64,000 nt of DNA from Alphaproteobacteria bacterium (GCA_965214705.1 CBDCCI010000002.1:704001-768000), one strand, 5' to 3'. Shown: positions 1-64,000, numbered from the stretch's first letter. Program-made: numbers and translations. The notes: a model not told the origin generated them from the letters alone.

Positions 1-1
1 A

Positions 2-1024
2 CACCGCCTCTTCCCGGGTGAGACGCTCCGGCAGCGCTTCGAGCGCTTCCGTCAGCTCACGCAACTGCTCGCGGGTGATGTCCTTGGCCTCGCCCATGAG
101 TGAGGCGATCAGCTCTTCCCGCTCGCAGAAGCCCTCGGCCTCGCCCTGCCAGCGCCGGTGCCTGATCTCGGGATCGTTGTCCGGCGACTTCCCCGCCCGC
201 GTGATCTTGTTCGCCGCCGCCGCGCGCGCAGCATTTCCCTCGACCCTGAAGCCCATGTCGTTCGCCGCATCGACGATCGCTTGCCGCCGCTTCGACCAAT
301 GCGCCGCCAAGTCCTCTGGTACGCCCTTGACGCGGGTGAACTCCCCGTCCCGGCCGTACTGCTCAATGGGGACGCCGAGGCTCTGATGGAGGTTCCAGGC
401 GAGCGCATTGCGGTAGACCGCTCCCGCCGCCTTGGCCCAGCCGTAGACCGGGTGCTGGTGCATGGCCCGCCACTTGCCGTCCTCGTGCGCCCTGGCCGCG
501 TTGAAGATCAGGCAGTGGGTGTGAAGCTGCGGGTCGTTGTCGCGGCTCGTGCCGTGCTGGAACATCGCCGCCATGAGGTCGGCCGGTAGCACTTGGATCT
601 GTCCGTCGCGGTCGCGGATGCGGGTCCAGGCGCAGTGGCGGAACACAGTCTCCTCCAGCGCCACGCGCGCGGCGTCGTTGTGCGCCCGCTCGATCCGGGC
701 GCGCGGCTCAGGATCGGCGATGGCCCACAACGCCGACACGCTCTTGTCTGCCGAGAAGGTCATGTCGAGGCCGGGCGAGCGCTTCTCGCTGCCGGCATTT
801 CGGGTCAGCCTGCCCGAGCCGTCCGGCGCGAAGCCGTGGTAGAGGCGATGGAAGTGGCCGGAATCCACCTTGCCGCCGTCCTCAAGCCCGAACAGGCCGT
901 TGGGGTTGAACCATAGCCCGTCGGGCTCCTCGCCCGCCGTGTAGTACTCGTTGGGATGGCGGAACGAGCGCTGGCTCTCCAGGTAGTAGGCCGCGGAGGC
1001 TGCCTGGGCAAGAGTGGCTACCAC
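2..1024 (-). CDS. MOBF (TrwC/TraI-like) conjugative relaxase, N-terminal part; runs off the window edge
   Basis: Not in the ORF track because it is open at the edge. Manual translation from GTG 1024 (GGAG RBS upstream) gives AAYY..NEYY, DMTFSADKSVS, FQHGTSRDNDPQLHTHC and WSKRR, the MOBF motifs. Confidence 0.92.
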   Translation of the reverse strand, partial: MVATLAQAASAAYYLESQRSFRHPNEYYTAGEEPDGLWFNPNGLFGLEDGGKVDSGHFHRLYHGFAPDGSGRLTRNAGSEKRSPGLDMTFSADKSVSALWAIADPEPRARIERAHNDAARVALEETVFRHCAWTRIRDRDGQIQVLPADLMAAMFQHGTSRDNDPQLHTHCLIFNAARAHEDGKWRAMHQHPVYGWAKAAGAVYRNALAWNLHQSLGVPIEQYGRDGEFTRVKGVPEDLAAHWSKRRQAIVDAANDMGFRVEGNAARAAAANKITRAGKSPDNDPEIRHRRWQGEAEGFCEREELIASLMGEAKDITREQLRELTEALEALPERLTREEAV

Positions 1025-1199
1025 CGCGCGGGCTCCATGGCGGATCGGCCGGCGCCGGCTTCGTAGCCGGGTGGCGACTTCCGAGCCCGGACCGGAAGAC
1101 CGCTGATAGCGATTGATGCAAGATTCCTCATGAGCGTCGGAAAGTTACCCGTTTTGCACGAGCGGACTGCCCAAACCACGTCTATACAACCGGCGATAC

Positions 1200-1224
1200 A
1201 TCCGGCAGTACGCACTTTAGTGCA
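1200..1224 (-). promoter_or_regulatory. Putative oriT (nic region)
   Basis: Minus strand TGCAC-TAAA-GTGCGTACTGCC resembles the R388 TrwC site GCACC-GAAA-GGTGCGTATTGTCT as recalled. It lies between the divergent relaxase and a small accessory gene. Confidence 0.6.
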
Positions 1225-1428
1225 GAGGTGTGAGAGACCTGCTTTTCCATCGGATCGCTTGCCGGAGGCATGGCTCGCGTATATCACGGCTGATGTGCCG
1301 GGCACAAGGTCTTGTGGCGTTTCTTCCCGGAATCCCAACATATATGGATTGACGCATTGACATGGCAGGTGGGCCGGTCGATCATGCGCTGGCTGTCAAT
1401 GGCGCTACAGGACGCAGGGGCTCGCATC

Positions 1429-1731
1429 ATGGTCGCGAGGCGCTTCAACGAATCCGATATCGACTTCGAGGCCATCGATGCTGATCTGGCGAAGCTGGCG
1501 CCGCCGAAGCTGTCCCTCAAGGACGTGCTGGACCGCTTGCGCGAGCGGATGCTCGAGCAAAGGGCCAAGGGCGTCACGGTGGCGCAAATGCACGAGGTGC
1601 TGAAGGCGCGGGGGATCGAGATCGGTGAGCGGAGCCTCAAGACGTTCCTCGACAAGGGAGAGCTGCCGGGCCGGAAGGCGAGGACGGCGGCGCAGACGGC
1701 GATGGCGGATCCGGGCCAGGATCCGTTCTGA
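1429..1731 (+). CDS. Small putative relaxosome accessory / DNA-binding protein
   Basis: 100-aa helical ORF divergent from the relaxase across the putative oriT. Function inferred from position. Confidence 0.55.
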   Translation: MVARRFNESDIDFEAIDADLAKLAPPKLSLKDVLDRLRERMLEQRAKGVTVAQMHEVLKARGIEIGERSLKTFLDKGELPGRKARTAAQTAMADPGQDPF

Positions 1732-1881
1732 GACAGGCGCCGGACGCATGAGCGGCGGCGGACACGTAGAGGCGCCGCCCCGTGTGATGGCAACACCCGG
1801 TGGCGGGGTAGGAGAAGCAGGTACGTCGTCCCGTGCACGGCTGACATTGCTTCTCACAATTGAGAAGCGGAAGAGCGCGGC

Positions 1882-3273
1882 ATGCTCTGTCTGGTGACCA
1901 AGTCCAAACTGCGCGTCGTGCGGGAGCTCACGGAAGAAGAGGCCGACGCAATCCGAGATCCGCTGCTTGGCGCCTTGTCGGGGAAACTGGCACTGGCCGT
2001 TCTCAGGGAGGGGAGGGAGAACGATCTGTGGCTCCGGTGCGACTGCCGGATCGACATCGACGACGATCCCCTCGTGGCACCGTGCCGCATGGCGGAGGGC
2101 GCCGGGTATTCGTGGCGAAGGCCGCAAGGCGAAAACCGTCCGCAGCACAACGCCGACTGCGTCTTCTACCGGGAGAGCCGCGAAGAGCGCGCCAAGAATA
2201 ATTGGCGTCGAGCGGCGTGGGTGCCGCCGGAGGGGTATTTTGCGGCGCTACGCGCCCGCAAGGACGGCAATTCGACGGAGTTGGATATCAGCGAGGTCGG
2301 CACGGAGCTGACCGACCCCTTGCATGCGTCTGGGGAAGACGGGGACAGAGAACCGGGTCGGCGGCGGATGCCGGCATTGCCGAGGCTCCTGTGCCGGCTA
2401 TTGAAGCCGGCCGGCCTCACGCGGGTGCGGGCGAATGAGCCCCCACCGGGCATCGGTGGGTGGGTGGATGCCATGCGCACCGCTGCGAAGACAATGGAGG
2501 TCGCGCCCGGACACTCCTTGGACGGGCTCCTGTTCCTTTGGCGCGCCGGCTGGGACCGGCGGCGCGCGCATGCGCGGGTCCGGGAGGCCGCAGAGGACTT
2601 CCCGAAGGGCCATGTGCCGCAAGGGTTCGTGTGCTTTCCGGTACGCCACGTGGGAGAGAGGTCCCTGCCGGCGACCAGCAAGTACGGCGAGCTCGAAGTG
2701 GTCACGCGGATCAAGCGGCCGACGATCGGCGGGCGCCCCGTGTCGGGCCCCTGCCTGTTCTTCGGCGTGGTGGCGCTGACCACCAGGCGGCGGGGATACG
2801 AGTGCGTGCGGGGCTGGGCGCAGCCCATCGTGTCGGTCCACCGCCCCGTGCCGGTCGACTCGGACTTCGAGCGCCAGGCCTTCGATACGCTCACGACGAC
2901 GCTGTGGATATTGGACAAGGAATTCCCGGATGCCGAGTTCACGATGGAGAAGCCGGTGTTCGAGATGGACACCAAGCAAGGGCCGTGCCGGCCTGACTTC
3001 CTCATCAAGGCGCGGCGGAAGGGCGAGGTGCGAACCTGGGTGGTGGAGGTGATGGGCTTCGAGCGGCCCGACTACCTCGCCGGCAAGGAAGTCACGCACG
3101 AGCGCATGGAGGAGTTGGGCCCCGTCATCCTCATGGACGGGAAGCGGTTCAAGGCTGAATTGACCAGCGAGGGTCGCAAGGTGACGGAACGGATCCGCGC
3201 CGATCTGGGACCCTCAAGGACGAGCAGCAGCCGAGAGGAGTCGGCGAATGAGCCAACAGACCAGATTACCTGA
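1882..3273 (+). CDS. DUF1173-like protein with N-terminal Cys/His motif and C-terminal PD-(D/E)XK-like nuclease domain
   Basis: LRCDC...HNADC near the N-terminus; RPDFLI...VVEVMGF..PDY near the C-terminus. Confidence 0.55.
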   Translation: MLCLVTKSKLRVVRELTEEEADAIRDPLLGALSGKLALAVLREGRENDLWLRCDCRIDIDDDPLVAPCRMAEGAGYSWRRPQGENRPQHNADCVFYRESREERAKNNWRRAAWVPPEGYFAALRARKDGNSTELDISEVGTELTDPLHASGEDGDREPGRRRMPALPRLLCRLLKPAGLTRVRANEPPPGIGGWVDAMRTAAKTMEVAPGHSLDGLLFLWRAGWDRRRAHARVREAAEDFPKGHVPQGFVCFPVRHVGERSLPATSKYGELEVVTRIKRPTIGGRPVSGPCLFFGVVALTTRRRGYECVRGWAQPIVSVHRPVPVDSDFERQAFDTLTTTLWILDKEFPDAEFTMEKPVFEMDTKQGPCRPDFLIKARRKGEVRTWVVEVMGFERPDYLAGKEVTHERMEELGPVILMDGKRFKAELTSEGRKVTERIRADLGPSRTSSSREESANEPTDQIT

Positions 3274-3766
3274 CGAGCTTGAGATTACTGGTCGGACGGC
3301 TTCCTATACTTACCGCACACCAGGGAAGTATCTGTTAAAGATACCTGCGGGAATGGAAGTACGCGCCAAATTGCAAGGTGCTCAAGGCGGTGGTGGCGGT
3401 GCAGGATTTTCTAGTGCAGGTCAACAGGGAGAAGGTGGGGGACGTATCGTCCCGGGCAATCCCGGAGGATTGGGCGAGTACAAAGAGACCCAGTGGATGA
3501 AGGGTGGAGACGTCATTCCGATCGAAGTTGGGGAAGGTGGAATGGGAGGTCGTGGGGTGGTGGGGCTACATGGAGGAAAAGGTGTCGATGGGTGGGTGCG
3601 TGTCGAGATTCGTCGGATGGGCGTACAAGCGCGGCTACGTTACGCCTCTATCGGACTCTGGAACAGGGGAACTCTGTGGGTCACTTGGCAGAAGGCTGGT
3701 GTCATTGCAAGCATTGTCGCAGCGACAGCAACAGTCATCGCAGTTGCGATAACCATCTATTCATGA
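3248..3766 (+). CDS. Glycine-rich protein with C-terminal transmembrane helix
   Basis: GAQGGGGGAG, GNPGGLG and VGEGGMGG motifs; hydrophobic C-terminus; lower GC than flanks. Confidence 0.5.
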   Translation: MSQQTRLPDELEITGRTASYTYRTPGKYLLKIPAGMEVRAKLQGAQGGGGGAGFSSAGQQGEGGGRIVPGNPGGLGEYKETQWMKGGDVIPIEVGEGGMGGRGVVGLHGGKGVDGWVRVEIRRMGVQARLRYASIGLWNRGTLWVTWQKAGVIASIVAATATVIAVAITIYS

Positions 3767-3777
3767 ACGTCGCATAG

Positions 3778-3975
3778 GCTCACCGTTTCGGGCACGCCGA
3801 CCTACGGCGTCGACTACACGATCGACGGCGTGAGGGGGTCGAGCGGCTCGGTGACGGTGCGGCCGGGCGAAAAACGCGGCGAGCATCCCGATCAGGATCA
3901 TCGACGACGATTTCGAGGACAGCGGCGAGACGGTGGTGCTGACGATGACAGCGGGCCCGGACTACACGCTGCACG
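3778..3975 (+). pseudogene. Calx-beta domain remnant
   Basis: Frameshifted pieces TVSGTPTYGVDYTIDG / GSVTVRPGE / SIPIRIIDDDFEDSGETVVLTM. Confidence 0.55.
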
Positions 3976-4315
3976 AATGGGGCGCACGGTATGCATCCGG
4001 CGAAGACCGCGGGGTGTCCTGAGCTGAGTTTGGCGGCGGGGAATGCCGGTATTGAAGTGCGGAGTGGACTGTCGGCCCAAGCGGCCAGATCGTGCCGCTG
4101 CTCGGGGAACTAATGAGCTCAAAGAGTGTGACGGGCTCCTCTTGCCCTGATTCATTTCCGGTTAGGAGCAGATTCGCCCAGTCTACACTTGCAGGATTCT
4201 CCATGAACCCCGCGTTGACGAAATTCTTGACCTCGCTTGCCAACCTCGCCATTCATTAATCACATGACGGTGCCGCGAGAGGCGTTGCAGGCCTTTCGAC
4301 ACACGACCTGATACT

Positions 4316-5050
4316 GTGACAGCGCAATATGAAGGTGTCCTGACCGTGCGGTGCAACAGGGGGCGAGCAAGTCCAAGTGGAGACACAAGAATCAAGCTCT
4401 TTTCGGATTCTGCTGGTTATTGTCAAAATCCTGGTTGCAACATGCCCTTATTTCCGGAAGCTTCTGAGCGGCACTCCCACTTTGCCGAAATGGCTCACAT
4501 TTTTGCCGCGACCGACGGAGGTCCGCGTACCGACGCTGAAATGACTGCGCCGGAAAGGGCACACTACGACAACCTGATACTATTATGTGCAAATTGCCAC
4601 ACGATAATCGACAAGGAACCGGAAACATTCACTGACGCACTTATAACCCAATGGAAGCGCAATCACAAATTGAAGCTACAGCATCTCTTTGGTGTTCGTG
4701 TTTTTTCGAGCAGACATGAGCTGCGAGCAGAAATTGATCCACTGCTCACCGAAAATCGTGCGATCCACACAGAATTTGGTCCGGACAGGGACTACCAGTA
4801 TAATCCGGAGGCGCCCGAGGCTCAAGCATGGAAGTCGAGGGTCAAATCATGCATCATTCCAAACAGTAACCGTATTCTCATGTTACTAGACTGCAACAGA
4901 GAACTTCTGACAAGATTGGAAAGGGACGTTTTGGAACGTTTTCGAATTCACGTTAAAGGACTGATCTCTTACCATCTGAATGGCGTCAACGACATAAATA
5001 TACTATTTCCTACCGACATGAACACCATATTGTGTGATCGGAGAGAGTGA
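4316..5050 (+). CDS. HNH endonuclease domain protein
   Basis: SAGYCQNPGC, EMAHI..GPR and DNLILLCANCHTIIDK. Start uncertain. Confidence 0.85.
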   Translation: MTAQYEGVLTVRCNRGRASPSGDTRIKLFSDSAGYCQNPGCNMPLFPEASERHSHFAEMAHIFAATDGGPRTDAEMTAPERAHYDNLILLCANCHTIIDKEPETFTDALITQWKRNHKLKLQHLFGVRVFSSRHELRAEIDPLLTENRAIHTEFGPDRDYQYNPEAPEAQAWKSRVKSCIIPNSNRILMLLDCNRELLTRLERDVLERFRIHVKGLISYHLNGVNDINILFPTDMNTILCDRRE

Positions 5051-5053
5051 AAT

Positions 5054-5689
5054 ATGTCCAATGACTTTGTGAATGGCGTTTTGTCCGAAATCGATGAGGT
5101 ATCGGACTTGAAATGGTTAAGCGAAAATATAGTGCGAATTACTCGTGACACAAAGAAACCATTCACAGCGGGTGTTTTGTCGAAGAAGCAAGTGTCGTTG
5201 GCAGATGTATCGCCACTGATCGATAGCGGAGTTAGTTTCGTGACAAATGTCCCAAAGGCCGGACTGTGGCTGGGCGAAGCAATTGATGCATGCGAAGACG
5301 GTGACGTGGCGTGGGGTCGATTGGGCGCATTGATGTCCGCATGCGCATACGATGACGAGCCAGAAAGACATGAAGATCGACAAGTGTATTTCGCTGTTAG
5401 GGCGATCAGGCAACATAATCGCGTTACCGACCTGACGTACATTTATGACAAACTGTTTGAGGTCACACTCAACAATGATAACTGCCTACTTGTTGCCGTT
5501 CTTCAGGCCTACGATTTGACCGCTGACGAATTGCGGAACGCTCGGAAGAAGTTGGGGAAATTTGATATTGCACTGAAGAACAATCCCAATGGTAGGATTA
5601 CATCTGATGCACGCGAAGCTGCAGAAGGGATGGGTATTCAAGTGCTTGGAATTGGTGAACTTCTAAGGCACATGGGCAGAGGCGGTTAG
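5054..5689 (+). CDS. Hypothetical protein
   Basis: 211-aa ORF, 3 bp after the HNH gene, with the same lower-GC composition. Confidence 0.7.
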   Translation: MSNDFVNGVLSEIDEVSDLKWLSENIVRITRDTKKPFTAGVLSKKQVSLADVSPLIDSGVSFVTNVPKAGLWLGEAIDACEDGDVAWGRLGALMSACAYDDEPERHEDRQVYFAVRAIRQHNRVTDLTYIYDKLFEVTLNNDNCLLVAVLQAYDLTADELRNARKKLGKFDIALKNNPNGRITSDAREAAEGMGIQVLGIGELLRHMGRGG

Positions 5690-5691
5690 TT

Positions 5692-5994
5692 GTGAAAGAT
5701 CTATATGGAGTACTGGCCGCGATCAAGTCGGTAACAGCAGAGTGCGAATCTAAGGGGTGCGAAGCCGAATGGTTTTTGTTTGGCTCTTTTCTGGATCACA
5801 ATATGGTTTCCGACATTGACTTTCTTGTCATTGCACCTGAAGGTGGGTGTATGGAATTCATAAGAGTTGAAGTCGAAAAAGTTCTACCTACATTTCCAGT
5901 GGAGTTGACAATAATGTCACAGGCTGAAGAGGAGGAGTTGAATTTCCTTGCCGTTACAAGGGCTCGTAGCATTGCTGATATTTGTGACGAATGA
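5692..5994 (+). CDS. Minimal nucleotidyltransferase (Pol-beta superfamily)
   Basis: WFLFGS...SDIDFLVI (GS + DxD motif); 100 aa. Confidence 0.8.
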   Translation: MKDLYGVLAAIKSVTAECESKGCEAEWFLFGSFLDHNMVSDIDFLVIAPEGGCMEFIRVEVEKVLPTFPVELTIMSQAEEEELNFLAVTRARSIADICDE

Positions 5995-6054
5995 GGATGT
6001 CATTGTCGGGGGGATGGCACGCTGCGGATTTTCCCAATGTTAATCTTTTATTGC

Positions 6055-7029
6055 TCACTCAAGACCATGATGCCTGCGAACGTGCCCGGACTTCCACGCA
6101 AGCATCGGCATGGCACGGATTCGCGCCCGAATTTCAGGCTCGACATCGAGAAGATCGGCGTCGATCTCACCGCGGTCGAGGACATCATCGAGAAACCTCC
6201 GTTCATTGGCCGAGAGATCGAACAGGAACGTGAGTCGTTCGCGGCAGAGTGCGGCGGTGTGCTCGATCCACGTGCCGATATTCTTACCATCGGCAAGGGG
6301 ACCACGCGGCAGGCAGACGGCGAGGTTCTGACGAAACTCGCGAGGGTCGCACGCAATGGTGTCGGTTGACGCCATTCGCCAATCGCGTCGGTTGCAAACG
6401 CCGATGGCCAGGACGGCGGCCTTGATCCAACCCCAGTTGAGCCCCTCGATCGACAGGATGCGGCGCACGTCGAAGAAGTCGCGTGCGGCGTGCCGGTCGA
6501 AGAGCGCCACGATCTTTCCGGCGACGATCTCATGGAGATCGAGGACGAGAACGCGGCTCGTCCGAGACTCGCCGAAGAGACGGGACTCCATGCGGGTCGC
6601 GCCGAACAGGGGCTGGCGCGCCATGTAGTTCACATCCAGTTCAAGGGAGGCGTTGCCACCGAGAGCGGAAGCATAGCGCAATAGCCATTTGCCGCCGGCG
6701 TGCTCTGTGGGACGGTGCCGGACGGCGTAGCCCTGCGAGGCAAGAAGGCGGTCGATCGCGGCATCGACGTGAGGCCGTTCGCTTTGCATCGTCGTCAGGT
6801 CGAGCGCCCCGATGTAGTTCAGGTCGATGTCCACCGAGAGCCGGTCGAGATCGAGGTGGAAGACATTGAGCGCCGTTCCGCCCTTTAGGACGAGGCGTTC
6901 GGACAGCATCGGGTCTCCAGCAATCTCATCCAGCAAGTCCAGGAGCCGCAGCACCTTTTCCAGCGTGTCCGGCCGGTATCCGGTCTCTCCGGCAAGGCGC
7001 TGCAATGTCTGGACGGTGGGCGGCGCCAT
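6055..7029 (-). CDS. AbiEii/AbiGii-family nucleotidyltransferase toxin (type IV TA)
   Basis: LEKVLRL, LVLKGGTALN, RLSVDIDL, K..ALFDR..ARDFFD. Confidence 0.9.
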   Translation of the reverse strand: MAPPTVQTLQRLAGETGYRPDTLEKVLRLLDLLDEIAGDPMLSERLVLKGGTALNVFHLDLDRLSVDIDLNYIGALDLTTMQSERPHVDAAIDRLLASQGYAVRHRPTEHAGGKWLLRYASALGGNASLELDVNYMARQPLFGATRMESRLFGESRTSRVLVLDLHEIVAGKIVALFDRHAARDFFDVRRILSIEGLNWGWIKAAVLAIGVCNRRDWRMASTDTIACDPREFRQNLAVCLPRGPLADGKNIGTWIEHTAALCRERLTFLFDLSANERRFLDDVLDRGEIDADLLDVEPEIRARIRAMPMLAWKSGHVRRHHGLE

Positions 7030-7839
7030 TCACAGCCCCTCGAACCGGCGTTCGGCGACGTCGGCAGGAAGGATGACGTTCCAGTGCCTGGCCGTCCTTG
7101 CCGATCCAGGTTTGGCGCCCAGCGCATACCGCGGCCGGGAGGGCGCCAGCGCCCGGAGATCTTCTAGCGCACGTTGCGGCACACCCAGCCGCTCTTGTTC
7201 GTGCTCCAGCCAGAAACCGAGTGCGCCGGCAGCCGCGGCGTTGCCGCGCGCGCGCGCATGCCGAACCAATGCCCCGGCGTCAACGCGCGCCACCAAGTCA
7301 AGCGAGTTGAAAAGCTCCTCTGCACCTCCGGCAAGATCGTGACGGTCGAACAGGTCCGCGATGGTACGCTCCAGTGTCGTCACCTTGACATCCAGCCCCA
7401 GGCGATCGACCACCGTCACGCCGTCCGTCGCCGCTCCGTTCGGTCCGGTGAAGCCTCGAGGCGGCCTGACGAACCGGCAGGTAAGGCCGTAGGCCTCGAA
7501 CATGCGCGGTTCACCGGGGGCGATGACCTGCACGTCGTATCCCTCGGAATATGCGTAGCCGTGCAGCTCCAGGGCCGAGTGATAGGCGATCACGCCGCCC
7601 GGGCGAAGCCGCGAGGCCGCCAGGAAGCGGTCAACGGACCATGTTCGCGCATCGGCGTGCTTGGGGACGGACGCAAAGACCTCGCGGGCGATGCGTCGGA
7701 TGTTGCCCGCTTTGAGATGCTGGGCGAGCATCGCCGTGACAACCTTGTCGTTCGGCTCGCGGCCGACGGCAGTGGCGTATTCGGTGCGGCGGAAGACAGG
7801 ATGCGCGCTGAAGAAGGGTGCTGATATGAGCCGGGACAT
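7030..7839 (-). CDS. AbiEi-family antitoxin / transcriptional regulator
   Basis: IAYHSALELHG, VKVTTLERTIAD and WNVILP; abuts the AbiEii gene. Confidence 0.85.
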   Translation of the reverse strand: MSRLISAPFFSAHPVFRRTEYATAVGREPNDKVVTAMLAQHLKAGNIRRIAREVFASVPKHADARTWSVDRFLAASRLRPGGVIAYHSALELHGYAYSEGYDVQVIAPGEPRMFEAYGLTCRFVRPPRGFTGPNGAATDGVTVVDRLGLDVKVTTLERTIADLFDRHDLAGGAEELFNSLDLVARVDAGALVRHARARGNAAAAGALGFWLEHEQERLGVPQRALEDLRALAPSRPRYALGAKPGSARTARHWNVILPADVAERRFEGL

Positions 7840-8053
7840 GGCGTCTTGTCGAGATTTAGTGAAAGTCGTTCATAACCATATATGAAATCTGGCTTGGTCC
7901 TTCAATGGCGAAACGACCGGCATGCCACCTATTCCGCCGCACCGGCGGCACACAACACATCGAATATGGTTTTCTCCGACCCTGGAAAGCCATTCTCATG
8001 CTTTCCGCCGCTTTCCAGCCGGTTTACGGAATTCAGATGTCGCAAATGGCCGC

Positions 8054-9232
8054 TTACGGCGGGGGACTCTCGCCGTCATCACCCAACAGGTTCCCGCCGA
8101 TGCTCTCGGTGATGCGCGACGCGGCAGTCTGCATGGAGTCCCGCGCCAGGTGAGCATAGCGGGCCGTGGTCTGAACCTGGGTGTGCCCGAGGAGCTTCCC
8201 GATCATGGTCAGGCTCTCGCCGAGCGCCAGCGCCCTGCTCGCGAAACTATGACGTAGGTCATGAATTCGCACGTCCTCAAGGTCCGCCCGCTTGCGGATG
8301 CGCCGCCAGGGTCGTTGAAGGTCGGTGAGGTGAGTGCCGGGCAGCTTGCCCGCGATGACCCACGGATTGTCATCCTCGCGGGGAATGGCTGACAGCACGG
8401 CTCGTGCCTCCGGCCCCAGCGGCACCGCCCTTCCGCCGGTCTTGGCATCGGGAAGCTCGATGCAGTCTCCCTTCACATTCTCCCACTGCAAGTCCCGGAT
8501 CTCCGACATTCGGCACCCCGTAAGCAACAGCAGGCGGAAGGCCGCGACCGCGGACGGCATCTCTTCCTCCGCCTCGCGCAGCACCTCCCCAAGGCGCGCA
8601 ACCTCATCCTCCGACAGGAACCGCTCGCGCTGGTGCTCCTTGTAGCGCTTCACATGCCGGCACGGATTGGAGCCGTCTTGGCGCCAGCCCCACACCTCCG
8701 CGAGGTTGAAAAGCTTCGAGAGAACTCCCAGGGTCCGGTTGGCCTGGTAGGGCTTGTCCCGCAGGCCGTGATGCAGGGCGGCAATGTCCTTGCGCTGAAC
8801 CTCCGAGACCCGCATTTCCCCCATCACGGGGTCGATGAACAGCTTCACCGACCGGCTGTACTCCTGCTGGGTGCTCGGCTTGCAGTGATCGGGCACATAC
8901 TCCTTGAGGAACCGCGCGGTCAGCTCGGCCACAGTCGGCTCGGCCTCGCGCTTGGCCTCCCCGTCCCGGGGGTCGATGCCCTTCTGCGCAAGCGACAGGA
9001 TCTCCAGCGCCCGGGCTCGAGCCCGGTCCGCGCTCACCACCCCGGGGGCGCCGATGGTGTACCAGCGAAGCTTCCCGTCGACGCGGGTCTGGACGACATA
9101 GACCTTTCGCCCTGATCGACGCACCCGCAGCCCGAAGCCGGTGAGTTCGCCGTCCCAGTAGACGGTATCGGTGCCGTCCGCCTTGATGGCGTCGACGGAT
9201 CGCTTGGTGATGCGGGGAATTCGCTTGACCAT
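8054..9232 (-). CDS. Tyrosine integrase (P4-like, with arm-binding domain)
   Basis: TGCRMSEI, HDLRHSFAS, LGHTQVQTTARYAH; adjacent to the tRNA-derived att site. Confidence 0.95.
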   Translation of the reverse strand: MVKRIPRITKRSVDAIKADGTDTVYWDGELTGFGLRVRRSGRKVYVVQTRVDGKLRWYTIGAPGVVSADRARARALEILSLAQKGIDPRDGEAKREAEPTVAELTARFLKEYVPDHCKPSTQQEYSRSVKLFIDPVMGEMRVSEVQRKDIAALHHGLRDKPYQANRTLGVLSKLFNLAEVWGWRQDGSNPCRHVKRYKEHQRERFLSEDEVARLGEVLREAEEEMPSAVAAFRLLLLTGCRMSEIRDLQWENVKGDCIELPDAKTGGRAVPLGPEARAVLSAIPREDDNPWVIAGKLPGTHLTDLQRPWRRIRKRADLEDVRIHDLRHSFASRALALGESLTMIGKLLGHTQVQTTARYAHLARDSMQTAASRITESIGGNLLGDDGESPPP

Positions 9233-9294
9233 GCCGCGAGGGCATATCATGCTGGCAAACTATTGGCAAACAGAATCGAACAACTCGGAGACCC

Positions 9295-9390
9295 CTCCAG
9301 ACCGCTTCAGTCCACAACCGAACGGCCTAAACTATTGATCTATCATGCTTCCGTCCCCTCTAGTCCGCTCCAGTCCGTTCTAGTCCACAA
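9295..9390 (+). repeat. Tandem 10-bp repeats (YAGTCCGYTC), putative integrase arm sites
   Basis: TAGTCCGCTC-CAGTCCGTTC-TAGTCCAC at 9361-9388, with related copies near 9295-9315. The same motif recurs before the second att. Confidence 0.6.
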
Positions 9391-9402
9391 GGGGTTTCGA
9401 AA

Positions 9403-9447
9403 CTCATAACCTGAAGGTCGTAGGTTCAAATCCTACCCCCGCAACCA
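9403..9447 (+). repeat. att site: 3' half of tRNA-Met(CAT), not an intact tRNA
   Basis: CTCATAACCTGAAGGTCGTAGGTTCAAATCCTACCCCCGCAACCA: anticodon loop, T-arm and CCA, but no 5' half. Confidence 0.9.
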
Positions 9448-9601
9448 GCGAAAACGCCGCTAAGACCACACCTTAGCGGCGTTTTCATTTTCGGGAAACC
9501 CCTTCCGAAATGGGCTTCGGAATGCCCTCGGAACGGAATTTGGAAGCTCAAGGCGCCAACTTTCAGTTGACGCCTGTACGGCACGACCGTACATTGCTGG
9601 C

Positions 9602-9886
9602 ATGGAGATTCGGAGCATCCGCCACAGAGGGCTGAGGCGGCTTGTTGAAGATGACGACACCAGGGGAATCCGGCCCGACTTGACCGTAAGGATACGGAGC
9701 ATCCTGGCCTCCCTCATCAGCGCCGCTGACATGGACGGCGTTGAGGGGCCGCCGGGCTGGCGCATCCATCGGTTGTCCGGCGACCGGGCCGGAACTTGGA
9801 GCATCAGCACCTCCGGCAACTGGCGGATTACCTTCGATATTCAGGATGGGGCAATCGCGAACCTGAATCTGGAAGACTACCACTGA
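9602..9886 (+). CDS. higB: HigB/RelE-like toxin
   Basis: MEIRSIRHRGL...PGWRIHRLSGDRAGTWSISTSGNWRITF...NLEDYH. Confidence 0.9.
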   Translation: MEIRSIRHRGLRRLVEDDDTRGIRPDLTVRIRSILASLISAADMDGVEGPPGWRIHRLSGDRAGTWSISTSGNWRITFDIQDGAIANLNLEDYH

Positions 9887-9948
9887 CGGGCGAGTGCTTA
9901 TCTCACCGATGACACAGGCCACGATCTGGATATGAAGGACTGTCACCG

Positions 9949-10254
9949 ATGAGCGATGAACGAGTAAGGATCGGCATGACGCCGCCGCACCCTGGCAGCT
10001 TCATCCGCACCGAAATTCTGGATGAGCTGGGTCTCACGGTCTCTCGCGCCGCCGACATTCTCGGCGTGCGGCGGGCAACACTTTCAGATCTAATCAACGG
10101 AAAAGCGAGCCTCTCACCGGAAATGGCGCTCAGGATCGAGAAAGCGTTCGGGGTTTCCATGGACACGCTCTTGCGCATGGGAGCCTGGTACGACAGCCAC
10201 GCGATGCGCCGCCGCGCCGACGAGATTGACGTCAAGCCCTACCAGTCTACCTAG
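9949..10254 (+). CDS. higA: HigA antitoxin (HTH)
   Basis: PPHPGSFIR...LSDLINGKASLSPEMALRIEKAFG. Confidence 0.92.
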   Translation: MSDERVRIGMTPPHPGSFIRTEILDELGLTVSRAADILGVRRATLSDLINGKASLSPEMALRIEKAFGVSMDTLLRMGAWYDSHAMRRRADEIDVKPYQST

Positions 10255-10299
10255 AAACTGAAGGCAACCCTGCAATAGCGTATGGTAGCGAGGCTTGGA

Positions 10300-10975
10300 A
10301 TAAATTACGTCAAGTACTCAAACGGAGCGACACGGTTTTGTTCATCGGTTCGTGAATTTCGACGTGGTCGGGCCTTCCCTCGTGCCTGGCGCGGTCGAAG
10401 AGTTGGCACGGTTTCTCGAGTCAGCTGGCGTCGATCCTGACCTCGTGAGGGCCGAAGCAAGAAAAGGCGATCTCGTCCAGGCGGCGAGCTACGGACTGGA
10501 CCGCTTGACGAAACAACAGATGGGTGAGTTCATCTGGAGTCCATGTCGGTGCGGGACAGCATGGCCAGAGGAAATCCATCGAAATATCGTCAACCTGGGA
10601 CCACGAGACTACGTCACCACCAACTACGACGACCTGATCGAACAGAGCCTTCGCAAGTGGCATGAGAGCCGACCCTTCCGAACGGTAATAAACCGTCACC
10701 TCACAGAGACGGCTGCCATCGCCCGGACACATGCCAGCGACTACGTGTTCAAGCCGCATGGAGACGCCGGCGACATGGACAGCATCATCATGTCGAGGGA
10801 GCAGTATCGGGCACTACTACCTCAGGGAGGCGATGCGGGCGTCCGGCAGCGCATGCTGCAACGGGTTTACCGCTCCACAAGATTCCGCAGCCCAAACAGG
10901 ACGTGCAAAAGCAACCTATGCCGGCTCCGACGGCGCGATGTGCACTACGATGCTGTCGCCGGTGTGAACGACTAG
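10300..10975 (+). pseudogene. SIR2-like domain protein, disrupted
   Basis: VLFIGS*ISTWSGLPS (nonsense codon 10353-10355), then a frameshift; VTTNYDDLIE and FKPHGD motifs follow; C-terminus appears truncated. Confidence 0.75.
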
Positions 10976-11343
10976 ACTAGGAATTCCAGCGGTCCGAGCG
11001 CGCCAATTGGGACCCTTAGCGCGGCGTCGGCGAAGCCGTCCGGCGGGGTCTTGCGGACGTTCTCGGGGGCGAGCCCGAGCCGGGGGAAGCGGAATCTGCG
11101 GATGCGCGATTCGGCCCTGGGGCGATGCGGTTCATGCCATTCTCCATCGGGGTTGCCTCGGCACGGCGGGGTCGGTCCGCCTGGCCGTCCTCAACGCCTG
11201 CCCCGATCCGACCCCTCCGGCTCCCGAAGGCGTCCCCGCGAGCCTGCGGCGCGAGGCTCAGTGAGACGGAGCCGGGTTTGAGCGAATAGCGGGTCTGGAC
11301 CGAGGGACATTCCCGGGTGGGCGGACCGGTCCAGTTGTGCTAG

Positions 11344-11492
11344 GGAACCTCTGATTTATCAGGGGTTCCCGTGGCACAGGGATGTGCCACCATTTTCGGT
11401 GGCTGTAAGTCGCTGAAAATGTGAGCAAAGCGGAAAGCGCGCTTCCGCCTTGCGCGTCTGAGAAATGCAGGAGGCACTTATTCAGACCTTCC
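11344..11492. mobile_element. 149-bp MITE, IS5-family-like ends (copy 1)
   Basis: Imperfect TIRs GGAACCTCTGATTTA...TATTCAGACCTTCC; flanked by a CTAG duplication (11340-11343, 11493-11496). Confidence 0.9.
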
Positions 11493-11505
11493 CTAGCTGT
11501 TGTTG

Positions 11506-11787
11506 ATGGCCGGACCGACCGGAAACATCGAGGCCGTCGCGCGCGCCGTGTGCGCGAAGAGATTGGCGCACGACGGCAAGACCGAGGAGCAGCTCGCCAC
11601 CGACGTGGAGATGTACAGGCATGTCGTCGCTTCCTATCTGGAAGCCGGCGTGATAGACGAATCCGGGCGAGAGGTCCGGGATCTGAGCTGGGACGAGAAG
11701 CTCGACATCACTGGAGACTGGCTTGGAAGGCTTCCTGAGTCCGCGGCGGCATGGCGGAACGCGCGGTGCGGGTCGACGCTAGCGTGA
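11506..11787 (+). CDS. Small hypothetical protein, probable first gene of the operon
   Basis: Its stop overlaps the next ATG (TGATG at 11785-11789). Confidence 0.55.
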   Translation: MAGPTGNIEAVARAVCAKRLAHDGKTEEQLATDVEMYRHVVASYLEAGVIDESGREVRDLSWDEKLDITGDWLGRLPESAAAWRNARCGSTLA

Positions 11788-13121
11788 TGGAGCGGCTGGC
11801 CATACGCGAGGTTCCGCGGCTGCGAGTGTCGAAAGAGGTTCGCAGGCCGAAGCAGTACGACCCGGCCAGGGAGTATCGCTTTCGCTACAAGTCGAAGAGG
11901 CACTCGCGACTTCCACATGTGGTGAAATTTTCGGGGGGCCGATCGAGCGGTATGCTGTTGTTCGCGCTTCTGGAAAACGGATTTCTCAATCAAGAACGAG
12001 GGGATGTCATTGTCTTCAACAACACGTCGGCGGAACATCCAGACACATACAGGTTTGTTGGGGACTGCATGCGGACAGCCCGGAACTATGGCATTCCATT
12101 CTTCCAGATAGAGTTCCAGACCTACGAGGATGCCTGGCGGGGCGAGTTTACGAGAATGCCCACGTACAGGCTTGTGAACGACCGGCCGAAGTCGGAGACG
12201 AACCCGGACGGGTTTCATTGGCGGGGCGAGGTGTTCGAAGAGCTGCTGTCCTGGAAGGGTTATGTGCCCAACAGGTTCCAGCGGATTTGCACACAGCATC
12301 TGAAGCTTGACGTTACGCGGAGTTTCCTGAGGGACTGGTTGGCCTCCAAACCGGCGATTCCGAGGCTGGGGCATTACGGGAATGGCTCAAGAATCGATGC
12401 GGACGCGACTTATCGGAGACATCGAGAGAACAGGGGTGAGGTGCCGCGAGAGATATTCGTCGACAAGCGTTCCTATGTTTGGGGACGACCGCATGCGAGG
12501 CCAGAGCAATGCTATCGGGATTTCTGCCCGGATTGGGTGCCGTTCGAGAACGAGGCCTTGAAAGGAAAGACGTTCGGTGACAGGGCGCGGTTCGGGAAGG
12601 GCGGCGTAGAGTATGTAGCGTTCATCGGGTTACGGGGCGACGAGCCTCATCGGATCGAGAGGGTGGAGACCCGGAACGAAGGCGATTCGGGTTACGAGGG
12701 TGAACATGTGTATATGCCGCTCGACGACATGGCGGTTACGCGGGATGACGTGAACAGGTTCTGGGAACGCCAGGACTGGGATCTGGCCCTGCCAAAGGAG
12801 ACGAGCCTGTCAAACTGCGTTTTCTGCTTCTTGAAGGGTTTGGGGAGTCTCCACGATATTCGAGATCGAATGGACGATGCGCAGAATGACAGTATCGAGG
12901 GTTTCGGGACGCTGGAAGAGACGCCGAGTGATCTGGCTTGGTGGGCGCGCGTTGAGTTGAAGTATGGGCGCGATCTGGAGGCGGAGGGGCGGCAGGTGCG
13001 CAGCAGCGCGACCCGGATCGGGTTCTTCGGAAGCGACAAGTTCACCTATGCGGACGTGGCGGAAGGTTCGGTTCCGGGCGAGCTGACCGAAGGCATGTTG
13101 CCGTGCGATTGCACGGAATGA
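11787..13121 (+). CDS. PP-loop adenine-nucleotide alpha-hydrolase (PAPS-reductase/DndC-like), Cys-rich, probable Fe-S
   Basis: FSGGRSSG PP-loop, FNNTSAEH, RICTQHLK, IGLRGDE..R, SNCVFCFLK, terminal PCDCTE. Alternative start at 11751. Confidence 0.85.
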   Translation: MERLAIREVPRLRVSKEVRRPKQYDPAREYRFRYKSKRHSRLPHVVKFSGGRSSGMLLFALLENGFLNQERGDVIVFNNTSAEHPDTYRFVGDCMRTARNYGIPFFQIEFQTYEDAWRGEFTRMPTYRLVNDRPKSETNPDGFHWRGEVFEELLSWKGYVPNRFQRICTQHLKLDVTRSFLRDWLASKPAIPRLGHYGNGSRIDADATYRRHRENRGEVPREIFVDKRSYVWGRPHARPEQCYRDFCPDWVPFENEALKGKTFGDRARFGKGGVEYVAFIGLRGDEPHRIERVETRNEGDSGYEGEHVYMPLDDMAVTRDDVNRFWERQDWDLALPKETSLSNCVFCFLKGLGSLHDIRDRMDDAQNDSIEGFGTLEETPSDLAWWARVELKYGRDLEAEGRQVRSSATRIGFFGSDKFTYADVAEGSVPGELTEGMLPCDCTE

Positions 13122-14269
13122 CGCCGAGACCGATCTACCTCGACAATCAGGCGACCACACCAATGGACCCGTCGGTGCGCGAGGCCATGTGGCCTTGGTT
13201 GTGCGGGCAATTCGGGAATCCTCATTCGCGCGATCACGGGTTCGGCTGGGAGGCCTCTCAAGCGGTCCGGGAGGCGCGCGCGAGGGTCGCGCAGTTGGTC
13301 AATGCTGATGACGACGAGATCGTGTTCACGTCAGGGGCGACGGAGTCCTGCAACCTAGCGCTGCGCGGCGTGGCTGGGCAGCAAAGAAACGGAGAGCGGA
13401 GCCGTATTGTCACGGTATCGACCGAACACCCAGCCGTCATGGAGACGGTTCACGACCTGGGCAGGTCCGGGTTCGACGCGGTTGTACTGCCCGTCAGAGC
13501 GAATGGCCTGATCGATTTGTCGGAGTTGGAAGAGGCAACCGACGAGCGGACCTTACTGGTGTCGGTGATGGCCGTGAATAACGAGATCGGCGTAGTGCAG
13601 CCTCTGTCCCAAATAGCGAAGCGATGCCGAGAAGTGGGGGCGCTGTTCCATACGGATGCGACCCAGGCGGCAGGAAGATTAGGAATCGACGTAGAGGAAT
13701 GGGACGTGGACCTGCTGAGTCTTTCGGGGCACAAGGTTTACGGGCCGAAAGGCGTTGGCGCACTGTTCGTACGATCCGGCGTCGATTTGAGAGCGATTAT
13801 TACGGGCGGAGGTCAGGAAAGGGGGCTGAGAGGGGGGACGCTGCCTGTCCCGCTCGTGGTCGGGTTGGGCAAGTCCTGCGAAATGGCGTTGGAGAAGCAG
13901 GCCGATGATTGCGAGAGGATGCACACCTTGGCCGGGCGGCTCTACGCCTCGCTTCTCGACATTCGTCCAGACATGCGTCTGTTCGGGGACATGGACAAGC
14001 GCATCGCCGGGAACCTGAGCATAGGGTTCCCGGGGGTCTTGGCGGAGGAGGTGATTGCAGCGGTTTCGGATCGACTGGCCGTTTCAAGCGGTTCGGCGTG
14101 TTCGTCTACGAGCCTGGAGCCGTCGCGGGTGTTGATGGCTCTCGGCTTCGATGAAGAAACGGCTGTGACAGGGCTCAGGATAAGTCTGGGTCGGTTCACG
14201 ACGGACGAGGATATTGACGAAGCGGTGTCTGTTCTGACCAATTCAAAGATCATTTCCCGTAGAAATTGA
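13118..14269 (+). CDS. Cysteine desulfurase (IscS/NifS/DndA class)
   Basis: YLDNQATT, FHTDATQ, SGHKVYGPKG (PLP lysine), SSGSACSS (catalytic Cys). ATGA overlap with the upstream gene. Confidence 0.95.
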   Translation: MTPRPIYLDNQATTPMDPSVREAMWPWLCGQFGNPHSRDHGFGWEASQAVREARARVAQLVNADDDEIVFTSGATESCNLALRGVAGQQRNGERSRIVTVSTEHPAVMETVHDLGRSGFDAVVLPVRANGLIDLSELEEATDERTLLVSVMAVNNEIGVVQPLSQIAKRCREVGALFHTDATQAAGRLGIDVEEWDVDLLSLSGHKVYGPKGVGALFVRSGVDLRAIITGGGQERGLRGGTLPVPLVVGLGKSCEMALEKQADDCERMHTLAGRLYASLLDIRPDMRLFGDMDKRIAGNLSIGFPGVLAEEVIAAVSDRLAVSSGSACSSTSLEPSRVLMALGFDEETAVTGLRISLGRFTTDEDIDEAVSVLTNSKIISRRN

Positions 14270-16398
14270 AAGCCATGACAAGGAAAGAGCCTGACCTGCG
14301 CTTCGGTCCGGGAAGCAGCGGGGGTTTCACACCGGCCGGTATCGCGGCCTTCGACAATCTTCGCCCTGCGGCCGTGGTTCGCGAGTTGATTCAGAACGGT
14401 CTGGATGCTGCCAAGAACGCAGACGAGCGGCCGGCTGTCGTGACGTTCAGGCTGGAGCGGAGGCCGCTGGCTTCGATACCGGGTATCGAGAGCTACAGAC
14501 GGGCGTTCAGGAAGGCAGTGGAACGGCAGCGCGAAATGGCCGATGGATCACTGCCGGATCAGGCGGAACTTGTCGTCGCACGGATGACCGATGCGCTCGA
14601 TAGCCAAGAACTGGATTTCCTGACCGTAATGGACAACGGCATTGGGCTGAACGAGCAACGCATGAACGCGTTGCTGAGCGACGGCGTAAGCGTGAAGCCA
14701 GGCGGGGCAACCGGCACGTATGGAAATGGGCATTCGACGGCCATTCCCGTGTCAGATCTCAGATACGTGCTGTACGGGGGCATTTCGGATGGCGGACTGC
14801 GGATCGGATCCGGACATGCGGTTCTCGCGTCTCATGTGGAGGCAGGGGATCGGTATCTGCGCGGCGGCGACGGGTTCTATATCAGGGATTTCGCAGCAGG
14901 CCGCGGCACGCTCTACGACTATGCCCGAAACGGAGAACTGCCGGAGCTGATCGAGGAGGCGTTGGCGGACGTTCGGGAGGCTTGGGGTCGGGGGACAGCG
15001 GTCATCATTCCTGCATTCAACAATTTCCTGGAAGACGAGACACTCTGGGAAATGGTCTCGCATGCTGCGTCGGCGAACTTCTTTGTAGCGATCGATGACG
15101 GCGATCTCGAGGTGGTTGTGGAGGACAGGCGGCCGGGGACAGACAGCGAGAAATGGATAGTGGACAAGGCCCGGCTGGCGTCGGTGCTCGTGACTCACAA
15201 GGAAAAGCGGCGGGCCAGGGCCTTCCTGAACGGGAAGAGGGCATTCGAGGGATACGAGGCCTATCGAAGAGGCAAACGCCAGACGGTGACGACGAGCGCA
15301 GGGAAGATCGGAATTTCCTTGAAGCAGGACGTTAAGGAACCTCTGATTTATCAGGGGTTCCCGTGGCACAGGGATGTGCCACCATTTTCGGTGGCTGTAA
15401 GTCACTGAAAATGTGAGCAAAGCGGAAAGCGCGCTTCCGCCTTGCGCGTCTGAGAAATGCAGGAGGCACTTATTCAGACCTTCCTTAAGGGGATGACGCG
15501 GGTCGACCTGTTTCGCAACGGGATGTGGGTTACAGACAGGATTCCTGGGTTCTACCAGAAGTTCACGGATCGAGTGCCGTTCCATGCGGTGCTCTCGCTC
15601 GATGCCGAGCAGGGTCGCGATCTGCACGACTGGATTCGGATTGCTGAGGGGCCCTTGCATGACGCGATCATCGTGAAGCGATTGCCGCGGGCTAGGCGGA
15701 CAGCCTGCTATCAGGCGCTCAGAGAAGTGGTTGACTGGCTCTGTGCGAACACGGAAACAGTATCCTCGGACGAGTACATGTCGCCGGATTTCCTGACGCT
15801 CGACTTCGGGGATGAGGAAGGCGGCGGGACCGGTCGGGTGCGGAAAGGACGGTTCTGGGGAGCACCAGTTCCTGTCGGCCGGGCGCCTGCGCGCCAAGTG
15901 CCGTTGTTTCGGGTGGACCCGGACTCGGAAGAGACGGAAGAGAGGGAGGAACGCCAAAACCGAAAACGTCGCGAGCGCGACAGGGAACGGAGGCATGATC
16001 GTCAGCGACAGCGGCCTTCCCTGCCCAGGTTTTTTCAGGCTGCATCCTGCCCGACGGGAGAGAACAGGCGCCGGATTGTTGTTGAGTGCGCGCGCGACTA
16101 CGCGAATGCCGAGTTACGGCTGGTGGTCGATGAAGCACTGGATGCGACATGCGAAAGGCACGGCCAGGATGGGTACGCGCCAGCGGTCCTGAGCGGGGTC
16201 ACAATCGATGGCAGGGCTGTGAATAACAGAGAGCTTGTACGCTGGGACGACAAGGTGGTGGGAGTAAGGTTGGGAGACCTCATCGCCGGCAGGTCGGTGG
16301 AGGTGGAGGCCGATTACAGGCTGGATGGCGAGTTTGCGGACTTGCTCACACCTTCGCTCAGGGTTGAGGTTTTCGCCGGGGAGAAGGACGAGGGCTAA
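14266..16398 (+). pseudogene. GHKL (HSP90/MutL/MORC-like) ATPase domain protein interrupted by the MITE; ~659 aa when restored
   Basis: RELIQNGLDA, DNGIGL, GATGTYGNG, GTAVII. Removing the MITE plus one TTAA (153 bp) joins ...KQDVK to GMTRVDLFRNGMW in frame. Confidence 0.8.
15336..15484. mobile_element. 149-bp MITE (copy 2)
   Basis: Nearly identical to copy 1 (one visible substitution); TTAA duplication at 15332-15335 and 15485-15488. Confidence 0.92.
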
Positions 16399-16429
16399 GG
16401 CGTCTGCGTTCGTCTCGAATGGGGGGAGG

Positions 16430-17306
16430 ATGAGAAAGCCGTACTCAATTGTTGCGGTTGAGCCCGGGCCGTCGAATGCGATCAGGGCGCATCAGCACCC
16501 GATTCTGGAGCCAGGCAATCTGTCGTTTCCGCAAGGTCGATACGAGCTTGAATTCCTGCCTGGCGAGGATCGGGGGTCTTTTGAGGTGACGCATCTTGTT
16601 AGCGGGGCGCCTCTGATTACGCGGATGCTCGAAGAAACAGAAGCGCAGTGCGTCTGCATAGTGTCCTCACCGATCTCGTCGTATCGAAAAACACACATGT
16701 CGTCGACGGCACGGCAGAAAGTGAGCTGGGACGCGGAGGAACTAGGAGAGCCGCCATTATTTACGCCGATGATTGTATGCGCGGAAGCGCGCGACGTTGT
16801 GCTCAGCTCGTCCCGGGATGGCGTTCATAAGGTATGGGATGGCCAGAGTATATCGTTTCATCGGGGCTCAAGGCTGGCCCTTGGCGAGGTCATACGTTTG
16901 GAATCGTCGATCTTGCAATTGCTGTCGTTGCACGAGATGCCGGGGTTGAAGGATGGCCAGTTCGAGGTCGACATCGAAACAGAGCCGTTCAGGTTCCGGG
17001 TGAACATGAGCAGCTCGCTTCACCGGTTCCTGCGGCATCGAGAGGATGCGCATCGCTGGAATATCATGACGCACATCGTAACTGCATGCCTCGCTAGACT
17101 TCAGAAGGATCATGAGGCGGACGACGGTGAGAGCGGTTGGCAGTCGCATCGAAACCTGAAGGCATTTGCGGATTATCTGGAAGTCAACGGGCTAGAGCAT
17201 TGGACGGATTGCGGAGTTTCGCCCTGAAAAGGTGGCGACGGCGCTCTATCCGCACCTCATGCCGGAGTCAGGTTTCGGCGAAGCTGGCGTGAGCGAAGAA
17301 CAATGA
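16430..17306 (+). pseudogene. Hypothetical protein with probable 1-bp frameshift near 17209
   Basis: The ORF stops at 17227, but the shifted frame continues EFRPEKVATALYPHL...SEEQ* to a TGA overlapping the next ATG (ATGA 17303-17306). Could be a sequencing error. Confidence 0.65.
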
Positions 17307-18175
17307 GGGTGCTGGAGAGCCTTAAGGAACTGCGCGACAGTGACTATACGCGGTTCCGGAAAAGTCTGTTGAGGGTCAAGGGAAGCGACCTACAGAGAGA
17401 TTTTCTTGTAGAGGTGCGTTCGGGTGATGGTTTCCTGGAGAGACTTGGGCAGGTCGAAACGATAGGGACCAGGGAAGCCGAGCTGCTGCCCGAGCCGTTG
17501 ACGGAGCCGATGTTCAAGGAACCGCCGGCAGATACCGAGCGGATGTTGTATTCGTCCTGGTCGGCCGTCGCGCCAGCTCTGGCCTGTCGGTCGACCTTCT
17601 GGGCAGCGGTTACGCTCAACCATGTGCGGCATGGGCTTATTGATTCGGCATTTCTGGCGGCGAACGGAGGGAATCTCCCGGGGGGAGCGGAGCGCATCGA
17701 CTTTGCGCTGAATGACGTATCGAACAGCGGCCCGCAGCGGATAGATAACTGCGTGAGGACGGTGCTTCGGCGGCTGGGCGGGCTTCCGGAGGTACGAGGC
17801 AATCGTTCGGTGTACGTGGATTGCCCGTTCGCCAGGGCCTGGTGGCGCGAACGAATGATCGAACAGGCCTCAGCGGGCCGGGACGAAGTGGCGCAAAGCA
17901 TTCGGGCGGCATTTCGCTTCAGTCAGACCTATTGGGAGAAATTCATCGATCGGATTGTGTTCCGGAATTCGACATTCGGGTCGGAGAATATCCGGAGTTC
18001 CTTCGTGCGCGCACTTGCAGGGGCGCTACGGGACCATCCAGGTTCGGCACTGGAAAGTACCGAGGGCCTGCAGCGGGCCTGTCGACGGGCGACTGCATAT
18101 CAAGGGGGTCGGGAACTGAGCATTCTGGCGGATGACGAGCTGGACGAACTGATGAGGTGTGTCGTTCGATTGTGA
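17303..18175 (+). CDS. Hypothetical protein, possibly DUF6339-like
   Basis: 290-aa coupled ORF with FWAAVTLNH and PFARAWW motifs. Family assignment is from memory and unverified. Confidence 0.6.
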   Translation: MRVLESLKELRDSDYTRFRKSLLRVKGSDLQRDFLVEVRSGDGFLERLGQVETIGTREAELLPEPLTEPMFKEPPADTERMLYSSWSAVAPALACRSTFWAAVTLNHVRHGLIDSAFLAANGGNLPGGAERIDFALNDVSNSGPQRIDNCVRTVLRRLGGLPEVRGNRSVYVDCPFARAWWRERMIEQASAGRDEVAQSIRAAFRFSQTYWEKFIDRIVFRNSTFGSENIRSSFVRALAGALRDHPGSALESTEGLQRACRRATAYQGGRELSILADDELDELMRCVVRL

Positions 18176-18237
18176 TCGACGTTGGGCATGCGGTTGAGTT
18201 CTTTTGCCCAATCACAGCTAGATCGGAGTCTTCTTTC

Positions 18238-19572
18238 ATGAGCTGGAACGAGCGACGCGAACCATGGTCCTCGCAAGATGACGACGCGAGGTCGCAGTTC
18301 GACATGGACTACGCGCGAATAGTCCATTCCGCATCATTTCGGAGACTACAGGGTAAGACTCAAATCCTAAACCTCGGCGACAGCGACTTCTACAGAACAC
18401 GGCTTACCCACTCTTTGGAAGTTGCACAAATTGCAGGGGGAATAGTTCAACAGTTGAGAAAAGATTGCGTGAACCATGAAGCACGTTCGCTGTTGCCAGA
18501 GCATAGTCTCATCCAAACGATTGGCTTTGCCCACGATTTGGGTCACCCGCCTTTTGGCCACGGCGGCGAAGTTGCGCTAAATTACTGCATGCGAAATGAC
18601 GGCGGATTTGAAGGCAACGGTCAAACACTCCGTATCCTTTCTAAACTGGAGACTTTTTCCAAGAACAATGGCGCAAATCTGACACGACGCACTCTGCTAG
18701 GCTTGCTAAAGTACCCTGTTTCCTATAGTAGGGCTTCCGCAGAAGTGGAACAAGGGGATATGGAAACACCTGGGTCGTCTATCAAGATCATTGATAGACG
18801 ACGGTTTAAGCCACCCAAGTGCTTTTTGGATACCGAGGAAAGCGTGGTTAGGTGGATTTTGGAACCGCTGAGTCAGAACGATCGAAACACTTTTCTACAA
18901 ACGATCAAGGGGAATGATGGGGATCGTAAACCAGTACACAAGTCCTTCGACTGCACCATCATGGACGTTGCTGATGATATTGCATATGGCGTTCACGACC
19001 TGGAGGATGCAATTGAACTTGACTTGATATCGGAAAACAACTTCAGATGTTTGGTTCATGAGAAAGAATGTGTAACATTTCTGCGGTCTTTAGAACAACG
19101 ATATCCAGAGGAACCGACGGATTACGATTTTCTCGTGAAGAACTTGTTCAAAGAAAGAGCTACCCGCAAGCGTTATATTTCTCGATTAGTGCATCATTTT
19201 ATAGCGGACGTAAAGATGGGGGTCCAAGACAAGTTTTCCGACCCTCTCTTGCAATACCGGACCGGTCTCGATCCGGAGTCGACTACTTTTCTGAACGCAT
19301 TGAAAAGACTGATCCACGAAAGGGTCATCATGAGCCCCAGAGTTCAGCATCTCGAATTCAAAGGACAGCAGATGGTCGTGTCAGTGTTCGAGGCCTTGCA
19401 ATCCGATCCAAAGTCACTTGTACCGCGCGATGCCTTCCCCAATGTAAAGGGCGGAGAGTTGAATGATCGCTACATTTGCGATTATGTCGCTGCGATGACG
19501 GACGGGTCTCTTCTGAAGACATACGAGAGGCTCTTTAGCCCAAGAATGGGATCGGTTTTTGATCGACTATGA
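18238..19572 (+). CDS. dgt: dGTP triphosphohydrolase (HD family), probable anti-phage type
   Basis: FRRLQGKTQ, RTRLTHSLEVAQ, AHDLGHPPFGHGGE, FEGNGQT, DVADDIAYGVHDLED; lower GC than flanks. Confidence 0.93.
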   Translation: MSWNERREPWSSQDDDARSQFDMDYARIVHSASFRRLQGKTQILNLGDSDFYRTRLTHSLEVAQIAGGIVQQLRKDCVNHEARSLLPEHSLIQTIGFAHDLGHPPFGHGGEVALNYCMRNDGGFEGNGQTLRILSKLETFSKNNGANLTRRTLLGLLKYPVSYSRASAEVEQGDMETPGSSIKIIDRRRFKPPKCFLDTEESVVRWILEPLSQNDRNTFLQTIKGNDGDRKPVHKSFDCTIMDVADDIAYGVHDLEDAIELDLISENNFRCLVHEKECVTFLRSLEQRYPEEPTDYDFLVKNLFKERATRKRYISRLVHHFIADVKMGVQDKFSDPLLQYRTGLDPESTTFLNALKRLIHERVIMSPRVQHLEFKGQQMVVSVFEALQSDPKSLVPRDAFPNVKGGELNDRYICDYVAAMTDGSLLKTYERLFSPRMGSVFDRL

Positions 19573-19658
19573 ATGTACAGATAGGACAATCGCCCTCTGT
19601 CGTCGAGTTCGTTGAGGGCTGGCTGGTCCACGAGTTGAACGGTGTACTAGCGGCGCGG

Positions 19659-20915
19659 TCAGACGACGCGAGCCGGTAGTTCTAGTTCGTGGTTGCCAAC
19701 CTCATTCCTGTACTTCTGGAGCAACTCGGCCTCGGCACGCTCCGATCGGTCCAGCATGTACAAAAGCAATTCAAGGAGAGTGCGCCTCGCGAAACGACGA
19801 ATCGTGCGGGTGGCCGGGTTCCACATCAATCCGGAATACGGGCTGGAGCCTAAGTCCCTCGGGAGTTTCGCCGTTTCCGCGACCGCGTCGACGAGGCCCA
19901 ATTCGTGCGTGAGGCGCGCGATGATGGTGACAAAAACGATCAGACCGGCGGGACGGAACAGGGCGCTCTCGTTCCGGTACCGGCGGACAACTGACTCGGT
20001 ATCCTCAGCGGAGAAGAAGTCACCCAGTTCGGGGAAGCCCTCGGCGAGCGCCTCGAAGAGTTCCCTCGTATGCCGGTAGTACTTGTTCAGGCGGTCGTCG
20101 TCCGGCCGGGACTTCTTCAGTTTGGCGGCCGAGGTGCGCAAGGGAATGTCGGCCAGCGTGTACCAGGTGAGCAGGATGTCGTAGAGATTGACTATGGTGG
20201 TGAGGCTCGTGACGTTGGACTGCGGCATGTTGCTCGAACCGACGAAGGCGATGCGGTCATCGCCGAACATGTCTGGGTTTTCGTCGATTAGCCAGCGGAC
20301 GGTCAACGCCATCACGTCGTCCTCGTCGAGCGCGATGACATCGAACTTGGAGACCGGCTTGGCCGTCTTGTTCAGGGTTGTAAATTGACGCCGGGTCCTG
20401 CGCAGGCCTTCGTCCGACTTCTCGTGCGCCACGAACATGACGGGGACCTCGTCAGTCTGAGCATGGGCGCTTAACTCCTCCACGGCGGCCTTGATTCCGG
20501 ACAGTCGGTGCTGGCCGTCGACCGCAAAAAGACTCTCGTCACCACGCAGGGTGAGGAAGCCGACGGATAGCATGGTGTCAGGAGACAGGGACTCGAGTTC
20601 GTCCGGGGTCCCCTTTTTCTGGACGTTGGTGAGAGGATGCCAGTTGGGCTGGCCGCCGTAGGTGGCGACGACGAGCGCATTGAAGAGGCGGTCCGGTTGC
20701 GTCGTGAGATAGTCGGCAATCTCCCTGGCCCGCTTGTCCTTCAGCTGGCGTTGGATCATCTCGGACAGCCGTTCGCTCTTGTGAAGCTCATCGGCGTAAT
20801 CAACCCGGCTTGCCAGGGTCGGCAAGTCGACTAGGCAGCAGTAGTAGACCCAGTCGCCCATCATGCCGCGGAGGGCGGGGAGCACGATCGAACCGGAAGT
20901 GCTCTCGTCGGTCAC
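19659..20915 (-). CDS. DGQHR domain protein (DndB-like)
   Basis: FAVDGQHRLSGI, QRQL...RAREIADYL, RRQFTTLNK.AKPV. Confidence 0.88.
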   Translation of the reverse strand: MTDESTSGSIVLPALRGMMGDWVYYCCLVDLPTLASRVDYADELHKSERLSEMIQRQLKDKRAREIADYLTTQPDRLFNALVVATYGGQPNWHPLTNVQKKGTPDELESLSPDTMLSVGFLTLRGDESLFAVDGQHRLSGIKAAVEELSAHAQTDEVPVMFVAHEKSDEGLRRTRRQFTTLNKTAKPVSKFDVIALDEDDVMALTVRWLIDENPDMFGDDRIAFVGSSNMPQSNVTSLTTIVNLYDILLTWYTLADIPLRTSAAKLKKSRPDDDRLNKYYRHTRELFEALAEGFPELGDFFSAEDTESVVRRYRNESALFRPAGLIVFVTIIARLTHELGLVDAVAETAKLPRDLGSSPYSGLMWNPATRTIRRFARRTLLELLLYMLDRSERAEAELLQKYRNEVGNHELELPARVV

Positions 20916-21478
20916 GAGAACGCCGCCATCATTGCCTTAGTGTCGGCTTCGATGTCGCCCTTGCAGCAAGGGGGGAGAAACGCGGTGATCAAACGCTGTT
21001 CCATGGCCTCGAGTTCCGCCGTGGTGACCTTGTCGTCGACGGGTGCGAAATGGAATCGCAGGATAGGGTGCCAATTGACGATCATCCACCCTAGTGCCGG
21101 TCGACGTCCCACTTCGCTCGGTTTGAAATAGTCCTGGTATCGGGCGCGCAGCGATCGGCGGGAATGGCGGCCGGCGATGCCGATGTACATGATGTAACCG
21201 TGCGGCGGCAGGAATGTGCGCTGGTCGGCGATGATGAAGGCGTATAGCCCTCGCTGATCGTTGGGAACATGCTGGATCTCGTTCTTGTCGAACCTGATGG
21301 AGTTCCAATGGAAAGGGTTCTCGGAAGGTTCAAGGGCGAGGATGGCGTCGGTGTTCAGGATAAATTTGATCTCGTACGCCCGAATTTCGGCCAGAGCGAC
21401 GTCCCTCTGTCGCGCAAGAGTCTCCATGTTCAGGGAGCCCAGGTCGGCTGGAGTGTCGGCGGACGGTGTGGACGGCAT
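20912..21478 (-). CDS. GIY-YIG-like nuclease domain protein
   Basis: GLYAF...MYIGIA...LRARYQDY...EQRLI..F.PPC. Stop overlaps the DGQHR start. Start uncertain. Confidence 0.65.
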   Translation of the reverse strand: MPSTPSADTPADLGSLNMETLARQRDVALAEIRAYEIKFILNTDAILALEPSENPFHWNSIRFDKNEIQHVPNDQRGLYAFIIADQRTFLPPHGYIMYIGIAGRHSRRSLRARYQDYFKPSEVGRRPALGWMIVNWHPILRFHFAPVDDKVTTAELEAMEQRLITAFLPPCCKGDIEADTKAMMAAFS

Positions 21479-23340
21479 AGGCGGGTGTACATCATTCTGC
21501 GGAGTGGGGCCGGGGGGAGGAGCGGACGCGCGACCCGCGCCGAAACGCGGGCTTCGGAGGAAGACCAGGACGACCATGCTCCTCCCGAGAGAGGATCAAT
21601 ATTTGTCCCGGTTCCGTCAAGATACCGTGCTCGCCCGCCCGTGTGCCCGACATCTCACAATCGCAGACCGGGCTCCGCAGGCCCCTCGGTGATTGCTGCA
21701 CCCTCCCTGCGTGCATGAGCAACGGATCAAGGTGTTGCCACTTCCAAGACGCGGGCTCAATGATTCGGGCGAGCACTCAACACCTTGATCATGGCCGGGC
21801 GTGGTTGACCGGCCGCTTGGTGCCAAGAATTCCCGGTGCTGCCCGTTGTCGCACTACAGCCATCCCCGCGCGCGGAATGCGTTGAGATCCACGCCGGGCG
21901 GCGCGTACCAGCCATCCGCCCCGTACCGGGCGCCCATGCTGTACGCCACTTCCTTGTTTCCGTAGGGAATCCGAAGCGGTGTTGGCGAACCCGCACTCGT
22001 CAGTGCCGTTTCGACCGGAGCTTTCGTCCGGACACGCTCCGGCCCGGACGTCCCACGCGAAGCTGTCGCTTTCTGCCTCTCCGTGCCCGGCCGGGTCCCC
22101 CCCCGGCTTGCGCGGCTTCCCGCCCCGTGACGCAGAACCGGCCGTCCCGCCGCCCGAATTCCTTCCCTCCCCCTGCCCGGAGTTCCGCCTCGGGGCATGC
22201 TCATCGAGGAACGCCCGGCAGATCGTGGCGGACTTCGTATAGCCCCTGGGCGGCTTGATCCCCTTGCTCTTCGCGATCGACGCGGCGAACTTCCGCATCT
22301 TCGCCGTCGGCGGCCGGTCCCCGCCGCGGCCATCGGCTTCGCCGAGGATCACGTCTTCTCCATCCGCGCTGCGCTCCCCGAGCCGGCCGATGATGCGCCG
22401 GGCCGAATCGCATACCGCGTCGATCGCCCCCGTCATCTCCTGCCGGCCGGTCAGCACGTCGTCCAGCAGGCACTCGAGCTCCGCCGTCACGCCCGGGTCC
22501 ACCAGCGCGGGATCGGCACGCTTCAGCACGCCGAACAGCGCGAGGCCCCGGTCCGTCGGCACGATGTTCTTGCCCTGCGCCGTCAGGAACCCCTGCTTCT
22601 TCAGGCCCGAGATGATCTCCGCCCGCGTCGCCGGCGTGCCGATCCCCTTGGCCTCCCGCAGCCGCTCGCGGAGCGCCTCGTCCTCGACGAAGCGCCATGC
22701 GTTCTGCATCGCCTCGATCAGCGTGCCTTCCCGGTAGCGCGGCGGCGGACGCGTCTCCTTGTCCTCGATCCCGGGATCGCTGAGCCGCGCGGTCTCGCCA
22801 TCCCGCAACGACGGCAGCGCCTGCGCCGCCTCGCCCTTCTCCTCGTCGGGCCTCCAGTCCGGAAAGGCGCCGCGCCAGCCGGCCTCGATGGGCTGGCGGC
22901 CGGTCGCCCGGAACTCGAATCCCCGCACGTCCAGCGTCACCGTGGTCTGGCGGTAGCGGTAGTCCGGCATGACCGAGGCCAGGTAGGACCGCGCGACCGC
23001 ATCGAACAGCTTCTTCTCGTCCGCCGTGAGACGAGGCCAGACCTCGCGCAGGTCGCCGATCCTGTTCACGTTGGGGACGATCGCGTGATGGCTCGCGCCC
23101 TCCAGCCCCTTGAACGAAGCCGCTACGCGGAGTTAGCGGCGTAGAGTTCATTCATTTCCGAGGCGTCGCGGGTGCCGTTTGTTCTGTGCGTTCGCTTCCC
23201 GGTTGCGTCAGTGGCGCTCCGCCCGTCGGGTGGCGGATCCCCAGCAGCCTCCCGATCACCAGTGGTTAGCATCGACCCCTGCGACGGACCGTCGCCGGAT
23301 CGGTCCGGCGGCGCGCCGTCGCGATCCAGGGAGATCGATA

Positions 23341-24219
23341 ATGACCGGGACCGCGTGCGACACGAACACCGTCACCCCTCTTCGCCAGCGCATGGAGGAG
23401 CAGCTCCGCATCGCCAATCTGGCCGCGAGCACGTCCAAGGCCTACATCTGCGAGATCAAGAACCTGGCCAGGTACTACGACGCCTCGCCGGACGAGCTCG
23501 ACGCCGAGCAGGTGCGCCAGTGGTACCTGGGGCGGATCGACAAGGGGCTCAGTCCGGGCACGACCAACGTCTCCTTCGCCGCGCTGAACTTCCTCTACAT
23601 CGACACACTCGGCTGGCCTGACCATGTCGCCGGCCTGCGCTCCCGCAAGAAGCCCGGCAAGCTGCCGCGCTACATGTCGGAGCAGGAGGTCGAGCACCTC
23701 ATCCTTGCGACACCCGACCTCCGCCACCGTGCTGCCATTGTCACCGGCTATGGCGGCGGGCTCCGCATCTCCGAGACCTTGGCCATCAAGGTCGGCGACA
23801 TCCTGTCGGAGAAGAAGCTGCTGCACATCCCCTCCGGCAAAGGCGGCACCGAGAGAATGGCACCGTTGCCGGACATCGTCATCCACTACTTGCGCGTCTA
23901 CTACAGGAACATCTGGCCGCGTCCGACGAACTGGCTCTTCTACGGCGTCTCGCTCGACAGGCCCATCGCAACGGAGACCTTGCAGGCCGCCTTCAGGAGG
24001 GCGCGCGACATTGCCGAGCTCGACCGCAGCTACACCTTCCATTGCCTGCGCCATTCGGCGGCGACCCATCTCCTCGAGCGCGGCGGCGATATCGAGGTGA
24101 TCCGGGACATGCTCGGCCATCGAAGCGCGAACACGACCCGTCACTACGCCCGCGTCACCGGCAAGATGTTCGAGGGCCTCGACCACCCGATCTCAGGCTT
24201 CGCAGCGTTGCGCAACTGA
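23341..24219 (+). CDS. Tyrosine recombinase (phage integrase family)
   Basis: TPLRQRM, GLRISE, GKGG.ER, HCLRHSAATHLLE, LGH....T..Y. Confidence 0.92.
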   Translation: MTGTACDTNTVTPLRQRMEEQLRIANLAASTSKAYICEIKNLARYYDASPDELDAEQVRQWYLGRIDKGLSPGTTNVSFAALNFLYIDTLGWPDHVAGLRSRKKPGKLPRYMSEQEVEHLILATPDLRHRAAIVTGYGGGLRISETLAIKVGDILSEKKLLHIPSGKGGTERMAPLPDIVIHYLRVYYRNIWPRPTNWLFYGVSLDRPIATETLQAAFRRARDIAELDRSYTFHCLRHSAATHLLERGGDIEVIRDMLGHRSANTTRHYARVTGKMFEGLDHPISGFAALRN

Positions 24220-24225
24220 CGGCGC

Positions 24226-25467
24226 GTGGAGGCCGAACGCGCGGGCGTGGCGGAGATCTTCCGCCGCGCCGGCGCCGCTTTCCGTGAGCGCCACAAAGGG
24301 CGCATCGACGCCGCCCGGCTCAAGGTCATGGGCGCCATCGAGGCGTGCCGCACCGCCGTGCTCGGCGGCCACATGTACGCCTGCGAGGGCTGCGGGCGCG
24401 AGCATCCGCTCTTCAACTCCTGCCGCAACCGCCACTGCCCCACCTGCCAGGGTCTCGCCGCCAACCTCTGGAGCGAGGAGCGCGCCGGGGACATCCTGCC
24501 GGTGCCCTACTTCCATGTGGTCTTCACCCTGCCCAAGGAGGTTGCCGCCATTGCCTTCTGCAACCGCAGGGTGGTGTTCGACATCCTCTTCCGGGCCGTC
24601 GCCGAGACCCTGCGCACCATCGCCGCCGATCCCCGCCACGGCGGCATGCGCATCGGCGGCACCGCGGTCCTCCATACCTGGGATCAGAAGCTCCGCTTCC
24701 ACCCGCACCTGCACGTGGTCGTGCCCAACGCGGGCTTCGACGTAGACAGTGGCGAGTGGAAGACGGGGAGCACCACCTTCCTCGCCCCCGTCAAGGTCCT
24801 CGGCAGCCTGTTCCGCCGCCTCTTCCTCGAGGAGCTCGCCCGCGCCCACGGCCGGGGGGACCTGGAGTTCCACGGCACCGTCGCCCACCTCGCCAATCCC
24901 GGCGAGTTCCACGCCACGCTTGCCGCCGCCCGGGCCAGGGACTGGGTGGTCTACGCCAAGCGGCCCTTCCGCGGGCCTGAGCAGGTCTTCCGGTACCTCT
25001 CGCACTACACGCACAGGATCGCCATCTCCGACAGCCGCATCGTCTCCTTCGACGGCGAGACGGTCTCCTTCCGCCACCGAAAGCCCAAGGCGCCGGGGCA
25101 GAGAAAGCCGCGCTACGGCATCGCCACCGTGAGCGCCGACGAGTTCATCCGCCGCTTCCTGAGGCACGTCCTGCCGGACGGCATGCACCGCATTCGCTAC
25201 TTCGGCATCCTCGCCAACGGCTGCCGCGCCAGCACGCTGGAGAGAGCACGCCAGGCTCTCGGCGCCCTCGGCTGCGCCGCCCCCGAGGGAAGCGTGGACG
25301 GCGCTCGGGCCGAGCCCGACGAAGAGCCCGAGATCGGCACCGCGCCCGTGGCCTGCCCCCACTGCGGCGGCGTCATGCGCCTCGTCCGCGAAATCCGCCG
25401 CCGCCATGAGCCCCGCTCGACGCGCGGCCCGCCGGCGCTGCCGCCGACCCACAGGGGGAAACCGTGA
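24226..25467 (+). CDS. IS91-family transposase (Zn-binding + Y2 HUH)
   Basis: SCRNRHCPTC, YFHVVFTLP, HPHLH, YLSHY, RIRYFG. Confidence 0.93.
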   Translation: MEAERAGVAEIFRRAGAAFRERHKGRIDAARLKVMGAIEACRTAVLGGHMYACEGCGREHPLFNSCRNRHCPTCQGLAANLWSEERAGDILPVPYFHVVFTLPKEVAAIAFCNRRVVFDILFRAVAETLRTIAADPRHGGMRIGGTAVLHTWDQKLRFHPHLHVVVPNAGFDVDSGEWKTGSTTFLAPVKVLGSLFRRLFLEELARAHGRGDLEFHGTVAHLANPGEFHATLAAARARDWVVYAKRPFRGPEQVFRYLSHYTHRIAISDSRIVSFDGETVSFRHRKPKAPGQRKPRYGIATVSADEFIRRFLRHVLPDGMHRIRYFGILANGCRASTLERARQALGALGCAAPEGSVDGARAEPDEEPEIGTAPVACPHCGGVMRLVREIRRRHEPRSTRGPPALPPTHRGKP

Positions 25468-25729
25468 GACGCCCGCTCGCTTCGGCCCCGCGCAACGGCG
25501 CCAAAGCGCCGACGCACGACCGAACCTGTCTCCGCTTGAGCCGGGCTGACAGCCCTCGGCTCACACCCCGCTCAGTCCTCGCAGCGTGCGCCCGCATGCC
25601 TGCCGAAAGACCGGCGCGAGCGTCGATTTTATGCGCAACTCTGCTGCCGGTGGATGCCGCCTGACGCTGACATCAGCGCACTTTCCACATAGCTCAACTT
25701 CGCCTCTCGTGGCCCGCGGCTTCGTTCAA

Positions 25730-25771
25730 AAGGGTTGGGCAGGCTCTCGAGAGAGAGCCTGCCCAACCCTT
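25730..25771. repeat. Perfect 19-bp-stem hairpin at the IS91-type element end
   Basis: AAGGGTTGGGCAGGCTCTC-GAGA-GAGAGCCTGCCCAACCCTT. Confidence 0.9.
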
Positions 25772-26835
25772 AACCTTGTCGTGGAAGACGCCGTTCCGAC
25801 CCTTGCGGATCGCCGGCGGCGACGGCACCGGGATATCCGCGTAAGCCCGGCCTGCCCGCAGCCCCGCGACGATCTTCGGCACGTCCGCGGCGGCGCTCTC
25901 CGGCAGGTAGCGCACCTCGGCGCGGGGGTAGGTCAGGATCTTCTTGCCCTCCCCGTCGTAGAGCTCCTGCGCCACCTCCAGCGTCTTCGACGCCGACCAG
26001 CCGAAGCGCGAGCTGCACAGCTTCTGTAGCGACGGCAGGTCGTGCAGACGCGGCGGACGCTGGCGCTTGTCCTCCACCCGCACGCCGAGCGGTCCCTCGA
26101 ATTCCCGCGCCGCCTCGGCGACCGCCTCCGCCCTGCCGCGCTCGACGATGCGCTCCTTCGGCGCGTGCCGCATCCTGAACGCGCCGCCTTCGGCGTGCGC
26201 GGCCGCCACCACCTCGAAATACCCCGCCGGCACGAAGTCCCGGATCTCCAGCTCCCGCCGGCAGGCGATCGCCAGCGTCGGCGTCTTGACCCGGCCGATC
26301 CCGATCACGCCCCGGGAGCCCCGGCCCAGCGTCACCGTCGCGGTGCGAGTGAGCGACAGGTTATAGATCTGGTCCGCCTGCCGGCGTGCCACCGCCGCCT
26401 CGTAGAGCCAGGCGTGCTCGCCGTTCGGCCGGGCGCGCCGGAACGCCGCGCCGATGGTCTCCGCGTCCTGCGCCGTGAACAGCACCCGCAGCACCTCGCC
26501 CCGGTAGCGACAGTGCTCCAGGATCTCCTGTCCGATCAGCTGCCCCTCGCGGTCGCAGTCGGTGGCGAGCCATACCCGGTCGGCCGTCTTCAGCGCGGCC
26601 CGGATCGCCTTCAGCTTCGCTGCCTTGTTGCCGCCGGTGGCAGGCTTGGTGCCGTAGAGCCCGTCCGGCTTTAGCAATGCCGTCGACCAGCGCTTCCAGG
26701 CCGGGTTCACGTCCTCGGGCTCACACAGGTCCAGCAGGTGGCCCTCCGCCGCAAGCACCGTGCCGTAGCGCGAGCCCACGGCGGCCCGCACGTCCTTCGC
26801 CTGGCTCGCCTTCTCGGTGATGACGATCTGGCGCG

Positions 26836-28815
26836 TCACGGCGCGCCCTCATGCGAGACCCCGCCGTCATCCCCCTCTGTCGCCGCGGCCGCGATGGCGG
26901 CCAGGAACGGCGCGGCGAACTCCTTCAGCTTGGCCGCGCCCACGCCGTTCACCTCGGCGAACTCCGCCTCGGTGCGCGGCCGCCGGCGCACCATGTCGAT
27001 CAATGTCCGGTCCGGGAACACGATATAGGCCGGCACGCCGCGCTCCCGCGCGATCTCCAGCCGAAGCACCTTGAGGGCGCCCAGCAGCGCCGTGTCCTCG
27101 CCGGCCAGGGCCGGCTCCCCGGCATCGCCCCGGGCCGCGCCGGAGGCCCGGGCCTTCGCGGGTCCGTGCGCGATGACCGTGTCCTCGCGGTAGAGGAATT
27201 CGCCGTCGCCGCGCAGCAGGCCCAGCCCCTTCTCCGTGATTCCGATCCCCCCGTAGCCCCCGATATCGATCCGCAGGAACCCCGTCGCCACCATCTGGCG
27301 GATCAGCGAGCGCCACTCGTTCTTGCCGCGCTCCGCGCCCACCCCGAAGGTCGGTATCCGGTCGTGGCCGAAACGCGCGATCTTGTCCGTCCCGGTCCCC
27401 CGCAGGATGTCGATCAGGTGCGCGGCCCCGAAGCGCTGACCCGACCGGTAGGCGGCCGAAAGGATCTTCCGCGCATCCTCGGTCCCGTCGATCCGCTCCG
27501 ACGGATCGAGGCAGACGTCGCAGTTGCCGCACGGCTCGATCCCCTCCCCGAAATACTCCAGCAGCGCCACACGCCGGCAGGCCGGCGCCTCGCAGTAGCC
27601 CAGCAGCGCATCGAGGCGCTTGTGCTCCCGGCGCTTGCGCTCCGGCCCCGCGTCCTCGTCCTCGATGAACTGCCGGCGCATCCGGATGTCCTCAAGGCCG
27701 TACAGCATGTGCGCCTCGGCCGGGGCGCCGTCGCGGCCCGCGCGGCCGATCTCCTGGTAGTAGGCCTCGACGCTGCCCGGCAGATCGGTGTGGAAGACGT
27801 AGCGCACGTCGGCCTTGTCGATCCCCATGCCGAAGGCGATGGTAGCGACGATCACCACGCCCGGCTTCGTCATGAATATGTTCTGGTGCGCCTCCCGCTC
27901 CTCCTTCTCCATGCCCGCGTGGTAGGGCAGCGCGCGCACCCCATTTGCCGCCAGCATGGCGGCGGTCTCCTCGGTCTTGCGGCGCGACAGGCAGTAGACG
28001 ATGCCGCTCTCGCCTTCGTGGCGTGCGATGAAGCTCCCGATCTGGCGCTTCCAGTCGCGCTTCATCTCCACCGCGAGCCTGATGTTGGGACGGTCGAAGC
28101 CGAGCACGAACTGCTCGGCCCGTCCGCCGAAGAGCTTGTCCACGATGTCGTTCCGCGTCACCTCGTCGGCGGTCGCCGTCAGCGCTGCGATGGGGACGCC
28201 GGGGAAGAGCTCGCGCAGCCGGCAGAGGTCCGCGTATTCCGGGCGGAAGGCCGGGCCCCACTGCGAGATGCAGTGGGCCTCGTCGATGGCGAAGAGCGTG
28301 ACCGGCAGACGGGCGAGCGCCGCCAGCATGCGCTCCGTCATCAGCCGCTCGGGAGCCATGTAGAGAAGCTGCGTCCGGCCCTCGGCCGCCCGGCGCCAAG
28401 CCGCGATGTTGGCGCCCCTGTCGTTCGCGGAGTTGATGCAGTCGGCAGCAACGCCCGCCAACCTGAGCGCGGACACCTGGTCCTGCATCAGCGCGATCAG
28501 GGGGGACACCACCACCGTGAGCCCGTCCATGACCAGGGCGGGGATCTGGAAGCAGAGGGACTTGCCCGAGCCCGTCGGCATCACGGTGAGCGCATGGCGG
28601 CCGTCGAGGAGCGCTTCGATCACGGCCTCCTGGCCGGGGCGGAACCCCTCGAAGCCGAAAACCTCCCGCAGCGCCCCGCGTGCCGCGCTCAACGGACCGC
28701 CTGCCGTGCCCGGCGGCCGCGCGGGCGCCCCTGATGACGACTCTGTCGGGCGGCTGGACGGTCCCGGCGGTTCGCTCCCTTCGAGCGTTTCAGGCCGCCG
28801 GTACTCCCTCTCCAT
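26836..28815 (-). CDS. recQ: ATP-dependent DNA helicase RecQ
   Basis: MPTGSGKS, DEAHCISQWG, YYQEIGRAGRDG, RQC cysteines, C-terminal HRDC. True start may be downstream. Confidence 0.95.
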   Translation of the reverse strand: MEREYRRPETLEGSEPPGPSSRPTESSSGAPARPPGTAGGPLSAARGALREVFGFEGFRPGQEAVIEALLDGRHALTVMPTGSGKSLCFQIPALVMDGLTVVVSPLIALMQDQVSALRLAGVAADCINSANDRGANIAAWRRAAEGRTQLLYMAPERLMTERMLAALARLPVTLFAIDEAHCISQWGPAFRPEYADLCRLRELFPGVPIAALTATADEVTRNDIVDKLFGGRAEQFVLGFDRPNIRLAVEMKRDWKRQIGSFIARHEGESGIVYCLSRRKTEETAAMLAANGVRALPYHAGMEKEEREAHQNIFMTKPGVVIVATIAFGMGIDKADVRYVFHTDLPGSVEAYYQEIGRAGRDGAPAEAHMLYGLEDIRMRRQFIEDEDAGPERKRREHKRLDALLGYCEAPACRRVALLEYFGEGIEPCGNCDVCLDPSERIDGTEDARKILSAAYRSGQRFGAAHLIDILRGTGTDKIARFGHDRIPTFGVGAERGKNEWRSLIRQMVATGFLRIDIGGYGGIGITEKGLGLLRGDGEFLYREDTVIAHGPAKARASGAARGDAGEPALAGEDTALLGALKVLRLEIARERGVPAYIVFPDRTLIDMVRRRPRTEAEFAEVNGVGAAKLKEFAAPFLAAIAAAATEGDDGGVSHEGAP

Positions 28816-29056
28816 CAGCCGCGGACCCGGCAGCGGCCCGGCACGCCGTCGCCGCCGAACCGCCCCGTCATCCGCCGTCCGGCGGCCGTTCGCCGCTGGC
28901 CCCGGGCAGTCGAAGCCGGACTTGCGTCATCGTCCGGTTGACCAGGAAATCCCCTATCCACGACCCGGCGAATCATGGAGGACTCGTACCACGAATCGGC
29001 CCGCTCGGGCGATTTCCGAGAGGCCCCGCGGCGATCGCGGACGCGCTTCGAGCGCA

Positions 29057-29329
29057 TCAGGGGTAGAGGACGGCCTCCGCCTTGCGGATCGGCGTGGCGC
29101 AGCGCCCACAGACGTATTCCGCCGTCTCGTCGCCGACCAATGGGCACTCCGCGACCACGACGTCGGCGAGGTCGACGCACTCCGGGCACGCGAGCGCGGG
29201 CGTCGCTCCTTCGCCCGCCCGGCACACGAGCCACGCATCCCAGGCCTGCCTGCCCGCCGTGCGCAGGGCCGCACGCGCCGCATGGGCATCGTGGAAGCGG
29301 CATGAACCGCGGTCGCTGTCGTCGGTCAT
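29057..29329 (-). CDS. Small hypothetical protein with CxxC...CxxC
   Basis: CPEC and CGRC motifs; AGGAG RBS upstream. Confidence 0.5.
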   Translation of the reverse strand: MTDDSDRGSCRFHDAHAARAALRTAGRQAWDAWLVCRAGEGATPALACPECVDLADVVVAECPLVGDETAEYVCGRCATPIRKAEAVLYP

Positions 29330-29690
29330 CGGTCGGGTCTCCTTGACGTGGGCGGCCCCTCCCCGGTGACCCGCATCCGCTGCGGCGTCCTGGGGCTGAA
29401 GCCGAGATAATCGACGGTCCCTTCAGGACCCGGATAGGGGGGACAGGCATCGCTCATGGCGTCTCTCCGGCAAGGGACCGGAGCACAGTCAACCAGCCCG
29501 CGGCCGGCACCGGCAGGGAGATATCGACCCCCCTCCCGAATTCTCCCCCCGGCAACCCGGGATTGCCGACCGGTCGCGTCGTCGCAATCGGGTTGGCCGC
29601 CTATCTCACCCTGCCGTCTTCAACGACCGGGCGCGCCATGGCACGATGCGCGCCTCGTTCCCCACCAACAGCCCCGCCGTCATCCCGAAC

Positions 29691-31791
29691 ATGACCATGC
29701 CCGAAGCCGACCTTCTGCAAGCCTGCCTCGACGAGCTCGACGGCCTCGACGACTCCCTCGACCGGAGGGAGCTGGCGGAGCAGCACGCGCCGGTGCTGCT
29801 CGGCAGGCCCGGCATCGCATCGAAGCTCGCCGCAAGCATCGCGCGCAACGATGACCCGGAGCGGAATGCTCCCCTCGACCTGTTCGCGGTCCTGGCCGAA
29901 CGGGCGGAACACGATGCCGAGAACCGCGGCCGCTTCGGCGAGCCCTTCCTCGCCGAGGCGCGCGGCGCCATCGACACGCTGGCCGCCGCCCGCGACCTGC
30001 CGGACCACGCCGCGCTCGGTCTGGCGCGCGCCTTCTTCCGCGCCGGCCTGGAAGCGCCGGAATGCCTCTTCCCGATCTTCGCCGGCGAACCCGGCACCGG
30101 CCAGGCGCTTGCCGCGTTTCCCGGCTTGCTGGACCGGGAAATCGACCGTCTCGCGCGCCATGCGGGCGGGGACGATCATCTGCTGCACGACCTCCTCGTC
30201 AACCTGATGGCGGTCCTTCCGTCCGAGTTCAGGCCGACCTTCGTCCACCATGTTGCGGGGCGCGATGAGGAGCGCTACGGCCGCGCCGCCCTCTACTGGC
30301 TGCTGGACCGCTCGCCCGAGGTTCGCCTGGCCGCCGCCAGCGGCCTCTCCGACCGGGTGCGGCGCGCCGCCATGGAGCCCGCCCTGCCGGCGCTCGTGCC
30401 GCTCATCCGCAACTGGATGCCGGAGGATTCCGCGCGTCCCTTGCTGGATACGGCCCTGCGCGAGGCCCGGCTGCGCGGCCGCTTCCACCCGATGGCGCGC
30501 CCGGCGGGCCGCCCGACGCGTTTCCTCGCCGCCCTGCCGGCCGGCTCAAGCATGCAGCATCTCGCCGCCATGCTCGAATCTGCGGAGGGACCCGCTTGCG
30601 CGGTGGTGGTGGTCAAGGCCGGCCACGGCGTCACCATCGTGCATGTCTTCCGGGGCGACGACGCCCTGAGCACCGTGTCCAACCTCGAGGACGAGCTGGG
30701 TGCGCTCGACGTGCCCTTCGAAGCCTTCGAGACCGCGCTTTCCGCCGCGCTCGCGGACGGTCTTGCCGGAGGGCGGCCTCCACCGGCCCGTCTGATCGAC
30801 GTCGCCGCCGGCTTCGGTCTTTCCGAGCTGCGCCCGCGGGCGATGACGGCGCCGGACTGGCTCGCGGAGCTCGACCCGGGAGGCGCGATCGCCGGCCTGC
30901 CCGACGAAGAGCGGGGCGAGCTGATCCGCCGCAGCACCGCGTGGCCCGACGACCGGCCGATCCTTGACACATGGTTCGAGGGAACGGCGCTGCTTGATGA
31001 CTCCCTTAAGGGCGCGGACGGTCCACGGCAGACGCTCGACGCCTTCCGGGCGCGCCTCGACGAGAGGCGCGTCGACTGGGCCCATCTAATGCTGCGCGCC
31101 GCCCATGTCCTGAAGGCCGCCGGCGACGGCGACTGGCGCTCCTTCGCGGCCGTGGCCTCAGCCCTGCTCGACGGACGCCCCCTCGAGGGCATTCCGGTCA
31201 TGGATAGCATCTTCCTTGCCACCGTCGACGCCTGGCACGAGGAGGAACGCCGGCTTCGCGCCGGCGACGCAGGGCGTCCAGACCCGTTGGCGGCCCTGGC
31301 CGAGGCCGCGGCGTGGCCGGAGGAGGACCTGCACTGCGCTTCTTCGCTGGCCTGGCTCGACGGCTACGTCGCGGCCGCGGTGCTCGCGCCCACGGGAGCC
31401 CCGTCCCGCGGAATGGCTCCACGCGCTCGCGGACGGGGTGCGGGGCATCGGCGGCGAGGGGACCGGGGAGTTCCTGCGCCGCGCGGCCCAGCGCCACAAC
31501 GAGATCGACCGCGCTATCGCGGAGAGCGGCGCCGCCGCAGACACGCTCGGCGGTTTCGGCGACGGCGAGCTGACAGCCTGGGCGCGGGGATTTGCCCAGG
31601 GGGTGCGCATCCTCGACGACGACTGGCCGCGCGACCAGCTCGAAATCGAGGATTACCCCGCGCTGTCGCTGCTCACCGCTCTCGCCGGCGGCGAGACCTC
31701 CGGCCGCGCGGCGCGCGCCGATCTCCCGGCCTACTTCGAGCGGAGGATGCGGATGCGCGTCTCCTCCCTCAACCTTCCCGACGAGGCGTAG
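29691..31791 (+). pseudogene. Large helical protein with C-terminal UPF0149/YecA-like domain; frameshift near 31393
   Basis: WLDGYVAAAVLAP continues in another frame as RPAEWL...WARGFAQG. Confidence 0.6.
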
Positions 31792-31938
31792 CGCTTCCAC
31801 ACGGGCCGGACGGCACGGCACGGTTCCATACGGGAGGAAGTCCGTACGCGGCTGCTGCACGCGAGCTACTTCTCGGCCTCGGACGACGCCGACGCCGACA
31901 GCTACGACACGCAGTCCGCCCGCTTCGACCAGGACGCC

Positions 31939-32127
31939 ATGCACATGACGATCAAGCTGCTCGCCACGGAGGACGAAGCCAGGAAGCACACCATCGCGGA
32001 AGCCGTCTGGCGCGAGATCCTCTGGGTGATGCCGCGCGACCGCGAAGTCTCCATCAAGGTCCGCGAAGGCAAGGTCGCGGTGGAGTTCGGCCCCCAGACA
32101 CCGGCGCCAGAGGGGGTGGCGGCATGA
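31939..32127 (+). CDS. Hypothetical protein
   Basis: ATGA overlap with the next gene. Confidence 0.45.
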   Translation: MHMTIKLLATEDEARKHTIAEAVWREILWVMPRDREVSIKVREGKVAVEFGPQTPAPEGVAA

Positions 32128-32618
32128 CCTGGTTCACAATTCAGGCCGCCTATGCCGGTTACTTCGCAAACACGGTCTCGGTCGAAGCTGAGACCCTCAA
32201 GGAGGTGCTGGAGAAGGCCATCGAGGTGGCCAACCAGGACGCCAACTGGAAAAGCGTGGATCATTGCGGCCGGACTCATGTCGACGCTTGCTGCATGGGC
32301 CGGGACGAAGATCCCTGGGACAAGAACAAGTCTCTGCCCGTGCCGGCCAGGTTCACGGAGCAGGGCGAGCCGCCCGTCGTCACCCTCACCGGCCCGCGCC
32401 CGCCCGGCGGCGTGGAGGTGACGGGCGGCACGGTCCGCATACGCTTCGTGGACCCTGCCACCACCGTCACCACGGAGGTTTCAGATCCGCCGCCTCCGCC
32501 CGGCAACAAGCCGGTGGTCACCGTCCGGCCAAGACCCGACGGGGCGCCCCAAGTCGAAGTCAGCGGCGGCAAGGCCATCGTAAGAATCCAGGGCTGGGAA
32601 GGAGGCGACCATGCCTGA
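32124..32618 (+). CDS. Hypothetical protein
   Basis: MTWFTIQAAY...; coupled to genes on both sides. Confidence 0.6.
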   Translation: MTWFTIQAAYAGYFANTVSVEAETLKEVLEKAIEVANQDANWKSVDHCGRTHVDACCMGRDEDPWDKNKSLPVPARFTEQGEPPVVTLTGPRPPGGVEVTGGTVRIRFVDPATTVTTEVSDPPPPPGNKPVVTVRPRPDGAPQVEVSGGKAIVRIQGWEGGDHA

Positions 32619-33027
32619 GCCCGGCAACGCGAACGCATTCGGTCCCGCGATCTCGACCTACACCCGCGCCCAGGCGATCGAGGACGGCATCCTGGTCGAC
32701 GTCTCCGACACCGCGCGCGATGCGGGCTTCACCATCCCCGTCGCGCTCACGCGCACCGTCTGGACCCGCCTGGTCGCTCTGCCCGAGGGATACAAGGGTT
32801 TCCAGGACGAGCGCGGCCGGCTCTGGGACGTGCTCTGGATGGCGCGCCACTACGCGCTCCGCGCCTCCAACAGCGACCGCGTAACCATGTGCGTGCTGGT
32901 GCGCGACATCCGCAAGGACCTCCGCGACAGCCACCGGCCGCCCCGCAAGCACTTCCCCATCGTGGCGATCGGCTCCGGCGACAAAGGTGAGCCCGCGATC
33001 ACGATCATGTTTCCCGGGGACGACTGA
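32611..33027 (+). CDS. DUF6573-like mobile-element protein
   Basis: YTRAQAIEDG.LVDVS, GRLWDVLW, GD.GEPAITIM.P. Confidence 0.7.
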   Translation: MPEPGNANAFGPAISTYTRAQAIEDGILVDVSDTARDAGFTIPVALTRTVWTRLVALPEGYKGFQDERGRLWDVLWMARHYALRASNSDRVTMCVLVRDIRKDLRDSHRPPRKHFPIVAIGSGDKGEPAITIMFPGDD

Positions 33028-33099
33028 GCGCGCCTTCACCACCCCGGTCTCTCCCGCGCCGCCAGGAGCAGCGTGTGGCGTCCGTCGGGCGAGCGGCGC

Positions 33100-33559
33100 G
33101 GAACCTGGAGGACTCCGGCGCCGCCTCCCGCTCTTCCGCCATCGCCGCTGCCTGATCCCTGCCGACGGGTTCTACGAGTGGCAGCGCCGGGGCGGAACCC
33201 GGCAGCCCTGGCTGTTCGGCCTGCGGGACGGCGCACCCCTGGTATTCGCGGGCCTGTGGGAACGCTGGACGGTGCCGGAGGACGCGGCGCTCACCGGGTC
33301 GCTCGCCGAGCGCAGCCCCGGCGATGCGGTCGAGACCTGCACCATCCTCACCACCGCCGCCAACGAGACGGTGGGGCCGGTCCATGGCCGCATGCCGGTC
33401 ATCCTGCCGCCGGACGCCTGGAGCGCCTGGCTCGCCGGCGAGGACGTGCCGCTCGCGCCCTGTCCGGCGGACGACATGACCGCCCATCCGGTTTCGATGC
33501 ACGTCAACCGGCCCGCCAACGACGACCCGCGCTGCGTCGAAGCCGTCGCGCTGAGCTGA
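33100..33559 (+). pseudogene. SOS-response-associated peptidase (SRAP), N-terminally truncated
   Basis: RRCLIPADGFYEW, FAGLWE, ILTT.AN, HGRMPVIL; the N-terminal MCGR is absent. Confidence 0.8.
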
Positions 33560-33583
33560 TCCCGGCCCGCCCGTTGACCTGAG

Positions 33584-35743
33584 CCCAAGTTGGCACTTTT
33601 CCGCTGCCTGTGTTCCCTATTGGTTTGATTCAACGCGATATTTTTCTCGGTCGATTCCAACATGGCCCCACATTTTGTGAGATTCTGTCAGCTCATCAGA
33701 CGGGTCCTCGTGCGGTGGATGGCGGGGTCCACGCCCGCCGCCGAGGAGATTGCGGCAACCTCGGCGGCCGGGCGCGTGTCCTGGCGGTTGACGATCAAGG
33801 TGCCGTCGGTCTGGCGCAGGCGCGTGGTGATCCGCACCCAGGTCCGCATGCTCTCGCGGATCGACGCCCAGCACTTGTGGATGCCGCGCGCGGCCAGCCG
33901 GGTACGGATCAGATGCACGGCGTGGTAGGCCAGCACGGCGATCAGCAGGTGGGCCGCGATGCGCCGGTCGAGCTGGTGCCAGATCGGGCGAAGGCCGAGC
34001 TCGGATTTCAGGCTCCGGAATGTCGCCTCGATATCCGTGATCCGCCAGTACGTCCGCAGGACCGTCTCGATGTCCCAGTCGACGTGGCTGGTGCGCAGCA
34101 CATAGGCACCGGCGCCCTCATCGGCCTCGTCGTATCGCGGCCTGCGCTTGAAGCGCACGGCGGTGGCATTGGGGCCGGTTTTCGCCCTCTCGACCGTGAT
34201 CTCGTAGTGCCTGGCGACGGCGGAGAAGCGCTGCTTGAGGCGGCCTATGCTCTCCAGCACCTTGTCGTAGCGCTTGAGGCGGCCCTTGACCGGGAGGCCG
34301 CCGTGGAGCCTTTCCAGCGCCGCCTCGAAGCGGTTCCGCCTCAGGCCGATGATCGCGTTCTCGGCCTTCTTCTTGCCCTCGCTGACGACGTAGAGCCGCG
34401 CCTCGCCGTCCTCGCTGGCAAGCCGCCAGGCCCGCACCTCGTGGCGCGCGCTGGTGATCAGCAGGGCCTCGGGTCCGCCCTCGGGCGGCGCAGGCCTGGC
34501 ACCGCGGCTGACCGCGATCCAGTCGTAGCCCTGCTCGCCCAGCCACGCGATGTTTTTCTCGGTGGCGATGCCCGCGTCCATGACCACCGTGGGCTTCGGC
34601 GCCGTGCCGCCGCACACCGCCTCGAGCCGCGCCAGCGCCTCGTGCAGCGTGCCCGGCTCGCTCACGTTGCCCGGCAGGATCTCGCAACTGCGCGGGAAGC
34701 CCGCGCCGTCGAGCGCCAGCGCCAGCGTGATGAGGGGACAGTCGTCGCGCTTCTGCTTGGAGCGCCCGAACCTGGGAAGCTCGCCGCCCGTGTGGCCGTG
34801 GTAGTGGACGTTGGTGAGATCGTAGAAGGCGATCGTCTCGGGCAGGTCGAGCAGTGCGCGCTCACGGTTGAACAGCTCCCGCTGGATGGCGGCGCGGTGG
34901 CGCCAGAGCAGGTCGCCGATGCGGTAGAGCGTCTTGCGCCGCAGCGCCTTGCGGTCGCCCTCCAGGCCCAGGAGCTCGGCGGCCGCGCTGTCGTGGCGGA
35001 GCCAGCGGCTGGTATCACGCTCGCTGGCGGGATGGACCATCCTGGCGACGATCAGCGCGCTGGCGATGCGCCCGTCGCGGCCCTTGATGTCGAGGCCGTG
35101 GAGGATTTCGGCGAAGCCGAGGGCGTCGAGGGCCTTGAGGCACAGGCGCTCGCAGCCGACCGTGCGCGGGTTCTCGTGCTCCAGGGTATCGAGGTCGACG
35201 GTGGCGATGTCGGGCTTGCGCGCCTCTTCCTGCATCGCCTCGACGCGGAACCCCCTGGCCCTGAGCTTGGCGACGATGTCCTCGGCTGCGGCCCGCACAT
35301 CCGCCTCGCCCTCGAACAGCGGCGGCTTGCCGTGAAGCAGCGCCTCGGCGAGTTCGGTGACGGCCTTCCACTTCTCGCGCGGCACCGGATAGTCGGTGCC
35401 GAGATTGAGCAGCGTCCTGTGGCGCACCTTGTCGCCGACGCGCTGGGCGAGCACGAGGCGATGGCTTCGGACCGGCTGGCCGGCCTTGTCGGTGTGTGTC
35501 CTGGTTGCCTTGATGTACATGGCGGCGCCGTTTCTGCGATGCCTGTTTCGCATACACGGCGTTCGCGGCATCTGGCAAGAGGGATATCGACTCAACTCCA
35601 AAGTCCTGGCCCCACAATTGGCTTCCAGGACCACGAATGGCAAATGTGGGTCTCAGGTGTCCTCCAACCCCAACATCTAGTGGTTCAGCGCCGCAAAACT
35701 GGCTCGAACAGGCTCGGCTGGTCGGAAAAAGTGCCAACTTGGG
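33584..35743 (-). mobile_element. IS1634-family insertion sequence (copy 1, 2160 bp)
   Basis: 17-bp TIR CCCAAGTTGGCACTTTT; TGAG duplication on both sides. Confidence 0.92.
33688..35520 (-). CDS. IS1634-family DDE transposase
   Basis: FYDLTN, FGRSKQKRDD, VVMDAG, IEATFRSLKSELGLRPIWH. Confidence 0.92.
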   Translation of the reverse strand: MYIKATRTHTDKAGQPVRSHRLVLAQRVGDKVRHRTLLNLGTDYPVPREKWKAVTELAEALLHGKPPLFEGEADVRAAAEDIVAKLRARGFRVEAMQEEARKPDIATVDLDTLEHENPRTVGCERLCLKALDALGFAEILHGLDIKGRDGRIASALIVARMVHPASERDTSRWLRHDSAAAELLGLEGDRKALRRKTLYRIGDLLWRHRAAIQRELFNRERALLDLPETIAFYDLTNVHYHGHTGGELPRFGRSKQKRDDCPLITLALALDGAGFPRSCEILPGNVSEPGTLHEALARLEAVCGGTAPKPTVVMDAGIATEKNIAWLGEQGYDWIAVSRGARPAPPEGGPEALLITSARHEVRAWRLASEDGEARLYVVSEGKKKAENAIIGLRRNRFEAALERLHGGLPVKGRLKRYDKVLESIGRLKQRFSAVARHYEITVERAKTGPNATAVRFKRRPRYDEADEGAGAYVLRTSHVDWDIETVLRTYWRITDIEATFRSLKSELGLRPIWHQLDRRIAAHLLIAVLAYHAVHLIRTRLAARGIHKCWASIRESMRTWVRITTRLRQTDGTLIVNRQDTRPAAEVAAISSAAGVDPAIHRTRTRLMS

Positions 35744-35821
35744 TGAGCGCCTCGCTCCCCGAGCGGGCGGCAGGAACCGGCGTCCGCGCTTCGTCCCCTT
35801 ACTTCACGCGTTTCTCCGCCC

Positions 35822-35870
35822 GGAGTCCGGCCAGCCGGAGCCGGGCAGGCCGGCGGGCCGTCGCGGGAGG
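35822..35870 (+). repeat. Conserved upstream repeat, diverged partial copy
   Basis: GGAGTCCGGCCAGCCGG...GGGCAG..CCGGCGGG...GCGGGAGG matches the reverse complement of the 45482 copy and its flank. Confidence 0.55.
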
Positions 35871-35983
35871 ACCCGCCGTGCGCCCAATCCCCGCCGCCAG
35901 CCCCGGAGTGCGATTTCCGCACCCCGGAATGCTCCCCAAGGGCTACCTCCGCATCGAACCCGACTGACCCAGGCGAGACGACC

Positions 35984-36322
35984 ATGCATCTCACCGACAT
36001 CGTCATCGACGAAATCGTCAAGGTCGACGACCTTCCCTGCCACGCCATCGGCCGCGCAACCTTCACCAACGGACGCCAGTACCACTTCACGGCCATGTTC
36101 GCCCAGGCCTACGGCGACAGCCGCGTCTTCGTGCGCCGCCACGCGGGCGAACAGGAGCTCCACCCAGGCAGCCGCGCCGCGCGGGCCATATACGACCGGC
36201 TCGGGTTTGGCGACATCGCGACCCGCGAACGCGCCGCGATCGGCGCATTCGAGTACGAGCGCGTCGCCGCGTGCGAGGAGCTGATGACGCAGCCTCGCCG
36301 CGATCCTTCGCCTCCAGCCTGA
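35984..36322 (+). CDS. Hypothetical protein
   Basis: 112-aa ORF with strongly GC3-biased codons. Confidence 0.6.
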   Translation: MHLTDIVIDEIVKVDDLPCHAIGRATFTNGRQYHFTAMFAQAYGDSRVFVRRHAGEQELHPGSRAARAIYDRLGFGDIATRERAAIGAFEYERVAACEELMTQPRRDPSPPA

Positions 36323-36398
36323 CCCCAGGGCCATCGCCGGCCCTTCGCTCGACCGCCCGAGCGCCCTTCCTTCCGACCCACGACCGGAAAGAACCGCC

Positions 36399-36991
36399 AT
36401 GCCCCAGGTCATAGAGATCACGGTCTACGCCATCGACGAGCTATCGGACGCGGCCAAGGAAGCGGCCCGCGCCTGGTATCGGGAGTCCTGCCTCGACCAC
36501 GAGTGGTACGACTTCGTCTACGAGGATTTCGGGACGATCTGCGGGATTCTCGGCGTCTCTCTCGGGACGACCCCAGTGCGCCTCTATGGCGGCGGAACGC
36601 GCGACAAGCCCAAAGTGTATTGGACCGGTTTCAGCTCACAGGGCGACGGCGCATCGTTCGAAGGCTCCTATGCCCACGCCAACGGAGCGGCCAGAGCGAT
36701 TCGGGCCCATGCGCCCAAGGATGACGAGCTGCACCGCATCGCGGACGCCTTGCAAGCCGTCCAGAAGCGCAATTTCTGGCAATTGCACGGCACAATCACT
36801 CAGCGCGGGCGCTACTGCCACGAGCACACCATGTCCATCGAGGTGGAGCGCGACAGCCCGACCTGGCGGCCGCCGACCGACGATGCCGAGGACGCGGTGA
36901 CCGAGGCCCTGCGCGATCTGGCGCGCTGGCTCTACCGCCAGCTCCGCGCCGAGTACGAGCACCTGACCTCGGACGAAGCGATCGACGAGAC
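36399..36991 (+). pseudogene. Conserved mobile-element protein; C-terminus displaced by inversion to 45631-45685 (minus strand)
   Basis: ...SDEAIDET joins in frame to LATNESTFTAAGEYFV*. Confidence 0.75.
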
Positions 36992-37282
36992 GCCCCCGGC
37001 CGGGTCGTAGCCGACGCTCCCGTCGGCGGCGACGACGACCTCGCAGGCCGGCGTGTCGGTCGGGCAGTGGATGGTTACGTTGCCACGGTCCTGGGCCATG
37101 CCGGACTCGACGGTGATGCGGCTCCCCGGATCGAGCCCGTGGTTCGCGGTCACGCCGGCAAGAGCCCTGACGTCTTCGGTCAGTGCCGGTTGCCCGCCAC
37201 CGCCGGCACAACCGGACATCGCCGCCGCGAACGTCACGGCCGCCGCCAGCAGATAGACGCGCCGAAACTCCCCGATGCGCAT
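36989..37282 (-). pseudogene. Lipoprotein 1, N-terminal part (continues at 45683, plus strand)
   Basis: Signal peptide and lipobox MSGC; ...YDPAGGV joins PAIVPLSPAS. Confidence 0.75.
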
Positions 37283-37432
37283 CGGGAACGATCCCTTGGA
37301 GTCATAGTGCATGCATCGAACCTTTCACTGTCCGGCGCCGCACGCGACCCGAGCGACTGCCTGCGTGGGCGGCGGAGCGGGAGCGAGGACGCCGCGAAGG
37401 GAAGACGGGTCGGGGCCTTTTGCCGGCAAGCG

Positions 37433-37981
37433 TCACGGGGTAACGCGCTTTCCGCCGAACGCTCCGGCCACGCCGTCGCGTTCGAACACGCCGCCGACCT
37501 CTTCCTCGTCGGGACCGTAGAACCGCCCCGAGATGGTGTCGTCCGGGGCGTTCCGCCGGGCGAAGCCGCCTTCCTCCACAGTCATGCGGCGCCACGCCAT
37601 GTCGTCGCGGCGTTCGCCGGTCTCGGTATTGGCGATGTCGGTGAACTCGACGTCCGCCGTGATCGCGCTCGCGCCGAACTCGACCGTCACGCCGGCATCT
37701 CCCCGGATCGTCTGGCCGCGGCTGGGCGATGCCCTCATCTCGCGGCCGATCATCAGGCCCTCCCAGCGGGCCGATCCCTCCGCGGCGCCGGGGTTCTCGC
37801 CCGTCGAGAAGCCGAACGAATAGCTCAACGCTACCGTCGCACCCCGGTCCGGATATCTGTCGCCCTTGAGCAGGACGGATTCCGTCGCGAAGAGGCTGTG
37901 GTCGAGCCAGCCGCCGAAGACGTGAACGTCCACGTTGTCGGTCGAGATGTCCTCCACCACCAGGCTCACGCCGCGGCGCGA
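37433..37981 (-). pseudogene. Lipoprotein 2, C-terminal TbpB-like beta-barrel part
   Basis: GSARWEGLMIG...ISGRFYGPDEEEVGGVFERDGVAGAFGGKR. Confidence 0.75.
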
Positions 37982-40404
37982 CCGGGTTCGTGTCCGCCAG
38001 TTCCATCTCGCCCCCGCCCGCCGTCACCGTGAAGGCGGAGTCCGACGGCACAGACCCGTCCAGCGCCTCGTCGAAGACGAGCGTCAGCGTCGTCCCGTCC
38101 ACCGATGCCGAGGAGAATTCCGGCGCCCTGGTGTCCGCAGACGTGACGTTCTCCACCGTCTTGTCCGAGAAGCCCGCCACCGGGAGCTTTGCCTTGTCGG
38201 CGTCCCGGAGCGGATTCGTCGCCGGCTCGGCGTAGGCCACCGTCACCGTCTGGGCGCGGTGCGCCACCCCCGGGCGCAGGGTCAGCACCACCTGGTCGGG
38301 CTCGGGGCCGGCTTCGACGAAGCGAACCCTGAAGGCGACCGCGATGGGCGTCTGGTCCGTGCCGTCGACGCTCACGGTGAACGCCGCCGGCGCCGGCACC
38401 GAGTTCGTGTCCAGGTCCGCCTCGAAGACGATGGTCAGCCTGTCCCCGGTCACGCTCGCGCTCTTGAACGCCGGCGGGGTGTTGTTGGCCACCGACACCG
38501 GGGGGCTAATCCCGAAGTTTACCACCTCATTGCCCGACAGGTCCCGCAGCGGCGTTCCCGTGGGCTTCTGGTAGAGCACGCCCACGGTCTGGTCGTGGAC
38601 CGCCGCATCGGCATCCTCCAGGGTCAGCGTCACCGCATTCCCGTCGACGGCGACGCTGGCGGGCGACTTGAAGCCAACCCCGAACAGGTTGGCCTTGAAT
38701 CGCGCCCGGCCCGGCACCGAGCTCTCGTCCAGAGGCTCGGAGAAGATCAGCGTCAGCACCTTCGCGCTCACCGTCGCCGAGGTGAGCGTCGGCACCGTCG
38801 AGTCAGTGGTGTTGTTGGTCACCGTCTTCGTGTCGCCGAAGCCCGTCACCGGAAGGTTCGCGTTGTCCGAATCCCGCAGCGGCTTCCCCCCCGCCTGATC
38901 GGCGTCGTAGGCCACCGTCACCGCCGGCAGGCTGCCGCCCACCGACTGGGCGAGCGTGAGCGTCACCGTCTCCCCGGAGACCGCGACCGCGCCGGTGGCC
39001 GCCAGGCCCACCTCGCTCCCGCCCACCGTCACGGTGAAGGCGTCCTTCCCCGGAACCGAGCCCGTGTCCAGCGCCCCTTCGAAGGTGACCGTCAGCGCCG
39101 CCCCGTTCACCGATGCCGAGGAGAAGGCCGGCGGCGTGTTGTTGGTCACCGACTGGGCCGGGAAGGATGCCAGCACGTTGCCGGACAGGTCCTTGAACTG
39201 ATTGGCGGCGGGGCCGGGGCGCAGGTATTGCACCGTCACCGTCTGGCCGTGGTCGTGGCGCACCGCGTTGTTCTCGTGAGACGTCAGCGTCACCGTGTCG
39301 CCGTCGATGGCGTAGCTCAAGGGTTTGGCGTTGAATGACGATGAGCCTCGGATGATGAACGGGGCCAAACTCCCTCCCTGCGGCACGCTCTCGTCCAGCG
39401 CCTCGGAGAAGGTCAGCGTCATCGTCGTCCCGTTCGCCGTCGCCGAGACGAACCGCGGCGCGGTCGAGTCCGCCGGGGTCTGGTTGGTCACCGACTCGCC
39501 CGAGAAGTCCGGCACCGGAAGCTTCGCGTTGTCCGGATCCCGCAGCGGATTGGCGTCGGGCGCGGCGTAGCCCAACGTCACCGTGCCGGCGGTGGCCAGC
39601 AGCGCCTCGGCGAGCGTCAGCACCACCATGCTGGCGTCGCCGGACTTGAAGGCGACCCCGGCGGGCGTCTGGTCCGTGCCGTCGACAGTGACGGTGAACG
39701 CCGACGCCGCCGTCACCGAACTCGTATCCAGGACCCCGTCGAAGGTGACCGTCAGCGCCGCCCCGTTCACCGATGCCGAGGAGAAGGCCGGCGGCGTGTT
39801 GTTGGTCACCGACTGGGCCGGGAAGGATGCCAGCACGTTGCCGGACAGGTCCTTGAACTGATTGGCGGCGGGGCCGGGGCGCAGGTATTGCACCGTCACC
39901 GACTGGCCGTGGCCGTGGCGCACCGCATTGTTCTCGTGAGACGTCAGCGTCACCGTGTCGCCGTCGATGGCGTAGCTCAAGGGTCTGACGTTGAATGACG
40001 ATGAGCCTCGGATGATGAACGGGGCCAAACTCCCTCCCTGCGGCACGCTCTCGTCCAGCGCCTCGGAGAAGATCATCGTCAGCGTCGTCGCGTTCGCCGT
40101 CGCCGAGACGAACCGCGGCGCGGTCGAGTCCGCCGGGGCGGCGTTGGTCACCGTCTCGCCCGAAAAGTCCGGCACCGGGAGCTTCGCGTTGTCCGGATCC
40201 CGCAGCGGGTTTGCGTCGGGCGCGGCGTAGCCCACCGTCACCGTGCCGGCGATGGCCAGCAGCGCCTCGGCCAGCGTCAGCTCCACCATGGTGGCGTCGC
40301 CGGACTTGAAGGCGACCCCGGCGGGCGCCTGGTCCGTGCCGTCGACGGTGAACGCCGACGCCGCCGGCACCGAACTCGTATCCAGGACCCCGTCGAAGGC
40401 GACC
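37978..40404 (-). pseudogene. SwmB-domain repeat surface protein, 5' fragment
   Basis: Repeated PxFxSAxVxG.TLTLxF.E.LD..SVP....FTV units; begins mid-repeat. Confidence 0.75.
39080..40400. repeat. ~660-bp tandem duplication within the SwmB gene
   Basis: Identical blocks at a 660-bp offset (e.g. 39121 vs 39781). Confidence 0.9.
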
Positions 40405-40469
40405 CGATGCGTGCCGTTCCCGCCCTCGCCCATGGCCCGCAGGCGCCGGAAGCTCCCGCGGAGGATCGC

Positions 40470-40776
40470 ATGAGAAGAGGACTTCCGAATGCGTCCGCGG
40501 CGCTCCTGGTCGCGATCGCGCTTGCGGCCTGCTCCAGCTCCCCGGATCCGGCGCCGCCCACCGCGGAAGAGCAGGCCCGGTTCTCATACGAGAGCATCGC
40601 GAGCGGCTCGAACGCGTTTCTGATGGGCGACCATCTCGGCTATTCCGGCGCTGACGGCGCGGTGGAACGGGTGGGCGTCAGGTGCCTGGACGATACCTGT
40701 GCGGCCGCGTTCACGGGGTTCTTCCGGTCGAGCGAAGCGAGCGTCGAGACCGCGGAGCTTGAATTGCTCGGCTCGC
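40470..40776 (+). pseudogene. Lipoprotein 2, N-terminal part
   Basis: GGAGG RBS; lipobox LAAC; ...LELLGS joins RRGVSLVVED. Confidence 0.75.
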
Positions 40777-42301
40777 CGTCGACGGCCCGAAGGTGATGCT
40801 GACGCTTGCCTCGCCGGTGCTGCACGGCCAGGCGGTCACGGTGGGCTACACGAGGCCCGCGGCGACAGGCGCGAGCCGGCTCCGCGACGCCCGCTCCAAC
40901 GAGGTCGCGAGTTTCGCCGGCGAGGACGTGACGAACCGCGCGCCGGCCCCCGCGCCGATCGTCGCGTCGGTGGCGATCGAGTCCACGCCGTCGGTGGACG
41001 CGGACAACGACGGCACGCCCGAGACCTACGGCCTGGGCGAGAATATCCGGGTGAGGGTGACCTGGTCGTCGAAGGTGCGCTGGGACGTGTCGGCCGCGAA
41101 CGCGGCGGTCTCGGTGCGCCTCGACGTGGGCGGGACGCTCAGGCCGGCGGTGCTGGCGACGGGCGGCGCGACCGGCGGCGAGGCGCTTTCGCTCCTCTTC
41201 AGCTACCGGGTCGTGGCGGAGGACTCCGACACCGGCGGCATCGCGGTGACGCCGACCGCGGCAGGCGACATCGTGGCGCTCTCCAACGGGGCGACGCTCA
41301 CGGATGCGAAGGGCCGCAACGCCTCGCGCACCCACGCTGCGGTTCTCGGGGGCGCGGGCCACAAGGTGAACGGCGGCAGCGCACCGCCGGAGTCGCCACC
41401 TGGGGAGCCGGACGACCCGACGCGCGAGCTTGTCGATGCGACGGCGAGCGGCGTGACACTGGCGCTCACCTTCCACGAGGACCTCGCGCCGGCGGCCGAC
41501 CCGGCGCGGGCGGCGACGGCGCTGCGCCAGGCGTTCATCGTCCAGGGCGGGCGCTACCAGGGAGCCCCGGTCGTCAACCAGTCCCCCAACCGGGTGGCGG
41601 TCAGCGGCCGGGTGGTGCGGCTCACCCTGGGCCAGGCGGTAGCGCCCGGCCGGCCGGTCACGGTGACCTACGTCAAGGAGGGGGCCGCGGTCCGGCACCG
41701 GCTCAGGTTCGCCGGCGGCGACGAGGTGGCGAGCATCGACAACCATCCGGTCGCCAACGCCGGCGGGGCCGACCCGAAGCCCCGGCTGTCGCACGCGGCG
41801 GTGGAGGGGAGCACGCTCGTGCTGGTCTTCGACCGGGGGCTGGACACGGGCTCGGTCCCGGCGGGTTCCCGGTTCCAGGTGGAGGGCAGGGGGCTCGCGA
41901 CCATTTCAGGCACGGGCGTATGGATTCCCGGCGGGGAGATGGTCGTGGTCACGCTGGCTCGGGCGGTGCCCGCCAGCCAGGACGTGGTGAGGGTGCACTA
42001 CGCGAGGGGCAACGAGGCGAAGCCGCTGCGGGGCGTCGCCGGCCACGACGTGGCGGACATCAAGAACTGGTGGGCCGCGGCGCTCGACGGGATGGGCCCG
42101 GTGGCGGTCTCCGGCAGCGCCTCCGGGACGAAGGTGACCCTCTACTTCGACGAGGCGCTGTACGAGCCCTCAAAACCGTCGACCGGGGCGTTCACCGTCA
42201 AGGTCACGCCGAGCGGGGGGACGGAGGCGACCCGGGCCGTCAACCGCGTGGATGTGGATGGCACCGCGGTCGTCCTCACCCTGCCCTTCACCGTTGACTG
42301 A
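40773..42301 (+). pseudogene. SwmB-domain repeat surface protein, 3' fragment
   Basis: ...ADTNPV joins AVDGPKVMLTLASP in frame; further SwmB-type repeats follow. Confidence 0.75.
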
Positions 42302-42386
42302 AACGATCCTCATTATCTCATGGGCAGGCGCATATGGTCCGTTCTTGCCGGCCTTGCGGATCCGGCATGACGGCGGGGTGCGGATG

Positions 42387-42647
42387 TCAGTGAAGCGTCT
42401 TGTCGCGGGAGCCAGCGGCCATGGACCGGGCGACCAGCTTGCTCCAGGCGTCGCGGTCGAGGCCGAGGCGGCGGTTGAGCCTGTCGCACAGCCTCTCCGC
42501 ATCGGCGAGCGTGAGTGCTACGAGCGCGGTGGGGATGTAGCCGTCCATCCCCTCGAAGACGATGCGGATCTGCTGCGGCTGGTCGGGCAGCTCGTAAGAG
42601 GGCGCGAAGGCGAAGACCGGCTCCTCGGGAAGCTCGTGCGTGGCCAT
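42387..42647 (-). CDS. Hypothetical protein
   Basis: MATHELPEEP...; coherent short ORF. Confidence 0.5.
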   Translation of the reverse strand: MATHELPEEPVFAFAPSYELPDQPQQIRIVFEGMDGYIPTALVALTLADAERLCDRLNRRLGLDRDAWSKLVARSMAAGSRDKTLH

Positions 42648-42654
42648 CGAAGGT

Positions 42655-42840
42655 GGCCTCGCGCAGGGTGCGGGCATCCAGCGCGCGGCCGGCCTCCAGG
42701 ACGGGCAGCAGGGTCCGGGCCGCGGCCAGCAGCGCGGCGGGCGCGGAAGTGGGCTGCGGCGGGGCGGGTTCGGCGATCGGGGAGACGGGGACGGCTGGCG
42801 GGCGAGCGGGCGCGGGCGGCGCCGGGTGGGCGTCGAGCAT
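42655..42840 (-). pseudogene. N-terminal remnant of a strawberry-notch-like methylase/helicase
   Basis: AALLAAARTLLPVLEAGRALDARTLREA, then an abrupt break. Family recalled from memory. Confidence 0.45.
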
Positions 42841-42922
42841 GAGCAGGCTCCGGTGACGGGGGTGCGGGAAGAGCCGCGGCGGCTCGGCGCGGGGCACTGC
42901 CCTTCACGCCGCTCCGTCCGGC

Positions 42923-43021
42923 CTGCCCCCGGCCGGCTGACCGGACTCCCGCCGGCGCAAGGCGCGCCGGGGAAACCCGGCGCTAGCGGGGCCGGTGGAT
43001 GCGTTCAGGAAGGTGTGGAGG
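42923..43021 (-). repeat. ~100-bp conserved intergenic repeat (copy A)
   Basis: GGCCGGCTGACCGGACTCCCGC...GGCCGGTGGATGCGTTCAGGA.GGTGTGGAGG shared with 45482-45580. Confidence 0.8.
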
Positions 43022-43065
43022 TGCCCTGTGAGTCCGCGCAGTTCAGGGCCGGCCAGGCGGAGCGG

Positions 43066-43299
43066 TCAGCGCAAGGCGCGGGCGAGGTGTCCCGCGTAGA
43101 CGCCGACGGCCCGCCAGTAGCAGGCCATTGGGCCCTTGTGCCGGCGCCACTGGAGCTCGGCGCGGTGCCGCGCGTCGGCACGGAGGTCGAGCAGTGCGGC
43201 ACGGAGCGCGTGGCGGGCGGAAGGCGGCAGGGCCTGGAAGCGCGCGAGCCATGCGTGCTTCAGGTCGGCGTCGGCGCGGTGGATGGTGGAGCGGGACAT
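43066..43299 (-). CDS. Hypothetical protein
   Basis: 77 aa, containing WRRHKGPMACYWRAVGVYAGH. Confidence 0.55.
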   Translation of the reverse strand: MSRSTIHRADADLKHAWLARFQALPPSARHALRAALLDLRADARHRAELQWRRHKGPMACYWRAVGVYAGHLARALR

Positions 43300-43376
43300 C
43301 GGACTACCGGGGCCGGGCGTCGAGGTGGCGGAGCACGGCGCAGGTGAGCTCACGGATCTCCTCGTAGGCGCGCCCG

Positions 43377-43460
43377 GTCGGCGATTCGGCCACCGACCCT
43401 GCCTACATCCTGAACGAGCGCGGCGTCGGCTACCGCATGCCACGGCCCGGCGCGCCCTGA
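43377..43460 (+). pseudogene. C-terminal remnant of an OmpR/KdpE-type winged-helix regulator
   Basis: GDSATDPAYILNERGVGYRM. Confidence 0.55.
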
Positions 43461-43574
43461 ACGCTGTCAGCCCGGGACCGGGCGGGCCGGACGCACGGCC
43501 ACCCAGTCAGGCGAGTGCGGCGATCGCCGGGTCCCATCGGGTACCGGCCGCCGGCACCAGAGACGATCGTCATG

Positions 43575-43680
43575 CCAAGCTGGCCGCCCGGCTCCGCTAC
43601 GCTCCGCCGGCCACCCAGCTTGGCCGAGAAGCCGGCTATGCACTAACATTCGAAGTGGACCAATCGACGGGGGCAGGTCA
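43575..43680 (+). mobile_element. IS3-family right-end remnant
   Basis: ...AEKPAMH* followed by GGACCAATCGACGGGGGCAGGTCA, an IS3-type CA-ending terminus. Confidence 0.6.
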
Positions 43681-44631
43681 ATGAAACTCATAGCCCGTAC
43701 CCTCTCCGCCGTGGCCTTCGTAGCCGCTTCGCTTCTTGCCAGCCACGGAACAGCCGGAAGCGTGGATGATGTTGTAAGGCCAGCAGAAGAGATTGCGCTG
43801 CATGACGCAGCGGGCCGTGTCGAGGCAGGCGGGCGTGCGGGGTTTGTTCCGACGGCGCTGCTGGCCGAAGCGGAAGTGGGGCCGAAGGCAGGGGAAACAT
43901 TCCGGGATTGCCCGTCCTGTCCGGAAATGGTGGTGGTGCCGGCGGGTTCGTTCGTCATGGGCTCGCCGAGGTCGGAAGTAGACCGTGACGGAGATGAAGT
44001 CCTGCAGCATGAGGTGACGATCTCGCAACCCTTTGCGGTGGGCAAACACGAGGTGACGTTTGCGGAATGGGATACCTGCGTATCCGCTGGCGGGTGCGAC
44101 GGGTATCGCCCCGATGACAAGGGCTGGGGCCGTGGAAGTCGGCCGGTCATCCATGTGACCTGGAACGAAGCGCGGTCGTATGTCGCGTGGCTGTCGCGGA
44201 AGACGGGGAAGGAGTACCGGCTGTTGACGGAGGCGGAGTGGGAATATGCGGCGCGCGCGAAGACGCGGACGCGCTATAGCTGGGGGGATTCGGTGGGCCG
44301 GAACCGGGCGAACTGCCGCGGCTGCGGCAGCCGCTGGGACGGCCGTGAAACGGCTCCGGCGGGTTCGTTTGCGGCGAACGGTTTCGGCTTGCATGACATG
44401 TCGGGCAATGTATCGGAATGGGTCGAGGACTGCTGGCACAATGACTATGCGGGCGCGCCGTCGGACGGCAGCGCTTGGGTGGCGGGCGGTGATTGCGGGC
44501 AGCGCGTATTGCGCGGCGGTTCGTGGAGCAACATACCGTGGTTCCTCCGTTCCGCCATCCGCCTCGGGTACAGCGTCGGGAACCGGGTCGTCACCTTCGG
44601 CTTCCGCGTTGCCCGGACGCTTACGCCTTGA
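43681..44631 (+). CDS. Secreted FGE-sulfatase (SUMF1, C-type lectin fold) domain protein; probable DGR target
   Basis: FRDCPSCPEMV, RLLTEAEWEYAAR, NGFGLHDMSGNVSEW, RGGSW...GFRVAR. Confidence 0.9.
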   Translation: MKLIARTLSAVAFVAASLLASHGTAGSVDDVVRPAEEIALHDAAGRVEAGGRAGFVPTALLAEAEVGPKAGETFRDCPSCPEMVVVPAGSFVMGSPRSEVDRDGDEVLQHEVTISQPFAVGKHEVTFAEWDTCVSAGGCDGYRPDDKGWGRGSRPVIHVTWNEARSYVAWLSRKTGKEYRLLTEAEWEYAARAKTRTRYSWGDSVGRNRANCRGCGSRWDGRETAPAGSFAANGFGLHDMSGNVSEWVEDCWHNDYAGAPSDGSAWVAGGDCGQRVLRGGSWSNIPWFLRSAIRLGYSVGNRVVTFGFRVARTLTP

Positions 44632-44656
44632 GTCCTCACTTGTTTACCTCGGGGGT

Positions 44657-44675
44657 CCGGGGGCGGAGCCCCCGG
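44657..44675 (+). promoter_or_regulatory. GC stem-loop with GGA triloop (DGR-type cis hairpin)
   Basis: CCGGGGGC-GGA-GCCCCCGG, ~25 bp after the stop codon. Confidence 0.65.
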
Positions 44676-44680
44676 CAGGA

Positions 44681-44947
44681 TTATTTCGCGGGGCCTCGTG
44701 CCGCCTCGACGACTATCGGCACGAACCGGCCGACCCCGACATCGCCCGCCGGCTCGCGAAACAGCCGACGCCACCTGAACACCTGATTGGCGTTGAGGTT
44801 GTAACGCTGCGCGACCATCGGCACCGAGACCCCAGGCTCACGGGTCTCCGCCACGATCTGCCGCTTCTGCGCCTCGCTCCACCGCCGACGACGGCGACCA
44901 ACCGATCCGCCGCCCTCCGCGCCCGGCTCGTCCTCAGAAACCGACAT
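44681..44947 (-). pseudogene. IS66 TnpA (HTH) remnant
   Basis: RRRRWSEAQKRQIVAET..PG.SV..VAQRYNLNANQVFRWR. Confidence 0.8.
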
Positions 44948-44954
44948 CAGCTAA

Positions 44955-44995
44955 GGAAGGTCTGATTAGGTCGCGTGTGTCATAATTTGCGCACG
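44955..44995. mobile_element. Orphan IS5-type end related to the MITE TIR
   Basis: CTAA|GGAAGGTCTGATTA versus the MITE end GGAAGGTCTGAATA. Confidence 0.55.
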
Positions 44996-45398
44996 ACCCG
45001 GTCCGGTCGTTCCACTCGATGACGGCTTCGAGACAGGGCTCGAAGGTGTTTTCGAACCGGAGGTGGCGGTGGAGCCTGCCGACGTTGACGTAGACGAGGC
45101 AGACCTGCTCGACGAGGTCGCCGAGGCACGAGGGGTCGCGGCCGGAGATGTCCCCGGTGTGGATCCGGATCGCGGCCCCGAGGCAGAAGCTGCGGGCGGC
45201 GTCCGGCGGCCGCATGGCGAGAGCGGGTTTGTGGTGCCTGCCCTCCTCGTCCTCGATGTGGAAACGGCCGTCGAAGGAGAGCGGGTAGCCGTCGTCGTCG
45301 CGGCCCCAGCTTCCCTGGTGCCAGCGTTTGGGCTCGTCGAGGGTTTCGTGGACGCGGCGGGCGATCTCGAGGAGTTGCTCGGGCGTGAGGGTCTGCAT
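44996..45398 (-). pseudogene. Hypothetical protein, 3' end truncated
   Basis: WHQGSWGRD..G...FCLGAAI; runs into the IS5-type end. Confidence 0.5.
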
Positions 45399-45481
45399 TG
45401 CGGGGATCTCCCGATGCGAAGTGTGGGTGCAGCGGTCAGCGGCGGGGACGGCGCGAGGCCTCCCGCGCCAACCCCGCCGGG

Positions 45482-45580
45482 CTGCCCCTGGCCGGCTGAC
45501 CGGACTCCCGCTGGCGCAACGCGCGCCGGGCGGACCCGGCGCGAGCGCGGCCGGTGGATGCGTTCAGGACGGTGTGGAGG
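45482..45580 (-). repeat. ~100-bp conserved intergenic repeat (copy B)
   Basis: Matches 42923-43021. Confidence 0.8.
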
Positions 45581-45682
45581 CGCCTCCGGAGCTCGAGCCG
45601 TTGAGGGCCGGCGCGGGACGTGCGGCGGTGTCAGACGAAGTATTCGCCCGCTGCCGTGAAGGTCGATTCGTTGGTGGCGAGG

Positions 45683-46525
45683 GTCCCCGCCATCGTGCCC
45701 CTGTCTCCGGCTTCCGATTCGGTCGAGGATCTGCTGCGGCGCAGGTTGCTGGATTCGACCTGGCCCGTCGCGGTCGGCTTCGGGGGAGGAATCGCGACCT
45801 GCGAGGCGCTGGGGTGTCCGGTCGCGGACGCGATCCACGTCGACCGGCCCGCCGCGGGCGGCGCCCGGCACCCGAGCGACGATCACCGGCCCGATCTGTC
45901 TGGCTTCGAGCTCCTCGACCCGCGCCGGGGGATCGCGTTGGCAAGCAAGGCGCGGACCGTGGTCGAAGGGCAGCGTTCGGCCCTCCATCGGGCCTTCGGC
46001 GCCTGGACGGACCATGGGTTCTTCCTCGTGGAGACATTCACGATGCAAGGGGACGCGGGCCTCGGACACTACAAGACCACCTGGTTCGGAGACGCGGTCC
46101 ACTCCGGCCCGCTGGCCTCGCCGGGCGACAGCGCGACCTGGTCCGGCGTCATGTCCGGCGTGGAGACCTCGCCGTCCGGCGGGCCCAGCGCCTTCGTGCA
46201 CGGGGATTCCGCCATTACCGTTTCCGGCCTCGCGGCCGGAGTTGAGGTCGAGGTCGCGGTCGCGTTCACCGGCATCGTGAACGAGGACACCGGCGCCGGG
46301 ATCGGCGACATGGTCTGGCGGGGACTGCCTCTTCAGAGCCGGGAGTTCGGGACCGACGATGTCCGGTTCAACGACGGGGAGGGCTACTTCCGGGACGGGA
46401 GCTTCGGCGCCACGGCGGAGGGAAGCATCTACGGCCGCCTCTACGGCCCCGGTCACGAGGAAGTGGGCGGGCTGTTCCACCGCGACGGCATAGCGGGCGC
46501 ATTCGCGGGCAAGCGCGATCGGTAG
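45683..46525 (+). pseudogene. Lipoprotein 1, C-terminal TbpB-like beta-barrel part
   Basis: SATWSGVMSG...IYGRLYGPGHEEVGGLFHRDGIAGAFAGKR; paralogous to 37433-37981. Confidence 0.75.
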
Positions 46526-47055
46526 GCGGCCTCATTGACGTGGCGTCCGCCCGTCGTCGGGTAGCAGCGCCCGAAGCGTATCGGCGTTGGCGGAACCCCT
46601 TCAACAAACCTCACCTGTTCCACCTGAGGGTCTGGTCACTGTAGATCGCGCCGGCCTCAGTCTTGACCCTGCAGTCACTCGACGCGATCAAGCACTTCGA
46701 GTGCCATAAACTGTTCTTGCGGCTTCATAATTTGCTCCAGCGGGAGCTGAGTCGAGCCTCCGGGCTTGGACGGCGCGCGGCAGCGTCTCTTCACCGTCCA
46801 CCGCTACCCTGAACGCCGATCAGGTCACGAGCAGTCTTGAGCTCCCTGGAAGTGGATTGCGCGCGATTCCCATGCGATTCCCAGTTGAACGCCACGGACG
46901 TAGATTCCTCTGTTGCAAGGCGGCTGACGGCTTTTGCGTACCGGCATGTGCATTACCGCGGGGTCGACATGCGACCCCAACTATAGACATCCGGACTCGC
47001 GGCGTTGTCGTATTACAGGCGATGTCCATCCCACAATACTAATCTAGTGCGGTTG

Positions 47056-47661
47056 TCACTCTCCCTCCTTGGGTGTGTTGTCTCCAAGTATCAACTTGAC
47101 CCACCGATCAAACTCCTGGCCCTCCGCTGGCTGCGATAACAACGCCGCTTTCACAATGCCGTCGATCTCGTCATTCGTCTTGTCTGCTAAGTGGCGCACA
47201 ATTTCGTTGACAGCCCGATCACGTCGGTTCGACAGATCTTCCTTTATGCCTAGCGAACTGGCGAAACTTCGGATGTACGCGAAGGGTAGCCGTGCATCTC
47301 TGTCCATGAGCCGCGACTTCAATGCGGACAGCCTTTCTGCCTTAGCTCTGTCGACTAGTGCGACTTTCGCAATTACGCTATCGCGCGCCGGATGGCGGAC
47401 CTTCCTCGTCTTCTCGACCGGGCTTGCGCGATGCGCTAACGCATCGTCAATCGCTGCTGCAATATCCTCTACGAACTCTCGGTCTCTCAAACGATTGGCC
47501 AACGCTCGCCAGTCCTTCTCCGGATACTCTACTAGCAGACGACCAAGCTCAGCCGCTAGAGAGGGACGTCTTCCGCCCCCCACTGCTAGTCCCCCCTCTT
47601 TGACAGTCCGACTCGATCCATGAATTCCTTGGCCACTGCCTGGAGCTCCTCTTTCTTCCAA
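47056..47661 (-). CDS. Hypothetical protein downstream of the ParA-like gene
   Basis: Coherent helical ORF; start uncertain because it overlaps the upstream gene. Confidence 0.6.
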   Translation of the reverse strand: MEERGAPGSGQGIHGSSRTVKEGGLAVGGGRRPSLAAELGRLLVEYPEKDWRALANRLRDREFVEDIAAAIDDALAHRASPVEKTRKVRHPARDSVIAKVALVDRAKAERLSALKSRLMDRDARLPFAYIRSFASSLGIKEDLSNRRDRAVNEIVRHLADKTNDEIDGIVKAALLSQPAEGQEFDRWVKLILGDNTPKEGE

Positions 47662-48668
47662 CTCCGAGCGTAGTCTGTGAGGAAGATGGGCTTACCGACG
47701 CGAGCACCAGCCGGGTAAGAGTCGGAGTGGCTCAACTGTGCCTTGAAAATGTGCCACCCCTGTTCCTTGGCCGCCTTTCGCACGGTCTTGCGTGACCGCT
47801 GATGCTCGCGCTTGGAGGGGTCCGAGTCGTTAAAGACTATACCTGCAAGCTTGGGAACCGGTTCCGTCTTGTGCGTCTTCTTGTAGTCACCCAGCGAGCG
47901 AACGAGCAGCGGCAGACCAATTGTGGAGAAATACTCGGGTCGAACCGGTACAAGCAGGTAGTCGCTGGCCATGTAGGCAGCGGTAGTCAGCATTGACTCC
48001 GTAGGCGGGCAATCAATGAGGATGAGGTCGTAATCGTCCTTCACATCTTGGATGTAGTCGCGGACCAAGTGCTCCTTCTCATGCGGATTCTTCAACGCCC
48101 AAGCCAGATCCAGTGCCGAGGGGATAACATGAATGAGACTACCGTCGTGCCACTCTTGGGCGACCGTGATTGCCTCTTTGCCGAGAATGCCCTTGTCAGC
48201 GTTCCCAAGCGTGTGTTGTTCGAAGATGTCGACGATGGTCGGCTTTTTCTTCGCCAGATGCTTTTCATACCGGTCATTACCGAGCGCATACTGACTAAGG
48301 TTGAATTGAGGATCGAGATCGACCATCAGCACGCGCAAGTTTGCGCGGTAGGCACAATACCAGCCGACATTCGCCGTCAACGTCGACTTTCCGACACCGC
48401 CCTTCATGTTCACCATTGCGACGACGACGCACGTCGATTCCGACGTCCCGCCCATTTCGAGTGCCTCTGCCTTTGCCGTCTTCACCTCCATGTCACGCTC
48501 GTCCGCCCAAGTCAGGATGTCGGGGAGTTCCCAGACAGGCCCACTCTTCAGCGATGCCGCAGGCTTAGGGAAGTCTGCGTATCGCTCTCGCCAGTTCGAA
48601 GCAGCCTGTCTCGATACCCCGAATACATCGGCGATCTCGGCGACCCCGACCAGAACTGTTCGATCCAT
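47586..48668 (-). CDS. ParA/Soj-family ATPase with N-terminal HTH
   Basis: KGGVGKST, VDLDPQFN, LIDCPP; N-terminal EIADVFGVSRQAASNWR; AGGAG RBS. Confidence 0.9.
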   Translation of the reverse strand: MDRTVLVGVAEIADVFGVSRQAASNWRERYADFPKPAASLKSGPVWELPDILTWADERDMEVKTAKAEALEMGGTSESTCVVVAMVNMKGGVGKSTLTANVGWYCAYRANLRVLMVDLDPQFNLSQYALGNDRYEKHLAKKKPTIVDIFEQHTLGNADKGILGKEAITVAQEWHDGSLIHVIPSALDLAWALKNPHEKEHLVRDYIQDVKDDYDLILIDCPPTESMLTTAAYMASDYLLVPVRPEYFSTIGLPLLVRSLGDYKKTHKTEPVPKLAGIVFNDSDPSKREHQRSRKTVRKAAKEQGWHIFKAQLSHSDSYPAGARVGKPIFLTDYARSWKKEELQAVAKEFMDRVGLSKRGD

Positions 48669-48869
48669 CTTGGTTCTCCTTGGAATGCGATGCACGAGTG
48701 AGTTCGCGAAAATATGACAATCCGACATCAGCGTCAAGAAAATAATGTGTGTCGTTTGTACACAAAGCGAACTTTCTCTGTTCACCTGGCGCTGGCGCAA
48801 GTCCCGGCTCGCACCCACTTAGCTACGCAATGGACTGATTCCATTCAGAAAATCCCCTACTCGTCTCGA

Positions 48870-48985
48870 CGGCTACGACGTTGTGAAAGCGGTCGACGGC
48901 CCGGGCGATCCCGAGCGTTGCAGGCGCACGGTCAACGCAACGGAGCCCGAGATCGTCCGCTGGGTGTTCCGGCAGTTCGCTGTTG
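48870..48985 (+). pseudogene. Serine recombinase remnant
   Basis: GYDVVK...GARTVN..E.EIVRWVFRQF, similar to the 54089-55771 protein. Confidence 0.55.
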
Positions 48986-49504
48986 TTCGGCGCGCAAATC
49001 GGACGCTGATCGGCGCGCCAACTTGTTGATTTCTTTTGCTTCTCAGGGGTCAGCATTGCTTACTTAACAACAGAACACGAGCTTGAGCGCGGCCTTCTGG
49101 CCGAAAGCGTTGGGAATGAACTTGAACCGCCGACGCTCCTCGACGAACGAACGTTCAAGGAGATTGGTGGTCCGGATCGCCCGACCATGGGTGATCGGCA
49201 TGCGCAGATGCGCGATGCAGACTCGAAGTCATCCATGAAGCAGGCGGCGGTACTGGGCGGCTCGGCCTCCAATTCGGAGACCAGGCCGGAAGGCGAGATC
49301 ACGGGCGATTGCCCGTGCGCGCCGCCAACTCTCTGTCCGATCACTGCGACTGTTGGCTGGACCTGCGGTAGGGCACTCATACCTGCCCCAGGCCCCTGCG
49401 CTGGCTATCAGATTCACCAGTCCTCTGATTTCAGCGATTCGTTGAAACTACCATTTTCAGTGAAATCACTTGACATCGTTCACTGAATACGATATTTTCA
49501 GCAA

Positions 49505-50611
49505 ATGTTGAAAAAGCTCAATGTAGTGAAGGACCTTGAGACCGACGCCGTGGACGCTGCCCACAGGCTCGTCACTGATATTCCGCACCTAAAGCTTATA
49601 TACGAAGCCTATCCCGAACATCTCCCACCCAACCAACCCATCGATGGAAGGATCGACTTCGAGTATGGCGACGACACTTTTGCGCTCATCATCCAGGTCA
49701 AGTCGAACGGCGCACCCCGCTTTGCCCGCTCCGCAGTTTACCAACTCAAGGGTTACATAGCGCACCCGCACGCGCTCGGCCAGACCATGTCCGACCGGCA
49801 GTTGATTCCCATGCTGGTGAGTCCTTACCTCTCGCCCGAGTCGCGCTCCATTTGTGCGGAGCACGACGTCGCCTATCTCGATCTGGTCGGAAACGTTCAT
49901 CTCACCTTTGGCACCGTCTTTATCGACCGAGCCGTCCCGGACCGGCCCAAGTCCGAAGCCCGTGCCCTACGGTCCATTTTCCGCCCAAAGGCGGCCGCAA
50001 TCTTACACGTCATGCTACGCTCTCCGAATCAGGCATGGCGTGTAGCAGAGCTTGCCCAAGAGGCGAATGTCAGCTTGGGTCACGTCAGCAACGTTCGTAA
50101 GGCCCTTCTGGAACGCGAATGGATCGAGGAGCAGGACGATGGCGTTGTCCTCACCGATCCGGGTGCGCTCCTTAGGACCTGGCGCAAGAACTATCGCCGC
50201 CCCGAAGGTCATCGCGTCACCGGATACACCCATTTCCACGGCAAACATCTCCACGAGCGCATCTTGGACAAGCTCAATCCGTATCCAAATCGCCCGCGCG
50301 TGATCTATTCCCTGAACTCCGCTGCTCAATGGTTCGCGCCATTTGTCCGCGACGCCACGACCACCTTCTATGCTGACCAAGCAGGGTTCGACCTCTTGAA
50401 CGACTCGTTGGAACTGAGGCCAGCTTCAAGAGGAGCTAACGTTGTCCTGCGAATTCCGGCAGATGATACCATCTTCGAAGATGTCTTTGAGCCTGCGCCA
50501 GGTGTATTCTGCACTAGCCCCGTCATCACGTATCTGGAGCTGTGGAACGGTGGCGATCGCGACCGTGAAGCAGCTCAATATGTTGCCAAGGAGTTCTTCG
50601 CTTGGTTGTAG
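49505..50611 (+). CDS. AbiEi-like type IV TA antitoxin (winged HTH)
   Basis: YLDLVGN, ELAQEANVSLGHVSNV, LTDPGALL..W, YLEL...DRDREAA. Confidence 0.75.
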   Translation: MLKKLNVVKDLETDAVDAAHRLVTDIPHLKLIYEAYPEHLPPNQPIDGRIDFEYGDDTFALIIQVKSNGAPRFARSAVYQLKGYIAHPHALGQTMSDRQLIPMLVSPYLSPESRSICAEHDVAYLDLVGNVHLTFGTVFIDRAVPDRPKSEARALRSIFRPKAAAILHVMLRSPNQAWRVAELAQEANVSLGHVSNVRKALLEREWIEEQDDGVVLTDPGALLRTWRKNYRRPEGHRVTGYTHFHGKHLHERILDKLNPYPNRPRVIYSLNSAAQWFAPFVRDATTTFYADQAGFDLLNDSLELRPASRGANVVLRIPADDTIFEDVFEPAPGVFCTSPVITYLELWNGGDRDREAAQYVAKEFFAWL

Positions 50612-51459
50612 AAGAAACACAGTTCGCCAGTGACTACGATAACCGTACCACCGAGGCAGTTAGATCCGCGTTGATCGAGATCGGACAAACCTTGGGCAGC
50701 TTTGAAGGCAGATTCGCGGTCATTGGCGGAGCAGTACCCTGGCTCTTGCTGGCCGAGGCCGAAATGCCTCATATCGGCACTCAAGACATCGATCTCAGCC
50801 TGGACGCGGAAGCCCTTGGTGACAGCGAGTACGTCAATCTCGTTGAAGCCCTCTTCGCTCAAGGTTACCAACAGCGCGCAGGCCTCCGCAGGTTTCAGCT
50901 CGTACGCACTGTGCCCAGCCGCGATGCTGGTCCAGACATCGATGTGATCGTCGATTTCCTTGTGCCTCGAGACGCCCAGATCGAGAAGAACGACCCTCCA
51001 ATTGTGACAGAGTTCGCAGTCCAGCGCGCTCACGGAGCCGAACTCGCTCTGCAATACTCTGAACTCATCCTTCTGGAGGGGGAAATGCCCGACGGCGGCA
51101 AGAACAGTGTGCGCATTGCTGTCGCCTCCATTCCAGCCCTATTGGCGATGAAGGGCTATGCGATCGATGGACGCAACAAGCTCAAAGATGCTTACGACAT
51201 CTACTATTGCGTTCGAAACTTTCCGGGTGGACTCGCCGCCCTCGTCGAAGCGACGACCCTGCTTCTCACGAACGAAACCGCTCGCCAAGGCTACGAATTG
51301 ATAGCCGCCAAATTCCGTGAGTTAGATGATTTCGGTCCTACGAGTGTCCGACATTTTGTTGAAGGCTCCGATGCTCTCGCCGATCGCACTGCCGATCAAT
51401 GGCAGCAGGACGCGTTCGGACAAGTTGACGTCTGGCTCAAGAGCCTCGGATTGCGTTGA
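50602..51459 (+). CDS. AbiEii-like nucleotidyltransferase toxin
   Basis: VIGG.VP, GTQDIDL, LAMKG.A...R.K.KDAYDIYY. Confidence 0.8.
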   Translation: MVVEETQFASDYDNRTTEAVRSALIEIGQTLGSFEGRFAVIGGAVPWLLLAEAEMPHIGTQDIDLSLDAEALGDSEYVNLVEALFAQGYQQRAGLRRFQLVRTVPSRDAGPDIDVIVDFLVPRDAQIEKNDPPIVTEFAVQRAHGAELALQYSELILLEGEMPDGGKNSVRIAVASIPALLAMKGYAIDGRNKLKDAYDIYYCVRNFPGGLAALVEATTLLLTNETARQGYELIAAKFRELDDFGPTSVRHFVEGSDALADRTADQWQQDAFGQVDVWLKSLGLR

Positions 51460-51589
51460 TCCCTAGATAATCCGCCAATTCCACGATCCACCGTTCTTGT
51501 TGCAATACAGCCATCCTGGGAAGGTCGCGCGCCACGCGACCTAGTCATTCTCTCGGTGGGACGCTAGGCCAGACGCGAGTGGGGACCGC

Positions 51590-51880
51590 CCGCTATGCGG
51601 CCAGCGCCTGCTGTTGGCCGGCCGTTCAATGCCAGGGTAGGAGCTCGTGCAGCCGAATCTGCAGCATCTCGGCGATGCGGGCCAGGACACCCGCGAGCCA
51701 GACTTGGGGATCGATGTCGTTGAGCCTCGCACTGCCGATCAGAGATTACAACACCGCCGCCCTGGTGGCCGCCGCGATCGGAGCCAGCGAACAACCAGGA
51801 TTTGCGTCCGAGACAGATGCCGCGCAGCGCTCTCTCCGCAGTATTGTTCGTGAGGCAAATGCGGCCGTCATGTTGTCTAC
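51590..51880 (-). pseudogene. IS66 transposase (TnpC) C-terminal remnant
   Basis: DGRICLTNNTAERALRGICLGRKSWLFAGSDRGG, followed by frameshifts. Confidence 0.85.
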
Positions 51881-52001
51881 GCCAGCGCAAACACGCGTCA
51901 AGCATTGTCACTCTAACGAACTTGCCCATCTCTTGCGCCCTGGCACGTGTATCGTGGTTCCGCCACATTCCAAGACTCTCATCGCCAACAGTCGCAACCG
52001 T

Positions 52002-52433
52002 TCAGTCAGCCCGTTCCACCGTGAACTTGTTCGACAGCTTAGCATTGCGGCCGCTGGTCGTAATCGTCGTCCTGTCGAAGGGAAAGTAATCCACATATTC
52101 AGTGTTGCACGGCGGGTCATGCCGATAAATCAATGCCGCCTCGACCCTTTTGCGATCCAAGGACCGGATCCCTGCCTGACTAACGCACAACTCTTCGCTT
52201 CGCCCAAGTTGTTTTACCCACACGTCTCGGCGCTTCTTTGGCTCTTCCGGTACACGCCTTCCGACGTCACCTGCCTCACCAATGTACAACAGCCTTCTTA
52301 TGGATACAGTATCCTTATCCGAATTATACCGACATGCGTAAACGCAATAAATTCCCGATATGGCCGGCAATCCCTCCCAGTCTTGCTCTAGCAGATAGCC
52401 TGCGAATTTCAGCGTGTAGCTTTTCTCAGCCAA
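52002..52433 (-). CDS. GIY-YIG nuclease family protein
   Basis: GIYCVY...LLYIGEA...R...VEAALI...PPCN. Confidence 0.8.
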   Translation of the reverse strand: MAEKSYTLKFAGYLLEQDWEGLPAISGIYCVYACRYNSDKDTVSIRRLLYIGEAGDVGRRVPEEPKKRRDVWVKQLGRSEELCVSQAGIRSLDRKRVEAALIYRHDPPCNTEYVDYFPFDRTTITTSGRNAKLSNKFTVERAD

Positions 52434-52745
52434 CTTTCTCTCCTCTTCCGCATCTAACTCTTACAGCGCTCTACCGGTGTTCCCTAGCACTCGCCGGAGC
52501 AACATCCCAGTGCGAGGTAATGGTTGCAGATCTCCTGCTGCTCCGCACAACGCTCGTCTCAGCCAGTCTCCGATCCTGCTGCGCAAACCATCACTTAGAC
52601 TTCTACCAAAGTCACCCTTCGGTTTGTATCCTTGCTGCCGCTCGCGTCAACTTTCTTGAGGATGCAGCCGACATCTCGAATTCCCAAGGCAGTCCAAGCG
52701 GCGAGCGCCTTTAACACACCGTGCGGGGTCACGCACGAATCTCAT

Positions 52746-53927
52746 TCATGCCTCCGGTGCGCTGGTCTGGTTCGCTTCCTTACCTTCATCGTTGATTGCC
52801 TGTTGCAGTGATGAAGCGATCCGCTCCGACGCCCGCTGCAGGGGATCGTCCGCGAGATGCGCGTACCGCGCTGTGGTCTGAGCCTGTGTGTGGCCGAGTA
52901 TCCGCCCCACCATCGGCAGGCTCTCGCCTCCCATCACCGCCTCGGAGGCGAACGTGTGCCTGAGGTCATGGATGCGCACGTCCTCGAGCCCGGCCGCCTT
53001 GCGGACTCGCCGCCACGGCTTCTGCAGATCAGTCAGATGCGCGCCCTCTGCGGTCCCGGTGATGACGTAGGGGTTACCCTCGACACGCTTCGTGCCGGCC
53101 AGAACCTCCAGCGCCGGCCCGTTGAGGGGGATCGTCTTGGCACCCGTCTTCGAATCCGGCAAGTGGATACGGTGCCCCCGGATGTGTTCCCACTTTAGCG
53201 TCTGGATCTCCGACAGGCGTGCGCCCGTGTACAGCAGCAGCCGAAACGCCGTCACCGCCGACGGCGCGAACGACTCTTCCTCATCCAGTGCCTTGCCCAG
53301 ACGCGCCAGCTCGTCCGCCGTCAGGAACCGCTCGCGTTTCTTCTCCTTGTACTTGCGGACGTGATAGCACGGATTCGAGCGATCCGGTCGCAGGCCCCAC
53401 GCCTCGGCCTGGTTCATCATCTTCGACACCACCCCCAACGTCCGGTTGGCCTGATAGGGCTTCTCCCGCATCTCGTGATGCAGCGCCGCCACGTCGTCAC
53501 GTCCCAGAGCCGTCACCTTGATCGAGCCCAGCGCCGGCAGGATGTAGCGCTCCACGGCATGCCGGTACTCCACCCCAGTTCGCGGCTTGCAGTGATCCGG
53601 CACGTATTCCTTGAGGAACCGGTCGGCGAGCTCGGCCACCGTGGGCGACAGGCGCTCGGCCTCCTTCTCCTTGTTCGGGTTCCTGCCCTCGTCGATGTCG
53701 GCGATGATCTTGCGTGCGCGCGCCTTGGCCTCCTCGAACGGCACGAGGCCATGGCGCCCGATCTGCACGCGGATGGTCTTCCCCCGCCGGAAGGTCTGGG
53801 CGACGTAGCGCCTGCCGCCATTGGGATACACCCTGGCGCCGAAGCCCTTCAGCTGGTCGTCCCAGACGAAATACTCCTTCTCGCGGACGGGGAGGGCGTC
53901 GATGTGTCGCTTTGTCAGCCTGGGCAT
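52746..53927 (-). CDS. Tyrosine integrase, paralogous to 8054-9232
   Basis: TGARLSEI, HDLRHTFAS, LGHTQAQTTARYAH. Confidence 0.95.
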   Translation of the reverse strand: MPRLTKRHIDALPVREKEYFVWDDQLKGFGARVYPNGGRRYVAQTFRRGKTIRVQIGRHGLVPFEEAKARARKIIADIDEGRNPNKEKEAERLSPTVAELADRFLKEYVPDHCKPRTGVEYRHAVERYILPALGSIKVTALGRDDVAALHHEMREKPYQANRTLGVVSKMMNQAEAWGLRPDRSNPCYHVRKYKEKKRERFLTADELARLGKALDEEESFAPSAVTAFRLLLYTGARLSEIQTLKWEHIRGHRIHLPDSKTGAKTIPLNGPALEVLAGTKRVEGNPYVITGTAEGAHLTDLQKPWRRVRKAAGLEDVRIHDLRHTFASEAVMGGESLPMVGRILGHTQAQTTARYAHLADDPLQRASERIASSLQQAINDEGKEANQTSAPEA

Positions 53928-54045
53928 GAATCGATCTCGGAATGCATTCGGAACTTTACTTTCGGCGCTTCCTGTCTACTCTAGTCCGCTCGCGGCCGCA
54001 AGCAGGAGGATGTAAGCCGTTGGCATATAGGAAGAAAGTAACCTC

Positions 54046-54075
54046 CAGTCCGTTCTAGTCCGTTCCTGTCCAATG
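54046..54075 (+). repeat. Tandem 10-bp putative arm-site repeats
   Basis: CAGTCCGTTC-TAGTCCGTTC-CTGTCC. Confidence 0.6.
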
Positions 54076-54087
54076 CCGATTATCTAC

Positions 54088-54132
54088 CTCATAACCTGAA
54101 GGTCGTAGATTCAAATCCTACCCCCGCAACCA
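54088..54132 (+). repeat. att site: 3' half of tRNA-Met(CAT)
   Basis: 45-bp copy of 9403-9447 with one G>A change. Confidence 0.9.
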
Positions 54133-55771
54133 CCGAGACCGACATTCCCGAAATGGGCGTGTCGGTCTTTTCTTTTTCGGCTCCGCTTCCCGTCCACTCC
54201 AGTATCCTGCCGAGCTCGCCGCGCAGCGTGACCTGGAGTTCGCCGCGCTTTTCGCCTGGCGTCAGCACGATCCCGTCGATCAATCCGCGGATCGCAGCCG
54301 CGGCTGCATCACGTTCTTCCGGCTTGCCGAGGGCGTTCGCGAGACGCGCCACCTTGCGGCGATAGACGCCGGCGACGTTGGGGTGGATGTCCGGGATCTC
54401 GGCAGGAACCGTTGCGAGCCGTTTCGTCAACTCCACCTTTCGCGCTTCAAGCTTGTGCAGCCGTTCCTTGAGCACGGCGCTGTAGGCGCCGTCCTGGATG
54501 GCGTCGACGATCCCCTCGATGTTCTTCTCGACGTCGGCCAGCTCCCTGCGTTCCGCCTCGCTTGACGCAGAGCGTTCGCGGTTGAGCCGGTTGGTCTCCT
54601 CCGCCCAGGCGCGCACCGCTGCGTCAGCTGCCTCGGGCGCCATGAGGTGATCCTTGAGACCGACCAGGACGCGCTCCTCGAGTTCGGTGCGGCGAATGCC
54701 CTGGCTGTTCGAGCAACTCCCGTTCATGACGTGGTTGGAGCAGCCGTAGCGGTCCTGCCCGCGCATGGCATAGGGACCGCCGAAGGCGCCGCATTCCAGG
54801 AGGCCGGAGAGGAGATGCCGGGGACGATGGGTGCCGTTCAGGCGATTGGCACGCGCCGTGCGCGTGGCCTCGATGACGGTGGCGTATTTCGCGGTGAGTT
54901 CTTCCTGGCGCTGCTTCACCGCCTGCCATAGCTCGTCGTCGACGATGCGGAGCTCGGGGACCTCCGCGACGATCCATTCCTCGCGCGGGTTGATCCGCGA
55001 CACCCGCTTGCCGGTCTCCGGGTTCTTGACGTAGCGCAGCCGGTTCCAGACCAGGCGTCCGATATAGAGCTCGTTGTTGATCAGCCCGGTGCCGCGCTTC
55101 ACCTGGCCCCGGATGGTGGAGTCGGTCCAGAGCTTGCCCGAAGGACAGGGGATCTTCTCGGCATTCAGGCGCCTGGCGATCGTCCGCGGACTGACGCCCG
55201 AGGTGAAGTCCCGGAATACGCGCCGCACCACATTGGCCTCGACCTCGTTGATCGTGCGCTCGCCCCGCACCGGCTCGCCGGCGGCGGCATCGAAGGTCGT
55301 GACGACGTCGTAGCCGTAGCAGAGCCCGCCGCCCGAGCGGCCCTTCTCCACCCGGCCGCGCAGCCCGCGATGCGTCTTGGCCGCGAGGTCCTTCAGGAAG
55401 AGCGCGTTCATCGTGCCCTTGAGCCCCACGTGCAGTTCGTTGATCTCACCCTCGGCGAGCGTGACGATCATCACCCGGGCGAACTGAAGGTGCTTGAACA
55501 GTGCCGAGACGTCGGCCTGGTCCCGGCTCATCCTGTCGAGCGCCTCCGCCACCACGACATCGAAGGCGCCGGAGCGGGCATCCGCCAGCAGCGCCTGGAT
55601 GCCCGGGCGCAGGATCATGCTGTCGCCCGAGATCGCCGCGTCGCGGTAGGTGTCCACGATTGTCCAGCCCGCGCGCTCGGCGTGGTCCCGGCAGATCCGG
55701 AACTGGTCCTCGATCGAGGCCGCGCTCTGAAGGTCCGAGGAGTAGCGGGCGTAGAGGGCGGCGCGGATCAT
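54089..55771 (-). CDS. Large serine recombinase
   Basis: YARYSS, DRMSR, recombinase domain, Zn-ribbon (one Cys appears altered: CGAF). C-terminus is encoded by the antisense of the tRNA fragment. Confidence 0.93.
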   Translation of the reverse strand: MIRAALYARYSSDLQSAASIEDQFRICRDHAERAGWTIVDTYRDAAISGDSMILRPGIQALLADARSGAFDVVVAEALDRMSRDQADVSALFKHLQFARVMIVTLAEGEINELHVGLKGTMNALFLKDLAAKTHRGLRGRVEKGRSGGGLCYGYDVVTTFDAAAGEPVRGERTINEVEANVVRRVFRDFTSGVSPRTIARRLNAEKIPCPSGKLWTDSTIRGQVKRGTGLINNELYIGRLVWNRLRYVKNPETGKRVSRINPREEWIVAEVPELRIVDDELWQAVKQRQEELTAKYATVIEATRTARANRLNGTHRPRHLLSGLLECGAFGGPYAMRGQDRYGCSNHVMNGSCSNSQGIRRTELEERVLVGLKDHLMAPEAADAAVRAWAEETNRLNRERSASSEAERRELADVEKNIEGIVDAIQDGAYSAVLKERLHKLEARKVELTKRLATVPAEIPDIHPNVAGVYRRKVARLANALGKPEERDAAAAAIRGLIDGIVLTPGEKRGELQVTLRGELGRILEWTGSGAEKEKTDTPISGMSVSVVAGVGFESTTFRL

Positions 55772-55772
55772 G

Positions 55773-55973
55773 TCATCGCTCCTTCCGGTCTCCGGTCTCC
55801 TTGACCGGCGTATTGTCGTTGGCCGAAACCTGCCGCTCGAACTGCTCGCGGGCGATCTGGCGTCCGAGCAGGCGGGCGATGGTCAGCACGGCGGACCGGA
55901 CCCGGGCCTCGGCCGCGCCGTTGTCGTTGGCGCCAACGCGGTCCCTGGACCGACCGCTTCCGTTTCTTCCCAT
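55773..55973 (-). CDS. Small hypothetical protein upstream of the recombinase
   Basis: ANDN...IARLLGRQIAREQF...ANDN. Confidence 0.55.
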   Translation of the reverse strand: MGRNGSGRSRDRVGANDNGAAEARVRSAVLTIARLLGRQIAREQFERQVSANDNTPVKETGDRKER

Positions 55974-56190
55974 AACGCCCCGCCTCCCCGCAACATCGGC
56001 CCATATGAAGGGCGATCTTTGGGACGAGGCGAGTATTGTCAAGGGATTTAGTCAGTGGTATCAATGGGTTAGATCATACCCTTGGCCGTGGGTGGCCGCG
56101 CCGGGACCCCCTGCGGCCCTGCCTGGCCCGGTGAAAAATTCCTGGCGGGGACGGCGCAGGCGACGGTTCGGGCGGTGTTCGCAGCCGGTC

Positions 56191-56457
56191 TCACGATCCG
56201 CCCCGCCGATAGGCGTCCCGGCGGTGCGCGACGCGGACGACCAGGACGACGAGTTCCTCGTCCCGGATTTCGTACACGACGCGGTAGTCTCCCGTCCGGA
56301 GACGCCGCAGTCCCCGAAGGTCGCCCTTCAGCGGCGCTCCGAGATGGGGGGTCTCGGCCAGCCGGTCGATGGCTGCGACGATGCGCGTCCGGTCCGCCCC
56401 GGCGATCCGCCGGAGCTCCCTGGCCGCGCTCCCCTTAATCCGTATCGAGTAGTTCAC
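56191..56457 (-). CDS. relE: RelE/ParE-family toxin
   Basis: LKGDLRGLRRLRTGDYRVVYEI.....VLVVRVAHRRDAYR. Confidence 0.9.
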   Translation of the reverse strand: MNYSIRIKGSAARELRRIAGADRTRIVAAIDRLAETPHLGAPLKGDLRGLRRLRTGDYRVVYEIRDEELVVLVVRVAHRRDAYRRGGS

Positions 56458-56659
56458 GCCGGACCTGGTCCCAGTCCAGCACCGGATCGCTCGGATCGCG
56501 GAGCCGGTCGATGGCGGCGGAGAGATCGTCGAAGTCTTCGAGGTAGTGCTCGACGGCGAGGCGGATCACGTCCGCCCGGCTGCGCCGGAGCTGCTGCGCG
56601 GCCGCATCCAGCGCATCGACCACTGGGTCCGGCAATCGCGCTGTCACCTGTTGGGGCAT
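56435..56659 (-). CDS. RHH antitoxin (RelB-like)
   Basis: VTARLPD...RSRADVIR.AVEHYLEDFDDL. Confidence 0.85.
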   Translation of the reverse strand: MPQQVTARLPDPVVDALDAAAQQLRRSRADVIRLAVEHYLEDFDDLSAAIDRLRDPSDPVLDWDQVRRELLDTD

Positions 56660-57105
56660 GGCAGTACCGTATGAGTAGAAGTGAGTGACATTAATCTACT
56701 GCACTCCAACCACTCGGTCAATTGAGATTGAAAGCGAAACGAGCAGGTGGAGAGAACCTTGCCGATCATGCTTCCGCAGGCGTCGGTGATGACGACGGTA
56801 AAGTGCGTGCATCCGGTGCGTGACTCTGAGCGCATGGTGGCGAGTATCCACCACTAACATAGACGCCGTCGATTCCGTCCATTGCCTGCCACGCTGGTTT
56901 ACGCGGTGTCGCCGTAAACTTCCCATAGGTCAGTGGCGAGACTCGCGCTCGGCGGTCCCGCGCGGAGCCGCAACCACGGCGACGAGCGACGGCGCGGTGC
57001 TCGGCGTTGCGTCGGGGCTCGTCACGGCTCGTCACGGCTGGAGCTTTCTCGATATGGCTGTAGCCCGCTCGAATGAAGCCCGCTATCATATGACCAGTTT
57101 CATGA

Positions 57106-57360
<255 letters not shown>

Positions 57361-57378
57361 GATCGGCAGTCGGTTCCA

Positions 57379-57828
57379 ATGCGCTATTTCGACACCAGTT
57401 TCCTCGTTCCCCTCGTCCTGCCCGAGGCGACCAGTGAACCGATCACGGGTTTCTTCGAGGGCCTGCCGGCGGACGCTCTGGCGGTCAGCCATTGGACCCG
57501 GGTCGAGTTCGCCTCGCTGCTTGCCCGCGAGGTTCGCACGGGCGGTCTGGAAGCGGCGGTGGCACGCGAGGCGGGTTCACAGTTCGAAACAATCATCGAG
57601 GAGTCTTTTGTCGTCTTGTTGCCAAACCGCGACGACTTCGATCGGGCCAGGGAATGGCTGAGCCGTTTCGAGACCGGACTGAGGGCCGGGGACGCGTTGC
57701 ACCTCGCCATCGCGAGCAACCGCGGAGCGGAGGCGATCTACAGCCTGGACAAGGTGATGATCGCGGCCGGGAAGACGCTGCGTGTGCCGACCAGCGCAGG
57801 GGTCCGTCTCCCGGGTTATGACGATTGA
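57379..57828 (+). CDS. vapC: VapC (PIN) toxin
   Basis: YFDTS, VEFAS, LRAGDALHLAIA, SLD. Confidence 0.9.
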   Translation: MRYFDTSFLVPLVLPEATSEPITGFFEGLPADALAVSHWTRVEFASLLAREVRTGGLEAAVAREAGSQFETIIEESFVVLLPNRDDFDRAREWLSRFETGLRAGDALHLAIASNRGAEAIYSLDKVMIAAGKTLRVPTSAGVRLPGYDD

Positions 57829-57889
57829 TGGCATCCTTGTCGTGTTCGAATTGATGCGGCCCGCGCTCGACAGAGAGTAAGGTGCGCCC

Positions 57890-58159
57890 GTGGAAAGGCG
57901 CAAAGTCCGGTTCGACACCCACGCCTCCTTCAAGAAGCTCGTCGCCGCGGGCATACCGAGGCAGCAAGCCGACGCCTATGTGTGTCTGCTCATCCGGCTG
58001 ATCGGGCAGAAAATCGCGAGCGACAGGCATCTCGACGAACCGTTGCAAACGGCGCAACGCGAATTTCGGTTCGACACCGCCGCCGCCGAGGAGCTCGTCG
58101 CCGCAGGCTTTCCCGAACCGCAAGGCGACGCACTGGTGTGTCGCTCGTCCAGTTCATGA
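57890..58159 (+). pseudogene. DUF1640/CCDC90-like fragment with an internal repeat
   Basis: RFDT.....LVAAG....Q.DA occurs twice. Confidence 0.45.
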
Positions 58160-58199
58160 AGTGCAGGCTCGCAATTACCGCCGTCATTTGACATCTCGA

Positions 58200-58405
58200 C
58201 AAGCCGGCAAGACGTCTCCGGACCGTCTGGCTGTCGCAGCCCGCGAGGGACATCCTCGATGCCATGGAGCGAAGGGGCCGTTGAGTTTTCCGTCGTCTCC
58301 CGGCACCGGCCCCGTCGGCAAGGCTTGGCTGCACGGCTTCTGGTGGCGGGTCCGCGAGGAAGCGGATTTGTCCGACGTGCGCCTTCACGAGTGCCACCAT
58401 ACTTG
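58200..58405 (+). pseudogene. Tyrosine integrase remnant
   Basis: FWWRVREEADLSDVRLHECHHT, a degenerate HDLRH motif. Confidence 0.6.
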
Positions 58406-58457
58406 TGTTGTTGGCGCGGATCGTTCCGCGAGCAGCCCTATCGCCGTGACCCGATCT

Positions 58458-58709
58458 TCAGTGCGAACCGCCTTTGGGTGTTTGAATGAGCTCGATGTCC
58501 GAGCCGTCCAGCACCCGCCTGGCCGTCTCCTGCAGGACCATCGCCATGTTGATCGCCCGCTCGGGCGTCACGTAAAACGTCAGCTTCTCCGGTTGCTCCT
58601 CCCCCTCCCTTTGCGCCTCCAGAAAGATGGCCAGGTGTCCGCTGGGCGCGACACCCACGTTGAACATCGTAAGCGGCGGAACTTCAATGATGTGCTCGTC
58701 CTCGGGCAT
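58458..58709 (-). CDS. Hypothetical protein
   Basis: GGAGG RBS; 83 aa. Confidence 0.5.
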   Translation of the reverse strand: MPEDEHIIEVPPLTMFNVGVAPSGHLAIFLEAQREGEEQPEKLTFYVTPERAINMAMVLQETARRVLDGSDIELIQTPKGGSH

Positions 58710-59194
58710 CACCGCCTCCCTGTTCCATCTGGCCGAACTGTCCCGCATGGTAACGTGCAGGTTGGGGAGTCCCGTCTCATCCGACCCGTTCTCCGCGCTC
58801 CTCGGTCCGCTAACGACCAGTGTGCATAACCGAGGTCCGTCGCAGCTGCCTTTGTGTCGTCGATCATGGGGCGTTCCAACCGTAAGGGTCACAAGAGCGG
58901 AGCATGCACAGCATTTTCCGAATTGTCCTGCGGGTTCTCGCCGAGGCGCAGTCCAAGGCAATACTGTTGCGAGGTGCCGAACGGCCGAGTGCCAGGCCTG
59001 CTGTCACACCGCGCCCGCCCGCTAATCGAGATCGTCACCGGCCGGGAGCACGGCCCCTATGACAGCGAGGCCGATGTTGCGCTCTGCCTTGGCGACGGCA
59101 AGATCGGCGAAGACGTTGCTGCTGCCGCGTTGCACGGGCGTGTCGGGGGTTTCCATGGTTTCAAGCCCCACGAAGCGCGAGACGATACACGCCG

Positions 59195-59902
59195 TCAGTC
59201 GCTCTCGCGCGTAGTCTGCCGTTTTCCCAACGCCCAGCTCATGAGATCGGTGCGGGTATAGACGATCCTGCCATGAAACCTGTGATAGGCCGGGTCCACG
59301 CCCCTCGAACGATACCGGACCAGCGTACGTCGCGCGAGGCCGAGCAGCGCCGCGGCTTCGCTGGTGTCGAGGAATTCCCGGCGGTGGTGCGCCGGAGGGT
59401 CTTCAGCGTCTGTGTCGGACACTCGGAAGGCACTGCCCTTTTTCCTCTCGGCGTGCGACATCGGGTTCGCGACGGCGCCGCATGTCGACTCGCCGCCGTC
59501 TTCGAGCATCCCGGCGATGACCGCGCGCTGCGAAGGGTCGGCGGCGCGGTCCATGTACTCACGCGCTTGTTGAACGGCAGCAAGCCGAACCGATCGCTGG
59601 GTCCCGAGCCTGCTTACGAACCGGGCAGAGCCGACGGCGTCGATTCCGAACCTCTCCGGCCTCGTTCCAGTGACCTCGAGAAAGGTTTCGACATCGCGCT
59701 TGAAGGTGGGGCCGATCGGCACTTCGCCCATGAAGCGAAGCACGCGGTCCGCGGTATTGAGCGTCATCGTCCGTTGCACGCCGAGCCGTCGCACGAAATC
59801 GGGTCGACCGAGCGCGCGCCTGCCGAACTCTTCGTCCGCGATCCCGGTGCGCGCCAGATAGTCCGAGACCTTGGTGCGGATGTCCGCCATCAGGTCCGTC
59901 AT
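59195..59902 (-). CDS. DNA-binding protein with two N-terminal HTH-like repeats and a C-terminal excisionase-like HTH
   Basis: FG..A.G...FV.RL occurs twice; LDTSEAAALLGLARRTL..YR..G..P. Confidence 0.75.
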   Translation of the reverse strand: MTDLMADIRTKVSDYLARTGIADEEFGRRALGRPDFVRRLGVQRTMTLNTADRVLRFMGEVPIGPTFKRDVETFLEVTGTRPERFGIDAVGSARFVSRLGTQRSVRLAAVQQAREYMDRAADPSQRAVIAGMLEDGGESTCGAVANPMSHAERKKGSAFRVSDTDAEDPPAHHRREFLDTSEAAALLGLARRTLVRYRSRGVDPAYHRFHGRIVYTRTDLMSWALGKRQTTRESD

Positions 59903-60403
59903 GGGGCTTGCTCTAATCCGGACTCGAACCCGAGCGCTGCCGCGAGCGGTGAAGCGCCGACCGGTCAGCGCAGTTCAAGATGGTTGCCCTTGCGTCTTGC
60001 CCATTCCCAGGCCAGGAGATCGGCCCGGAAATACCGCACATGCGTTCCCAGCTTGCAATAAGTGGGGCCGCCCCCGACGGCCCGGAAGCGGGACAGCGTG
60101 AGCGGCTTCAGGTTGACAATGGCCGCGGCCTCCGCCGGGGTGAGCAGGATCTTCTCTTCGATCGCGCGAATGGATTCTCCCGCAAGGGCTCCGCCGCCGC
60201 CATCGGCGCGCGGCTTCCCCTCGACCAGCGCGTTCAAGGCGCCCGGGTCCGGATTGAGGAGGGGATCGGGCGCGTCGGGGTCGGCGATCGCCTGAGCGAT
60301 CGCCACACGTTCTCCGTGGCTCGCGGTTTCGCGCATCCAGGTCCGCACCTTCTGGACGGTGTCCAATCGAGGCGTCGAGCCCCCGTTCAGCCTGTGCACG
60401 AAA

Positions 60404-62563
60404 CCCAAGTTGGCACTTTTTCCGGTTGCTCAATGCCGGTCTGCCCATATTTTGCGGACCGAAGTACCACATATTGGGGTAGCTCCGAGATGATGCCACT
60501 ATATGTGTAATTGAGGCGCTGGAAGCGCGTTGTAGTGCCAGGATTTGTTAGGTATTGACGATTTTCCCTTGACCCCAGACCCCAAGCCGACAAATCTTGG
60601 CCCCTCGCAACAATCTCGCGACGGGCGACATGTTCATCAGGGCAACCAAGACCCACACCACCGACGGCAAGCCCGTCCGAAGCCATCGCCTCGTGCTCTC
60701 CCAGCGCATCGGCGACAAGGTCAGGCAGCGCACGCTCCTCAACCTCGGCACCGACTATCCGGTGCCGAAGGAGAAATGGCGCGAAGTGGCCGAACTCGCC
60801 GAGGCGCTGCTGCACGGCCGCCCGCCGCTGCTCCAAGCCGTCCCGGACGTGCAGGCCGCAGCCGAGGACATCGTCGCCAAGCTCAGGGCCAGGGGGTTCC
60901 GTGCCGAGGCGATGCAGGAAGAGGCGCGCAAGCCCGAGATCGCCACCGTCGACCTCGATACCCTGGAGCATGAGAACCCGCGCACCGTCGGCTGCGAGCG
61001 CCTGTGCCTCAAGGCCCTCGACGACCTTGGCTTCGCCGAAATCCTCCACGGCCTCGACATCAAGGGCCGCGACGGACGCATCGCCAGCGCGCTGATCGTC
61101 GCCAGGATGGTCCATCCCGCCAGCGAGCGTGATACCAGCCGCTGGCTCCGCCACGACAGCGCGGCCGCCGAGCTCCTGGGCCTGGAGGGCGACCGCAAGG
61201 CGCTGCGGCGCAAGACGCTCTACCGCATCGGCGACCTGCTCTGGCGCCACCGGGCCGCCATCCAGAGGGAACTGTTCAACCGTGAGCGCGCGCTGCTCGA
61301 CCTGCCCGAGACGATCGCCTTCTACGATCTCACCAACGTCCACTACCACGGCCACACCGACGGCGAGCTTCCCAGGTTCGGGCGCTCCAAGCAGAAGCGC
61401 GACGACTGTCCCCTCATCACGCTGGCGCTGGCGCTCGACGGTGCGGGCTTCCCGCGCAGTTGCGAGATCCTGCCCGGCAACGTGAGCGAGCCGGGCACGC
61501 TGCACGAGGCGCTGGCCCGGCTCGAGGCGGTGTGCGGCGGCACGGCGGCGAAGCCCACGGTGGTCATGGACGCGGGCATCGCCACCGAGGAGAACATCGT
61601 CTGGCTGGGCGAGCAGGGCTACGACTGGATCGCGGTCAGCCGCGGTGCCAGGCCTGCGCCGCCCGAGGGCGGACCCGAGGCCCTGCTGATCACCAGCGCG
61701 CGCCACGAGGTGCGGGCCTGGCGGCTTGCCAGCGAGGACGGCGAGGCGCGGCTCTACGTCGTCAGCGAGGGCAAGAAGAAGGCCGAGAACGCGATCATCG
61801 GCCTGAGGCGGAACCGCTTCGAGGCGGCGCTGCAAAGGCTCCACGGCGGCCTTGCGGTCAAGGGCCGCCTCAAGCGCTACGACAAGGTGCTGGAGAGCAT
61901 AGGCCGCCTCAAGCAGCGCTTCTCCGCCGTCGCCAGGCACTACGAGATCACGGTCGAGAAGGCGGACACCGGCCCCAATGCCACCGCCGTGCGCTTCAAG
62001 CGCAGGCCGCGATACGACGAGGCCGATGAGGGCGCGGGCGCCTATGTGCTGCGCACCAGCCACGTCGACTGGGATATCGAGACGGTCCTGCGGACGTACT
62101 GGCGGATCACGGATATCGAGGCGACATTCCGAAGCCTGAAATCCGAACTCGGCCTTCGCCCGATCTGGCACCAGCTCGACCGGCGCATCGCGGCCCACCT
62201 GCTGATCGCCGTGCTGGCCTACCACGCCGTGCATCTGATCCGTACCCGGCTGGCCGCGCGGGACATCCACAAGTGCTGGGCATCGATCCGCGAGAGCATG
62301 CGGACCTGGGTGCGGATCACCACGCGCCTGCGCCAGACCGACGGCACCTTGATCGTCAATCGACAGGACACGCGCCCGGCCGCTGAGGTTGCCGCAATCT
62401 CCTCGGCGGCGGGCGTGGAACCCGCCATCCACCGCACGAGGACCCGCCTGCCGAACTGACAGAATCCAACAAAATGTAGTGCCATGTTGGAACCGGCCGA
62501 GAGAAATATCGCGTTACATCAACACGATAAAGGACATGGGTAGGACAAAAGTGCCAACTTGGG
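60404..62563 (+). mobile_element. IS1634-family insertion sequence (copy 2, 2160 bp)
   Basis: Same 17-bp TIR; GAAA duplication on both sides. Confidence 0.92.
60630..62459 (+). CDS. IS1634-family DDE transposase
   Basis: Near-identical to 33688-35520 except at the N-terminus. Confidence 0.92.
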   Translation: MFIRATKTHTTDGKPVRSHRLVLSQRIGDKVRQRTLLNLGTDYPVPKEKWREVAELAEALLHGRPPLLQAVPDVQAAAEDIVAKLRARGFRAEAMQEEARKPEIATVDLDTLEHENPRTVGCERLCLKALDDLGFAEILHGLDIKGRDGRIASALIVARMVHPASERDTSRWLRHDSAAAELLGLEGDRKALRRKTLYRIGDLLWRHRAAIQRELFNRERALLDLPETIAFYDLTNVHYHGHTDGELPRFGRSKQKRDDCPLITLALALDGAGFPRSCEILPGNVSEPGTLHEALARLEAVCGGTAAKPTVVMDAGIATEENIVWLGEQGYDWIAVSRGARPAPPEGGPEALLITSARHEVRAWRLASEDGEARLYVVSEGKKKAENAIIGLRRNRFEAALQRLHGGLAVKGRLKRYDKVLESIGRLKQRFSAVARHYEITVEKADTGPNATAVRFKRRPRYDEADEGAGAYVLRTSHVDWDIETVLRTYWRITDIEATFRSLKSELGLRPIWHQLDRRIAAHLLIAVLAYHAVHLIRTRLAARDIHKCWASIRESMRTWVRITTRLRQTDGTLIVNRQDTRPAAEVAAISSAAGVEPAIHRTRTRLPN

Positions 62564-63044
62564 GAAAGATGGATCTCTGAGAGCCAGTTGCCCGAGCGCG
62601 GTGCCGTTGGTGCCGGAGACGACGAGGAAGGCCGCAATCTCGGCCCGGAATGCCGGACCGATCTCCGGTTCGTCCATGAAGCGGAGTACCCGGTCGGCGG
62701 TGTCCATCGTCGGCGCAGCCCCCTTGCGGAGGTTCGTAACGAACTCGCCGTGGCCGGCGGCATCCCTGCCGAACTTGGCGTCATTCAGTGACGATCGGCG
62801 GAGAAAGGCCAGGACCAGGTTCCGGAAGTTGGTTTCGAGGCTCGTCACCGGAGCTCCCTTCGGTCCGGCTCCGAACCCGCGCATCGACCGGCAAGAGGCC
62901 GGCCGGCGATGAAGTCTGGGTCGACGCGCATTCCCGAGGATTGTCTGCTCTTCGGTGCCGATAGGCGGTGGCCTGGAGAATCGACCGCTCCCGACGACGA
63001 TGGGTAGGCATCCGGTGAGGATCGCCTTGGCGAATCGGCAGGGC

Positions 63045-63374
63045 TGAGATATCGAGAAGGCGCGTCCGCGAGTCGATGAAGACAAGGTGTTCCTGCGCGT
63101 GCCGGCCCCGCATGTGCCATTCCCCTCTTCGAACGCCGTCACCCACATCGTGTGTCGCGCTCTGAACCGAACCGGCATGCACGACGCCCACCCCCGGGGA
63201 GCCCAGCTCTTCCGGCACTCCACGGCGACCGGCCTGCTGCGGTCCGGGGCCTCGCTGGAAACCGTCGGCACCCTGCTGAGGCATCGGCTGCCGAGTACCA
63301 CCGCGATCTACGCCAAGGTCAATGTCCCCATGCTCCAGGAAGTGGCGCAGCCCTGGGTGGGAGACGCCCGATGA
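63045..63374 (+). pseudogene. RIT-element first recombinase (RitA-like), C-terminal fragment
   Basis: LFRHSTAT.LL..GASLE.VG.LLRH....TTAIYAKV....L..VAQPW. Confidence 0.75.
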
Positions 63375-64000
63375 CCATGATCGACAACGTGGAACGTTAC
63401 ATCACCTTCAAGCACCATCTGGGATACAAGTTCGACCAGGCCGCCCGCATCCTGCGAGCCTTCGCCAACGAGACCGACGCCTCTTGCGATGAGTTGATCC
63501 GCGCCATCGCCGTTATCGACTGGTCCCGGAAGGCAGGCACGGCCGGGCAGGCGCAGATCCGGCTCCGGGTGGTTGCTGACTTCGCCGCTTGGCTGCACGC
63601 GGAAGACCAACGCCACGAAGTTCCATCGCGAGATGCCCTCGGCCGAGTGCCGGTGCGAAGATCCTCCCCTCATCTCCTGAGCCTGGGCCAGGTCAAGGAG
63701 ATCATGGACGCAGCGCTGTTGATGAAGAGCACGGGCCCACTCAACCGGTACACCTACCACTACATGATCGGATTGCTCGCCACCACCGGGCTGCGGCTGT
63801 CGGAGGCGCTCGCTCTGAAGCTGAACGACATTACTGCCGACGGGCTGGTGGTCCAGGCTTCGAAGCTCGGAAAATCGAGACTGGTTCCGCTTCATGACAG
63901 CACCAGCAAGGCGCTGGACCGTTATCTCGAAATCAGGATGCGCATGGGCGGCTCCGACGAGCACTTGTTCGTTCTCTCGAGCGGCAAACCCCCGCATCAC
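63371..64000 (+). CDS. RIT-element second tyrosine recombinase (RitB-like), partial
   Basis: ATGA overlap; MTMIDNVERYITFKHHLGYKF..., GLLATTGLRLSEAL, SKLGKSRLVPLH; open at the window edge. Confidence 0.8.
   Translation, partial: MTMIDNVERYITFKHHLGYKFDQAARILRAFANETDASCDELIRAIAVIDWSRKAGTAGQAQIRLRVVADFAAWLHAEDQRHEVPSRDALGRVPVRRSSPHLLSLGQVKEIMDAALLMKSTGPLNRYTYHYMIGLLATTGLRLSEALALKLNDITADGLVVQASKLGKSRLVPLHDSTSKALDRYLEIRMRMGGSDEHLFVLSSGKPPHH

Follow-up and report, generated by a model that had tools for sequence, protein, structure and literature searches.

A conserved five-gene cassette that appears to be a DNA-sulfur defence of undescribed type, pseudogenized in an alphaproteobacterial island

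The locus described here lies in a window of 64,000 nucleotides from an Alphaproteobacteria bacterium (GCA_965214705.1, CBDCCI010000002.1:704001-768000), and all positions are counted from the first nucleotide of that window. Co-directional open reading frames (g1 to g6) are evident directly in the sequence, as the initial annotation had described, as are the stop/start overlaps TGATG at 11785, ATGA at 13118, TTGA at 14266 and ATGA at 17303. The conserved unit is not the six-gene operon first proposed, however, but consists of the five genes g2-g6 (11787-18175, + strand). g1 is a genuine small gene, with 16 homologues that are 67-84% identical to it and no family match in Pfam, PADLOC or NCBIfam; it was rejected as a cassette member because no counterpart is present in any of 39 related loci (0/39), and because homology with L011, a locus 85% identical to this one, begins at 11780 and spans only 11780-18179. 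A miniature inverted-repeat transposable element (MITE) just upstream of g1 shares 98% identity with a second copy at 15336-15484. The features are listed in Table 1.

Table 1. Positions of the cassette genes, the MITE copies and the neighbouring genes within the window.
Feature	Position	Strand	Description
MITE copy 1	11344..11492	+	149 nt; CTAG flanks 11340-11343 and 11493-11496
g1	11506..11787	+	Small gene, 93 aa, family unassigned; outside the conserved cassette
g2	11787..13121	+	PP-loop, PAPS-reductase-like; divergent SspD/DndC homologue
g3	13118..14269	+	IscS/NifS-class cysteine desulfurase, SspA/DndA-like
g4, N-terminal part	14266..15335	+	GHKL ATPase, PDC-M33A-like; ends at the MITE insertion
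MITE copy 2	15336..15484	+	Inside g4; TTAA duplication 15332-15335 / 15485-15488
g4, C-terminal part	15489..16398	+	GHKL ATPase; in frame with the N-terminal part minus the 153-nt insert
g5	16430..17306	+	PDC-M33B-like; premature stop 17225-17227, ancestral stop 17304-17306
g6	17303..18175	+	All-helical, DUF6339-like; PDC-M33C position
Anti-phage dGTPase	18238..19572	+	Separate known defence gene between g6 and the DGQHR gene
DGQHR (DndB-like) protein	19659..20915	-	PF14072 1.3e-23, TIGR03187 5.6e-32
221-aa protein	20912..21577	-	Paired with the DGQHR gene

The surroundings are those of an integrated island among defence genes, in agreement with the initial annotation; they include an integrase (8054-9250), AbiEii/AbiEi, HigB/HigA, a SIR2 fragment, the anti-phage dGTPase and the DGQHR protein, and the GC content is 0.52-0.63 compared with 0.69-0.73 further on. 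The dGTPase is well matched (NCBIfam NF041026 1.5e-161, above the cut-off; PADLOC dGTPase 1.8e-146; GC 0.52), and a related locus (L018) has an otherwise matching arrangement without it. In L018 the gene of a DGQHR protein with 53% identity follows g6 in the corresponding place and direction, and beside it is a homologue (35% identity) of the 221-aa protein, for which no family was found in Pfam, PADLOC or NCBIfam. DGQHR proteins also sit between the PP-loop and desulfurase genes of L004 and L005, and with this recurrence the DGQHR protein is a probable accessory of the cassette. GmrSD_N (DUF262) proteins are encoded beside the cassette in L003, L004, L023 and L036, with fragments in L005 and L040 (6/39 sulfur-type loci); we take the DUF262/GmrSD type to be the domain type of SspE.

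The g2 product contains the PP-loop noted at first (SGGRSS, residues 49-54), of which S49, G51, R52 and S54 are invariant among 57 sequences, together with the cysteines C94, C168, C344-x-x-C347 and a terminal C440-x-C442. C168, C344, C347, C440 and C442 are invariant across the 57 homologues, and C94 is present in at least 90% of them. Its assignment to the phosphorothioation type of enzyme agrees with homology to SspD, which is the best PADLOC match (1.3e-9, followed by a weak match to BrxP at 1.7e-3), and alignment using hhalign to eight true SspD sequences (probability 98.0, E 2e-13, 175 columns) pairs up the PP-loop, the single Cys motif, an RxDE motif and the CxxC. SspD is likewise the best PADLOC match for all four further homologues scanned, a set that leaves out the L011 copy, with E-values of 5.3e-8 to 1.1e-6 in three of them; BrxP or DndC follow, and the DndC matches are marginal (1.3e-3 to 4.3e-3). 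A Pfam search of g2 returned no family at E<=0.01, PAPS_reduct (PF01507) included, and none at 1e-3 for two of its homologues, and an HMM of the g2 family found no solved relative by sequence. The predicted structure (AF2 pLDDT 89.6) is nearest to PAPS/APS reductases, which occupy ranks 1-5 in VIA-align (Z 9.8-10.3, rmsd 3.7-4.3, 183-197 residues aligned to targets 203-227 long); Foldseek gives weak matches to the PP-loop core, the best with an E-value of 0.012. SspD is ~170 residues shorter, and the additional parts of g2 are two large insertions and a C-terminal extension carrying the C-x-C. From these comparisons g2 is a divergent PAPS-reductase-like PP-loop enzyme of the SspD/DndC type, with a putative role as a DNA sulfurtransferase.

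Lower VIA-align matches of the g2 fold include NcsA (Z 9.3), TtuA (Z 8.7) and ThiI (Z 7.8), and raise the prospect that sulfur is introduced into a DNA base, as a thio-nucleobase, by chemistry like that of these tRNA thiolases, rather than into the backbone. Since the insertions and extension of g2 are absent from SspD, its substrate site may differ, and the C5 methylase that can fill the same slot in related systems (see below) is itself a base-modifying enzyme. Nonetheless, the sequence relatives SspD, BrxP and DndC all modify the backbone, we know of no DNA base thiolation system, and we consider base thiolation quite improbable.

In CBASS, a cyclase is modified by Cap9, a PP-loop enzyme of the QueC-like kind. 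QueC and Cap9 match the g2 fold at Z 6.8-7.1, and PDB entry 9nto ('Cap9-CdnD complex containing NDG modification') is among these matches (Z 7.1), illustrating that proteins can be the substrates of PP-loop enzymes in defence. The PP-loop/desulfurase pair could by analogy modify or prime a component of the defence module, with a protein or nucleotide rather than DNA as its target, and the system would then be a regulated variant of PDC-M33, the candidate system to which g4-g6 are related; because there are PDC-M33 operons that lack a modification gene, the sulfur pair may be an added layer of regulation. We think this very unlikely, given that the g2 profile is closest to SspD, BrxP and DndC, that its fold is nearest the PAPS/APS reductases at a Z of about 10, that neighbours of the DndB-like and DUF262 types indicate sulfur modification of DNA, and that a C5 methylase acting on DNA can occupy the slot.

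g3 encodes a complete cysteine desulfurase, as originally noted, and belongs to the class-V aminotransferases over its full length, the PF00266 match (3.6e-79) covering profile positions 1-369 of 371. PADLOC matches to SspA (4.1e-145) and DndA (6.6e-145) are strong, and scores fall under the NCBIfam equivalog cut-offs of IscS, NifS and DndA. The translation has His-Lys and Ser-Gly-Ser-Ala-Cys stretches, presumably the PLP site and the catalytic site respectively. The genome has six Aminotran_5 genes, g3 among them, and g3 is a dedicated desulfurase of the IscS/SspA class.

By sequence comparison g4-g6 form a divergent sister clade of PDC-M33ABC, a candidate system of PADLOC. The split g4 is collinear with intact homologues of 617-679 aa and matches PDC-M33A (PADLOC, 2.9e-25), and its GHKL character, recognized previously, is reflected in N, G1 and G2 boxes (E40/N44, D123-N124-G127 and G150-G153-G155) that are invariant in 19 sequences. 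A g4 profile matches Hsp90 (6.1e-5) and MORC3 (0.016) in the PDB, and the HATPase_c score of 21.2 bits is under the 26.4 cut-off. g5 matches PDC-M33B at 7.3e-5 and has no known fold. g6 scores 21.6 bits against PF19866 (DUF6339; cut-off 23.2), its L005 homologue scores 24.0 bits, and it aligns with the true DUF6339 protein of a chromosomal PDC-M33 locus (G184); PADLOC reports no PDC-M33C match to g6, and a fold search with its predicted structure (AF2 pLDDT 93.1) gave no significant match (best Z 6.2). The trio can tentatively be aligned with PDC-M33, its families following the order A, B, C and its genes agreeing in length; the unit of GHKL ATPase, unknown protein and DUF6339 mentioned in the initial annotation corresponds to PDC-M33ABC. 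A further link is a conserved ~76-aa protein encoded upstream of PDC-M33, which is also present in the sulfur-type locus L026. The cassette trio differs in its weak scores, in sharing one operon with the g2/g3 pair, and in belonging to a separate clade: in a GHKL tree, which is a quick search with a midpoint root only, a single branch (SH-aLRT 100) separates 20 sulfur-linked from seven PDC-M33 sequences, consistent with a single origin of sulfur coupling. No nuclease fold was found in g6 (by structure) or g5 (by sequence), and no nuclease or other effector domain was recognized in g4, g5 or g6.

The association of such trios with cytosine methylases, mentioned in the initial annotation, also holds. 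In G184 (PDC-M33A 2.2e-91, B 2.1e-38, C 8.5e-37 in PADLOC) a co-directional C5 methylase gene lies 70 nt upstream of the trio, and true PDC-M33 can hold a C5 cytosine methylase in the slot where the cassette has g2/g3. PDC-M33A was found in 26 plasmid records, and in seven of the eight plasmid loci inspected the annotation places methylase or restriction genes no more than 6 kb away; dcm is within 6 kb in five of the eight, three of these five having a restriction endonuclease annotated beside the methylase. In most of the eight there is no methylase in the same operon, and PDC-M33 may therefore work without a modification partner.

The PP-loop gene is adjoined by a GHKL gene in 28 of the 39 related loci, across several phyla, so that the co-occurrence called for in the initial annotation is tight and the arrangement recurs far more often than chance would allow. 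The complete trio was detected in 23 loci, and in L004 g6 is at the contig edge. Among the 11 loci without GHKL, there are nine in which the PP-loop gene lies on or close to the end of its contig, and L001 and L010/L046 are the only loci with room on both sides yet no trio. The desulfurase gene adjoins the PP-loop gene in 22 loci and is not adjacent in the other 17. Two gene orders are seen, with genes tightly packed or overlapping, and the named hosts are Gammaproteobacteria, Spirochaetia, Poribacteria, Paracoccaceae and Gemmatimonadetes.

The cassette in this genome is a recent pseudogene, and with two genes damaged it cannot be functional as it stands. g4 is split by the second MITE copy (149 nt, or 153 nt with the duplication), which introduces a stop at 15406-15408; the genome carries the element in 18 full-length copies. 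g5 is truncated by a +1 frameshift, with one extra base near 17210 in a DNA alignment with L011, and the resulting stop removes ~26 conserved C-terminal residues. As a consequence the ATGA overlap at 17303, while present in the sequence, is an ancestral arrangement and not part of the current g5 reading frame. Intact alleles are found elsewhere, the L011 and L013 types being examples of naturally intact cassettes, and a relative from another study, ~99% identical, is free of both the MITE and the frameshift. The MITE site is empty in L011 and in one contig from run X6, where 15331 is joined to 15485; the extra g5 base is missing in X6 and present in X1, X3 and X5.

The cassette shares features with several described systems, and the partners of those systems are, as reported at first, not recognizable in it. 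As in Ssp, it has an SspA-like desulfurase, an enzyme with the PP-loop, single Cys and CxxC of SspD, and recurrent DUF262/GmrSD-type neighbours; in place of SspB/SspC, however, its NTPase is a GHKL ATPase with two uncharacterized partners, and its g2 is the longer enzyme described above. It was rejected as an Ssp system, with no SspB/SspC match among the cassette proteins in PADLOC. The same genome holds a separate complete canonical SspABCD operon (SspB 7.6e-104, SspC 8.2e-302), so that phosphorothioate detected in this organism would not by itself point to the cassette. The desulfurase, the PAPS-reductase-like enzyme and the DndB-like DGQHR accessory recall Dnd, from which the cassette differs in the marginal DndC match of its g2 homologues; a Dnd assignment was rejected, there being no DndD/DndE match to any cassette protein in PADLOC or NCBIfam. 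BREX type 4 (brxPCZL), according to PMC12914056, has a PAPS-reductase-domain enzyme where sister systems have a DNA methylase, inside an ATPase-containing multi-protein chassis as here, although the chassis of the cassette is the trio of GHKL, PDC-M33B and DUF6339 proteins. A BREX type 4 assignment was likewise rejected, PADLOC finding no BrxC/PglY, PglZ or BrxL match in the cassette proteins, and no PglZ or BrxC families were found by Pfam in 35 other ORFs of the window. The literature search, which addressed whether the set matches a system already described, found no description of the g2-g6 cassette.

Taken as a whole the conserved cassette appears to represent a kind of DNA-sulfur defence not described before, and we put at about even the chance that it is a fifth member of the PAPS-reductase-based systems for DNA sulfur modification and restriction, represented here by an inactive copy. 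On this explanation g2-g6 would be a mobile five-gene modification-plus-defence system in the PAPS-reductase class with Dnd, Ssp, Tdp and BREX type 4. g3 would draw sulfur from cysteine as a persulfide and hand it to g2, which would use ATP to activate a position in the DNA of the host itself, most probably a phosphate of the backbone, and exchange an oxygen there for sulfur (phosphorothioation); C168 and C344-x-x-C347, common to SspD, and the flexible C-terminal C-x-C tail would handle the sulfur. g4, g5 and g6 would form an ATP-driven DNA-handling chassis acting against DNA that lacks the mark, its modification slot would be exchangeable, with a C5 cytosine methylase possible in true PDC-M33, and the DGQHR (DndB-like) and GmrSD/DUF262 proteins would be recurrent accessories. 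Points counted in favour of this explanation are the SspD-likeness, adjacent desulfurase, NTPase partner, linkage, phosphorothioation-associated neighbours, PDC-M33 candidacy, GHKL tree and island setting. Those counted against it are the 17/39 loci without an adjacent desulfurase, the L001 and L046 PP-loop genes without a trio, the lack of a PAPS_reduct match, the weak Foldseek result, the lack of an effector domain in the trio, the possibility that PDC-M33 works with no modification partner at all, the separate SspABCD operon of the genome and the damaged copy in the window.

The initial annotation proposed the trio as reader/effector; it could equally be an ATP-driven targeting apparatus needed for modification, by analogy with DndD/E, SspB/C and BrxC. 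The phosphorothioation systems studied in PMC12914056 are described there as requiring a PAPS-reductase-domain protein and an NTPase, and BrxC as needed for phosphorothioate synthesis, while in the compact TdpABC system a single DndC-like enzyme (only tdpC) is enough for modification; in our preferred explanation, too, the trio may also be needed for placing the mark, in the way that BREX type 4 depends on BrxC. Taken further, the trio would be solely a DNA-scanning and targeting machine that recruits a modifier, which may be a C5 methylase or the pair of PP-loop enzyme and desulfurase, and any restriction would fall to variable neighbours such as the GmrSD-like proteins or DGQHR and its 221-aa partner. 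PMC10853773 describes the DndD/DndE core in this way and reports that it can pair with cytosine methylases in place of phosphorothioation enzymes, the two being interchangeable on one core; the finding of no nuclease in the trio and the recurrence of GmrSD-type and DGQHR genes beside the cassette fit as well. A targeting machine without a modifier would nevertheless be functionless, and most plasmid PDC-M33 loci have none in the operon; moreover, where dcm is nearby a restriction endonuclease is annotated beside it in three of five cases, and accessory nucleases are present in a minority of sulfur-type loci (GmrSD, 6/39). We regard this division of roles as possible though rather doubtful.

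A bolder reading is that the chassis is a self/non-self discriminator independent of the type of mark, coupled to either 5-methylcytosine or a sulfur mark, the latter being a fifth phosphorothioation route of distinct sequence specificity or a thiolated DNA base of a new kind, and that the MORC-like ATPase clamps or compacts unmarked DNA without cutting it. This reading is unlikely, but if it were true a sulfur mark would be written by a PAPS-reductase lineage invisible to Pfam-based surveys. The g2 homologues number ~1364, and none of the 120 listed carries a precomputed Pfam assignment; the PP-loop gene is rare in the window's own phylum, occurring in one of 400 other genomes.

The + strand of the window carries six open reading frames (g1-g6) from 11.5 to 18.2 kb, and the start/stop overlaps described in the initial annotation are all present in the sequence (TGATG at 11785, ATGA at 13118, TTGA at 14266 and ATGA at 17303). 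That annotation treated the six as one candidate sulfur-modification and defence operon; the conserved unit is instead g2-g6, since g1 occurs in none of 39 related loci and the nucleotide homology to L011, the closest foreign locus, is 85% and confined to 11780-18179. g1 itself is a genuine small gene, with 16 homologues that are 67-84% identical to it. The cassette g2-g6 comprises a PP-loop enzyme resembling PAPS reductases (g2), a cysteine desulfurase (g3) scoring below the NCBIfam equivalog cut-offs of IscS, NifS and DndA, and a trio consisting of a GHKL ATPase (g4) with g5 and g6.

Coordinates of the cassette, its lesions and other features of the window, of its genome and of the comparison loci (L numbers)
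Feature	Sequence	Position	Strand	Matches and remarks
g1	window	11506-11787	+	no family in Pfam, PADLOC or NCBIfam
g2	window	11787-13121	+	no Pfam family; PADLOC SspD 1.3e-9, BrxP 1.7e-3
g3	window	13118-14269	+	PF00266 3.6e-79; PADLOC SspA 4.1e-145, DndA 6.6e-145
g4	window	14266-15408 and 15457-16398	+	PADLOC PDC-M33A 2.9e-25; HATPase_c sub-threshold
g5	window	16430-17227	+	PADLOC PDC-M33B 7.3e-5
g6	window	17303-18175	+	DUF6339 21.6 bits, cut-off 23.2
MITE copy	window	11344-11492		flanked by CTAG
MITE copy	window	15336-15484		flanked by TTAA; inside g4
Defence-type genes	window	4316-7839 and 9602-10254		HNH protein (PADLOC PDC-M68A 1.3e-29), AbiEii/AbiEi, HigB/HigA
SIR2_2 / ThsA-like ORF	window	10352-10975		207 aa; matches about 56-167 of the 478-position ThsA model
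Anti-phage dGTPase gene	window	18238-19572		GC 0.52
Topoisomerase parts	window	21789-23069 and 25694-26839	-	gene apparently split
Tyrosine integrase gene and 419-aa ORF	window	23179-25452		between the topoisomerase parts
RecQ-type helicase	window	26836-28815		after the split topoisomerase
Second low-GC stretch	window	46000-56000		GC 0.57-0.61
Tyrosine integrase	window	52746-53927		in the second low-GC stretch
Large serine recombinase	window	54089-55771		in the second low-GC stretch
SspABCD operon	other contig, same genome	G000:C1:313700-323200 (L064 2755-12217)		SspA 3.5e-128, SspB 7.6e-104, SspC 8.2e-302, SspD 4.8e-107
~76-aa protein	L047	5690-5920		no Pfam family
~76-aa protein	L048	5671-5901		no Pfam family
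~76-aa protein	L049	5654-5893		no Pfam family
~76-aa protein	L052	5665-5922		no Pfam family
~76-aa protein	L026	21-191		no Pfam family
DpdF-like protein	L035	3906-7736		1276 aa, DUF559 and DEAD helicase; DpdF models 2.6e-81
DpdF-like protein	L042	3416-7246		1276 aa, DUF559 and DEAD helicase; DpdF models 2.6e-81

A search at E<=1e-3 finds 1364 homologues of g2, and none of the 120 listed, at 60-94% identity, carries a Pfam domain; the few named ones among these 120 are called 'hypothetical protein' and come from Poribacteria, Paracoccaceae and Gemmatimonadetes. The family would therefore be missed by surveys seeded on PAPS-reductase domains. SspD is the best PADLOC match, followed by BrxP or DndC, both for g2 and for all four further homologues scanned. 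In a sample of the phylum SspD is present in 10 of 301 genomes, including the window's own, and comparison of a 57-sequence g2 alignment with eight true SspD sequences from this sample gave a profile-profile probability of 98.0 (E 2e-13, 175 aligned columns), with the PP-loop, a single-cysteine motif (C168), an R-x-D-E motif and a CxxC motif (C344, C347) in register. The five best structural matches of the AlphaFold model of g2 (pLDDT 89.6, pTM 0.91) are PAPS/APS reductases (Z 9.8-10.3, 183-197 residues aligned, targets of 203-227), and these are followed by the [Fe-S]-dependent thiolases NcsA and TtuA and then by TilS, GMP synthetase and LarE. Base thiolation, in which the sulfur would go into a DNA base, is a reading that we judge distinctly improbable. 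Foldseek returned nothing at E<=0.001 for the model (best E 0.012, with the PP-loop core alone), and an HMM of the family found no solved relative among PDB sequences, the matches being chance-level ones to ribosomal L3 (E 0.2). g2 is enlarged relative to SspD by two insertions (residues ~105-145 and ~185-275) and by a C-terminal extension ending in a C-x-C tail that is invariant and poorly ordered. Taken together, these matches and differences identify g2 as a distinct, longer lineage in the SspD/DndC/BrxP branch of PAPS-reductase-like enzymes, unseen by Pfam.

The 39 related loci derive from species genomes (5), metagenomes (32) and one genome of the window's phylum (2), and were searched by tblastn, the queries being the window's proteins and a divergent set taken from L005. 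The genes do co-occur in other genomes: the GHKL gene adjoins the PP-loop gene in 28 of the 39, to which L004 can be added with g6 at its contig edge, the complete trio is detected in 23, and a desulfurase gene is adjacent in 22. Nine of the 11 GHKL-less loci have the PP-loop gene at or near a contig end (L004, L020, L022, L025, L032, L035, L039, L041 and L042), and the trio is absent despite room on both sides only in L001 (PP-loop and desulfurase genes) and L010/L046 (PP-loop gene beside a topoisomerase). Two tightly packed orders are seen, PP-CD-GHKL-g5-g6 and GHKL-g5-g6-PP-(DGQHR)-CD, where CD is the desulfurase. Some loci carry recurrent extras. L003, L004, L023 and L036 encode a GmrSD_N/GmrSD_C protein, fragments of which are also seen in L005 and L040; in L004 and L005 the PP-loop and desulfurase genes are separated by a gene for a DGQHR protein of 635-674 aa. 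Directly after g6, on the opposite strand, L018 has a DGQHR gene and a homologue of the window's 221-aa protein, which is the window's own arrangement minus its dGTPase gene. A DpdF-like protein is encoded within 3 kb after the g2 homologue, itself cut by the contig end, in L035 and L042. Only one of 400 other genomes of the window's phylum carries the g2 family, a rarity that is typical of mobile defence genes. g2 has no match among plasmids; phage records gave six partial matches, none reaching 80% of the query length (their annotations are PAPS reductase or a similar name in three, NinC-like in two and hypothetical in one), and IMG/VR contained one distant locus.

The trio is a distant relative of PDC-M33ABC, one of the PADLOC 'phage defence candidates', which the available portion of the source preprint describes as untested and assembled from genes found inside BREX, DISARM and type I restriction-modification loci (10.1101/2024.01.29.577857); PDC-M33 is not named in the portion of its main text available. 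The search for DUF6339 in 401 genomes yielded a single true member, that of genome G184, where a C5 cytosine methylase gene (PF00145, 1.7e-63), a GHKL gene 70 nt downstream, a gene for a 278-aa protein and the DUF6339 gene follow one another co-directionally, and PADLOC assigns the last three to PDC-M33A (2.2e-91), B (2.1e-38) and C (8.5e-37). The association of such trios with cytosine methyltransferases, named in the initial annotation, is borne out in G184. PDC-M33A is also encoded on plasmids of Deinococcus, Bacillota, Actinomycetota and haloarchaea (26 records). Eight of these loci were viewed: the A-B-C order is present in six, five have a dcm gene no more than 6 kb away, three of the five have a restriction endonuclease annotated beside the methylase, and one plasmid locus has type I genes on one side and an MmeI-like gene on the other. 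A conserved protein of ~76 aa directly precedes A in four of the six A-B-C plasmid loci (L047, L048, L049 and L052), as well as in the sulfur-type metagenome locus L026, and PDC-M33 may be a four-gene unit that includes it. g1, considered as its counterpart, has no similarity to it.

A single branch of the GHKL tree, with SH-aLRT 100, parts 20 sulfur-linked sequences from seven of PDC-M33, in a quick IQ-TREE search that is rooted at the midpoint only and omits the frameshifted or truncated L003, L016, L021, L031 and L037, the near-duplicates L019, L029 and L038, and also L047 and L054. The GHKL profile reaches Hsp90 (6e-5) and MORC3 (0.016). The model of g6 is all-helical (pLDDT 93.1), and its best PDB matches with two aligners (Z 6.2 over 79 residues; Foldseek E 0.56) are within noise for helical proteins; the ESM Atlas gave no usable match. 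g5 belongs to no family, its profile finds nothing in the PDB below E 0.036, and its ESM Atlas matches are unnamed clusters and beta-sandwich look-alikes with TM <0.5, except for one unnamed 'hypothetical protein' cluster with TM 0.64. The predicted complex of g5, g6 and g2 has an unspecific score, nearly equalled by a control in which g5 was replaced. No nuclease domain was found in the trio by family and profile searches, or by a fold search with the g6 model. The main rival to the reading that we favour holds that the trio is a targeting machine for the modification and that variable neighbours carry out restriction; we consider this rather unlikely.

The homology, fold, linkage and lesions described here are observed, and every functional step that follows is inferred. 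The cassette would mark host DNA with sulfur, the backbone being the most likely site, and the trio would act on DNA that does not carry the mark. We give about an even chance to the cassette being such a modification-restriction system, a reading favoured because it fits the known pattern of phosphorothioation. According to the available portion of a January 2026 paper, DNA phosphorothioate has four established writers, dnd, ssp, tdp and BREX type 4 (brxPCZL); the isolates studied needed a PAPS-reductase-domain protein and an NTPase, Tdp needs tdpC alone, and the desulfurase may come from the system itself or be the housekeeping enzyme (PMC12914056). In keeping with this pattern, the cassette has an SspD-like enzyme, a desulfurase of its own and an NTPase, the last being of a new type, GHKL, and having two partners; DndB-like and DUF262 accessories accompany it. 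That the PP-loop/desulfurase pair instead primes a protein, in a Cap9-like manner, is an explanation to which we give little weight. The DndD/DndE core can pair with cytosine methylases in place of phosphorothioation enzymes (PMC10853773, available portion), and the PDC-M33 sister systems can likewise hold a C5 methylase in the slot of the cassette's sulfur enzyme. GHKL is not mentioned in the available portions of these two papers, and a search of open-access papers and preprints, exclusive of supplementary tables, found no description of the gene set, DUF6339 or PDC-M33. If the modification-restriction reading is correct, the cassette would be a fifth phosphorothioate-writing system, would provide the first function for the PDC-M33 candidate and DUF6339, and would be a second case, BREX and the DndDE cores being the first, of one defence chassis in which a sulfur-inserting enzyme takes the place of a methylase. 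Mapping and engineering of DNA backbone modification would gain in practical terms from a new phosphorothioate writer that has a new sequence motif.

The window's copy of the cassette is a pseudogene. A 155-nt direct repeat (11341-11495 and 15333-15487) contains a 149-nt MITE whose terminal inverted repeats are imperfect and whose target duplications are 4-nt palindromes, a target preference that we take to resemble that of IS5-family elements. It is active, since 18 full-length copies at 95-100% identity are present in the genome. Insertion in g4 adds 153 nt including the duplication, and keeps the frame but introduces a stop at 15406-15408; the corresponding site in L011 is uninterrupted. 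In g5 an additional base near 17210, absent from L011, leads to a stop at 17225-17227 and costs ~26 residues, among them a conserved C-terminal motif; because g5 now stops earlier, its ATGA overlap with g6 is the ancestral state. Contigs from public sequencing runs X1 and X3 (one study) and X5 (a second) span 17210 without a gap, and at both MITE borders they end 25-30 letters inside the element, below the 31 letters set for bridging, with none joining across an empty site. In X6, from a third study, one contig joins 15331 to 15485 without the MITE and another, with 10 differences in ~1000 letters, is without the extra g5 base, so that this relative, ~99% identical over 15100-17400, has neither lesion; both contigs have a depth of 2-3, a single low-depth observation that agrees with L011. 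From these contigs and L011 it follows that both lesions are real, recent and strain-specific.

The cassette lies within a low-GC island (0.52-0.63, compared with 0.69-0.73 further on) that contains an integrase, AbiEii/AbiEi, HigB/HigA, a SIR2 fragment, an anti-phage dGTPase, a DGQHR (DndB-like) protein and the unnamed 221-aa protein, for which a GIY-YIG nuclease assignment suggested by motifs found no support in Pfam, PADLOC or NCBIfam. The defence-type genes to the left include an HNH protein, and the SIR2_2 / ThsA-like ORF is probably the remnant of a larger defence gene. The dGTPase gene lies exactly between g6 and the DGQHR gene, and the adjacency of these two in L018 suggests that it is a later insertion into the cassette's accessory junction. 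Elsewhere in the genome there is a complete canonical SspABCD operon, and the organism thus probably phosphorothioates its own DNA already, to judge from its gene content. After the operon come genes for a helicase (PbeA-like, 5.8e-17) and an MzaB-like GHKL protein (4.4e-14), and a GHKL protein is thereby linked to a sulfur system at this locus too. To the right of the cassette, the topoisomerase gene appears split into a part with the Toprim and N-terminal regions and a C-terminal part; the g2 homologue of L046 lies beside an intact topoisomerase of this kind. The second low-GC stretch, which also encodes a ParA-like ATPase and a second AbiEii-like protein, is probably another mobile element.
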